Shown in pieces: positions 1-64,000 of a DNA stretch of 64,000 bases. The notes under the pieces are model-generated. The model did not search any database and was not told the origin of the DNA. It worked only from the letters and a program-made list of their open reading frames with translations. The translations under genes and the position numbers were made by a program. Each line of letters begins with the position of its first letter. Position 1 is the first letter of the stretch. Source of the DNA: Eledone cirrhosa (lineage: Eukaryota); the NCBI GenBank assembly GCA_964016885.1, contig OZ024741.1:140368001-140432000 (forward strand), in the 5' to 3' direction.

Positions 1-2924
1 ACCAACCTGCTCAGACGTTTTGAACTGTCTGACAGGTACCGAATGGATTTCCCGAATGTACCAATGTGGACTTGGACAAATCGCATAGGGTCATCCAGAT
101 CATATCTAGATAGAGTATTTTGTAGGGAAATAGATAGGTCTAGCATAGGCTGTCCACAATTCCAGATAGTAAGCTACACGGACCACAAATTCGTGATCTG
201 TGTGCTTGAATTAGATAGGCTTCATAGACGAGGACCCGGCTACTGTAAATTAAACGCGTCCTTACCAGCGCGCAAGGCCTACAGAGACCGGATTAGCGAA
301 CTAGTTAGCGGGCGTTGACGGTGGCCATCGTCAACAACAAGTGGTGGTTTGGTCTGAAAAGAGCAATTAGAATAGAGTCCATTAGGTTTAGTAAGACTTT
401 AGCAATAGAGAAAAATAGAGCAGAGGGAGAATTAGTTAGAAAATTAGATGAGGCGCTTAGCAAAGGCATCGCGACCGACGTACTTGCGGCGAAATTGGCC
501 CTTGACCAATTCTTCAATGCAAAGCACGAAGGCTGCGTTGTCAGAGCTAGGGTACGTGCTCTCAGACACGAGGGGACGAAAGCCGTTCAATGGGCCCGAG
601 TGGCGGAGGCGCGTCGTGGCAACAAAGCCACGATCCGGTCTTTGGTGGACCACGACGGGCGCATGCTACTCGATCCCAGGCAAATGTGTGAAGCTTTTCA
701 GCGACACTTCGCTCAACTGTTCGGGGGCAGTGGCGGGCCGGATCGAGGGATGGACTTTAGTGTCTACCTCGACGGACTGCCGCGGCTTTCGGCCACTGAG
801 GCGGAGTGTTGCGAAAAGCCGATAACAACCGCTGAAGTACGGGATGCAATGACTAGTTGCACAAGGGGTAAATCGCCTGGTTTGGATGATCTGCCCTATG
901 AACTTTACGTACAAATGCCAAACTTGTTCGGAGGCCTCTTGGCGGACGTCTACTGCAACTGGCAACAGAACGGGAGAATTCCCAGCTCTGTGAGCCGAGG
1001 AGCGGTGGCGCTGCTGAGAAAGGATCCGAACAAGGGGGATAACATAGATAATTTTAGGCCCATAACTCTGCTAAACACAGAGTTCAAGATTTTGACCAAG
1101 GTGCTAGCAAAGAGGTTGGCGCTTGTCGTTGGTGGTCTGGTGGGAGAGGCACAGACATGCGCCATTCCCGACAGATCCTTCCACGACAACCTCCACCTCA
1201 TGCGATACATCGTAGAGAGGGTAGCTAGGGAACCTGGCACGGGTGGGTCTTTGATCAATTTAGATCAGTCGAAAGCCTTCGATAGGGTCGACCATCGTTA
1301 CCTGGCGGCAGTCCTGAGGGCGGCTGGCTTTGGGCCCGTCTTCAGAGGCTGGATCGCTGCCATGCACAGCGACATCTGCTCTGAAGTGAGTGTGAACGGT
1401 CACCTTTCGGAACCGTTCAACATCATGCGCTCGGTCCGCCAAGGATGTCCCCTCTCGTCCCTATTGTACGTATAGACTCTCGAGCCATTACTGCACAAAC
1501 TGGAGACGTTGAGGGGGGTCCCGCGCGAACTAGGATGCGGAAGATCCGTGTCAGCATATGCCGACGATGTCACCGTAGTGGTGTCGAACGCCAAACACAT
1601 CGAGGCGATCGGCACTACACTAAGAGAATACGAAGCGGTGACAGGAGCAATGATCAACCAGGAAAAGTCAGTGGGCCTGCAGCTCGGCACCTGGAGAGGC
1701 AGGTCCATGCCGTCCAACAGCGTCGTCGGGCGCTGGACGGACGGACGGGTTAAATTGCTAGGGGTCTGGTTCGGTCCAGACCTCCCGACGGACAAAAACT
1801 GGGACGAGGTGACGAGCAGGGTGGCTTCTCTCACCCAGAAATGGGCCGAGAGGAAGCTATCCCTGAAAGGTCGAGCGGAGGTGGCGAATGCGTACATCGC
1901 ATCCGTCATCTACTACCGCCTGACCGTCGTACCTTGTCCTAAGCCCCGCCTGACTGCGCTGGAGCGTTTGCTCTTTCGCTTCTTGTGGAAGGGACGCGCT
2001 CCGATGGTCAGGCGGTCCATCTGCTGTCAACACCCGCTACGTGGAGGGCTGGGCATGCCGTGGCTGATGATGCGCAGACACGCGCTCAGGCTACGACATC
2101 TGCACCTCTTGCTCGACGGTGATCAGGTGTGGTCGCCGTTTGCGAGACACGTTTTTCCCCAGCTCGTCTCCTTGACGGAGCTGCAGTCCTGGGTCAAGCG
2201 AAGACCGAGAGGGAGCGCTTGGAGACTGGAATGTCTTCAGGCGCTCACATCCCTCGACCAATCGGGCAATGTGATCGGTGGAAACTCCACCTCGGCGTTC
2301 TATAGAGGATTAGTGGAGGGGAAGAGCGACGACGTACTTGGGGAAACTCTAGGCGTCGACGAAAATCAACTAGCCAATCTCTTCGGAAGAACTTTCGGGC
2401 CAGGGCCTATGGACAACTTCCAGAAATCCCTGGCCTGGCAGTGCTACCGAGGAGCTTTGCCAGTTCGGGATAAACTCTACAGGCATGGAGGTGCCGTCAG
2501 CCGGGCATGTCCGAGATGCGCGCAGGGCGACGAAACCGTCCTGCACGCACTCGTCCAGTGTCTGAGCATTGCTGACTTGTGGGTTTATGTCGAACACCTG
2601 CTGTCACGTGTAGGACGGATCCAGCTATCAGCTGAGTCCATCGTGAGGATTGCCCCACCCCCTTCCTTTAGCCTGGAAGGGCACGCAGTTTTTATCTGTC
2701 TGGTGGCCATGGCGAAAGAGATAGTATGGTGGACACGTTTGAAAGGGCTGAAGACGAGCACTTACCTCTTCGGTGATGCCCTGATTAACTTTTTCAAATT
2801 TCATTTGAAAAGGAAAATCAGGGTAGAGAGGGAAGTGCTCTCTTCCCAGCATTTTGTTGAAAGATGGGTGAGAGAAGCAAGTATGGCCCGAATGAATGGG
2901 CCTTCTCTGAGTATGTGTCTGTAA
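1..2924 (+). pseudogene. LINE ORF2 (EN-RT-zinc finger), disrupted
   Basis: Frameshift near 300-318 and in-frame TAG at 1473-1475 (GCPLSSLLYV*TLEPLL); ORF pieces 43-318, 315-1475 and 1509-2924 join into one polyprotein. Confidence 0.9.
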
Positions 2925-3167
2925 ATTAAAGGTGGAAAACTGGGAGAGGGCACTTGCCCTGGTGGTCAGGGCCACTGTGGTCTTTTAATGGGCTTTCTCC
3001 ACAAATGTCCCTTGGAAGTCTCCCCCCTATTGGGGAATTTTTCTTTGTTATTTTATTTCAACCTCTGTTTATTTACACGCAGAAATGCCCATTTGTACCG
3101 TCCTGTATTGTCCTGTACTGTCCTTAATGTCTACTTTATGTGAACCCTTGTGGTTAATAAAGAAAAC
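1..3167 (+). mobile_element. Tx1/L1-clade LINE (ORF2 and 3' UTR; 5' part lies outside the window)
   Basis: APE endonuclease end (WTW..SYLDR..SYTDH), RT motifs (KSPGLD, FRPITLLN, LDQSKAFDRV, RQGCPLS, AYADD), C-terminal zinc finger CPRC..ETVLHALVQC; AATAAA near 3156, then (TTA)n. Much more GC/CpG-rich than the flanks. Confidence 0.93.
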
Positions 3168-3178
3168 ATTATTATTAA

Positions 3179-3230
<52 letters not shown>

Positions 3231-3238
3231 GTTGTTAT
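3168..3238. repeat. (TTA)n microsatellite at the junction of two LINE 3' ends
   Basis: Direct reading of the sequence. Confidence 0.97.
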
Positions 3239-6012
3239 TCCTTAAATCTCAGTCATTGATGTTGGTTAACTGGAAAGTCCGTTGGATTGAATATCAAGCC
3301 ACTACCTGCAGCCTCAGATATTCAGGACGTATCGGAGGGTTCTTGCTGTTCCAAGCAAGCATGCCTTTTGAAGCGTTCCAAAAAGCGTGAAGGGGCCGAT
3401 TTTCTTTAACCATCCCTGGAAACTTTTGGAGATAGTCCCCAGTGTGCCTATGACAATGGGCATCACTTTGACTTCATGGCAGTTCCAAATCCTTTTCACC
3501 TCCCACTTTAGGTCCTGGTATCGGTTAATTTTCTCCCTCTCCTTCTCATGCACTCTCGTGCCGAACGGGTAGGCCACATCCACAATCAGACACGATCTTT
3601 TTTCTTTGTCCACAACCACCAGGTCAGGTCTATTGTGTTCCAGTTTTTTGTCCGTCTGTATCCTAAAATCCCACAGCACCTTCACCTGATTGTTCTCCAT
3701 CACCGCCTCTGGCCTATGCTCATACCATTTCTCAGAATGTGGTAAATTGTTTACTTTGCACAGGTGCCAGTGGATCACCCTGCCCATCACATCGTGTCTC
3801 CAGCCCTTATAGTGGGTCTGGGCTAGGTGTTTACACTCGGACACAATGTGAGCCACAGTCTCCTCTCTCTCTCCACAGATCCTGCACAGTGGGCTAGCCT
3901 CCTCCTTGTAGATATGGTGCTTCAACCACTTCGTTTTGAGGGCCTGCTCCTGCGCAGCCATTAGCATTCCTTCTGTAGCCTTTTTGAGGTCTCCTCTTCT
4001 CAACCAGTTCCATGTCTGTGGATCTCTAAATTCAGTTTTCTCAAAGAAGGTACTATGAAGGGATTTTCCCTTAAGGCTGCTCTTCCTCCTTGATGTTATT
4101 TCCTCCTTGGGTATCCCCTGGCCTACTGTCCCCTCCTTCAGTACAGCTCTGAGCATTGGCTCCTTACTATAGGTCACGTATTTGTATAGGTTGTTTTTCT
4201 CCATCTGAACACAGTCCTCTATGCTGATAAGACCTCTTCCACCCTCAGATCTCCTTAGGTAGAGTCTATCGACATCACTCCTCTTGTGGAACATGTTGTA
4301 GATAGTCAATAGCTTCCTAGTCTTCCTATCCATTTCTTTTTGTTCAGCAACATTCCATCTCAGAATTCCCGCACTGTACCTAATAATAGACACAGCTCGG
4401 GAATTTACTGCGCTTATGGCATTTCTGCTGTTCAGATGTGACTTCAATACGCTCCTTACTCTCCGAATGTATTCAGTTCTTAACAATTCCTTCATTTTTT
4501 TGTTCTTTATGCCATCAGCCTCCAGAACGCCCAAATACTTGTATCCTTCCTCAGAGTCAATTTCCTTTATCATCTCACCTGTTGGTATCTGGATCCCGTT
4601 ACTTCTGCTCAACCTACCCCTTTTCATCACAATGACTCCACATTTACCAATACCAAACTGCATACATATATCACTGCTGAAAATACGGACAGTGTCAACA
4701 AGCACATCCAACTCCTTCTCACTTTTCCCGAAGAGCTTAAGATCGTCCATGAAGAGGAGGTGATTGATGGTAAGCTCTCCCCTTCCCAACTTGTATCCTG
4801 CTCTCACTTTTCGCAGCATAATGGTCAAGGCCATCAGGGTAAGGACAAACAACAGAGGGGACAGGCTATCTCCCTGGAAGATACCTCTCTTGATCTTCAC
4901 GCTTCCCAAGGATACTCCAGTTGATGTCAACTCTGTCTCCCAGGACCCCATACTCCTGCCTAGCAACTGTCTGATGTTATCTGCCACCCTGAAGATCTCC
5001 AGGCTTTTGGTGATCCAGGAATGAGGCACCATGTCAAATGCCTTTCTGTAGTCTATCCATCCCATGGCAAGATCAGTGTGTCTCCTCCTGCAATTCCCCA
5101 TTACCATCTTATCAATAAGTAACTGGTCCTTTGTACCACGTGATTTCTTTCGGCATCCTTTCTGTTCGTCCGGTAACAAGTTGTTTGTGTGGAGGTGATG
5201 GTAGATTTCCTCAGACACAATGCTCATCAACAGTTTCCACATTACGGACAGACATGTGATAGGTCTATAGTTGGTAACATCATTACCCTTGATTCGGTCT
5301 TTCATTATCAGAACTGTGGTACCTTTTGTCAACCACTCTGGCACCTCACCCGACACCAAGCAGTCATTGAACATGGCCGTCAGCTTCGGGTGGAGGGATG
5401 TTAAATGTTTAATCCAATACCCCTGCACACCATCTGGGCCTGGTGATTTCCAGTTGGTTAGTTTTTTGGCCTGCCCCTTAAGAGTTTGTTGCTGTGCCTG
5501 CTCACCGATCTCCCTCTGTACTGTCTCAATCCACCCTGCCTGGGCATTGTGTCTAACATCCTGCTCCCATATTCCTCTCCAGAATGTTTTAGTTTGCTCC
5601 GCCCCAGGGATCAAGTCGTTGCCTCTTTCTTTCCCCTCAAGCTGTCCAAACAGCATCTTCTGGTTGTTGTCGAACATGCGGTTCTGTTTATACTGACTGA
5701 CTCTGTTCTCGTATCGCCTGATTTTTGCACTCTTTGCTACAATGCGTTGCTTCAGTTCCTCTATGATAATATTTAGCTTTTTCCTCCTAGTTTTGTATTT
5801 TATTTCCAGCCTATTTTTAGTGCCTATGTTTTTTAGTGTCCCATTCAGTAGTGACTCAAGCTTTCCTATGTCATTTCTCATTTCCCCGATTTGACCACTC
5901 AGTCGCTTCTTCCACCACGGCTCTGCTCTTTCTTGTCTGTTGTTTCCTCTCGCTTTTATACCAAGTAGTTTCCTCACCGTATTTGCTGTTGCTTTGAGGA
6001 TATTGTTGCACT
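3239..6012 (-). mobile_element. R4/Dong-clade (RLE) non-LTR retrotransposon, 5'-truncated
   Basis: Open RT-CCHC-RLE frame; both ends abut (TAA)n; lacks the N-terminal region present in the neighbouring copy. Confidence 0.9.
3314..5977 (-). CDS. Reverse transcriptase / restriction-like endonuclease, N-terminally truncated (887 aa; start codon not authentic)
   Basis: WKSPGPD, NYRPITCL, IDYRKAFD, GIFQGDSLSP, LFMDDLKL, CRIC..ETVAHIVSEC, RHD, RPDL..IVDVAYP..EREK motifs. Confidence 0.9.
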   Translation of the reverse strand: MRKLLGIKARGNNRQERAEPWWKKRLSGQIGEMRNDIGKLESLLNGTLKNIGTKNRLEIKYKTRRKKLNIIIEELKQRIVAKSAKIRRYENRVSQYKQNRMFDNNQKMLFGQLEGKERGNDLIPGAEQTKTFWRGIWEQDVRHNAQAGWIETVQREIGEQAQQQTLKGQAKKLTNWKSPGPDGVQGYWIKHLTSLHPKLTAMFNDCLVSGEVPEWLTKGTTVLIMKDRIKGNDVTNYRPITCLSVMWKLLMSIVSEEIYHHLHTNNLLPDEQKGCRKKSRGTKDQLLIDKMVMGNCRRRHTDLAMGWIDYRKAFDMVPHSWITKSLEIFRVADNIRQLLGRSMGSWETELTSTGVSLGSVKIKRGIFQGDSLSPLLFVLTLMALTIMLRKVRAGYKLGRGELTINHLLFMDDLKLFGKSEKELDVLVDTVRIFSSDICMQFGIGKCGVIVMKRGRLSRSNGIQIPTGEMIKEIDSEEGYKYLGVLEADGIKNKKMKELLRTEYIRRVRSVLKSHLNSRNAISAVNSRAVSIIRYSAGILRWNVAEQKEMDRKTRKLLTIYNMFHKRSDVDRLYLRRSEGGRGLISIEDCVQMEKNNLYKYVTYSKEPMLRAVLKEGTVGQGIPKEEITSRRKSSLKGKSLHSTFFEKTEFRDPQTWNWLRRGDLKKATEGMLMAAQEQALKTKWLKHHIYKEEASPLCRICGEREETVAHIVSECKHLAQTHYKGWRHDVMGRVIHWHLCKVNNLPHSEKWYEHRPEAVMENNQVKVLWDFRIQTDKKLEHNRPDLVVVDKEKRSCLIVDVAYPFGTRVHEKEREKINRYQDLKWEVKRIWNCHEVKVMPIVIGTLGTISKSFQGWLKKIGPFTLFGTLQKACLLGTARTLRYVLNI

Positions 6013-6031
6013 GTTATTATTATTATTATTA

Positions 6032-9000
6032 TTTGCATTTATCTTGCTTTATGTTTATACGAGTTATCACCAAGTCACAACCAGTGACCTCAAGAGACAA
6101 CAAGGTCCGCCATGTTCAAGAAAGAACACACATATTCACACATGCATCCTTAGTGTTTAGACTTGTGATGTACTTATATTGACAGGATCTTCCTTAGTAT
6201 ATGGGCAGTTCCCATTAGTACTATCTTTTGTATTTCTCCTATACGCGGGTTTCCTGGGATTTGCGATAAGTAGTCGTTAGACCCCTTAGGTATCATTCCC
6301 AGAGCGCCTACAACCACTGGTATTGTTTTAGTTCTCAATTTCCACATTTTTCCAATTTCTATCTCCAGGTCCTTATACTTGCTCAATTTTTCAAATGTTT
6401 TTATAGATACATTCTTGTCTATTGGAACAGACATATCAATTAGCAGGCATACCCTCCTTTGAAAGTCCTTCAATATTATATCAGGTCTATTTGCATCTAT
6501 TTTTCGGTCTGTTTGGATGCTAAAGTTCCACAAGATTGAGATGTGATCTTTTTCAAGTATGGGAAGTGGTTGATGCTCCCACCAATTCTTTTGATGGGGC
6601 AGGTCAAAATGCTTACACATTATCCAATGTATGTATTGTGCAGCTCTGTCATGCCTGTTTAGGTATTCGGTTGGAGCTATAGGACTGCACATTGAAATTA
6701 TATGGTCAATGGTCTCTGGTTGTTTTTTGCATACACGGCATAATGGGCTGCACCCATTTTTTATTATGTTGGCTTGGTAATTTTTTGTTGGCAGACACTG
6801 ATCTTGTGCGGAGATAATCAGTCCTTCAGTCTCCGATTTCAGTCCAGAGGATGCCAACCACTGATGGGTTAAAGTTTTGTCAACATCAGGATTGTTAGCT
6901 CGCTCTGGGTATTTTCCATACAGAGGCTTTTCTTGCCATTTCTTAGCCAGTTTCTGTAGCAGTTCTTTCTTTGCAGTTACTTTTACCTGCTTTGCTTTTT
7001 CTGTGTTTTCCATTTCAGCAGTAAATGGGACTTCTGAAATTTGTAGTCCATTACTGTATCTTTGTGCATCTTTTGTAATGGAATATGATCTTTTGGTGCT
7101 TTCGTGTTTCAAAACGAGTTTGATCATCCAATCATGTGATTCCCTTAGATATGTGGATAATCCAATTGTTGCAGTTTTCAACGCAATGTCTAACTGGATT
7201 AACCCACGTCCTCCTTCTTTCCTAGGGAGATATATTCTATCTATGTCTGCCTTAGGGTGATGCATTCTGTGCATGGTTAAGAATTTTCGGATTTTTGTAT
7301 CGAGCCTACGGATCTCTGTGCTTGACCAGTTGATGACATTGTAACTGTAGGTTACTACTGGTATGGCAAGCGTGTTTATGGCATCGATCCTATTCCTTGC
7401 ATTCAATTCCGTTCTTAAGATTGCTCTGACTCTGCGGTAACATTCCTTCCTTATCCTTTCCCTCATTGTCGAGTGCTTGATTCCGTCTCCTTCACAAACA
7501 CCTAGATATTTGTAAGTTTGTTCTTGATCAAGCTCTCTTATCACGTTCCCCCGATCAAGATTAATGTCTGAACTCTTCAGCAGCTTTCCTCTGGTGAACG
7601 TTGCTTTGGCGCATTTATCCAGTCCAAACTCCATTTTAATGTCATCACTGAACTGCTTCACAGTGGATAATAGCCCTTGCAATTGTTCATCATTTTTTGC
7701 GAATAGTTTCAGGTCATCCATGTAGAACAGGTGATTAATGGTTTTGTCATAGACTCTATATCCATGTTTTGTTTCATTGAGCATTTTACTTAATGGTATA
7801 AGTGCGATGCAGAATAAAAGCGGTGATAAAGAGTCACCCTGAAAAATTCCACAATTAATGTTAACTTCTCCAGCTTCCAGTGATTTTGTTTCACTATTCA
7901 AAAGGAGTGTCGTTCTCCATGTCCTCATACTGAATGACAAAAACCTCCTGACAACGGGGGATATTTTGAAAATCTCTAAACATTTTTCAATCCAACTGTG
8001 TGGCAAACTATCAAATGCTTTTTTATAATCTATCCAAGCAATCGATAGATTTTTGTGCCTATTATGACAATCTTCCAGTATCATTTTGTTAACCAGAAGC
8101 TGATCCCTACAGCCATATGAGCCTCGTTTACACCCTTTCTGCTCAATGGGAAATAGGTCATTTGTTATCAGGTGGTCATATGTGTATTCAGTTAGGACTG
8201 ATGTTAAAATTTTATACATTGTGGTCAAGCAGGTTATCGGTCTGTAATTTTTGGGATTGTTTGTCTCATCATTCTTCGGTAGCAGGAATGTAATGCCGTT
8301 AACTAGCCATGATGGTATCTTTTCTGGCTCCTTAACTATTTCATTGTAAAGTTGGGCCAACAGCTCATGAGACTCTGTGAAGGCATTTATCCAAAAGTTT
8401 TGTATTTTGTCTTTTCCTGGGGATTTCCATTTGCTGGTTTTTCTTAGAGCCAAGCGCAGCTGTTCAACTGTTATATTTTCCCATGTTTGTTCTTCAAGGT
8501 GAGCTGTTTCTTTCATTTGTCTGTCTATCCATGGGGCATGTATGTTATGAACTTTTTCTTCGGCCCAGATCTTTTCCCAGAATTCTTGCACTTCCTCCTT
8601 GGGTGGTATTGATTTAGCAGTTATTGTTGACTTACCAATTTTTCTGTAGAAGTTTCTTTGGTTGTTTTTGAACATATTATTGTCCTTATAGAATCTAGAT
8701 CGTTTTTCAAAGCGCCTTATACGAGCAGCTTTGGCCGACACTTTTTGCTTGATTGTTTCTATCAGCATGTCTATGTCACATGTTGATCTTATACTGTACT
8801 TTTTTTTCAATTTTCTAAGTTTAGTTTGTTTAACATGTTCACCTACTTTATAGTTTGTTAAAATTTCTATGTCAGATCGGAGAAGGTTTATTTGGCGATT
8901 GATGTTATCTTGCCAAGTAGATTTCTTGTGGGAATTCCTTTGTTTTTTCATCTTCACTCCACATAAGTGAGTGGTGACTTTAGCCGATGCATAATAGAGA

Positions 9001-9995
9001 TGATTTAAGTCAGTAATGTTTATTTTGTTTGTGATGATAATGTTTTTGAGAATTATGTTAGTCTTGTGTATTATCTTTTGGTTCTGTTTGGAGTTCTGGA
9101 TCTTAGGGAGGGTGTCTCGTTCCCCCATGTCAGTTTCTTTCATTTTCATCCATTCGATCATAATTTCATCCTTCAAGTTGGCAAGTTCATTCTCATTCAT
9201 TTCTTTATCATTTACGATCTCATTATTTTCATTTGGAGTTTCATCCTGAGCATGCACTCCCTCCACTTTTTCGCTCCTTTCTTTAATTTGTTCTGTTGCC
9301 AGTGATTCCGCCCCAACTCTGGGATTCGAAGTGTTACAGTTTACCTCGTTTTCACTGACACGTGCTTCATTTTCCCTTCGCTGACTTTGTGCTACTAGCT
9401 TGATCTGATCAATTTCTATATCAGTTAGTAACTTTTTTCTTACAATATTTCTTCGTATATTGGCTAGTTTGTTACTGTCAATATAGCCTCTGTTTTCGGG
9501 ATGTTTCTTTTTCCAGTTGATATATGTTTGCTCTGTATTCGATGTATTTGATGGGTAGTACATGGCAGTATAGAAAGCCTCAAGGACTTCTTTATTATCT
9601 TCCCTTGACCATTTTTCTCTCTTTTTCTTTGGATTTCTTGGTGGTGAGCATGGAGGGCCAACAGTAGGAGTATTCCGGTTATGGGAGGTCTCCAGCTCCG
9701 AAGTGATGGGAAGGTTTGAACCATTAGCTGATTTTTCGACCCCAGTCTGGTTCCTCTCTGAGGGACGCGGCCCTTTTTTACCCGGGTGACGGCCGATCCG
9801 GTATGAGATTTCATCATTAGACATCTACTTTATTTTGTCGCGTTTTATCCTTATCCGCCAAGGGGTAATCTTTTCGTGTTACCACTTCTAGAACGAGTGT
9901 CAACCAAGACTAGAGGGGTCGTTCTCCCCTAGAGACATGGCTATTCCCCGCCGGCCGCCATCCCGGTATTTCTTGGTCACGGGGTTTTATTTTTG
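6032..9995 (-). mobile_element. R4/Dong-clade non-LTR retrotransposon, apparently full-length
   Basis: About 170-nt 5' UTR, single uninterrupted ORF, about 140-nt 3' UTR ending in (TAA)n at 6013-6031. The 5' boundary is approximate. Confidence 0.9.
6174..9824 (-). CDS. Intact RT / restriction-like endonuclease polyprotein (1216 aa)
   Basis: ATG start; N-terminal WSREDN..LEAFY motif; WKSPGKD, IDYKKAFD, GIFQGDSLSP, FYMDDLKL; CRVC..ETIDHIISMC; RHD; RPDII..LIDMSVP..EKLSKY. Confidence 0.95.
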   Translation of the reverse strand: MSNDEISYRIGRHPGKKGPRPSERNQTGVEKSANGSNLPITSELETSHNRNTPTVGPPCSPPRNPKKKREKWSREDNKEVLEAFYTAMYYPSNTSNTEQTYINWKKKHPENRGYIDSNKLANIRRNIVRKKLLTDIEIDQIKLVAQSQRRENEARVSENEVNCNTSNPRVGAESLATEQIKERSEKVEGVHAQDETPNENNEIVNDKEMNENELANLKDEIMIEWMKMKETDMGERDTLPKIQNSKQNQKIIHKTNIILKNIIITNKINITDLNHLYYASAKVTTHLCGVKMKKQRNSHKKSTWQDNINRQINLLRSDIEILTNYKVGEHVKQTKLRKLKKKYSIRSTCDIDMLIETIKQKVSAKAARIRRFEKRSRFYKDNNMFKNNQRNFYRKIGKSTITAKSIPPKEEVQEFWEKIWAEEKVHNIHAPWIDRQMKETAHLEEQTWENITVEQLRLALRKTSKWKSPGKDKIQNFWINAFTESHELLAQLYNEIVKEPEKIPSWLVNGITFLLPKNDETNNPKNYRPITCLTTMYKILTSVLTEYTYDHLITNDLFPIEQKGCKRGSYGCRDQLLVNKMILEDCHNRHKNLSIAWIDYKKAFDSLPHSWIEKCLEIFKISPVVRRFLSFSMRTWRTTLLLNSETKSLEAGEVNINCGIFQGDSLSPLLFCIALIPLSKMLNETKHGYRVYDKTINHLFYMDDLKLFAKNDEQLQGLLSTVKQFSDDIKMEFGLDKCAKATFTRGKLLKSSDINLDRGNVIRELDQEQTYKYLGVCEGDGIKHSTMRERIRKECYRRVRAILRTELNARNRIDAINTLAIPVVTYSYNVINWSSTEIRRLDTKIRKFLTMHRMHHPKADIDRIYLPRKEGGRGLIQLDIALKTATIGLSTYLRESHDWMIKLVLKHESTKRSYSITKDAQRYSNGLQISEVPFTAEMENTEKAKQVKVTAKKELLQKLAKKWQEKPLYGKYPERANNPDVDKTLTHQWLASSGLKSETEGLIISAQDQCLPTKNYQANIIKNGCSPLCRVCKKQPETIDHIISMCSPIAPTEYLNRHDRAAQYIHWIMCKHFDLPHQKNWWEHQPLPILEKDHISILWNFSIQTDRKIDANRPDIILKDFQRRVCLLIDMSVPIDKNVSIKTFEKLSKYKDLEIEIGKMWKLRTKTIPVVVGALGMIPKGSNDYLSQIPGNPRIGEIQKIVLMGTAHILRKILSI

Positions 9996-10947
9996 TTGTT
10001 TTTTTTTAAATTGTTATTATCATGAGTGGTTCCTTAATGTGAGCATTGCGTGGCTTAAGAATGAAATTATTAATAATTGTCTCCACTCCAGGGACAAGGC
10101 CAGCAATCACCCAGTGCATTACAATAATATAATATACTTTTTGTTGTAGTTGGCTGTTATTGCTGCTGGCTATGTCGGTGGTGGTGCCGGGGCTTTTTAT
10201 ATTGTTGGTGAGGAAGGGGTGAGCCAGCAGTCCCATAATTGTTGATGTAGACGTTTGTCCGTGGCAAGGTCACCAAGTCAATCTATTTATATCTTTTGCT
10301 AGCCTCTCTCTTGTCTAGTGCTACCACCACCTTCCCTTTTCTCTCTCAAGTTAACAGGGGAATAGTGTCAGTAGCATTGAATGAGTGGTGGCGGCGATGA
10401 TGGATGTGGTGGAATGGTGGCAGCGGTGGTGTTGTGGTTACTGATATAGTATCTATGAGTTTGTGTTCGTATGTTTAATATATATTTTCATTATATTTTG
10501 TGTTGACATATTCCCGTAAAATTTGAATTAAACATTTTTTTAAATTTGAGACAATAATAATAGTAATTATTATTATGATGCCGGTGAAGTTGCCGTTATA
10601 TTTAGTGTGATGGGATAGGTAGTGTATCAAGTTTCTGGTGTTGGTAAAATTGAAATTGCCGCTGTTCTATATAGTGTAGACAGAGGGTGTTTTGTTCCAT
10701 TTATAACCATTTTCTTTTTTTGAATACAAAATATATCATGCAAAATTGAATATTTGAGCGATACAACAATATAATATGGATACAACAATATAATATGGAT
10801 CCGAAACTTTATGGGACCTCATTCGGTGCCTTTATGCAACATTTGTGCTAAGAATTGTTCTTTCACAATTGATTTAAATATGTTAAAAATCAAAAAACTT
10901 ACGGGAGCAATTTCGTGACGTTCTACCACCTCGTGCGTCTTCTTCCC

Positions 10948-11011
<64 letters not shown>

Positions 11012-11103
11012 TTCATCATTCACAGCTGGGTTGAGGGCACAGTCTTCTCATTCCCAATAAAACCCACATAAACGTAAGTCAGCTGTTTTGAGGGTGTCAG
11101 ATG

Positions 11104-11176
<73 letters not shown>
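10948..11176. repeat. Two (TTA)n tracts separated by a ~95-bp unique insert
   Basis: Tracts at about 10948-11010 and 11105-11176. Confidence 0.95.
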
Positions 11177-11178
<2 letters not shown>

Positions 11179-11895
11179 CTCATGATGAGATCCTAAGTTC
11201 GGATTTAGAATGATCATTGTGTAACTAGAAATTTCTGATTTGCGGTTTGAAATATCTTTTGGCTTTCAAAGCACTTAGATAACATAAATGATCACATAAG
11301 TTGAACGAATTATCTTCCTTTGTTTACATTCTTCGTACATAATTTTTTTCTATCCAAATGGATTGATAATGTATATTTAACATGATTTATACTGTTTAAT
11401 AATATACGAAAAATCCTTAAAGGGAAACTATAGATGTAAATACAGAAGTAAAATCGAAATAATAATACTTTTAAGAGTAAATATAACTACTTATTAATCC
11501 TGTACTGAAATAAGAACCAATGAAATGAAATGTTTTCATAATGAAAATAGAATAATTCAGATAATAACTCTTAACATTATATAAAATACATTATACTGAT
11601 GGTGATATATGCATAGGTTGTAGTAAATATCCTTATACATATTTAATATGTATTTAAACTTGCTTCATAGATAAAAATGCTTTTGAATTTTGTAACAAAA
11701 TATTTAGTAAATATATTAATTAAACTATGCTTCTGAATTATTATAGAAAATATTTTTATATTGTTTAATTTTGATATAATACATTAGTATAATTAGCTTA
11801 AACATAACCAAATACAAAATATATTAAAATATTTCATGTTATTTAATTGGTCGCTTCTATTTGAATCAATATTTGAATGTAACGGTTACGCATCA

Positions 11896-11899
11896 TTTC

Positions 11900-11981
<82 letters not shown>

Positions 11982-12012
11982 TTTCTCTCTTTCCTTTTTG
12001 CAGTTACGTCTC

Positions 12013-12086
<74 letters not shown>
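11896..12086. repeat. (TTTC)n and (CT)n microsatellites
   Basis: Direct reading; these explain the RE/KERK ORFs. Confidence 0.97.
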
Positions 12087-12089
<3 letters not shown>

Positions 12090-12304
12090 TTTTTCTTCCA
12101 TAACAAGTATATTTCTTCTTGCATTTCCTCATTCTCACCCTCTCCGTAAACCTATATATCGCTCCATATCCTCTTCTTCATTAAATTTAAGTTTATAATA
12201 TTATTATTTGTGGTATATAAATGTTGAGATTCGTTATAATAAATCACTGCCAATACTGTAATTGAATCATCAAGACAGTTGAGGTATGTCAACACCAATT
12301 CAAG

Positions 12305-12370
12305 TATTTTATCTGATGAGGACGTACTGAAATAACAGCACAGTACCTTCGAAATATATATAATAAAACA
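12305..12370 (+). ncRNA. Type I minimal hammerhead ribozyme
   Basis: ttttat-CTGATGA-ggacgtactg..cagtaccttc-GAAA-tatata-TA-ataaaa: stems I and II pair, stem III is palindromic, cleavage triplet AUA. Confidence 0.8.
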
Positions 12371-12511
12371 TATATTTTGATAATGTGAATGTCTTCATTT
12401 ATTAATATTTTGAATAATATTAATAACTCCAGAAAACTTCACTGTAGCGTGCTTATAATCTATTGTAAAACTATATTCATTGAGTATTCAATGAACCATA
12501 TTAATCTTTGG

Positions 12512-12572
<61 letters not shown>

Positions 12573-12607
12573 CATACATGAATGCCTGACCTCTGAAGTA
12601 GATTTGA

Positions 12608-15600
12608 GTAGCTAAAAACCTGTCCCGGTAAATTTGCTATAGGTGAAAAAAAGTTGATCAAAATTGTATCTAGGGTTATTGCCCTTTGCAACAGGCCCAA
12701 CGTGTCTTCAAGTATGGTTTGTTAATTTGTTGTGGAACTAAATCGACTTCGTGAAATCGGACCGAGGAAACAAGGTTTCCACTTGTCTTTCTACCTGGTG
12801 TACCCGGTTACACTCGGGGTTATAAGGCGCTGGATTTAAACGGGTCTGCGGTAAATTCCAGCAGGATGCTTTAACCGAAATAAATGAAGAACACACGTTT
12901 CCTTTTGTGCTCCAATCTGTGATATTGGTATTTTGAAAAAATAGTCCACAAACATCCATGGAGCATGTGTAACGCATGTATCAGGTTATGAGAAAAAGGG
13001 TTTTCGATTCTCCATTCATAAGATACAAAAAAAAAATGCACACAAATAAACAGGGATTTTAAGGCACTGCCCTATTCATAGCTGAAAGGTAAGAGTCAAG
13101 TGGAATAATGTTTTGCGACATTGTCAAATGTACAACCGTACAAATGCAAAGGATATGGCCATTGAAATCTAGGTAGACCAAAGAATTTGGTGGGGTTGTA
13201 TATCAGAGGAGTGTTTTCCTTGTGATTCGCGTCTAGCCTACAAAGTGAAGTTTGATGATTGTAGTCGGTGTTGTATCAATAAAAAATAAAAGCATACGGA
13301 AGACTGAACACTTACAAATTAAATGAAAATCACGTTGATATTACTATCGAAGCAACATGTGCCGAAAAACCTGGCGGACTGTTGTGTCAATATTGAAATC
13401 GTAGAAAATGCGAATCTCGACCTCTAAGATGTAATGGATAGGCTTTGGAGGTGAAGGGGAAGAATTGGTACAATTGTTTTGCTGAACATGTTGAACATTA
13501 ATTTAAATAGACTTACGCAGCAGCATCGCGCGGTTTTGTTGTTTATGGCCTGGAATGAGGGCCGGTTAAACGCGGCAGAAAAATAAGCAATACTGATGAT
13601 GTTTAGGGGCGTCGCAGGGAATAGATGCGGCGTTGTGAGTCAATTGTGAGGACAGTGGAAGGCACACTGATCGCTTGAGAAGACGCGATGCTACACAGGA
13701 TACTTCTCAGCCATTATTGACAGAAAGGCATGTCAGGGGAAATGAAAGAGTTGCTATTCATCCTTTGCTTAGCATGGTGAACATGTAATTAAAAAGATTT
13801 ACTATGGACTATCGTACACGTTGGTATTGTGTTTAGCCTGCGAAAATCGGTGGTCAGATGGGGCAACAATAAGCCGTGCTGATGACGTTTAAGCGGGTGG
13901 CAAGTAATTGATGCGGCATAGATAGCCATGGGAGCCTTGAAGGAGGACGGCGGTCAGGCAAAAGAAAGGGCCGAGGACGGGATGGTGGCTGACAGTGCAT
14001 GGATGAGGCATCCTGAGGCATGACGATGCAGTGGGGCGACGGCCAGCAGGCAAGTAAGAGGGCAGGGGTGGTGGGTGGCAAGGATGCCGTATGGTGAGCC
14101 ATGGCAGTCTTGAAGGATCACTGGGGGCAGGCAAAAGAAAGGGCCGAGGAGGGGATGGTGGCTGACAGAGCATTGATGCGGCATGGTGATGTATGATGAT
14201 GCAGTGGGACGACGGCGTGCAGGGAACGGAGAGGGCAGTGGTTGACGGTGGCAGGGATGCGACTTGGTCCCGCAAGACCTCCATGCCTAGGCAGTGGAAA
14301 GGGTCGGGGAGTGGATGGCGGCTGGCAGGGCAGGGATGCAACATGATGAGGCATGACGAAAGGGCAGGGTGCATGGCGGCTGACAGGGCGTGGATGTGGC
14401 ATGCAAATTGAGTTGCACCTCGGGAATGTAGAGAGCACCGGGAGGCACGATGATTGTTTGAGGAAACTGGGTGCAAGGCAGGTTGTTTATCGGCCATACA
14501 TGATCGGTAAGCTTTGGAGGGGAAAGGGATGAATTTTTCTTTAATTTTGTTAAATATGGTAAATGAATGTAAAAAGACTTACACAGGATCGTCTTCATGT
14601 TCAGTGCTGTCTTTGGTCTGAGATAATGGGCGGTTATGTGCGGCGCAGGAATAAACCATGCTGATGACATATGAGCAAGTTGCTGACAGGGCAGGAATGC
14701 TGCATGGTGAGCCATGGCAGTCGTGAGGGACCAAGGCCTGCGGGAAAGGGAGGGGGGTAGGGGTTCACTGTGGCAGGGATGCGGCTTGGTTAGGCATGGC
14801 AGTCTTGAAGGAGCACGGCGGGCAGGCAAAATAAAAGGCTGAGGAGGGGATAGCGGCTGACAGATCATGGATGCGGAATGGTGAGGCATAACGATGCAGT
14901 GGGTCGACGGCGTGCAGGGAAGGGAGATGGCCGGGATTGACGGTTGCAGGGATTCCGCATGGTGAACCATGGCACTCGTGAAGGACCAAGGCGTGCGGGT
15001 AAGGAAGAGGGCAGGGGAGGGATGGTGGCTGACAGAGCATGAATTCGGCATGGTGAGGCCTGACGATGCAGTGGGACGATGGCGTGCAGGGAAGGGAGAT
15101 GGTAGGACTTGATGGTGGCAGGGATTCGGCTTGGTTAGGCATGGCAGTCTTGAAGGAGCATGGCGGGCAGGGAAAAGAAAGGGTTGGGGAGGGGATGGTG
15201 GCCGACAGGGCAGTAATGCGGCATGGTAAGGGATGACGATGCAGTGGGACGACGGCGTGCAGGGAAGGAGAGGGCAACGGGTTGACGGTGGCAGGGATGC
15301 CGCTTAGTCAGGCATGGAAGTCTTGAGCTTTCCCGGAGTGTAGGCAATGGAAATGGGCAGGGGTAGACGGTGGCAGGGATTCGGCATGTTGAGCCGTGGC
15401 AGTCCTTAGGGACAACGGAGGGCAGGAAATGGAAAGGGCTTGGGAATGAATTGCGGCTGACAAGGCAGAGATGCGCATGGTGATGCACAACGATGAAGTG
15501 TGTCGACGGCTTGCAGGGAAGGGAGAGGGCAGGGGTTGACGGATGTCATTATGCCACGGTAATGGGACCACGGGAATGAAGAGAACGCATGTAGGCTCGA

Positions 15601-16110
15601 TGATCGCTTGAGAAGACTTGGCGCAATACAGGATGATGTGCCGCGGTATAGTCTTGATAGTCCTTATATAAGAAATGGAAGAAACGGCATAAAAGGTTTG
15701 CTGAATATGGTGAGCGTTAATTTAAAGAGACATACGGTGGATAATCCTGATAGATTGAACGTCTTTTGCATGGCGGGAGTCGCGACAAATGGAAGTTTTC
15801 GGTTGCTGGATTTTTTCCTCTGGGGGTCCGAATATCGATTATCCGAATATGTAATGTAGCCCATGTTCATCCCCGGATCAAAATACACACTTGCGTCGAG
15901 TTTCATCGAAATCGGACGAATGTTAAAAATATACTTTTTGGCGTCTGATTACCGATTTTCTTAAAATTTCAAGAAGTCTATTCCAATCTACGGGGTGAGT
16001 TTTATATTTGTGTCAAGTTTCATGAATATCGGATGAATAGTGTGGCCTGCAAGCTCGGGACACTAAACAAACAAACAAACAAACAACGCCTAACCACTTT
16101 ATATATAATA
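12608..16110 (-). mobile_element. Non-autonomous Helitron/Helentron-like element carrying a GC-rich tandem array
   Basis: Minus-strand 5' end TATATATAAAAGTGG..(GTTT)n at about 16065-16110 resembles the other Helitron 5' ends in this window; a degenerate 3' end (..ttttagCTAC-T) lies near 12608. Boundaries are inferred. Confidence 0.5.
13900..15545. repeat. GC-rich diverged tandem repeat, ~172-bp unit with ~85-bp sub-periodicity, in two blocks
   Basis: GAYGATGCAGTGGG-like motif recurs at about 14022, 14195, 14890, 15062 and 15235; the array is interrupted by an AT-rich spacer at about 14400-14680. Confidence 0.85.
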
Positions 16111-16164
16111 TATATATATATTTATATATATATATATATATCTTGATTAGTATGTTTAATAATA

Positions 16165-16340
16165 ATAATTATTTCTACATTAGGCCAGCAATTACCCAGT
16201 GTACTACTGGTACTTTATTTTATCGACCCCGTAAGGATGAAAGGCAAAGTTAACCTCGGCGAGATTTGAACTCAGAATGGCAAGGGCCGTAACTCTATGC
16301 GTCAAACATGGCGTCCGAACCTCTACCGATACTGCCAATA
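16165..16340 (-). mobile_element. tRNA-derived SINE (family A)
   Basis: Homologous to 55119-55310; B-box GTTCAAATC on the minus strand. Confidence 0.9.
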
Positions 16341-16455
16341 ATGATTGAAATTACTTGCTGTATGTTCCTTTGTATTCTGACTCTTTTCTTTATATCTCAT
16401 GGAGATACGCTTGTATATACAAACACGCTAAGATACACACACACGCATATATCTA

Positions 16456-16568
<113 letters not shown>

Positions 16569-16654
16569 ACATACACACACACATGTATATATATAAATAT
16601 ATGTATATATATATACAGATGTATACATATATATATATGTGTGTGTGTGTGTCA

Positions 16655-16945
16655 AGACGTTCTAGAGTCCTACTGGTAACATGTAGCCCAGTACAACTTG
16701 TCTCTTGATCGGTTCGTCGGTGACTAATCCGGCAACTCCACCAAGCTTGCTTGGTGAGGAGGGTGATATTTAAACACACCTGCAGGATGAAATACAAGAT
16801 CCGGCAAAGGGTGGAGTAACTCAGCAGAGTCAACAGCCACCCAAATAGTTATTTTATTTTCTCACCTGGGAGTAAAAGCCCCTCAGTTGTTGTCACAACA
16901 CCTATCTAAGAGAGGGAAACTAAAAAAAAACCTGCTGGACCGATG
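16655..16945 (+). mobile_element. RTE-clade LINE 5' UTR-like fragment
   Basis: ctaagagagggaaact..aaacctg resembles the CTAGGAGAAGGAAAACTCTGA motif of RTE leaders; begins right after a (TG)n tract. Confidence 0.4.
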
Positions 16946-17165
16946 ATGCTGATAAGTTGTCCTTTTTGGATAATGTTTTCGATGCTCACAGAGTGTGATT
17001 GGTCGAGTACAAGACTTTCCCCACTTAAAACACTTCAAAGCACAGGCATTGCTTGTTCAGTTTAGGTTACAGGTTCATGTGGCTGGCCATATCTTAAAAG
17101 TGCATCAAACTCAATAATCTGACAAGTAATTGCAGTACTCTTAGCAGTGTTTTCAGCCATCATAT

Positions 17166-17735
<570 letters not shown>

Positions 17736-18276
17736 CACACACGCATTCACACACAACTATATTTGCGCACCTCTACAAAATACATATACTCACAATTCAC
17801 ATATTCATACTTACATATATATACACATGCATACACATATATATACACACATGTATTCATGTACATACATACGCGCTCATGTGTATACATTTTCATACTC
17901 AACTTATCTTTATATACACACGTATAGACACACACATATATACATACATACTCTATATATATATATATATATATATAATCAAAGGGATATTTAATCTGTT
18001 GGTAATTCAACAAATATATATATTTATAACAGATACGAAGCATCTTCAACATGTTCACACATATTTCGACGTAGATAATACATATATAATTGAAATTCTC
18101 ACACTTGAAAACATGTAATATATAATACCTTATAATCTCGCACAAAATAATATATAATTTTTTCTACATACTTTCCGCATTTTCTAAGAAAATTATTCAG
18201 CAAATCTAATATTAATAGTTTAACAAATAATATTGGAGTTATCTTTTCCTTTACAATTGAGCAAACATAGACATAA

Positions 18277-18630
18277 CTAGCTGATGTACCCAGCTTCGCC
18301 CGGGTAAAAAGATGATAAGAGAAGACAGGTAAAAAAGAAAATGACTGTATTGGATGTTTGTCTGGTTACAATATGAGGCGAGTACGTGGTGTCTGTGTGA
18401 TATAAAAAACAGTAAAAATAAATCTTCCAGATATACCAGATTCTTCGTTGTACCGTTTGTGCATAGAATATGAACAATTCTAGGTTCTCCCACCTAGAAT
18501 AGTGACCTCTAGGAGATGGTTCATCTCCTGCCTGACTGTAAAACGTGTATCATTGCCTAGACGTGGTTGTTCCACTTTTCTCAAAAGGATAATGGAAGTT
18601 CCAATCTTTTATATTATATGTAGATATAGA
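18277..18630 (-). mobile_element. Short non-autonomous Helitron
   Basis: 5' A|TCTATATC..ATATAAAA; 3' hairpin tacccgggcgaagctgggta followed by CTAG|T. Confidence 0.8.
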
Positions 18631-19467
18631 TAAATAATATAAAAGATGTCCGTCAATGTAAAAAAAGGTCCCTATTTACTCCCTTCACAACTCTGTGTAT
18701 GTTAGACTGACAGACAGGCACACAGACAGATAAACTGCGTGGCGATTGTGGGATGCCGCACGTACACACACGCACGTAATACAAACGCACCCGTGCACTT
18801 ACACACACGCACACAGTCACTTATGTTGATAGTTTTTACTTTCTGTGGAACGCTGCACGCACGCACACACCCATAAACGTACATACACACGCACGTACAT
18901 ACCCACGCACATATGTTAATAGTTATTGCTTTCCTTACCCTCTTATTTCCACACACGTCACACACACACATGTCTCTACACTGACACATATACATAGTGT
19001 ATCCAAACAGCATTCACTTTGCCTCTCTCTCCCCTCTCACTCCCTCATTGGCATTATGCATATTAATGTATGCTTGGCGTTGTTGAAGTGGGCGGACGTT
19101 TGAAACCTATGAACCAATGATAATCGAGAATTATGACACGCGGAATACTGACATTGTTGAAATTAATATATAGATAATTTGTATGATAAATTATATGTAA
19201 TTTCGCTAAATTAATAATGTTCTGTAAATATTTTCAATGTTTAGATGAAAATATTGGAATCTACAAATTGTTCTCTTATAATTTGAACTACGTCTTTTTC
19301 TTAAATATATATTTAAAAGGTAAAATCAACATCCATCGCAATTCATATTAGAAATTCAAACAAATTAATACGTGTGTTTTATATGTATATAATCACCAAT
19401 AATATTTATATTTATACACTTATTAATTTATATAGATATTTATATACTTACAACCTGTTGTAATATA

Positions 19468-19562
19468 ATTGTTTCTACTTTTGGCACAAGGCCAGCAATT
19501 AACCAATGCATTACTGGTACTTTATTCTATCGACCCCGGAAGGATGAAAGGCAAAGTTAACC
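19468..19562 (-). mobile_element. SINE family A, 5'-truncated
   Basis: Core and tail only; flanked by direct repeat aacctgttgtaatataat (19452 and 19559). Confidence 0.88.
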
Positions 19563-19991
19563 TGTTGTAATATAATAAGATAAAATGTTCTTACAACCAT
19601 AATTCTTCATATAATCTAAATGATTATATAAATAATATTATAATTCATAATGTAGCTAAATATTTTTTAAATTCTGGCATCATATTCCACCATTCCAACA
19701 AACGTTTAATTCTTAACGTTTCATTCTTTATAGTAATATAAATACAAGCTTTTCTTTCTTTCTTCTTCCTATACATACATATACAGGTCCTAATAATTAT
19801 TTCAATCTACCTAGCGTCTAAAAATAATGTTTCGTCAGCCCTACACCTTAACCTCATTTGCATATTCATCTTAATAATTTGAAATATTTGTTTTTTTCAT
19901 CTCTACCCCCTTTTCCTTTTACTATCCAGGTAAAACTTGAATCGTTAAGGTCTCATTCCTGGATATGTCAATATTTATAAAACAAACTTTG

Positions 19992-20052
19992 TATTTTATC
20001 TGATGAGGGCGTACCAAAGTGTTGGTACCCTTGAAATATATATAATAGAATA
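19992..20052 (+). ncRNA. Type I minimal hammerhead ribozyme
   Basis: tattttat-CTGATGA-gggcgtacca..tggtaccctt-GAAA-tatata-TA-atagaata; same family as 12305 and 20897. Confidence 0.8.
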
Positions 20053-20176
20053 AATATGGTTTTATAAAGATAGTTTTCCATTTATTAATATCAGTGATAT
20101 ATATATATATATATATACATAAAATAATTAAGTCAAATATGTAAAATATGGCTTCGTTTATTATAAATTAAAAATT

Positions 20177-20233
20177 ACTGCTATATATATTTCGGTGACA
20201 GCCATCATGGCTGTGTCATCTTCATGAGGCAGT
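20177..20233 (-). ncRNA. Hammerhead ribozyme with mutated core (CTCATGA)
   Basis: actgc-CTCATGA-A-gatgacacagccat-g-atggctgtcacc-GAAA-tatata-TA-gcagt; lies in an inverted repeat with arms at about 20139-20183 and 20358-20402. Confidence 0.65.
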
Positions 20234-20526
20234 CCGAATTGGTGTGGAAAAGACAGGTACAGATGTTGTTGAAGTATGTTTTTCTCCGTCAATACATCGA
20301 TATGTCCAATTCCTGGTTGTGTTGGTATTCCTCAGAGGAACTAGAAACATATGATTCCAGCAGTAATTTTTAATTTATAATAAACGAAGCCGTATTTTAC
20401 ATTACTCCGGAGTAAACAAACCAGCCGGCATACATCTGCATACTGAGGTATCGGTAAGCAACCAACATATACTCAAAATATATATATATACACAAATTAA
20501 ATATAACTCAAAATATATATATATAC

Positions 20527-20586
20527 ACAAATTAAATATAACCTCTGCGTATATATATATATACGCAGAGGTTATATTTAATTTGT
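20527..20586. repeat. 60-bp perfect palindrome centred on (TA)n
   Basis: acaaattaaatataacctctgcg-(TA)n-cgcagaggttatatttaatttgt. Confidence 0.9.
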
Positions 20587-20697
20587 TGGGATTCACAAGC
20601 TTAAAAATTGTTATAACTGATATAAAGTGCTCAACAGTTTACTGGAGTAAATATTCAATATATTAATAAATGGAAACTATATTTATAAAACCATAAT

Positions 20698-20764
20698 TGT
20701 TTTATTATATATATTTCACGGGCAACCAAGGCAAATTTTGGTGCGCTTACATCAGATAAAATAC
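20698..20764 (-). ncRNA. Hammerhead ribozyme with mutated core (CTGATGT)
   Basis: Mirror copy of 20897-20962 with A9 changed to T. Confidence 0.65.
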
Positions 20765-20896
20765 AAATTTGTTTTATAAATAAATATTGACATACCCGCA
20801 TAAAGACAACCTTAAGGGTTGTGGTTCGCTATGAGCCTCAACCGTTAAGATTGTCTTTATGCGGGTATGTCAATATTTATTTATAAAACAAATTTG

Positions 20897-20962
20897 TATT
20901 TTATCTGATGAAAGCGCACCAAAATATTCCGTGGTTGCCCTTGAAATATATATAATAAAATA
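20897..20962 (+). ncRNA. Type I minimal hammerhead ribozyme
   Basis: tattttat-CTGATGA-aagcgcacca..tggttgccctt-GAAA-tatata-TA-ataaaata; 8-bp stem I. Confidence 0.78.
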
Positions 20963-21000
20963 ATTATGGTTTTATAAATATAGTTTCCATTTATTAATAT

Positions 21001-21058
<58 letters not shown>

Positions 21059-21089
21059 ACATATTAAACATGTTAGAATTAGAATTATA

Positions 21090-22796
21090 CTAGCAGATTT
21101 ACTCGGCGTTGCTCGTGGTTTGAAATTATGCTAAGAATATACAGCTAGGAAGTAAAAGAAGAACATTATTTGTCCACAACCTGTCAAAATAAGCAGAAGT
21201 CTTCAATAATTAATGCAAACGAATATTTAGTACAATCTTTGTACACATAAAACTATGTTGATAATGAAGGAAAACACTGAAAAGGATGGAGGTACACAAA
21301 TGATTAAAGACAACACACGTTGCAGATCTGAAAAAAAAAAAAACAGGCAGTTTTTCTAAGGTACAAAAAGTTCTAATAAAAGCAGAGTTGTATACAATCA
21401 AAAAAAATATAATGAGAGTAGAATAAGAGAAAATCTATTATTTTGATGTGTATGGTTACATTTTGAACTTATAATCCAAAATATCCTGCATGACATATTC
21501 ATTGATATGTTTTGTAATGAGTAAGGTGAAGTCAAGGCAAAGCTGTAATAAGTTTTTTTGTTAACACTAAAGCACTTCAGGATAGACGATATTCTTTGTT
21601 TTTCATTTCGGAACAAACTCAAAGAGATTATCTCGACTGCCAACTCGTGAGCAGGCAACGTAGAATTGTCCGTGTGAAAAGCAAGGTTCATCCAAGTGAA
21701 TTCCAGTGACGGACAGAGTTTGACCTTGCTACTTGTTTATGGACATCGCAAAGGCAACACAAAGGGGAAATTGGGTTCGGCGAAAGGAGAAGGGAGTATC
21801 CACGCCTGATGTAGTCAGGCTAATTTTTGTTATTATCACATCCTCGCCTTTTCCACATCCGGATAGAATGGTAGCGTCAATACTAAGTGGAGATAGTTTT
21901 TTAACCACAAGGTGTGTACCATTTCATTGCATAGTTTTGGAGGAGTGATATTTCTCAGCAAAATAACTGGCGTTCCCTCTTTCAGAACAAATGTATTAGG
22001 AGGTAAACCAGGAGGATTTAAAGAATTTAGAAATTCAACTGGATAGTTGACCGCATCCTGTGGATCACATACAGAATCAATAGATTTATATATCCGTGGA
22101 TATCCAGGAAGAATCCTGATCAGTATGTTCCTTCATTGTCAAAATAGTTTGATGTGTACGAATACTGCTGGAAGCATAGATAATGCTTGCCTTAAATGTG
22201 GACGAAATTACTTTAAAAATGTAAAAGATGTAGGTCCCAATGTTTTGAATGGAAAGTCCCAAAAAGATTGTTCTAAAAATAAACAAACCATCATCAAAAT
22301 CTCGTCAATTCGAGACTGCTGCGCGATTAGGCACTTAACGCGAAAATTAACACTTAATATAGTGAAACAAGTTAAAACAACAAGTCTTTTTTTAACTTTG
22401 AAAGTGCAAAAAAGAATAAACAAGAAACAAATGATAATATTAGTGATTTATCTTGAAATGAATCTGATGTTTATATTTCTGAAATTTCGTCCGACGATGA
22501 TTGTTGTTTTAAAATTGAAAACGAAGGTCTCCATATCTCACTCTCTTTATAAGGATTGTCAATAAACTTGGTTATCTCGCTTACACCAATTTTGCTACCG
22601 ATAATTTTGATATCGATTTTTTATTGCTCAATGTGGGTCGATTGGAAAAATGTATGGGATGTGACCATCTTAGCGACCAGTGCAACGTGCACAGAAAAGT
22701 TGGTCAAATTCGGTTGGTAATTGTAAAAGCCTTAGGTATCCAAATTTGTACACAGACACGCACACATCCTCGCTTTTATATATATATATATAAAGA
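21090..22796 (-). mobile_element. Helitron internal-deletion derivative with both termini
   Basis: 5' A|TCTTTATATATA..AAAAGCGAGG at 22796; 3' cacgagcaacgccgagt..gCTAG|T at 21090; contains a helicase fragment. Confidence 0.88.
21615..22090 (-). pseudogene. Pif1-family (Helitron RepHel) helicase C-terminal fragment
   Basis: Manual translation: YPVEFLNSLNPPGLPP..CNGT..RRTQFPLCVAFAMSINK*QGQTL..CFSHGQFYVACSRV. Not reported by the ORF track. Confidence 0.9.
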
Positions 22797-22884
22797 TGTA
22801 CCACCTCAATAAAATACCTAATTAGACATTATCCACAGCAATAATGAGTCAAATCTAGAAAATATATGTATATATATAGAGAGA

Positions 22885-23040
22885 ATATATATAGAGAGAA
22901 ATAACAATATATCCAGAGAAAACAGTATATTGTATATATATATACTAAATACATATTACAGAGAGCAATATGTATTTAGTATATATACAATACTAGACTG
23001 TTTTCTCTGGATATATGGTAATTTCTCTCTATATATATAT
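22885..23040. repeat. Imperfect inverted repeat (~70-bp arms)
   Basis: agagagaaat..atatccagagaaaacagt..tactaaatacatatt pairs with aatatgtatttagta..actgttttctctggatat..atttctctct. Confidence 0.8.
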
Positions 23041-23051
23041 ACATATATAAT

Positions 23052-23240
23052 ATTTGTTTCTACTTTAGGCACAAGGCCAGCAATTACCCAGTGCATTACT
23101 GGTACTTTATTTTATCGACCCCGTAAGGATGAAAGGCAAAGTCAACCTCGGCGGGATTTGAACTCAGATCGTAAAGGGACGTAACTATGCTGGAAAGCAT
23201 GGCGTCCGACCCTCTACCGATATTGCCAACCCACCGCCCT
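23052..23240 (-). mobile_element. SINE family A, full-length
   Basis: A/B boxes on the minus strand; flanking duplication atatacatatataata. Confidence 0.93.
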
Positions 23241-23257
23241 ATATACATATATAATAA

Positions 23258-23790
23258 TGGAAGTATTGTGTACAGTGCTCAGGTGCACTACAACTTATCA
23301 AAGGTGCATGCAGAGTACATAGAATAATGTACAAATGTCAGGAAAGTGAACAATGTATGAGTCATGATATACATGTGTGCGTGTGTATGTCGGGAGGATA
23401 TCAGCTGTAGTGTTGGCGAATTTCAGGAAGCATGGAGGTTTTAAAGGACGCAGTTAATTTGTTCCATACTTAACTTATGCAGTTAGTTTGTTCCATACTT
23501 CAGTAACTCTGGGCATGAAAAATATATCTGAAGTTCATGGGAGCTGTGCTGTTTTCAGACTTTGCAGGTATGCCCACAAGTGTTAGACACATGGAATTCA
23601 AAAAGGTGCTCAGGGTTGTTGTTGGCAAGATGGTTATGATTTTGATGGGTAACAAGTCAGTTGCCAGACGTCGCCGTTTCAAAGTATCCATGCCCAAGGA
23701 GGCAAGGTTTTCAGAGATACCCGATAGAGGGTATTCGTTTGGTTGCACGTCTCTGAACAGTTTCCAGGAGGTCAATGTTCTGCTTGAAGA
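23258..23790 (-). mobile_element. CR1-group LINE 3' fragment
   Basis: LASLGMDTLKRRRLATDL and, in another frame, FMPRVTEVWNKL match the CR1 ORF2 C-terminal motifs (L.L.TL..RR...DL; FF..RV...WN.L). Confidence 0.8.
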
Positions 23791-23841
23791 TATATATATA
23801 TATATATATCATATATTTTCACTAGCTCTGACAGTTGGCAG

Positions 23842-23908
23842 GTAGACAGTATACTGTACTGATGAAGGGTAATCACCCAGAAATATCAGTGTGTGCAGGT
23901 CTGTTTAC
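23842..23908 (+). ncRNA. Decayed hammerhead ribozyme
   Basis: ctgta-CTGATGA-A-gggt-aatc-accc-A-GAAA-tatcagtg-TG-tgcag; the triplet is GUG (non-cleavable); distal stem I gtagacag/ctgtttac. Confidence 0.55.
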
Positions 23909-24028
23909 ATGACAACACATGAGCAAGAATGACGGGGTCTTTATACTGATATGGTTTAAAAAAGGGCTGTTAGCATAATTGCAAACGAATCGAATATTAT
24001 TATTAATATTCGAAAAGATCAGATTGTA

Positions 24029-24094
<66 letters not shown>

Positions 24095-24244
24095 TATATA
24101 TATATGTGTGTGTGTGTGTGTAAGCATAATGATGTATTCGAATATATGTATATAAATATATTGCAGCAACGAACGATGTGCCAAGATCTCTTCTTCTCTA
24201 TCTCTTTCTTCCTTCTGTATATATATATATATATAAACAATTCT

Positions 24245-24292
<48 letters not shown>

Positions 24293-24835
24293 GTGTGTGT
24301 GTGTTTGTTTGTATGTGTGTGTGTGTGCGTGTGTCTCACATCTATACATACACATAAATAAACTAGGTTGCAGCATAAATATTTGCAGGCACATCGCTGG
24401 TTGCTACATTTTATTGAAGTCAGGAAATTAATTATCTATTTTAATTAATGTCCCTTTCTTGTGTTTTCCTAAATAAAATTTAATTAGATGTTTTTAATAT
24501 ATCTTCCACAGAGCCTATTAGCTTATTATCTCCAATCAACTTCATGTTAGAAATCGTATATTGCAAAAACACGGGAGAAGTATATTTCAATTAAAAGACC
24601 GCGTAATGTTGGCACGAGAAATTTTCCTCTCATGCACGCTAACTAACGCACAGATATACACGCACACAAAAAAAAACATATACTTTGAAAATACAGTCGT
24701 TACAATATAAATAACCATAATAGTAACTGATAACCATAAATTGTGAGATTAAATATTTTAAAATATCAGACGTCCCTATATTCATTGATTCTGATGAGCC
24801 AATATATATATGTAATATACATATATATCTATATC

Positions 24836-24872
<37 letters not shown>

Positions 24873-24873
24873 A

Positions 24874-24911
<38 letters not shown>

Positions 24912-25027
24912 TGTGTGCGTGTGTATACTCGTGTTTTTATATGAAAGTTGATCAAAGTATTCTAGCAGGTTTATCTACAACAGTTCTATTTTTATACGTG
25001 TATATATGTACATTCGTACACACGCAC

Positions 25028-25099
<72 letters not shown>

Positions 25100-25499
25100 A
25101 TATGTATGTATATGTGTGGCTATGTGTGATACACTCTAGCAAATTATTACATTAATGGACGCTCCATTTAGTGTAACTGAAGGTTTTTGAATTTAATTGA
25201 AAATGTCATTACGAAAATTATAATTTGACGTAATATGGAAAAATTGAAGTAATATTTATATTTAATGAACGTTATAATTCTACGATAGGCATTGAAAAGG
25301 CAGTATCAATAGACCGTCGGTTAACATGTACTGTAGTGCTCTGAGTGCAATATTATATTTGTTCCTTTAAAACGTTCATCCTTTAAATATATATCTCGAG
25401 CCCAGGGCTTCACCAGGCTGGTGCTTCCCCTGTTTTTCGTAGTTTTAAACATCCGAGAGTTCAAGATATCCCAATGGAAGTAACACCAGTTTATCGTAG

Positions 25500-25665
25500 G
25501 GTTAATCCTCGAGCTATTGCTTTTGCCCATTTTCAACTGAGTTCACTGGAGCAACGGCAAATGAAGTGTTTGCTCAAGAGCACAGCACATAACCCTCTCA
25601 GCAATAGAACCCAACACATTATGATCGTATGTCCAACGCCCTTACCACTAAACTACGGCACTTTC
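25500..25665 (-). mobile_element. Older tRNA-derived SINE (family B); related fragments near 29060-29220 and 30910-30965
   Basis: Shared actggagcaa..atgaagtgt..gctcaagagcac motif plus a decayed tRNA head on the minus strand. Confidence 0.6.
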
Positions 25666-26100
25666 ATCCTTTCTGGGTAGATAAATAAAATACATGTCTG
25701 TACTGATGTTGACGCTTCGTCCAAATAATCCTCCTGTCTTGAAAAAAGTTTATTGTATTCAAGATTGGAGGGAGTGGAACTCTATTAGGGTTAAATGTCA
25801 TGGTGGTTCCCGTAAGTCTATATTATTATTTAAGGGAAGGTGAACTTAGAAGGACACATTTAGGATGAAGTTTATCAAAGATATATAGCAGCAGAGCTGT
25901 TAATCGATTATGTTGACATTAATATAGAATGCAAGTTGCATTAATTGTTATAAATATTTTAAATCACAGGAATATCATTCCTGTTATATATTGTATTATC
26001 ATATATAAAATAAATAAAACATGATACATGAGTTGGTAACTATAGGTTAATGTATATCCCATGTCACAATGGCTTAACCGCTACATAAATGCATGCCGAA

Positions 26101-26182
<82 letters not shown>

Positions 26183-26283
26183 TCAGGTTATCAATAATGT
26201 AGTGATAATATATCGTTACGTTAGAGATGAACAGCGTACGTGCAGGTTTGCTCAACGAGTATAAATTATATTCCGGAGAAATG

Positions 26284-27101
26284 TAGAAAGGATGAATATA
26301 AAATGAAAGTGCTTTTGTTAAAAAAGGAATTTATTAGGTATTGACATATGTTTCTGTAACAGACCGAATACCTATGTATCGCTGCTTGCGTAATCATATA
26401 ATGTTAGCAAGTATTCGATAGCAAATGTATAATCAGTTGTCACTTCTTCAGAGATTTTGGATAAACTGGATAAAATCAGAAAAATTGAAGTATTTATATT
26501 AGTAAAAGAGGAAGGAACAGAGGGGATAGAATATGACAGATGGTAAAATAATTTACTGCTAAACAAGTATATAATGGGTTTTTAATGAGAATACCATGAG
26601 TAAATCCAAATAAGAATTTTGGGGGTGCCGATTTTAATCTCTACTTGACCAACTGGACAGTGGACAGGGCTGGTCATTTGGTGCAGTAGTATTAATACTA
26701 CTGCACCAAATGACCAGCCCTGTCCACTGTCCAGTTGGTCAAGTAGAGATTAAAATCGGCACCCCCAAAATTCTTATTTGGATTTACTCATGGTATTCTC
26801 ATTAAAAACCCATTATATACTTGTTTAGCAGTAAATTATTTTACCATCTGTCATATTCTATCCCCTCTGTTCCTTCCTCTTTTACTAATATAAATACTTC
26901 AATTTTTCTGATTTTATCCAGTTTATCCAAAATCTCTGAAGAAGTGACAACTGATTATACATTTGCTATCGAATACTTGCTAACATTATATGATTACGCA
27001 AGCAGCGATACATAGGTATTCGGTCTGTTACAGAAACATATGTCAATACCTAATAAATTCCTTTTTTAACAAAAGCACTTTCATTTTATATTCATCCTTT
27101 C

Positions 27102-27103
<2 letters not shown>
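26284..27103. repeat. 820-bp palindrome with no spacer (410-bp arms, centre 26693/26694)
   Basis: Centre gtagtatt|aatactac; identical 64-aa ORFs on opposite strands at mirror coordinates; no mismatch seen in the segments compared. Confidence 0.97.
26930..27050 (+). ncRNA. Extended-stem-II hammerhead-like motif (mirror copy on minus strand at 26337-26457)
   Basis: CTGAAGA-A-gtgaca-(76 nt)-tgttac-A-GAAA-catatg-TC; same layout as 17328, but stem I does not pair in cis. Confidence 0.5.
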
Positions 27104-27136
<33 letters not shown>

Positions 27137-27169
27137 TGAAATGGAAACTTTGGGGTAACATTGACTATA

Positions 27170-27670
27170 AAATATAGTCTAATAATGGGGTGTTTAAACT
27201 CACTGAAAGGAAAAAAAAAGATTATCAGCACACATGGGAGTCGAACACACATCTCTCATAGGGCGCACAAATAGGCTACCAATGCGTAAAAAGAAACACG
27301 CAGCTTTTCCCTTTGTTTTTAGAAGCTATACTTTAATATGCAAACGAAGGATGTATGTTTGGAACGCGGTGAGCAATGTTAACAATTGAAACAGAAAGAG
27401 AAGCTTTCGCTGTAAAATTGATTAAATGATATAGCCTAATATTTCTATTTCATTTCTAAACTACACTCACCGCTTTCCAAACATACTTACTTTTTTTATA
27501 TATTGCTATTAAGTTATAGCTTCTAAAAAATGTAAAGTGCTGGTTGGGTTCATTGGTGTAATGGTAGCGTGCTCGTCCGGCAAACGAAAGCTGTGAGTTC
27601 CACTCCAACGTTTGAGATAACCTTCTTTTTCCTTTCAGTGGGTTAATAACCCTATTAGTAAATTATATTA
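27170..27670. repeat. Old fold-back element with tRNA-like sequence in each arm
   Basis: cactgaaaggaaaa/ttttcctttcagtg, ttttagaagctata/tatagcttctaaaa and gtatgtttggaa.gcggtgag/ctcaccgctttccaaacatac pair symmetrically. Confidence 0.75.
27546..27618 (+). pseudogene. tRNA-like sequence (anticodon loop CCGGCAA), non-functional
   Basis: A-box TGGTGTAATGG, anticodon stem tcgt/acga, B-box-like GTTCCACTCC; poor acceptor stem. Confidence 0.55.
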
Positions 27671-27672
27671 TT

Positions 27673-28084
27673 AGACCTGAAAAATGCGCAAGCTCTAAAG
27701 AGCCACAGCATGTTATCATCAACCTTCAAAAGTGTGTGTCTAGAGTTGTTGCTCAAACATATTGTAATCATTATCTATCGAACACTCTGTGGCATCCTTT
27801 TATATAAAAAGAGACTCATAACGAACTCAAGACGACACTATCATTATTAGATGTAATGATTAATACGAAATGCACTTAAACCGAATTCTATATTATAAAT
27901 TCACTTAAATAATTATTGTGTCGTCTTGAGTTCGCTATGAGTCTGTTTTTTTTATAAATGGATGCTACAGGGTGTACGATAGATAATGATTACAGTATCT
28001 TTGAGCAACAACTCTAGTCCCACACTTTTGAAGGTTTATTATAACATTCTGTGGCTCTTTTGAGCTTGCGTATTTTTCAGGTCT
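27673..28084. mobile_element. MITE-like fold-back element (~175-bp arms, ~55-bp spacer)
   Basis: agacctgaaaaatgcgcaagctc.. is reverse-complementary to ..gagcttgcgtatttttcaggtct, with scattered substitutions. Confidence 0.8.
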
Positions 28085-28435
28085 GGTTTAATAATTGTTT
28101 AAGACAACGCTTGTAATAACTCTAGTTAAACATGATATAAACATGTTTATCAAATAATTTTTTCTATAAATGATATATATTAATAATAAATTATCGTTGT
28201 AATGTAATTAAATTATATAATTGTTATTTCATAAATTATCTCATAAATATTATTGTAAGATGTATACAAATATTTTCAGACTTTTAATATAAACAACTGC
28301 AACAAACAATCAATATTAAATAAATATATTTTACATAATAATTGTTATAGTTGAATTAATAAGAATTAAATATTACATACAAATAGTCTAACATAATAAT
28401 AAAAAAATAATCTAACATAAAACCAACGTTGTGGA

Positions 28436-28650
28436 TACTTGAAATATTGTCCTCCCAAAGAAGATGATTATGATAATAATAGATTTTTATAAATAATATT
28501 TATAAAAGTTGGGTAATATACTCCTGGTGACAACAAAAAATTGAACAGAGGCAATTCTGCTCATTTATTCCCATCTTTTTCCCATATTTTTTTATAATAA
28601 TCGACTATTAATATAGTCTTTTAAGTTGGGAAGGCGACATTTCAAATATA
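28436..28650. repeat. Highly diverged inverted repeat
   Basis: ttgaaatattgtcctcccaa pairs with ttgggaaggcgacatttcaa; further weak symmetry inward. Confidence 0.5.
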
Positions 28651-31508
28651 ATCATATTAGAAAAGAACATCGAAACTACTGGATTTGTAGACTCTAATAT
28701 AAAGAATGGCGTATGTAATTACTTCAAAATGGCAAAGACTCCATCCCCTGTAATATATAGGTAGAATAAAAATAATGATGCAAAGAACTTTTAGCCAGAG
28801 TTAAATTAATTCATGACAAAAGAAATTGTAATTCTTTTTCCGAAAATCTAAAAAGTACAAATCTATTACTGTGTTGGACTTTCATGGTTTTTGTCGAAGA
28901 TTATTCCAGTTATTCGTGAAATGGAACAGTTTGCCCTTCGTGAAATTAATGTGTAAATGATTGACCATTTCACAGATATATTAAACATTTACATAGTTCT
29001 CAGTTAGATTCATTGTGACATATTTTGTGACAAGTCTCGTCATTTATTGCATCTGAAAAGATTGGAGCTATATGAAATAAAGTGTCTTATTTCAAGGACA
29101 CAGTAGACTTAAGCAATGTGAAATAAAGTGTTTTGTTTAAGGGCACAACTCGTCCGCATAAATTGAACACACCATCTTTCGAGTGTGAGATGAACATCAT
29201 ACATGTTACGTCATGCGCCTTCATGTTCAACTAACAGTATACACAGAAGAAGTATACATACAGAAATTATGACAACCATTTCAATAACTGACTAAACTCA
29301 ATTTTTACAATGTTGACTCGCTGTAAGCCAGCCTGACATGTAGATTCCAGTGGGCATTACAGCAATTTCATGAGCTAGATTAATGATTATTAAAGGAGAG
29401 TAATGTCTATGGGAGTGTGAGGGAGAAATCCAAACTAGTAAAGATAGTATACATCATGTATATATGAAATGAAATACCAATATACGCATAAAGAAGATAA
29501 CTAATTTACAGTTCACATCGAAATGTTGCTTCAGACTTAATTCCGTTTGGGACTATACATTACTTGATGTACTAAAGGTCTGTCGATATTAATATTTTGT
29601 TTGAGTGGAATATTACTAGACGGCAATTCAAAATTGGGGTAGCTTGGAGGAATCAGGGTTCGTAAGGAACGAAATGGAAACTAGGACCCTGAGAAACACT
29701 GATTTACGTAATACGCTACGAATTTGATACATTCTAGCCTATTTATTTATAGTAGCTTCCTATGCTAAAACGTGTATTGAATATGTTTATCTCGTTTGTT
29801 AAAACAAAGGTGTGTGTATATACACATTGACATTTATGTAATATTTACTCGTTGTTCGCCCAAAACACTTTTGATTCTCCCACTTCACAAATACTTCATG
29901 AGGACATTGCTTACAGAAGAAAAAAATAGTAAGATGAAGAGTAAATACCAATGCAATTGTAGGCGGTTGATGTTAATAAAAGAAAATAGCCTTTTTAGTG
30001 TTAAAAGCACGTATTTTTCAGCTGATGATATTCTTGCTGACGTGTCCCTCTATACATTAGTCACAGACATACCTAGCGCCATAGCAATAGATATTAGCTA
30101 ATTTTGGACATCCATTTAAATACGTATTCTTTTATGTCAATGCATGTGAACAAATCCACACAATTGATTTAAAGTTGAGGAAACTGTAAATTTTACATAT
30201 TTCTTCGTTCGACTTTTCCTCATAAAACATTGTAAACAATTTTGTGCATGAAAGTCCTTTTAAAGAATTTACAGTGTCTTTGTGCAATGACGAAAATACA
30301 ACAAATACGTTAATATACTGAAATCTGTATACCAACAACATTACAGTAACAAACTAGGTAATAATAAGAGGTTTGTTTGAAGCAACGAGGAAAGTGTAGA
30401 AAATAATAGTTTTTTTTGTTGGCTACAGAATTGCAAATTAAATGTTAAAGATAACAGTAAGAAAGGTGATGGACTTTTACATTGGAAGATTTTAATTAGT
30501 CCTTTGTACTTCAGGATAAAATCCCTTCTTCAAAAGAAGAGTTAAAGACATTAAGCCAGGACCAAGCCCGTTGAAAATGTTGAGCGCTGGTCAATGGTAT
30601 ACCTAGCGGTCGTTCGCTCTGTAAATCGTCCAATGACGGGAATGGAATTACGTTAGGAATCCAAAGTAGATTTCCTATCGTCGTACCGTAGTTCTCGAAA
30701 CAATTGCAAAGAAATACGATAGAGTTAGGAAGAATGAAATGAAGTATATACTTATTTCGGTGCCATCGATTAGTGTTTCAGTTGCTCGAATAATGGAACG
30801 GTCGACTTATGTATCTAACATGTAGATGCCTGAACATTCTCTCGACTTGTTTATCTGTAACTTATTTCTTGGAAATATTCTGCGTGATAGCACTATAAAT
30901 TACACGTTTTCCAGTTGAGTGGACTGCAGTAATGTGAAATATCATGTTTAACTCAAGGACAAAGGAACCTAGTATATGAGACGAACATCTAGTTGCTGCT
31001 CATCACCTATTCTTGAATTCATCACGGTAAGAATATATTATAGCGACATCATATTACAGTATTTAGCTGTAAATTGATAAACTACTTATTACGTAGTTAA
31101 ACCTGTGTGTACTGCGTGAGAGTAATTCCAGTATGAACGGCAGAAATATATCTCATATTTTATTGAGTTAAATGCCATAATTGATTATTAGTAATACTAT
31201 ATTTTAGTATGTAAGAATATTAATTAATGATTTTAATACCATTAATCGGTGACTGTCATAATTACCAATTATAATATTTATAATTTGCGTGAAGTAAACT
31301 CCAAGGAAACAGGAAATTAGATTTGCCAAGAGATGAAATTTCAATAAGACTCACTCACTTTATATACTGTTGAAAAGTGTAAAGTCAAGAAACTACCATT
31401 TCATTTCAGCTAAAACAATTCCAAGCTGTCGCTTACGGAAGTTAAGAAACGATAGTGATTACCGCTTATTAACTGACTCATTGCTGGCCTTGTCAGTAGA
31501 GTTTTTTT

Positions 31509-31590
31509 ACTGCCATTCGAAGCCTGGTCAATAGTGTTTGACTGCCGTTCGAAGCCTGATCAATAGTGTTTGATTTCCAGTCGAAGCATT
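31509..31590. repeat. 32-bp tandem repeat, ~2.5 copies
   Basis: actgccRttcgaagcctgRtcaatagtgtttg. Confidence 0.85.
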
Positions 31591-32199
31591 GAATGATTTT
31601 ATTATCTATCCAGTGACATTATTGCCTGATCAATACAATAGTTTCAAAATATCTATTAACAACTTTCACTACAGGCAAAGAACCGTAATAGGACGAATAA
31701 GGTGTTTGTCAAAATTCTAAACCTAGCCCCGCCTCTATAGGGATATAAGAACACGCCGAGATAACTTTGGTATATCTTATATGGAAAATGGTTAAGAGAA
31801 ATAAAAACAAAAGAAAAGAGATGAAATTAAATAGTTACTGGTGAATAAATAGAATGTTATGATAATGTGAATCTAGGGTTTTATTTCGACTTCTGTTGAA
31901 GATATCTTTGAGATTGGTAAATACCACGTGCAAAATGAAACACATCACAATATTCTCTTAACTGTGAAAATAGCTGTTTGTAAGAAACACAGTATTATGT
32001 TCTATTTGAGAATTGCCATCATTCCACACAGCTATAAGATCTATAATTTAGGACTGAACCTCTCATTGAGCGTTAGAGTGCCGGGTAGGCAATTAAATCT
32101 GATGGGTCCTCTCCTTCTCCAAGCTGTAAGACATCCGTTTCCTCCTAGTGAATCAGTAAGTGCATGACAGAGCAATTGTGCAAGAGAGACAGATGACGA

Positions 32200-32350
32200 A
32201 TCGACCATACTAGGTGGGTAGTAGATAATTTGACCTTGAAAGAATGAAAACCAAAGTTTACCATGCTGGAATTTGAACTCAGAGTTCAGATGCCCCGAAC
32301 GATTTCCTCAACACCTTCTGGCTTATATTCTAACGATTCTGCGTATTCAC
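32200..32350 (-). mobile_element. Degenerate SINE family A copy
   Basis: gaatgaaaaccaaagtt..ggaatttgaactcaga. Confidence 0.65.
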
Positions 32351-33673
32351 ATAAACAATCTTACATGCGAAATCCAATGATAAACACATAAATAAACCTA
32401 CTGAACAGCGTCAATATCTGGTGTTTTAACGTGTTACTTGAATTTTAAACTATGCCTTATTTCTGAATACCTGTCGCCGAATCTACACAACTAAAATATT
32501 GTCAAAGGTTGACACAATTATCAGATATATACTAAAAGGTTACATACCGATAAACATATTCGGTGATAAAAGGAGAGATAAACATAGATAATACCGATAA
32601 TATCTATGAACACAGTTGTCACTCGGATTACATATAATGTCCGATTTTTTAATACCTCTCTCTACTCCCTCTCATTCTACACAACTGTGATACTCCTGAA
32701 TGGTTTTTCATGATCAAATTAATACATACATCTGACACCCGAACATTCAAAGATAGCACACGTGTAAAGATAGAGAAAATCAAGAATGACCTTTTAAATG
32801 TCTGTTTGTAAGAACGACTTACTCGATGATGTGTATATTATGTTTTATATTATATTAATATATGCAGTGCATTTGATCGATGATAGTAAGCAACCTTTGA
32901 AAAGGTAAACGCATCACAATGTTCTCTAACATGTTGTATTTGTGATCCCATCTATTTCTACATAGACACAGTCTTCCGAAAAGATAGCCCAATGTTCACA
33001 CCAATAATTAAATTAATAATGAATGTTAAATATGACAATTTACAGATAGACAACAGAGGGAATATTTGTGAAAATAACAGTTTGCAAGAAAGAGTTACTT
33101 TAAAAGTAAAATATGTTATATTTGTGAATACCTCTCATGCAATCGTACTCTACATTATTGTACAATGATTATAAGGATACTAAAATGAATAAGGAATGTT
33201 ACACGAGATATTTCACAAATCAGCACACAAATAAACATGTTCCAGCACCGTAAAGTAACACATCGTAAAGACACGAACACAAAAGTTCCAGCATCGTAAA
33301 GACACGAACACAAAAGATATATCTATGTAGTGATAAATGTTTCAGATGAAAAGATCCAAAAATATTTCAAACTATTAATATCGGTGCATCAAACGCTGAA
33401 CCGATGATGAATATTGGAATGTAAAATCCAATTCTTTTACTCGCTGCCTATCCTATGAGATGAAACATCTAGACGAAAGTTACTAACAGTATTAAATAGT
33501 AAAAGACGCATTAAAAGAAAAAAATGAGATACGGCTTTCCAATATTGGTTCAGATGGAATGATGGAAGACATTTGCATCACCCCACGGAAAAGAAAAGAA
33601 GCAATACAGGAAGTAGAGGCATGAACTTGTTTTTTTTTGTTTTTTTCTATTCTGATGGAATATACATATATAC

Positions 33674-33778
<105 letters not shown>

Positions 33779-34230
33779 AGTGTGTGTGTGCATGTGTGTT
33801 TGTGTGTGTTTGTATGAGTGTGTGTGTGTATACGTGGGTATATATACGGAGAGACAGAGAGGGAAAACTAGACAGTTATATATAGTTTTACAGACACAAT
33901 AAGCAAAATAGATTTGAAGAAAAAATAAAATATACAAATAAAATGATTTTGTGTTCCATCAATGTTAAAAAGAAAAAAGAAATCTGACACTTCACATTGT
34001 TAGAACGACGATAGTTTGCTATCCAATATTAGTTGCATTTAGAAATGAAGAATGTATTGTAATGTGTGATCAATTGTCATTTGCACCAAGTGACCCCAGG
34101 ATATTCGAATAGTGGAATACGTTTACAATTTTGTTTGATTCAACGTAGGTGAAATGTAATAAACCATATATAGAGAGGAAAGGTGGGAACTGCCGACGGA
34201 AAGACAGTGAAATAGTGAACCGTTCATTTT

Positions 34231-34285
<55 letters not shown>

Positions 34286-34308
34286 CAGTAGTAGCAGCAG
34301 CAGCAGCA
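34231..34308. repeat. (GTA)n/(GCA)n microsatellite
   Basis: Direct reading; explains the poly-Leu ORF. Confidence 0.95.
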
Positions 34309-34945
34309 ATAAATGTAACAGTTGTTGATACCGATGTTGTTTTCTATATATTCAGGCGCTTAAAACGATGTGTAATGATTGACTTGTCTAATGATTATTT
34401 CATGAGATTTGCCTTCAGAGTGTTTCATTACCTTCTCCAACCCAAATGTGACAATTCTTTAATTATGTATTGCTTTTTAAAGCTTTGAACATTAAACCGC
34501 AGCTATACACATTATCTATTTACTATCTAGGTTGGTTGAACTCTGAACACCTGTCTTTGCTGATTCATCACACTGATTTTGTAGGAAACATATTTCATGC
34601 ACATCTTTGTAATCTACATGAGTATCGTTTTATTTGCCTGTAAAACTTTAGCATAACATATATAAAATCCAGTTTGTTGACAGAACATTTAGTAGTGCAT
34701 AGATCATTGTGAGAATTTGAGATTTTCGAGTAAATACTTTAGTATCTGTTTTGTTCGTCTCAAAAATCTCATGCGGGCGTGGAAACATGCGAGTATTTCT
34801 CGCTTGCAAGAAACTGCTTCTACGCCTATCTTAATATGAAAGGCAAATGTGCGACAAAAATTCATTGTTGAGAAGGGTATTATCAAAACAAATACATAAA
34901 TCGTATTATATAGGAAAGAAAGGTTGGCAAATGTGATAGAGATAT

Positions 34946-35063
34946 AATTGTTTCTACTTTTGGCAGAAGGCCAGCAATTACCCAGTGTATTACTGGTACT
35001 TTATTTTATCGACCCCGTAAGGATGAAAGGCAAAGTTAACCTCGGCGGGATTTGAACTCAGAT
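34946..35063 (-). mobile_element. SINE family A, 5'-truncated
   Basis: Tail, core and B-box are present. Confidence 0.88.
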
Positions 35064-38000
35064 CATAATAGATATAATGATAGAGATATAATGACGGTAT
35101 TATATGTACTTAAAGCTGTATTTCAGGAATTGAAACTTTCACAAATTTTCAGTAATATTTACAAGCTACTTTATTTTTTCTTTGTAGTCACCAAACAAGG
35201 ATCTATTCGTGAATATTAACACATTTCTAGAATGATGTCACATCGAATGAATTGGCCAAACATATGACATCATTTTAATTCATATCAGAGAGCAGAAAAC
35301 TCAGATTCTACTTTGTTGTGATTTGAAATTACGATTTGGAGAGAGGAAAGTAAGATTTCAGCTTCAGAGAATCATTGGGGGGAACATTTCATATTGAATA
35401 TTTTTTACTGGATAATGCAACTATTTAGTTCCTTAGGGTAATTTTAGAATCATTTATTCAGTCGTTCAACATCTGTATTTTTATATTGTTTTCTCATTTT
35501 TTCGTATTATACTATATTGAGTTACTTTATTACATTGCTATCAGTTTTTGTAACAACCTAATATTTCGTTTCCCATTTGCTTGCTATAATTTGCTCTTAT
35601 TTGTCGCAGGATTTTCATGAGAAGATATTTTTAATTTCGCATTGACATATAGAAATTGATTTACGCTGGACAGTGTACATTCATTGCCATTTTAAAAGAA
35701 AATGGAATGCTCTCTAGAGATCCATTTTTGTGCAAATTTTATATTCTTATGAAAAATGCCGTTATTGCCATCTTATTTTCTACAATGAGCTCTTCTCTAA
35801 TTTTGAGGAGAATATATTCATATTTCATCCCTACATTTCGTCTGTAAGATATCAAAGTGAATTAATATGCAATCATATATCTATAACGAAATAGATGTTC
35901 AAAAGGACTGATAAATATTTCTAGTTATGATCGTTTGCGAAAACATAAATAACCTTTTCTCAAACTTACCCGGAAGGAATATAGGGAAAGCAATTTATTG
36001 CAGCAATTTCTATTTTTATAAGAAATTCAAGAGATATCAATACATACGTTTAATGAAAGAAATGGGGCGAAATGAGTTAAATTAAGCAGAATTTCTTACA
36101 GTAAATTTGAACTTTGAAGAAATATTCACTAAGCGATTTCTCAAGCCTAATACGTTAAATTTTCTTCAGAATTATTCTTGTTACAAGAGGAAGAATTGTT
36201 CTTTGTTGGGCAATCATTGTATCTGAGCTTTGATATTCACAGAGAACAAAACATATTATGTGTAATGATTCCATAATCGATGAAAGAGAATGTAAATAGA
36301 CGAAATTGAGAAAAATAGAACAAATGAAACTAACAAATATATTTTTTTTAACTGATTCTGACATATTTCCAATTAATATGAATTTTCCCATAAACTGTAC
36401 AAAGTTATGAAGAAAAGAGGAAATAACGTGTTTTAAAAATTGACAGTTGAAACATTGACATTTATTAGGCAATCCCCGATGTCAGAGTCTAATTCAAAAT
36501 GACAATAAAATCACTAGAGTATTTTAGATATTCCGAGTGAACGATCGAAAAATAGATTTCGTTTGTTTTATTGATTCTCTTCGACAACAGCAAATATAAT
36601 ATGAATATTGGTTTCTCGGAGAAAATTCCAAGGTCTTGTATTAGAATAATATAGGACGAGAACAGGAATTGAGGATATAATATATTTCCTAAATAAGTAA
36701 TTGTTGAACGATGACTTCGGTTGAGAATCGAACCGTATCATACTCTCGATATCTGCGGGTTACACATCCGCTTTGCATGGCGATTCCAAAGGTAATGATG
36801 ACGATATTTCTTTCTTGAATGTTAATATCCACTCAATTGCCAATATTACTGATTAATGATATCACAATAGTTAGTAGCGATGCTTTCTAAATTCCGATCT
36901 TTTACATTCCTGACCTTGATATAAACTGAATTCCACTGAACCTGCTTTCAGTTGAAAATTTACCACGATAATAACTTATAATGTTAGTTACAGTGGTTCA
37001 TTGAATAGGATCGACCGCCTTCCGCCTGCACCAGCGTTTGTAACTCATAATTGGGTCATAGGCGTGCCACCGTGTATAATAGAGTATTTTCAACCTTTAA
37101 ATTAGCTCATTTCTTCTAAAGAAAGGGTGATTGAGAGAGTACATTTCAGAAAGGAATATAGAGGAATAATCGACACCAATGCTGAATTAGTACATTATTT
37201 ATTGGCAATGGTATGAGGAAAGCTAAATTGGCTTTAGTTGATGTGGGTATAGAAAAATCTGAAGGGTACGGTAATACATTGTATCCAACGTGCTAACAAA
37301 TCTAAGAAATGTGCCTGATTTAACAATGGATAACCTACACCTTTGCTGAGAGGGCACCGAACACGATACTGTTTTATTGACAAATACTTCATGACTTGAA
37401 ATTCAGAGTAAACATATTCCTAGAAGCACAGCAGTTATAAGCATTCCTGTTTAATCAATACCAATGATGCATTGTTAAAAAAAACTTATATTCGTATTCA
37501 CTCGTATATTTTAGCTTATATTAACAGAAGAATACTGGTTGTTTTATCTGAAGACAAACAAAGTCGTCATATTATGGCTCAAATATTGTTCTAAGAGAAA
37601 CCATTGATTAAAAACATAATGTCCTATTAAATACTGTATTAAAGCAATAAATCTTTTGTTATTCAATTATAGTTTTCTCTCAGACAGATAGCATTCACAA
37701 AATTCTATTACACATTATACAATGGAATATAAAGGAAATTGTTCGTCAATACGCAATACAGAAAAAAAAACCGACGAAATATGACACTTATGACAAACAA
37801 CAAAATCTTATTTGTCATGAGAGCTAACTTCCTGAACGGAAAATAAATGTGTGTATATTCATTTCTATCTGTAGTCTATTATGTCTCAGAATTAACAAAC
37901 GATATATTTATAAATGTTAACTGTACCAATAAATGGCAAATAACTTCTCTGGCAATGTAACTGTGAAGTCGTAGAGGAAACTGTTTAGAAATAATCCAGA

Positions 38001-38364
38001 ATTATAATTTCTCTTCGAAAAACCAGCAGATAATTTTCGATGTTATGTTCCTATTTATGACAGGAAATAGCATATATGTCATTTCGTGTATGGGAATTTA
38101 CTAACGGAAATACTAATCATACTCAATTTCGTTTCTTGATTATTTTTTCAAGGAAATTTCAGTGATGCTTTTCATACAAAATTAATTTCAGCCTCCAATA
38201 TAAATACTAAATAAAATAATAGATGATTTTATCGCTATAAATAGCTACACTATCCTACATTTTCTGTTGGGAAGCACCATAATATGGCTTCATTCACTAT
38301 ATATGTGCTTTCATCTTAATAATCCGAAACTATTGCCTGACAGAGGCATAGAATATATATATAT

Positions 38365-38853
<489 letters not shown>

Positions 38854-40548
38854 CTTAGCTACTGGTGTGGCCATCTCCATATTATATGGTGTGTTATACC
38901 ATATAATGCGTCGGGATCTATTTTTCCTAGGTCTATTCTCGTACTCTGTATATGCTACATTATCAACAAATCCACCCCGAGCAAGAGCTTCATTGTAATA
39001 TGTGGAATAGTCGTTGAAAATATCCTCGTTTGTAGATAGTCGGGAAAGCCTCAAAGAAACGTTTCTTACCAGGTTCTTGGTCATGCTGGCAGGATGGTTA
39101 GAATGCTTACTTATGTAATTAAGCGTATCATTCGGCTTTCTATACGGGTAGTGCAAGCCATTCGATAAATTGAGGGTAACGTCGAGCTAATTAACGACCG
39201 AGAGGTTGGCCTCAACCTGTATATAGAGGTTGAAGCCTTTAAAGAAGGCTTTGAGTCCTTTTCTGAACCAGTCGCAATCACGTGGGCCGCACATTGTCAT
39301 GGTCAAAAGACCGTCATCACGGTACAAACCACCGCCCACGTTGGGGAATTCTTCCTTGATAGAGAAAAGAAGGAAAATGCCGATAAGATCAGTAACCTCC
39401 GCAGAATCGTTGGCGCCCATACTCACGTCGAACGGAGTACTATTTGTTAATCCAAATAGAGTCGTCGAAATTAATCACCGACTTACGGGCATTGAGGATG
39501 ACGTCAACTTCGAAATCCTTAACCACTGTGAATGTTTTAGCGAAATTGATAGCTCTAAGAAGAAGTAGTAAAGTGATGGAGGAGTTGTAATTATAGATGT
39601 CGAATTGGATAAAACGGCAATGTTCTTTGTTGCATATGCCGTTGAACCAATCAATCACGCGAAAGAATTGTTCCAGAGTACAAGAGGGGCCAAGCTTCTA
39701 ATTTCAGGTATAATTCCATCTAAAATCCTTTTACTAAGTTTACCTAAATCGGACTTCGTAGGGTTAATAACCTGAATAGAGGGGTTGTTGGGGAAATTGG
39801 ATTTGTGATCCTTCAGGGTAAAGTGGGGAGAAATAGGGTCCTGGATGTTGCGATCAGAGGTGATTTTAAAGCCAGCGTCGTTGATCTCATTAATGAGGCT
39901 CCGATTAGTTTTACGGTAATCCTTAGTTGCAGCATTATGTAGCAGTTCATGGTAAGTACTGCGTTCCACTTGATATAGATTGCCAGAGTAGGCGGAGTGG
40001 ACGTGCACGGCATTAGAATCCTTAATAGAACGAATTCTATTCTTCAGGTCCGGCTGGAAGGAATTTCTCCTATTCCGAAATTTGATATTCCGTATGAGTT
40101 CTAAGACATCATTTTCGATGGGTAGCAATGCTGGGTTACTCCGAGGGTTATTATAGGTTTTAAACCCGAATTTATCCTGTTTGATGTCTGCTTTTCCCTG
40201 ATTATCGAAATAAAAGGCACACCAACGCAACCTTTTAATGAGCACGTCTGTTTTCTGTATCAGGAGTGTTAGGTATGTTTTCCTGCTTGGTACGGGTATG
40301 TTCTTTGTAGAAATATTCAGTTGTTGTTTCTGCATGATGAATATAAGTCAGGCTCCACATAATGACGTATTATCTTCGTTTTTTCCGTTCATAGCCAGAA
40401 AACGTCTCCATGAACCACCTAATAGAATATTAGTCTACGATTTCATTTATACCATAAACTTGGTTTTGTTTTTGCGTGTAATTGTTTTGTAATTCTTTGC
40501 TTAAACTTTAATCTGTTATTTTAATATATATATATATATATATATATA

Positions 40549-40680
40549 CGTTATTCCGGGTTGAATCGGAGGTAACCACAGTAAGTAAGGTACTCAATAC
40601 ATAGCAGAGTATAAAGGTTTTCATATAGATGAGATTCTACAGGACTAGAACTGTTTCATTCTTCAGAAATCATCAGGAAA
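40549..40680 (-). mobile_element. Pseudo-LTR end of a second Penelope-like family with a partial hammerhead
   Basis: Minus strand CTGATGA-tttc-tgaa-gaat-GAAA-cagttcta-GTC; stem I partner missing; shares gtactcaatac with the 40907 pseudo-LTR. Confidence 0.5.
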
Positions 40681-40694
40681 AAAGGAAAAAAGAT

Positions 40695-40872
40695 GTAATC
40701 GAAAATTCAACTCGAGTCTTTAAATATATATTTACTTGGTTCCTTTACCAGTTTCGCATTTCTTCTGCTTTTCAAAAGTAGAATTGAGATGGAGGGTCTG
40801 TGGTTTTTCTCACATCAGGTTGGTCTTTGAATGTTACTTCTGTTTTATATGGAAAAAAGTGGCTCGAAATGC
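40695..40872 (+). repeat. Dispersed repeat, inverted copy at about 60630-60815
   Basis: Both translate to PVS.F.CFSK.ELRWRVCGFSHI; nucleotide similarity is visible by eye. Confidence 0.85.
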
Positions 40873-41132
40873 CAAGTATATATATACATATATATATATA
40901 TATAACGAAGGAATTGTGGTAAGGAACCAGATGGACCATAACGCACCAACGTACTCAATACTTAGGGTAGTAGAGAAATATTAATATATATTTGCTCTAC
41001 AGTTCTTATATATTTCATATATATTTAACCTTATCGAGCCCTCTTTGAATTTTAGTCTTCAAATTTATTATTATTACTATATATTTTATTATTACTATAT
41101 ATATTATTATTAAAATATATACTATATATATA

Positions 41133-41184
<52 letters not shown>

Positions 41185-41339
41185 TACGTATATATAATCA
41201 TACATATGCAAATGTCCACGTAGACACACACACACATGTATATACATACATACATACATACATACATACATACATACATACATACATACATACATACATA
41301 CATACATACATACATACATACATACATACATACATACAT

Positions 41340-41712
41340 GGTGGCTGCCAACTCATTTACGAGTACGGCCACCACCTTATATCCATGTAGGAGAACCTCT
41401 ACCGATGCGCTGAACGAGTGTGACTTTTTAGTCCAGCCAGCGACTTGAAAACTCTGGTACAAACACTACACTTGTGACAATCATTGACACATAGTGCTGG
41501 GCTCATGGTACCATGTGACGACAAGTGCAGAGATATCTCCAGATATAAAGCAATGCCTATGCCGTGAAGCTTTTATAGTGAGCAAAGGCACTGCACAAAG
41601 CCAGTCCCACTCTCTTAACCAAGATGATATTTACCAAAAAGAAGAACAAGTCAACATCATTGGATACCATCAGGGTTGCAGGTGTTATATCAGAGTTTTC
41701 CTTCTCCTAGAA
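41340..41712 (-). mobile_element. RTE-derived fragment inside a (TACA)n tract
   Basis: Starts on the minus strand with CTAGGAGAAGGAAAACTCTGA; (TACA)n on both sides. Confidence 0.5.
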
Positions 41713-41776
41713 TTAATGCATACATACATACATGCATACATACATACATACATACATACATACATACATACATACA

Positions 41777-41807
<31 letters not shown>

Positions 41808-42538
41808 TGCTATATTTGGGGATGGCCATGCTGTCAAAATTGCCAGAAAAACGAAACAAAATATTTGATTTTCACCTCAGCTTTATTTTCATTTATTTGT
41901 GAGTTCGTCACACATTTTGAGACAAACTCAGCGGCTATTGGTGTTTCTCTGTACGGATTCTTCTTTCTAATCTTACTTTGTTTAATTTATCTTGGAAAGA
42001 AAGAAGGAAATATAAATAGCCATTGCGTCCTCCAACTTCCATTTTTATATTCATTTTAAACTTTTCATAACACTATCTCATCTGTCTATACGTATATTCT
42101 CTGATAGGATGCAATAATGTATCGTTATAGAAAAAGTTGTTCTATGTATATTCCTGCTTTGAAACTAAATTATTGAGATATTTTAGGTTAATTTACAAGT
42201 TTGTCTAAATTCTTTAATATACTTAACGTAAATGGAAATCTAAAGATTGGTACTGCTTTTCGTTCTCACTTGAACAATGCATTGGTTTGTATGGACAGGT
42301 TTCACAGAAATCTAGAGGAAAATATATGGAAAAATGATATCCGAAATTGACGTTAGCTATAAATATATACTTTGCTAATTACACATAAACACACTTCCAT
42401 AATTATAATGAAGAGAAATGGTGTTGTTAAGTTCATGGTGTTGAATAGAACTCCTTTTCAGAATATAATTTGAAGAACACATGTTCAAGAAACTTATCCA
42501 TTGCTAGCGTGTAAATTAATGTAACATAATAATGTTAC

Positions 42539-42602
<64 letters not shown>

Positions 42603-42611
42603 CTGTATGTG

Positions 42612-42724
<113 letters not shown>

Positions 42725-42728
42725 ATAT

Positions 42729-42773
<45 letters not shown>

Positions 42774-42880
42774 AAATTACGTCATTTAGGAGACGTAAGT
42801 TTTCTCAACGAAAGGATTTGTGTTAATTTCTCTTCTCACTTATCACTCCTTTTATTTGTATTGCTTTTTTAATTTCTCAT

Positions 42881-42925
42881 TCTATTTTCTGATGAAGGAA
42901 CAGTGTCCGAAACAACACGTTTCCT
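42881..42925 (+). ncRNA. Partial hammerhead core
   Basis: CTGATGA-A-gga-acagtg-tcc-GAAAC; stem I partner not evident. Confidence 0.4.
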
Positions 42926-43010
42926 AAATCAAGCGTTAACCTAATACGTTTCTTCATTCCACTAAATTGTTTGCTTTGTTTTTGCCGTTTTAACACACAC
43001 ACACACACAT

Positions 43011-43108
<98 letters not shown>

Positions 43109-43119
43109 ATATATATATA

Positions 43120-43177
<58 letters not shown>

Positions 43178-43180
43178 TAT

Positions 43181-43396
43181 CCGAATGTGGGTGACTACTC
43201 CATTCAATGGAAAGCCATCACTTAGTCCAACCCATACGCAAGGGGCAATCCGTCGTGTGGACTATGTATTGATGAATGATTAAATATTCTAAAGAAATTA
43301 CGCAATAGTGATTGCCTAAACACGAGACATGATTTCTTCACACGTTGTCCACACGCCCAGAAATACCTCTTACATGACTACAAAGCTCCGGATTGA
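43181..43396 (+). pseudogene. C-terminus of a Penelope-like (Naiad-type) GIY-YIG endonuclease
   Basis: Manual translation [50 protein letters not shown] fits the pattern Y.I.W..Y..C.LC..EK..LN.R.E..C.H..K..L. Confidence 0.75.
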
Positions 43397-43811
43397 ATTA
43401 CAACAACATCCTAATTTTCTTATCAACTAGAAACTTTCGGATTTTCTCAGTTATCTCCCTTACACCTCTCGAACGCAATTTAGTATTGCCTCTGTGAAAC
43501 GATCGTTTCTGCGCATGCGCGTTCGTACGGTGATCCTTCCTGTTCCGTAAAACCATGTCCATTACGAGTTGAGGTGAAACAATTGTTCTTGGTATGGTGA
43601 ACTAACTGGCAGCGATAATGAGAGACAGAGACCGCTGGAGAGAACTCGTCCATGGATCTCGGGAATTTTACCCGCCTTAGATATATATATATATATGTAT
43701 AGACATTTCGTATCTCCAAATAACTACGGTGTTAGGAAGCCGTAGCTATGCAAAATCCGGGGGGGGGGCGGCTAATGCCCTCTGGTGATGTCCAGCAGAA
43801 GCAAGGAAGAC

Positions 43812-43857
43812 AACCGTCTATGCATTGCAGGATTAACTGGCCTTCGTCAGGACGATC
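43812..43857 (-). ncRNA. Minimal hammerhead, GAAA changed to GCAA
   Basis: gatcgtc-CTGACGA-aggc-cagttaa-tcct-GCAA-tgca-TA-gacggtt. Confidence 0.7.
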
Positions 43858-44048
43858 CCTCCCACCACTTGCGACCGCTGGTCTAGAAGACAGCCGAGTT
43901 GAAGCGAAATCTTATTTCTTTTTTATTATAAGTTGAGCCAACTTATGCAGCTTCATATGCAAATGAGATTAATCACCTCATTTACACAGACGAGAAAAGT
44001 ATATATTCTCGGCTGTCTTCTAGTCTAGCAGTCGCAAGCGGTGGGAGG

Positions 44049-44094
44049 GATCGTCCTGAGGAAGGCCAGTTAAGCCTGAAATGCATAGTCGGTT
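44049..44094 (+). ncRNA. Minimal hammerhead, intact core
   Basis: gatcgtc-CTGAGGA-aggc-cagttaa-gcct-GAAA-tgca-TA-gtcggtt; palindromic stem III ATGCAT; one stem I mismatch. Confidence 0.82.
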
Positions 44095-44289
44095 GGCCCC
44101 TTCGCTTCTGCTGGACATCACCAGAGGGCTCTAGCCCCCCATAATAAGATTTCGCTTCAAGCAGAGCTTTATACAATATGTATAGAAATTTCGTATCTCC
44201 AAAGAAATACGGTTTTAGAAATACGTAACAATGCAAACACCCTGGGGGGCTAGAGCCCTCTGGTGATGTCGAGCAGAAGCGAAGGGGCC

Positions 44290-44335
44290 AACCGTCTATG
44301 CATTTCAGGCTTAACTGGCTTTTGTCAGGACGATC
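44290..44335 (-). ncRNA. Minimal hammerhead, core CTGACAA (G8 mutated)
   Basis: gatcgtc-CTGACAA-aagc-cagttaa-gcct-GAAA-tgca-TA-gacggtt. Confidence 0.7.
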
Positions 44336-44526
44336 CCTCCCACCGCTTGCGACTGCTAGACTAGAAGACAGCCGAGAATATATACTTTTCTCGTCTGTGT
44401 AAATGAGGTGATTAATCTCATTTGCATATGAAGCTGCATAAATTGGCTCAACTTATAATAGAAAAGAAATAAGATTTCGCTTCAACTCGGCTGTCTTCTA
44501 GACCAGCGGTCGCAAGTGGTGGGAGG

Positions 44527-44572
44527 GATCGTCCTGACGAAGGCCAGTTAATCCTGCAATGCATAGACGGTT
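44527..44572 (+). ncRNA. Minimal hammerhead, GAAA changed to GCAA
   Basis: Identical to the 43812 copy in the opposite orientation. Confidence 0.7.
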
Positions 44573-44719
44573 GTCTTCCTTGCTTCTGCTGGACATCACC
44601 AGAGGGCTCTATCCCCCAGGGTGTTTGCATTGTTACGGCTTTCTAAAACCGTATTCCTTTGGAGATACGACATTTCTATACATATTGTCTAAAGCTCTGC
44701 TTGAAGCGAAATCTTATTT

Positions 44720-44804
<85 letters not shown>

Positions 44805-47800
44805 TCGAATATATATTCGGTCGTGTCCTTTATGCGGGTGGGGGGAGCTATGAGAAATAAGTTCAAAAAATATGTAGAATTAATTAATCACATTTGTTGG
44901 AGTGACAGAATTTGTGAAACTCCGTATAATGAAAGTTGCAGGTGTGTTAAGTGGATATAGGCTACAAAGTATTGCCAGAATAATGTGACGATGTATCACC
45001 AGTTGTTCTTATGTTGCACTTGAATGCAATCGAAGTGAAATTATACTTCATAACGTCATAATGAAAACTTCGTAGGGTATTGAAATTGGAATACGTACAA
45101 AAGAAAATCAACATTTCGTTTAAGCGAATACTTTATTCATTATCTACGAATGAAGTCTCACTTTTATCTCTCCTTCTATAACAGGACTTATCGTGAAATC
45201 TAAGTTCCTTTGAAGATTGGTAATACAAATGAATTTTGTTTATATGGGAACTAAATGACACACACGGCGGGAACCTGATCTCAATTTCAATAATGGAAAA
45301 AATTGAGAGAAAATAGTTCAATGGAAAATGCTGAAAATAATGAGACGTAGCTGGCGGCTTCATTTTCCATTATTGTATCTCAGTATTAGGTATTTATTTG
45401 TAGTTGTTTCAGCCACCTCATGTTACCACCGTTCATGTTGGATAAGGATTAACACTACATTTACGGAAGTCGCTTTCCCTCCTTTTTAATGGTGGCAACG
45501 CGTGACTCAATTAGGTTTTAATTGTTATTTATCAAAATTCAACAAAACACAAATATGTTTCTCTACTATATCTAAGTCTACGTGAAGAACATTTACTTTG
45601 TGTTATTTAAATCACTGGCTCAGCAGCCATGTTGATGGGCACTGAATATCCAGTCGTGAGGTCAGGAGTTTGTATCATGACATCAGAATTGCGCTGAATT
45701 TGACATGTAATGCACAGCAAACGAGGATTCGACTTAAACGTTTGTTAAGATATATATTAGTTAGAACTAGAAACAACCTAAGCACGATCGTGTTGGTATA
45801 TATATTTGGTTTGCTCTGTATGAGTTCAGATCCTCCGGCGTGGAAACTTAGCTGCTGTAAACAATGTGATATCGAAATATATATTCGTTTATGGTCCGTC
45901 TTTGCTGCAGCACAAGTGAGGAAAGAATCGGATTAATGAATTACGAAGCTCCCTCTAGGAAAACACTGACAATAAGACATATATGATATTCTATTAATTA
46001 ATTAGTAATCACACATTACAGAATATTTATTTACGAGTAAAATATATCCGTACTACGCACTACTTACTACAGCCACGCGAGTACGTTCAGAAATATGAAA
46101 AACTCATATTCATGTCATTTAAAATCATGATATCATCAGTAAATTATCAATAAATTCATTTAAATACTATGCTTATGTATATGGTGTTAATGCTACACAC
46201 ATATATTAGATAATATATGGATAAAGTTCTAAGTATCTTGGATGATCATTACATTTGCAATTATTTATTAAAAGATGTACATACACGGTAAAAGATATTC
46301 ACAACTATAATCATATAGTATATTATAATCATAACAAAGGAGTATTAGTATATTACGCAGTGGAATTATAATAAACCGATATTACAATAGATATTGCAAT
46401 TATACTCGTCATATATTGTATTAGATTTAACAATCACAATCTGGCGATAAATCATTTCATATTATAAGGCACCGGTGATATTGCATAATATATTAATTAT
46501 ATCTACAATATATTAGAAATTAATCACATTGAGAGTATATTACGTTGGCTATCGCAATAAACATTGATTGGTTGAAGGCAGTATAACGCTACTGGTCAGT
46601 ATTTTCTTGTCAAGGAATATCTTTGCTAAAGTCCTCCGTGGTAATGTTTTGTTGAGAATAAAATAAGACCTCCAATTTTAGTTAATACCTATCGAGTATA
46701 AAAATGCATATTGTTAAAAATATATTTGAAATAAGATAACATACATATAGTTACGGTAGGATATTAAATAATATATACATTAGATAATTTCATTACAATC
46801 TAATTATTTTTATTATAACAATACATTATAAACTAGGGGGCGGGGGGTGAATTATTAAGTTTTAAAATAGATACCAGTAACATTTTTGATATTTTAATTT
46901 TCAACATTCTGCAGGAATTTAGGAGAAACTTTTAAAATATGAAAAATAACAGTTGTTTTTAATTCAAATATTATAGTATCTTTATTGCTGGTAAGACTAT
47001 TATCAAACTTTGCTGTATTAATTTGGATATTCCAGAAATTTCTAATATAGTTTGATGCACTGCAGGGCATTAAGGTTTAGATTGTGTGAACTGAAGAACC
47101 TTATTTGAACAAATCTAATTCTTCAAATCTTGAATATAAAACGTATAATAGCATGTTTAGTGAGCTCTTTAATTTAAGCTGAAATTTAATGTAGATATGC
47201 CTAAAATTAATTAGCGTCTGCTAGAGTCTGTGTATTCCTATTGGCTGATCTAATTTCTTGATATGTCTGTTATACGCTCATTAATATGATAGTCACATTT
47301 CAACTGATCTTCTTCAATACATTAAGCTTTATGTCTCGTACAGACGCCGTTATCACTGAGGGGGTAGTGGCATTTGAAATGATACCAAGAATATCTAATA
47401 TATAATCTCCAAGATTAATTCTCAACAATCTAGTTGTGAACAGGGATGGACAGAATTGTAGAATCAAACAAAGGAAGACTTTGTGGCGGAGGTTTAAAGT
47501 AGTTATTGTTTCATTGTGTGCAAGTATGAGTATAAGGCATCGTAATATATGGATGGTAAAATGAATAGTGAATTTAGACGAGAATAGTTTGTTGAAGAAT
47601 ATGAATATACATGAGGCTAGTTTGTTGTAAAGGACGAATATTAATGAGTAAAAATTAATACACAGTGAATACAAATATATAAATAATGTTACAGTGTGTC
47701 AAACAAACAAGAATTTAGTGAAACTGGAGGTGAAGTTAAACAGTAATTATATTGAATATCAGATTCCGTTAAAGAAGTAAACGTTGTAAATAAAGACCGG

Positions 47801-48276
47801 GGAGATATTAGAATGTATAAATATCAAACGATGGCGTATCTAAAGTGGTGTCAAAAACTAGCATAATCTATAATTGCAGTATTATTTAAACTCGATATTT
47901 CAAATATTCGAAAGTCTGTGGATGGAAGTTTATTAGCATATATATCCATGTGGTTTATTGAAATGGGTGTACGACTTACGATTTAAGTATTTTGAGTTCA
48001 ATTGCCCGTGGCACGTTGTGTATTTGGAAGGTCAGTACGTCATATCGTTCCAGCTACTCAAATAGGACAATGCGTTGAACCTGTAATTCAAGAAACCAGG
48101 AATGTTGCACTCTATACCATGCCGAATCTCCTGGTGAGCTACATGTGTATGTGGAATGGACAGCCACTTGTACATTAATTTCCCCTAAACGCTGATCTAT
48201 ATATTCTTTATACAACAGGAAGATTCGCCGTCGCCAGCGACGGTGGTCCAGCAACAAGATAGAAACACTCATCTAC

Positions 48277-48445
48277 TTATATATATAACCAGCAATTTCT
48301 CTGTCTGTCTGTCCGACAGTGGAAACACGTGCGTAGAGAGAGAATGAGAGTGAAAGAAAGAGACAGACTACGAGAGGTGGATAGCGGGAGGGAGAGAGGG
48401 AGAGAGAGAGAGTGAATAGACGCTAAAACACGTGCTACAGAAACA
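48277..48445. repeat. Local duplicate of the repeat at 49290-49590
   Basis: tatataaccagcaatttctctgtctgtccgacagtggaaacacgt..gagagtgaaagaaagagacagactacgaga.. occurs at both sites; the second has an internal ~120-bp tandem duplication. Confidence 0.85.
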
Positions 48446-49582
48446 TTACCTTCCCCTCTCCACTGACTTTGGTCACTGAGGCCGAGGGAATCGCTGGTTG
48501 CTATGGAGACACCTTGCACAAGCCAGAAGTAACCAGTTCGAGGCGGTTCTGACTTGACTCCATGCGAAGAAGGTTGCCATTGAATTTGTGGTTGTTGCTG
48601 CTGATAATAAGGACCATTTGAAGAAGATTGCTGCTGATGTGGTTATTTATTAATCAGATTGCGCAGTTCCATAACCTACGTTTGATTTGTTCAATTTTTT
48701 TCTTCAATTTTTTTTGTTGTTTTTTTTTATTTCATATTGAAAAAATATAAATAATAAAATAAGGTTAGAAATTTAAATACAATTAAATACGATTTAATTT
48801 CCATTTCCAGCAGCCAATGGCCATTGTTCAATTTCAAGAAAAAATTGGAAATAATTAAAAAAATTGAAGTTTAACTTTTGAACATTTGTTTTGACAATAA
48901 AAAAATATTTCCTTATTCACACCTAATGGTATGATTAAAATTTCATAGGAATATTTTTTTCTAACCGCCAGTTATTTAAATATTATTAAAAATAATTTTT
49001 TTTTTTAAAAGAATGGAAGATTTTGTGGATTTTTTTACCACCTTCCAAGCCTTAAACACTAATTCTCGCGAATTTGTGTTTTGTAATGACCCTCAGGACG
49101 CTGCTATTGTTGATTCCAATAGTGCCTGGTATTCGAATATGTTAGTATACAATTTTTTGAATAAAATTAAGGCGCAATTAGAGCTGCCAAACAAAATTTG
49201 TTTCGGCTTCGGCCCATATTATATATATATATAATGGGAATGATGATGATGATGATATACATAGTTACATATGTATATGTAATCTCTTTATAATATATAA
49301 CCAGCAATTTCTCTGTCTGTCCGACAGTGGAAACACGTCCGCGCGTGCGAATGTTTTTTGCGCACGCGTAGAGAGAGAGTGAGCGTGAAAGAAAGAGACA
49401 GACTACGAGAGGGGGATAGCGGGAGGGAGAGAGGGAGAGAGAGAATGTGAATAGACGCTAAAACACGTGCGCGTGTGCGAATGTTTTTTGCGCACGCGTA
49501 GATAGAGAGTGAGAGTGAAAGAAAGAGACAGTCTATAAGAGGGGGATAGCGGGAGGGAGAGAGGGGGGAATTGAGGAGTGCT

Positions 49583-49688
49583 ACAGAAACATATATACAT
49601 TTCTGTGTGTGTGTAATATATATATATATACACACACAGAAATATATATATATACAAACAGAAATATATATACGTTTCTGTGTGTGTA

Positions 49689-49719
<31 letters not shown>

Positions 49720-49862
49720 GAAATATATATACATTTCTGTGTGTGTAATATATATATATATATATACACACAGAAACATATATACATTTCTGTGTGTGTA
49801 ATATATATATATATACACACAGAAATATATATACATTTCTGTGTGTGTAATATATATATATA
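49583..49862. repeat. Minisatellite of self-complementary ~55-65-bp units
   Basis: (TA)n-cacacagaaatatatatacatttctgtgtgtg-, about 5 units. Confidence 0.9.
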
Positions 49863-49899
49863 CTAGCAGAAAACCATCCAACAGGTGGTTTTCTGCTAG

Positions 49900-50817
49900 T
49901 CTATATATATAAAACTGAGGATGTCATTCTGTGTGTGTGTGAGTTTGAATCCCTTACACTCGAGAACCACCCAACCGACTGTTTTCAAACTTTACACATA
50001 TAATACTTATGTTTCAGGGAGTGTTCTGAGCAAACAAAATCTCTAATTTCCAAAGCCCTAGGGATCACATTAGTCGATTTAGCGATCTCTCTATATAATT
50101 CTTAGTCTTTCTCTTTTTAAATAGAAACATACATATAACGTCGCACCCTTATAATATCTGTCTGCATTACGTCACTTCCCTGAGGATGTCTGTATATGCG
50201 CGCGTGCGTGCGTGTGTGTGTGTCTGTGAGTTTGAATCCGTAAAACTCGAGAGGTACCCAACGGACTATTTTCAAAATTTACATGTGTATTACTTATGTT
50301 TCAGGGAGTGTTATGCATATAAGAAAATTCAACTTTTTAATCTCCTAGAGCCCGCATTAGTTGAAAAGCTGCGTTTTTTCAGGTTTTTAGGGATTTTTTT
50401 AGTCGTTACGTCAGACTGACTTCCTTGAAATTGTAACTATGTATTACTTAGTCTCTTCTTCATACCGTAAGCAAAGAAAATCCAACTTTGTTATGGCTAG
50501 GGCACGCATTAGGTGAAAAACTTCATTTTTTCAGCTTTTTAGGGTTCTTTTGAGGCGTTACGTCTAGCCGATTTTTCCAAAATTTCAAGGCATATTATGC
50601 ACATAAAAGAAATTCATTTTCTTGATCCCCTAGCGCCCGCATTAGGTGAAAACCCGAATTTTTCCTGCTTCATTGAGGAAAATCTTAAAGATTATCCAGC
50701 TATTCGGTTTATATTCTTTACATATTGTCCACCGTTGCAGTTTTTCCACGATTAGGTCTGTTGGCAGCCCGCGTTCCAAAATACCTTATCCCGTGCAACG
50801 CCGGGTACCACTGTTCG
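49900..50817 (+). mobile_element. Non-autonomous Helitron
   Basis: 5' TCTATATATATAAAACTGAGGATGT (as at 22796); internal diverged repeats; 3' cccgtgcaacgccgggta hairpin with a decayed CTAG (TTCG). Confidence 0.8.
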
Positions 50818-53800
50818 TATATAATATTCGGATGGAGAAAACATGATTATGCTCTGTATACTCTGTGACATCACTCAATGTACGACCATTTTCTATGACT
50901 TCATTAGGGAAAGAAATGCAAATTTGAGATATATATTTTACAAATATATTGCCAACCGTATGAATTGAGTTATTATCCTTTCATTGGAATTTGAAGCCAC
51001 CATGCATATTTCAGCTTATGTAGATCTTAACATATATCGTTTGTAGCACCATCAAATAACACCAAAGTCAATGAATATGTTAAAAGGACGCGAAGGAAAT
51101 TAGTTAATCGATGACGTTTCTTAGCAGAAAAGGCATTGACAATCATCTCCAAAAACTAGTTGTCTTCCGTAATGGAGGCAGAAATGAATATCCACGGCTG
51201 TTACGGTTCAACGTTTAATTTAAGTGTAACTACGATGGAGAATTTAATGAAATAATAAATTACTAAATATTATTTAACCACCTTTGGCACATACCAAAAA
51301 TAATTGATTATTAATTTAAGGGAGTATAAACACTGTGCATACGATTTCTCATACTAACAGATAAGGACTGAGTTAGTATGCCTGTCATTTTCTGTTTTAA
51401 ATTCATCTCTAATATATTTGTTTTCAAATATTTGTATATTTTGTGAAAATGTTTCATATATATTAAGTTACGAACTTATTGTACATGCCAAATCGACTTC
51501 CATTAAATAGATCTATAGTAAAAGGTTTTCCAAAGTTCTTTACTTGTTTTAAATACCGTATAATGATAAAATTATAATTTTAACCTCATTGTCAAAAGTA
51601 TACAAAGCTGATTCTCTACACTAGGGTATCCCTTCGTGAGCTGAAATCATAGGATAGCTACAAATAAGGTCTGGTGCAACAGACAAATACTAGCTATATT
51701 CCTCAGGGTTAATTCATGCTCGGGATTTATCATTAATAGTCTAATGAATGTTGAAAGTCAATATAGACTTCGTCAGAACTCACATTATAGACCGAAAGTA
51801 AACTGATGCATATTTTGACATCCTTAATGAATATTGTACCCAATAATCTGAAGAATATTACATTTAATGACAAGATTGCCAATTTTGGTTATTTTTATGC
51901 AAATAAATTCTATTGACAAAAAATTTGTCGAAAATCATTCCAGACATTTTGATATGAGCTAGCACCAAATCACCTTAGGCCAGTACTTTGCACATTTAGT
52001 TTTTAGAATAAAGATATTTTACATAATTCTGAAAAGAAGACAGCAGAAAGTATCAAATACCTGGTGAGTTCTACAGACATGATTTGAACTATAATAACTT
52101 TCAAAAGGTTACCTAATGAATTACTCTGCATTTCATTTCTTCACATCTAAAGCAATACATCATTTTCTTCGCTGTAAGGTGTCTAAGAAGCTCACCTGTT
52201 TGCATTGCTTGAGTAGCAACATGACAAGGAAGGCACTGTGTGTATATCCTGTCGGCTTGAACATTTCTTTTTTAATAAAATAATTTCTAATATAACTTTT
52301 TTTTGAGATTTAAAATTTTTTTTTTTTTAATTAATATCATTTTCCCCAAAGGAATGCCAACGTCAATACTTGCAACAATGTCACTTTCTAAATAATAATA
52401 TTTTTCATAATATTCTTATATTTTTCAATTAACTGTTTAATGTATTCCGTTTACGAAATGTAAATGGAAGTAACTGAAAAAACACAACCTTCAGTATAAT
52501 ACTGTTTTTAAAACTAAATAATTTACCAGCTATTAATTGCAGTTTTAGTTTCCGAAATTCGGATCGAGGCACATAAATAATATTTGACTATGATACCGCC
52601 AAATGTCAATAATTGTGAGTGCACAGTTATGATGTTTTATGTTCCTGCTTAGCCTGGAGTTAGTCCTGATTGAAAACACCTTTGTTCAAAGGTTTTCCAG
52701 CCGTGAGCAGCACGATAACATTTGGGAGATGAAGCTAATACAAATTAATGAACGTATTTTAGAACAATTCTTATTTCTATATAATAGTTCTGTTGGTACC
52801 TCGTTTTCGTATATAATCTGAAAGGTTTGTTAAGTGAACACATGTGTTGAAACATATTAATAACTTATTTGTAGAGTGGCGGGAGTACGGTGTCAATAAA
52901 TCAATTGGTCGACTGATTAAACTCATGAAAGCTGTATTAATTTCAAGTTTAATAATACAAACTAAAGTGAAATATAATGGGTTCGTGTGTTTAAATTGGC
53001 AGCATGATCCACCCAAAGTATATAATTAAATGTTTGTGTTAGTATTTGGAGAAGACAATAGAACTTGTTTTCATTTTTCGTCTTTTTGTTGTTGAATACA
53101 ATGTCGAGAAAATGTGTAAATCATCCTAATCTAAGTAGCATGGGTAATCAATGATCTTGTTTAGTTAAACATTCAGCTTCCAAACTGAACATTTAGCTTT
53201 TAAATTACAAAAGTGTCACGTAAACATTTATGACTATCTAGATATGAAAGCAATATTACGACGTGTATAACTTTATGTCGGTTTACATGAGTTTCGATAT
53301 AGATAACAAACCTTTCGAAGTAGCAACGTAGGAATTATGTAGGTCAATTAAAATACTGAAAAGAGAAAGTCTCAATACGTCTTGAGTGTACCATATATGT
53401 GTCAATAAAATCTTATCCTGTTGTTTCTGTATATGGACAGAAACAAATATATTCATATGCAACATATATAAATATATACCACTAAATACTGAAAATATAG
53501 CTATTGTGGATAATGTCAGAAGGTGTCAAAGCGGGATGAGAGATAACAGAAAATAATAATTATAATATGAAGGCCCCAAACAGAAATAGTATAAGTTAAC
53601 ATAGCTGTTAATTTCTCGCAAACGTACGAAAATATATAAAAGAAACTTGAACAACTAGATCTTGCGTTCAATTTTGGCAAAAATCAACAAATATAGATAT
53701 GCATAACAAATGCTAAAGATATATATTTAAGATGTTTGTATATATAATTAATCCTTTGCAGACTTATTTCTTCATCTTTTTTGCTCATTGATATTAATTA

Positions 53801-55118
53801 ATTTTGTTTTTATTCGGATATAAGAAGTAATGGCTAATCAATCATTACATTTTATACTTGTACTGATCAAATTATATGTTAGAAATCCTATGTACAACTC
53901 ATTATATGTTTGAGAAAAGAACCCGCTAATACTCCAGCGTTGATTAACTCAGATATCTTTAACGGAATCAAAAATAAATTCATAAAAGATAAGATATTTA
54001 TATATTTATGAAAAGGAAGTTATAGGAGACGAATCTCGCCTATGCACTAATGGCAATTTACAGATGTATTCTTTTGTAATGAACATTCTAAAATAAGAAA
54101 CATTAAAATTATAGACATTATATGTATCTGCTTTATATATACGTATGGTTTATCTATATTTGCGTCCGGTGTAAAGCTTATAATTAAATAACACACAATT
54201 AGTATTTACATGAGACGAATGCTTTCAAGCAAAATATCGGTAAATTTCTTTTACTTTTACTCATATACTGACGTGAATTCACTCGTATAAGCATACATTA
54301 TGTATAGATGTTTTCATGTCGCCTAATTTACAAAAATTAATCTAGTCGTAGAGAAGTCATACATAGTAAAACATGACAGCAAACATGAACTCGGGAGAAA
54401 AAATAGCTGTCCTATTTAACGATGTCATATAGATATAAATCTTCCTTTTAAGCTGCAATTTAGACTTCATTGAATTTTAGTGGGTGAGGCAAATAGTAAA
54501 GAATAATTTTGTTATCAATACATGTCTAGATGCAGCAAGCAATTAAAAGTTTTCAAAAAATATGTCTAAACCGAAAGTTCTCACATGTACGTAAATGTTA
54601 TATAAATAATACTCAGTTATATTAGGCAAACACGGTACAAATTAAACAACGTAATATAAACGTCAGCTTCGAATAGAATGCTTTGAAGTATACATCACTG
54701 ATCTCAGCTTAAATCAACCTTGCCTTTTCTATTTTTTAGGTCGAATCATATTTCTTAGAAGAGTACTGATGTAGATTCTTCGTCTTTCCCAGATTACATC
54801 TATCTTTCGATTGAAGAAAGCGTTTGTTCAAATCTAGGGATGGATTGACCCCACCAGGTTTATATGCTTACGACAGCACTTTATGAATCAATAAAGGAAT
54901 TCAGAGATCTGCCATGGTAACATCTTCAATGAGAAATGAGTATTATTCCAAACACTGTATTATTTAATAATTGAACAAAAGTATGTAATCTTGAAAAGTA
55001 CATTATCTCACTTTGAAAACAAACTGTTACTAATTATTCTGGGAATAGAAGCTTTAGATTCACACCAATTTATTATCACTCCAGATCAGTTGTATATACA
55101 TTATCAGTGTTAAAAACA

Positions 55119-55308
55119 AGGGCGGTGGATTGGCAGTATCGGTAGAGGGTCGGACGCCATGCTTTCCAGCATAGTTACGTCCCTTTACGATCTGAGTTCA
55201 AATCCCGCCGAGGTTGACTTTGCCTTTCATCCTTACGGGGTCGATAAAATAAAGTACCAGTAATGCACTGGTTAATTGCTGGCCTCGTGCCTAAATTAGA
55301 AACAATTA
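55119..55308 (+). mobile_element. SINE family A, full-length reference copy
   Basis: A-box TGGCAGTATCGG, B-box GTTCAAATCC, central gcctttcatcct..ggtcgataaaat.agtaccag (Nin-domain-like); TSD attatcagtgttaaaa. Confidence 0.95.
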
Positions 55309-55818
55309 TCAGTGTTAAAAGGAATATTTTTGCATGTATATTATTCTTCATTTTAGAGAAAGAGGCGGTTTCTGGCAAGCTTAGATTGAATACATATCGC
55401 ATATTTTCTGAAATGCTTGAGCATCCCGGCATCTGTGTTTAGTCGAGTGAAGGCAATATAATTCAATTACAAAGAATGGCTATAATTTTAGTACGGTTCT
55501 ACAATCATCCTGGAAATTCAAAATATAATTATCAGTGGTTTGATATAATACACCCAATCTGATCATGAATCAACAGTGAATCTTCTTTTGTATGTTTTAC
55601 ACATATACAAATAAAGACTTAAACATATCACATACGAGAATAAATATATAAACCGTGTGTTCTCTATATAAGAAATACATGCATGATGCGCTTCTCTAAT
55701 CTTTTTACAAATCAATTAAAACGCGAAGATTTTTCATATTTCGATGCGTTTACGGATTTTGCTTATTAAACATCAACAGTTTGTGTCCTAACAATCGTGT
55801 GTATATGAAATATATATG

Positions 55819-55857
<39 letters not shown>

Positions 55858-55871
55858 TATATATATGTATG

Positions 55872-55942
<71 letters not shown>

Positions 55943-55950
<8 letters not shown>

Positions 55951-56649
55951 GAAAAGTATAGAAATTGTTGTAACGAGAAGCTAACAGTATTCCATAACAT
56001 ATATGTGGCTATAGCGTCAAAATGGGAAAATAGTTAACATAAATATGGGAAAAATAATTCAGACTCAATTCAAAAGGAATTAGGATATAGATTTATCCAA
56101 CAGAATTTAGAGAAATCCAGGGAAAAATCAATAGAGCCTTAACTCATGATAAAACAAAGTCTAAAGTACTCAACCTTCAGTTTGAGACAATTTCAAATGC
56201 TCCGTATAGTCTTGAAAATACTATTTCACGAAAACTTTTCGTTCGTCAGAAGAGCTCAACATGGTAACCAAGGTCTCACTGGTAATATGCCAAAAAGGGA
56301 ATTTAAAAGCAGGCTAGTTTAACATCATGCGTGGTTATTAAAATAAACGCACGTGTGGAAAAACAGGGCTGGTGACGTCAGAATGAGACAAATGTTTGTT
56401 TACATGAAACAACAGTCAAAAACATTCCGAAAGAAAACTCGACAAAAGGAGTTCAGCAAAAAGCAATATCATCGCGGTCTTTTTTTTTTTTAAATACCGG
56501 GATTAGTCACAAATAATTTTGGCACCCTAAGAAATAAATCCGAGTATATATATATAAATGAAAAGTATACAAATTGTTGTAGCGAGAAGCTAACAGTATT
56601 CCATAACATATATGTGTCTATAGCGTCAAAATGGGAAAATAGTTAACAT
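55943..56649. repeat. ~98-bp direct repeat (55943-56040 and 56552-56649) flanking ~510 bp
   Basis: ataaatgaaaagtata..gaagctaacagtattccataaca..gggaaaatagttaacat twice, with three substitutions seen. Confidence 0.9.
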
Positions 56650-57229
56650 TGTGTGTGTGTAATCATCACCTTCCTTCTGTTGTCGGTGTTGTATCAGGTT
56701 GGCGAAATCAAATAGACAGAAACATATGCCCATCTTTACCCCATGCATACAAACTATGACTAGTCAATCCTTTGGACAATTTACTCGAAATATTCAGCTT
56801 AATGTTTTTGAATGTTTTTTACCGACTGCGGTTTCAATCCTTTTTCTGGGTGAAATTCCAATAAATTAGGAATTTGTCAGGTCCTTTATTAAGTATATAA
56901 TCTTTACATTTTACAATACAAATTTGGGCAATGGATGCTTCTGAATCATTTCCCTAGCTTACTTTCTCTTTAGTTATGCCATTTACTTGGTTTAAATTAT
57001 GCGAAGCAATTACCCAATATCTCGGTATAAATGGATAGTTCTGAACAATCGGATAAATACTACTATGGTGACGAAAACAATAGTTCACAACACATGTGTA
57101 TAATTGCCCTTTGTCTTCAAAAACGATAAGCATATAAATTTACTTAGTTCATTTTTACCTCCTGAAATTATCACTTATTTTATAGAATTGCAAATAATAG
57201 TTTCAGTTCACGAAGAATTCAGTAAATAT

Positions 57230-57428
57230 AATTGTTTCTTCTTTTGGCAGAAGGCCAGCAATATCTCAGTGTATTATTGGTGCTTTAATTTATCAACCCC
57301 GTAAGGATGAAAGGCAAAGTTAACCTCGGCGGGATTTTAACTCAGACCATAAAGGTCCGTAGTCCGTAACTATTTGCTGCAAAGCATGGCGTCCGACCCT
57401 CTGCCGATACTGCCAATCAAACGCCCTC
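57230..57428 (-). mobile_element. SINE family A, full-length
   Basis: TSD ttcagtaaatataat. Confidence 0.92.
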
Positions 57429-57721
57429 ACTTCAGTAAATATAATGATTTTAATTCACTCTTTATTTTACAAACATTTTATGCCATATATTTGTCTTGAA
57501 CTCTGCCTATGTACAGCTGTAATAGAAAGTGATAAAATATGTACTTCCTCCAGTTAACGTTTCAATTGTGTTAATATCTACCACAGATCTTTCCCAAAAC
57601 GTACACATTAAGGCAAAATGATTTTATAAAAGATTATCAAATTGAAGTAAACTTTCCTACCATCTATTGAATTGCTGGACTTAATCTATAGCTACATTAT
57701 GAAGTAGATATCAAAAGTATA

Positions 57722-57789
<68 letters not shown>

Positions 57790-59745
57790 AACAGAGAAAA
57801 TGTGCTATGGAGTGAATACTGTTTTTTTATAATTAAATACATTACAGATACTTCACATTTATCTACTTAGAGAGCGAACAATATACTGTTCCCCCTCCCG
57901 ATCTGTATTAATGGTTGTGTAGAATTGAATGAAATTCTATTGGAAAGCTTTCGTTTCTCTTTATCCGTATTCGTGTTCCATTCCAATGTGACATTCTCAA
58001 TTTCATTGTAGCATTGGCATTATATATTTGTTTCATCACCTCATTTCAACAAACAGCAAGTAGTGTTGTCATTTAAGATGGGTTTTCTTTTGGTGATGTA
58101 CAAGCATACACTAGTAAAATTCGCTCCCAAAAGAGAATATTTCTAACTTCCAAGTCAGCAGACAGTTTACATAAATAAAGGTTTCTGTATCAGTCCAATG
58201 AAACGGAATATTTCTAATTCCCTTGTCTGCATTTAGTTTACTCCAAGGAATTATTTTGCATCAGAGCCCCAAAAGAACATATGAAACTCACAGCATGCAG
58301 GTAGTAATCCGACCAATTAAACTTATTAAGTTTAATTGAGTTATTTAAATTCGTAAATTTAAATTCGTAAATTAGAGACTTATTTAAATTCGTTCGTTTG
58401 GATTAGGTGTTCTAAGGGGCTTAATTATCTTACAAATCTATACCAACATTCTACGTGAAAAGGAATTTGTTCCTAAATAATATCCCTACGATTTATTATT
58501 CTAATGTGAATAATCTAAGGTGACTTGTCTAAATCGGTAGACCTTTGCTATTTGTCCCCTCTGTGATCTCAGGTCAGATTTCATAGAAGTCAACATAACA
58601 TTAATTATTTCAGGGTCAATAAATAAAGAAACTGTCCTGCTAGTACCGTAAGTTTGTGGAATAGTTGGAGAACCGGGCAAGTTGTTTATCATATCTATTT
58701 CAGGTCACCAATATTCACTGTGATAATCGGCTTCTTTAATATTTTATATAATATGTATTTGCTTTAGTAAGTTATAGTGGCAAATTTTGGATGGAATATA
58801 ATGGAATAAGTTCTGGGGGGAGTGGTTAGTACACTAACGTTGCTGTCTTTTTTATTGTATTCTGTCCGGTTTTGTGTGTTCTGAATTCAAATACCGTTTC
58901 CTTCTCCTACGAACTGCAAGCAGCTGGCATTATCAGAATCGTTTTAATAGTTAGTTTAACCACTAGCCATTTTCAATAATGTAATTTTCTTTAACTTAGT
59001 TATAGAGTTTAATTTTCACAGAGCATAAATGAGTCGTTCACGTGTAGCATAATTCTAATTACCTCATCTATATCAGAGAGAGCAAGTTTGTGTATGCTTC
59101 TAATGCACAAGTATTCTTCAAATTCTGGAATCCATAGATTATATCTCCCTCTTCTTTTTGTCCCACGTATACTAATTCGCCAACTGATTACAAACATCAT
59201 TAATTAAAGTAGTACTTTAATTAATGAATAATCTGTATTGCCCTGACATTTTTATGAATTGACTTAAAATAGATATGTTTAAAATAAAATGTAGCGTAGT
59301 CCTGAGCGAAGATGCTATGCCATAACTTCTAAATTAGGCAGGAGACCATTAGAGAAGGCAAAGACGTTGCCATCGGTTGTTACGAGGAATCGAAATGCGT
59401 ATCTCCAAGATAGCCTATATGAGTGAATATTAATTGGCAAATTCATCCGTCAATAAGGGTAGTCAACCTATTTTCTAAGCTATTTCATAGCATCCCCTCG
59501 CATAACCACACCAATCTTTATATTAACGCTTTGTAAGTGGTCGAGAGATCGACTACGTATAACGATATTATTGTTACTGGTACGCGTTGTTTTCTGTTTT
59601 ATTCAATGTAATGATATATAGTTATTTTAGCGAAAAATTAGGAAGGAGAGGAATATATTTAATTGATACCAATACGTGATTGTAAGATATTTTAACCACT
59701 CCAAAATGAAGAAAGAACAAAGTGACTGCAGTGAAATATGAACTG

Positions 59746-59800
59746 TCTTCTTCTTCTTCTTCTTCTTCTTCTTCTTCTTCTTCTTCTTCTTCTTCTTCTT
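59746..59800. repeat. (TTC)n microsatellite
   Basis: Direct reading. Confidence 0.95.
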
Positions 59801-59896
59801 CGTTTTTAGAACCTCAAAACAAATGTCGCAAAATGTATTGGCAAATGCTCTAACGAATCTGCCAATCCAGCACAATTTTGCTGAAATTATAATATA

Positions 59897-59978
59897 CATC
59901 CTTACGAGGTCGATAAAATAAAGTACCAGTAATGCACTGGTGAATTGATGGCCTTGTGCCTAAATTAGAAACAATTAT
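59897..59978 (+). mobile_element. SINE family A 3' half
   Basis: catccttacgaggtcgataaaat..gccttgtgcctaaattagaaacaatt. Confidence 0.88.
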
Positions 59979-60074
59979 AATATACACGATGACGTCATTC
60001 TTCACTTCGAAATTAAATGACCTAAACCCGTATATATAAAACATTTAAGCAATTACACACACACGCGCGCACAT

Positions 60075-60620
60075 ATTTATCTTTTGTTTGTCTCAAAATT
60101 CTGTAAATGGCTACAAAATAAATTCGCAAATACGGGCGCGAATTTTAATGTACTTATTCACGTGACAGTCATAATTTCATTTATAACCAATCAAATTACA
60201 TTTCAGCACTGAACCAGATCAACTCTCTCCATTCCTTTTTCTTGGCCATTATCTTTTGTTTGTCACAAAATTCTCTAAATAGCTACAAAAAAATTCCAAA
60301 ATACGGGCGCGAAGTTTAATGTAATTGTTCATGTGACAGTCATAATTTCATTTATAACCAATCAAATTAGATTTATAAAAAATGCCTTCGTGAGCCACCT
60401 TTTTTTAAGTAAAAGAAATTCAAACAGAAACTGGCGCGAAAGCTCATGTACTTATTCACGTGACTGCATCAACCAACCAAACTTCACTCATATATGAAAA
60501 AAACAATCTGAGACCCCATCTTTTTTGAAGGCAAATATAATAAAAACTTTGTAACGCGAACTGGCGCGGAATGTATTATACTTATTCACATGACAGTCAT
60601 CAACCAACCAAATTACTTCT
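60075..60620. repeat. Diverged tandem repeat (4 units of ~130-170 bp)
   Basis: ggcgcgaa..tacttattcacgtgacagtcat..aaccaa recurs at about 60135, 60305, 60433 and 60563. Confidence 0.8.
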
Positions 60621-60884
60621 CTAAAAACCTGGCAATTCTAGCCACTTTTTTCCATATAAAAAAGAAGTAACATTCGAACACAAACAGATGTGGGAAAAAC
60701 CACAAACCCTCCATCTCAATTCTAGTTTTGAAAAGCACAAGAACTGCGAAACCGGTAAAGAAACCAAATAAATATATTTAAAAAAAAAAAGACTCCAGTT
60801 GAATTTTCGATTTGATCTTTTTTCCTTATACATTCACTCGTGTAGGACACCTCTTTTTTTTTTCATTTTGTAAAGTAACCTCAC

Positions 60885-60941
<57 letters not shown>

Positions 60942-60945
60942 AAAT

Positions 60946-61133
60946 AATGATTTCTTCTTTTGGCACAAGTCCAGAAATTACCCTGCGCATTACTAGTACT
61001 TTATTTTAACGACCTCGTAATGATGAAAGGCAAAGTTAACCTCGGCGGGATTTGAACTCAGAATGGCAAGGGTCGTAACTCTATGCGTCAAAGCATGGCG
61101 TTCGATCCTCTACCCATACTGCCAATCCACCGC
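60946..61133 (-). mobile_element. SINE family A, full-length
   Basis: Homologous to 16165-16340 (same aatggcaaggg subtype). Confidence 0.92.
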
Positions 61134-64000
61134 ATAAATCCACACAACATAAATCACTTGTTAATTTCTTGCTTCAGTGTTTTTCCTAAAATTGCCCTCG
61201 ACAATTCATAGCTAATGAGATAAACATTAACTTCTTTTGTCTAGAGGCTTGCATTTAAGTTCATATGTTAATTTCTCTATAAGATCACAATCAGACATGG
61301 CGGTAATATATGATTGGAAAGCCATGAATATTTTAAGAATCCGAAACATTTAAAATGTCAATTTATTGGGAAACGAAAACTAAAATCATATTTAAAACAG
61401 AATCCTTATTTATTATTAGAATTTTAACAAATGTCTTCTTATTTGATAATAATTTATATAGTTCAGATTGTAATTCGAAATGAATCTGGAATATATATAA
61501 ATTAAAATAATATATACATTCTAATTTGCTTGATACACAGAAAACAAAGATGTGAAGTAGTGATATACATGCCTTTCTTCTGAGGTTATTAATAGAAAGG
61601 TAACTGAAACCACACCAGCAAATCGTAACACGCATTAATTTTACCAGGTGTCTCCGCCTTTGAAAATATATATATCTGAATGAATGATTGAGAAAAACAC
61701 ATAAGGACGCTTTCTAAGCAGTTAAGCTAGGCAGTGTGAAAATGGAATGCCTACAAATCTTTTCAGGGACGTTTCTGAGACGTTTGGGAGAGGAATTTAT
61801 ATTTCCATCAGGAGCACTGATCCGAACTTTGTAATAGAAACAGCTCTTCTAAAGGCATCCAACGAAGTCATTGTTGCGGTAAGAAGTGAGCACAGATTGG
61901 TGAATGGTTGCTAAAGGAGGGGTATTTAGACTTCTGATAAATGGGAACTATTCCCTTACGTAATTGGTAGTCTTTATCGATGATATCCATGTGAGAGATA
62001 TTCTATTGAGAGAATATCCATGTGAGAGAATTCCTATTACAACCACAAGAGTAACATATCTAGCATTATTAATTCTATCACAATAACAACAGCTACCAAA
62101 TCAATATCACTACGACCATATTCATATTCTACTGCAACACCTGCCACTCATTGTAAACTCTCAGAGAATGATTCCTCGACATACACACCTCTAAGTTTCA
62201 GTATATTTGAACTCTAATAAATATGGAAATAAACTCATCAAATTTTAAATTAAGTTTATTTTCACTCACCAATTTATTATGAATGACTATGAAACAATAT
62301 GTGTGTTTATGGTAGGAGAATATCTATGACCAGTGACCGACCTTATTTCTGAAAGCCACAGTTTAAAGAGTAATAAAAACATATCACTCCCAGCTGAAAT
62401 CATTTGTTTAAGAGGGTCTTATTAATCAATAACTCTGTCAGTTTAACCAGCTCTGTAGTTTATGGAGGGCCTGTCTTATATACTCAGTCGAAAGTCCACT
62501 ATTATCCCTATAAACAGTTGAATTATAAGATGTGCCATTTTATTACTAGTCATATATTATCCATAGACATAACACAACATTCTGTAGTTCTTTTTTAATT
62601 TATTTTTCGTGGGGAGGCACCGAAAGCATAACTTTAGCTTTACCTCCATTTTACGGAACGTTGCTTCAAATTGTTGTAATTCGAAACTATGAAAAATGTG
62701 GTGACTGTTACGTTTGATGTGACGAATATCATATCCTAGCTACTCATGAACCAAATACACGATTCAATATCGATCTAATGTCTATAATTATATCATGATG
62801 AACTAAAGTAAGCGAGATTAAATGGAGTGTTTTACATAAACACAGACATTGAATCTGGGAACAAAACCTTACATTTTACAATAAGGTACAAACGACTTTA
62901 ATGCGCTTATATTTTCAGCTCAAATGAAGTTCACTTGCATCAACAAAAAATCGAAACTTAAATATTCTAAGAACTTGTATTATTTTATCTGCGATAATTG
63001 CAAAGGATGGACAGATTTTATTTTTCCTTCAAATCCGTACCAACAATTATCGTAGTCCTTGTTAACGTAAGTTCTTCTTAGATGCTTAATTAAACGTTTA
63101 ATCACATTGTAAAGTTTGACAAAATATACAATTTAAATGAGACAAAAATAGATGGAAAGAAGAAAAAGAGAATGAAGCAATGAAGGAATAGGAGAGGAGA
63201 AGGGAGGGATATATTTTACACCCAAGTCTGAGTGGTGATTCAGCCGTGATCCGTACACAGAGTGGTGAAGGCCTGCCACAGATAATAGCCATGAGATAAT
63301 AGACATGAGGCAACAGAGCTCTTTCCACAAGCAGACTGTTGTTCTTCTGATTCTGTGGTCATAATTAATCTTGTCGTTTTGCGTCAGGGTATGAACTCAC
63401 GTTACTCGGAATTGTTAAGGGACCACATTTCAATTCATACTTTAGCCAAATTAAAATTGGCATATTACAAATAAGTTCTTTTTTTTAATCTGAAATACAT
63501 CAAGGGTAATTACAAACTCTTAGGCCATGTGCCAAGTCTTCATGTTTCAAAACGCAAATCCATTCGATGTTGGCCTCTGCTGGATCAATATTATATTTAT
63601 ATGTAATCTTTTTTCTTTTCAATTTAGTTTTGTTTGGGAAGAAACCCAAAACGTCTACCTAGAATAATGTTTTATATATTATATTTTCAAATATATCCGA
63701 GTTAAAAACACACTGTGAGAGACAAATTAAGGCTTTTAGCGGAATAGTCTGTTCTACACGTTTGTTTTAAATATATTTTTTTTTGTTAGGAAGTAATGGT
63801 TAATGGTAATAAATTTGCTTTCAATTTTTTTCATAATTCGCAAGCACAATTATAGAGAGGTATTGTTATTAGAACATAATATTCTCTGACCTTTTCGTTG
63901 CCAAAAAGTTATATTTTTTTATGTTTCTATTGAAACAAATATCTAAACACAAAGCACTCACTAGCTGAAAGTCGCTTGCTATACAGGAAATATATTTTTA

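What the first reader, a model, noticed from the sequence alone, without database searches (positions are those of the whole stretch)
43690..44720. Palindrome of palindromes carrying four hammerhead ribozymes in -,+,-,+ polarity
Seen: a non-coding ~1-kb insert between (TA)n tracts, built from one unit repeated four times in alternating orientation. Each unit has a 46-nt type I hammerhead with a 7-bp stem I and palindromic stem III (ATGCAT). The outer copies share one set of variants (GCAA, tcct) and the inner copies another (GAAA, gcct), so an older inverted pair was itself duplicated by inversion. Each strand therefore has two ribozymes 478 nt apart. Established: minimal hammerheads with palindromic stem III occur in Penelope pseudo-LTRs and non-LTR retrozymes and cleave as dimers. 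Inference: before the core mutations, either strand could release a ~478-nt largely self-complementary RNA, an ambisense retrozyme-like or viroid-like unit. Only the 44049 copy keeps an intact core.
Basis: partly seen in the sequence, partly recalled or inferred. Interest (0 to 1): 0.82.

Follow-up and report, generated by a model that had tools for sequence, protein, structure and literature searches.

The report
Decayed retrozyme pair, locally re-duplicated
This 1-kb mirror-within-a-mirror is a decayed back-to-back pair of an abundant 325-base ribozyme-carrying repeat that was likely partly copied once more, upside down, into itself, so it is most likely an ordinary genomic scar and not a two-stranded viroid-like replicon.

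Summary
The four alternating hammerheads are real, and only the 44049 copy has an intact core. The ambisense 478-nt reading is not supported. Laid reads show an abundant family with a 325-nt head-to-tail monomer (joint in 4 of 4 runs), an intact core in most copies, and two recurrent 3' ends 39 nt apart, the Penelope-type optional tail. The insert's two outer ends are those two ends. Arm 4 is a chimera: it follows arm 1 at 11 of 11 informative sites, then arm 3 at 12 of 14, switching within 26 identical bases. One later local inverted copy (about 465 nt) put into an ordinary 555-nt head-to-head pair explains the layout. Every same-strand pair includes the GCAA-broken ribozyme, likely broken before the copy was made. 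Each hammerhead follows its own antisense; folding it costs a predicted 56-89 kcal/mol. No listed read or contig bridges the locus-specific junctions, so an assembly error is not excluded. Two-armed retrozyme insertions were already noted by this scan in this genome (other families); head-to-head Penelope insertions are published. Verdict: new, dead member of a known kind.

The parts
43681..43692 (.). short (TA)n tract at the left boundary, directly after the 3' end of another high-copy repeat
   Evidence: sequence; depth of the left flank
43693..43898 (-). Arm 1 (old arm P1): 5'-truncated unit, core A1 plus 3' part B, ending at the family's short (tail-less) 3' end
   Evidence: 13 X1 contigs leave the family at the equivalent place (44176) into TA-rich letters
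43812..43857 (-). hammerhead copy, broken core (GCAA), stem II closing mismatch
   Evidence: family majority has A here (row 43827)
43899..44141 (+). Arm 2 (first part of old arm P2): spacer C plus core A2, head-to-head with arm 1
44049..44094 (+). only hammerhead with intact core; 6 of 7 stem I pairs; predicted cut after 44087
44130..44141 (+). left copy of a >=12-nt direct repeat flanking the later insert (right copy 44608-44618, one substitution and one deleted base)
44142..44607 (-). inferred later inverted copy (about 440-466 nt) of 43772-44141 joined to B and most of the tail; left junction is non-homologous with one extra T
   Evidence: chimera analysis; inference
44143..44485 (-). Arm 3: one full 325-nt monomer plus 18-nt terminal redundancy, ending 6 nt short of the long 3' end
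44290..44335 (-). hammerhead copy, G8 changed to A and stem II mismatch, both private to this copy
   Evidence: (rows 44323, 44320)
44486..44724 (+). Arm 4: chimera of core A1 (identical to arm 1) and B plus tail (rest of old arm P2)
44527..44572 (+). hammerhead copy, broken core (GCAA), identical to the 43857 copy
   Evidence: (row 44557)
44582..44607 (+). 26-nt stretch identical in both old arms; the arm-1 to arm-3 switch lies within it
44686..44724 (+). 39-nt optional 3' tail; its last 24 nt repeat the start of C
   Evidence: tail concept from PMC8557442 and PMC3846280
44725..44800 (.). (TC)n(TA)n microsatellite at the right boundary

Best explanation
The insert is a decayed head-to-head pair of an abundant 325-nt hammerhead repeat (a likely non-LTR retrozyme, likely moved by a Penelope-like enzyme), into which about 465 nt of itself were likely copied once more, inverted, by a local DNA template switch. 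Step 1 (shown for the family): the unit is head-to-tail, 325 nt, with one hammerhead and no reading frame seen; most copies have an intact core. Step 2 (inferred from published homologues): its RNA would be cut by dimeric hammerheads and copied into AT-rich microsatellite DNA by a Penelope-like RT/endonuclease in trans; the two ends of the break are extended from two start points 39 nt apart, leaving a 555-nt pair with a tail-less left end and a tailed right end. Step 3 (inferred): both arms decayed; arm 1 lost GAAA. Step 4 (structure shown, mechanism inferred): a break near the end of core A2 was repaired by switching, through 26 identical bases, onto the inverted arm 1, copying across the pair to the tail end beside the microsatellite, and rejoining without homology at 44141/44143. 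The locus is most likely inert; any read-through RNA is predicted to be a long hairpin with buried ribozymes.
For: Monomer: joint 44467->44143 'goes back 325' in 4 of 4 runs (1 contig X1, 1 contig X4, 7 reads X6, 5 reads X7); loose ends behind 44485 continue as B-type letters (17 contigs, 63 and 151 reads); the same contiguity appears. Two ends: 13 X1 contigs leave at 44176 into TA; 24 contigs, 336 and 311 reads leave at 44143 with the 6 letters that complete the tail; distance 39 nt, within the 30-40-nt tail of PMC8557442 (passages) and close to the 31-bp one-sided tail of PMC3846280 (passages). Chimera: arm 4 follows arm 1 at 11 of 11 sites up to 44581, then arm 3 at 12 of 14 from 44608. Two divergence tiers: duplicated parts differ at 13 of 464 sites; old arms at 13 of 122 and 16 of 78. 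Internal control: an unrelated hammerhead family forms a plain head-to-head pair at 20648-21012 with an extension on one arm only. One homologous plus one non-homologous junction is the pattern of inverted-repeat template switches (PMC11293582, passages). Folding.
Against: No listed contig or read bridges 44141/44143 or 44485/44486 (most pieces were not shown), so the layout rests on the assembly. The A1 copies differ at 0 of 122 against 13 of 342 in the other duplicated parts (Fisher p=0.025; four-part homogeneity p=0.06), which may mean later conversion. Arm 4 follows arm 1 at 2 of 14 sites after the switch (best read as private changes in arm 3; majority rows 44222/44223 agree). The non-homologous junction lies only 6 nt from the family's long end and the insert is flanked by a >=12-nt repeat, which also fits reverse transcription. 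The old arms differ more in B (20%) than in A (11%; p=0.065). No autonomous partner and no RNA were found; 241 loose-end rows were not shown, so ORF-linked copies are not excluded. The RAD read counts may come from few loci.
Confidence: 0.6

Rival explanations
1. Same two-arm origin, but the extra inverted copy is a cDNA: a read-through RNA of this locus was reverse-transcribed from near the tail start and inserted back into its own locus, with a >=12-nt target duplication and a 5' join by annealing to 26 identical bases.
For: The junction is 6 nt from the family's long 3' end; >=12-nt flanking repeat; the anole Penelope protein cuts its own pLTR region, extends both strands and starts internally at two sites (PMC11167929, parts 1-2 of 4); 8-10-bp TSDs and microhomology 5' joins occur in rotifer Penelope (PMC3846280 passages).
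Against: The target (C-run followed by G-run) is GC-rich, whereas the family's ends and the published enzyme favour AT-rich DNA; the end lacks the 6 letters that the listed family ends carry; the template must be this very locus, which a DNA event gives for free; the adjacent microsatellite could equally stall DNA synthesis.
Confidence: 0.2
2. The locus is a simple two-arm pair and the two extra arms are an assembly or library artefact (fold-back or joined haplotypes).
For: No listed piece bridges the inner junctions; depth over 44490-44530 is 0 in X4, X6, X7 and 124-152 in X1; best runs hold only 0.50-0.52 of the words; such structures are known to trouble assemblies (PMC8557442).
Against: The duplicated parts differ by 13 substitutions and one 1-nt gap spread over both copies, unlike a fold-back of one molecule; the mirror stops inside the element and flanks are not mirrored; short contigs and RAD reads are not expected to cover one locus of a high-copy family.
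Confidence: 0.12
3. The arms are 5'-truncated pseudo-LTR stubs of a coding Penelope-like element, not copies of a stand-alone retrozyme; the head-to-tail joints come from partial tandems. (Concerns family identity; compatible with either duplication mechanism.)
For: Tail, head-to-head layout and microsatellite targets are described for coding PLEs; retrozymes derive from pLTRs (bioRxiv 10.64898/2026.07.22.740005, parts 1-3 of 5).
Against: The listed loose ends upstream of C are B-type in X1, X6 and X7, which closes the unit at 325 nt; no long ORF lies in the unit; the one 156-aa stop-to-stop frame has no Pfam match.
Confidence: 0.15
4. One reading: a unit able to release a ~478-nt self-complementary RNA from either strand, an ambisense retrozyme or viroid-like element.
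For: Two hammerheads per strand 478 nt apart; the 478-nt piece folds with 74% of bases paired; in a precursor trimmed to just the two hammerheads the cost of the fold falls to 6-16 kcal/mol. Later conversion could have spread GCAA to both outer arms.
Against: Every same-strand pair holds a GCAA core; the family unit is 325 nt; inner junctions are not family features; in full or nascent transcripts the hammerhead fold costs 56-89 kcal/mol; unlike viroids, the two polarities are mirror copies of one motif, not separate motifs in one circle.
Confidence: 0.03

Closest known systems
Metazoan non-LTR retrozymes (Cervera and de la Pena 2020, PMC7229834, passages; Li, Clavereau and Pollet 2026, bioRxiv 10.64898/2026.07.22.740005, parts 1-3 of 5)
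   Same: Non-coding unit of 325 nt (published range about 170-400), head-to-tail, one type I hammerhead per unit; helix III is one pair plus a palindromic tetraloop as in axolotl HHR_Amex1; many copies.
   Different: This locus is not a tandem: it holds inverted, truncated arms with three broken cores. Expression, cleavage and circles were not seen. The passages read do not describe tails or head-to-head pairs for retrozymes.
Head-to-head inverted pLTR insertions of endonuclease-positive Penelope-like elements with a one-sided 30-40-nt tail (PMC8557442 passages and section 11; PMC3846280 passages; PMC11167929 parts 1-2)
   Same: Inverted 5'-truncated copy at the 5' end, tail on one arm only (39 nt), microsatellite target, hammerhead in the repeat; opposite-strand hammerheads 100-700 bp apart were already noted in Schistosoma (PMC4209133, parts 1-2 of 4).
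   Different: No RT/GIY-YIG ORF attached; clade of the partner unknown; four arms instead of two.
Inverted-repeat-driven template-switch rearrangements (DUP-TRP/INV-DUP; PMC11293582, passages)
   Same: One junction inside a stretch of full identity between inverted repeats, the second non-homologous; an inverted copy inserted in place.
   Different: About a thousand times smaller; copy number two nearly throughout (only the 12-38-nt overlap is tripled); 26 nt of identity instead of kilobases.
Viroids and viroid-like RNAs with ribozymes in both polarities (search listings only)
   Same: Ribozyme motifs on both strands; highly paired RNA.
   Different: Genomic, single-locus, mirror copies of one motif, cores broken, no circle or RNA replication seen.

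Membership tests
non-LTR retrozyme | type I hammerhead with intact core in the unit | tested here: met
   44049 copy; family majority letters restore G8, stem II and GAAA. Not matched by Rfam models.
non-LTR retrozyme | head-to-tail monomer of about 170-400 nt | tested here: met
   325-nt joint in 4 of 4 runs; met for the family, not by this locus
non-LTR retrozyme | non-coding, no LTR/PBS/PPT | tested here: inconclusive
   no Pfam match for the only long frame; listed loose ends show no ORF, 241 rows not shown; PBS/PPT not searched
non-LTR retrozyme | at least two consecutive same-strand units with complete hammerheads (active copy, Li 2026) | tested here: not met
   every same-strand pair at this locus has a broken core; the locus is a dead derivative
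non-LTR retrozyme | expressed as linear and circular RNA, self-cleaving | not testable with these tools
   no RNA holder listed
EN+ Penelope-like insertion pattern | inverted 5'-truncated copy at the 5' end (head-to-head) | tested here: met
   junction 43898/43899
EN+ Penelope-like insertion pattern | optional 30-40-nt tail on one end | tested here: met
   39 nt; both ends recur in other copies
EN+ Penelope-like insertion pattern | AT-rich or microsatellite target | tested here: met
   outer flanks; loose ends into TA; the later inner insert is in GC-rich sequence
autonomous Penelope-like element | RT plus GIY-YIG ORF between pLTRs | tested here: not met
   none at the locus; partner not found
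viroid-like ambisense RNA | working ribozymes that release a unit from both polarities | tested here: not met
   three of four cores broken; folds predicted buried
viroid-like ambisense RNA | same unit recurs as a circular RNA or in many copies | tested here: inconclusive
   inner junctions not seen as family features in 4 runs; no RNA data; no genome held

The most novel reading that the evidence does not exclude
The Penelope-type machinery copies a read-through RNA of an already palindromic retrozyme insertion back into the same locus, starting at the tail and finishing by annealing to the sister arm, so palindromes of palindromes are a second-order product of retrotransposition in cis and record the enzyme's start site and a >=12-nt staggered cut.
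Probability: 0.2. Interest if true: 0.55.

Novelty: new member of a known kind. Interest (0 to 1): 0.22.

Why it matters
The locus itself is likely inert. Its value is modest: it adds one more 325-nt retrozyme-like family whose ends carry the Penelope tail and head-to-head signature, in line with the proposal that Penelope enzymes move animal retrozymes (mechanism called unresolved in Li et al. 2026). It also shows that both-strand hammerheads in animal DNA can arise from insertion geometry plus one local rearrangement and should not be read as viroid-like without a recurrence and folding check. If the extra copy proved to be reverse-transcribed in cis, it would give a direct footprint of how these enzymes start and finish.

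Tried and rejected
No genome is held, so no genome-wide census or copy number was possible; summed contig depths are not copy numbers. Rfam: 0 matches at gathering score; at E<=10 only hairpin-type chance matches such as MIR7723, far below gathering. Exact motif scans found 0 loci in metagenome contigs, viral contigs and genome contigs, so no autonomous partner was found. Supplement file of PMC8557442: no match to a 12-nt loop II motif; 2 matches to an 8-nt motif in unrelated context. Sequencing runs: no RNA holder listed; X4 had a small share (0.05) and an unrecorded library, so it is used only as a second DNA-like witness of the 325-nt joint. The 156-aa frame 43982-44452 (-) has no Pfam match and is rejected as a gene. 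The 21-aa left-flank peptide has no NCBIfam match; its RTE-like look is recalled, not tested. 'Simple inverted duplication of the right-hand pair' was rejected (0 of 122 vs 16 of 78, p=1e-7). 'Two independent two-arm insertions' was rejected: both carry the same inner junction and share rare variants over 375 nt. 'Both arms copied from one composite RNA' was rejected because their 3' parts differ by 20%. Earlier-finding look-ups by sequence, near place and words for a four-arm layout returned nothing. Paper searches listed no report of a four-arm retrozyme layout or of this family; the library lacks most subscription papers, and the bioRxiv supplements of Li et al. could not be seen.

Full report
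OBSERVATION. The region 43693-44724 holds four arms of one repeat unit in -,+,-,+ order. I call the unit's parts C (109 nt), A (122-132 nt, with the hammerhead) and B (about 110 nt); B ends with the 18-24 nt with which C starts (family D7). Arm 1 (43693-43898, -) is A plus a short B. Arm 2 (43899-44141, +) is C plus A. Arm 3 (44143-44485, -) is C, A, B. Arm 4 (44486-44724, +) is A, B, followed by (TC)n(TA)n. Each A has a 46-nt type I hammerhead: 7-bp stem I, CUGAnGA, 4-bp stem II with a 7-nt loop, GAAA, one pair plus a palindromic tetraloop, and an AUA site. By the definition in PMC4209133 (parts 1-2 of 4 read) this is the canonical dimer-acting metazoan form, not the minimal motif without helix III; it resembles axolotl HHR_Amex1 (PMC7229834, passages). 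Only the 44049 copy has an intact core, and it has a T-T mismatch in stem I. Descriptor scans gave 0 hits in 20 of 20 and 10 of 10 shuffles; neither descriptor returned the 44049 or 44335 copy. Rfam did not recognise the motif. The window is animal DNA rich in LINE ORFs and microsatellites; that it looks cephalopod-like is my recall, untested.

THE FAMILY. No genome is held. Seven runs of one organism were listed and all seven were laid. The unit is abundant: 2,506 X1 contigs and 866 and 929 RAD reads fall on 431 nt. A head-to-tail joint of 325 nt occurs in 4 of 4 runs, and the listed loose ends upstream of C are B-type (17 contigs, 63 and 151 reads). The natural unit is therefore a closed 325-nt monomer with the ribozyme on one strand. 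Majority letters give an intact core: at 43827, 99% of X1 depth and 130 of 130 X5 reads have the A of GAAA; at 44557, 97% and 9 of 9; at 44323 and 44320, 99%. Two 3' ends recur: a short one (13 X1 contigs leave at 44176 into TA-rich letters) and a long one (24 contigs, 336 and 311 reads; the RAD reads may come from few loci). They are 39 nt apart. Arm 1 stops at the short end and arm 4 at the long end. This is the one-sided 30-40-bp tail of endonuclease-positive Penelope-like elements, which also form head-to-head inverted copies and favour microsatellites (PMC8557442 passages and section 11; PMC3846280 passages); the anole enzyme starts at two sites that bound the tail and extends both strands (PMC11167929, parts 1-2 of 4). 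In one search, 241 loose-end rows and 2,579 pieces were not shown.

HOW FOUR ARMS AROSE. A plain inverted duplication predicts that arms 1 and 4 are alike throughout. They differ at 0 of 122 sites in A but at 16 of 78 in B (p=1e-7). Where arms 1 and 3 differ, arm 4 follows arm 1 at 11 of 11 sites up to 44581 and arm 3 at 12 of 14 from 44608; the switch lies in 26 bases identical in both old arms. Removing about 44142-44618 leaves an ordinary 555-nt head-to-head pair, tail-less on the left and tailed on the right. One later event put an inverted copy of that pair's middle and right part at the A/B boundary of the right arm. Its left junction (44141, one T, 44143) has no homology; its right junction is homologous; a repeat of at least 12 nt flanks it. 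Duplicated parts differ at 13 of 464 sites, the old arms at 11-20%, so two events of different age are indicated, although copying from the homologous chromosome would blur this clock. One homologous and one non-homologous junction at inverted repeats is the pattern of template-switch rearrangements (PMC11293582, passages), here in miniature. I favour a DNA event (0.6) because the template had to be this locus and the target is GC-rich. Reverse transcription in cis (0.2) stays open because the junction lies 6 nt from the long end and a target-like repeat is present. An unrelated hammerhead family in the same window forms a plain head-to-head pair at 20648-21012 with an extension on one arm only, so step one is common here.

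THE AMBISENSE IDEA. Each strand has one A1 and one A2 ribozyme. A1 carries GCAA, rare in the family and shared by both outer arms, so it likely predates the four-arm layout; then neither strand ever had two intact cores. The caveat is that 0 of 122 is lower than the 13 of 342 elsewhere (p=0.025), so later conversion is possible; my rough estimate is 10-15% that both cores were intact at the time. Independently, on either strand each hammerhead is transcribed after its own antisense. ViennaRNA gives stem I probabilities below 1e-35 and a cost of 56-89 kcal/mol in whole or nascent transcripts, against 1.8 and 3.8 kcal/mol for single arms. Against my reading: in a precursor trimmed to the two hammerheads the cost is only 6-16 kcal/mol, and the 478-nt piece is 74% paired. 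The inner junctions are not family features: molecules break off at 44140, 44143 and 44485, and depth over 44490-44530 is zero in three of four runs. Two X1 contigs show other inversions ending at 44485, a hint that this 5' breakpoint recurs.

IS IT REAL? No listed piece bridges the locus-specific junctions, which short contigs and RAD reads of a high-copy family would rarely do. The duplicated parts carry 13 substitutions and one 1-nt gap on both copies, and the mirror ends inside the element, unlike a fold-back read. I leave 0.12 for an artefact.

COMPARISON AND NOVELTY. The family works like an animal non-LTR retrozyme and meets the two structural tests I could run; expression and cleavage are untested, and this locus fails the 'active copy' test of Li et al. 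2026 (parts 1-3 of 5 read). Its insertion pattern is the published Penelope pattern; opposite-strand hammerheads 100-700 bp apart were noted in 2014. Earlier notes of this scan report two-armed retrozyme insertions of other, younger families in this genome and head-to-head pairs in other genomes; these are unchecked AI notes, seen after I had formed the two-end and chimera model. My paper searches listed no four-arm case and no description of this family. Verdict: a new, dead member of a known kind with a one-off local rearrangement; interest 0.22.

Noticed in passing
window 20648-21012; also 19961-20121 and 12304-12420: A second, unrelated hammerhead family (stem III ATATATAT): a 365-nt head-to-head palindrome, 92% self-complementary, one arm ending at (TA)n and the other running about 45 nt further; a solo copy and a diverged relative lie nearby.
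   Followed up: partly
window 20492-20586 and 20139-20182/20359-20402: A perfect 60-nt palindrome around (TA)n with a short direct repeat beside it, and a 44-nt inverted repeat flanking about 175 nt, next to the second hammerhead family.
   Followed up: no
window 38776-40347 (-): Broken Penelope-type RT frame with an N-terminal KNIP motif, Naiad-like by recall; no Pfam match.
   Followed up: partly
window 23859 (+) and 42889 (+): Further hammerhead-core-like strings (CTGATGA, short stem, GAAA) that failed my descriptors.
   Followed up: no
window 43180-43680: The left flank is itself high-copy repeat DNA; loose ends at 43607/43608 point to a deletion or a join of two elements; 43608-43680 has the highest depth and reads like a LINE 3' end by recall.
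   Followed up: partly
window 309-2924 (+), 3314-6013 (-), 6174-9824 (-): Three long non-LTR retrotransposon frames with RVT_1 (and zf-RVT) matches; the 1216-aa frame is uninterrupted.
   Followed up: partly
window 16106-16339, 19400-19563, 23030-23237, 34944-35062, 55122-55309, 57225-57424, 59897-59984, 60889-61133: Eight copies of a SINE-like repeat of about 200-240 nt.
   Followed up: no
window 13895-15545: Tandem array with a period of about 170 nt, 66-79% identity between units, GC-rich.
   Followed up: no
window 43693-43776 (-) versus 44176-44254 (-): The B region folds into different hairpins in the two old arms (10-bp stem in arm 1; an alternative 12-bp stem in arm 3), suggesting subfamilies or two different RNA templates for the two arms.
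   Followed up: partly
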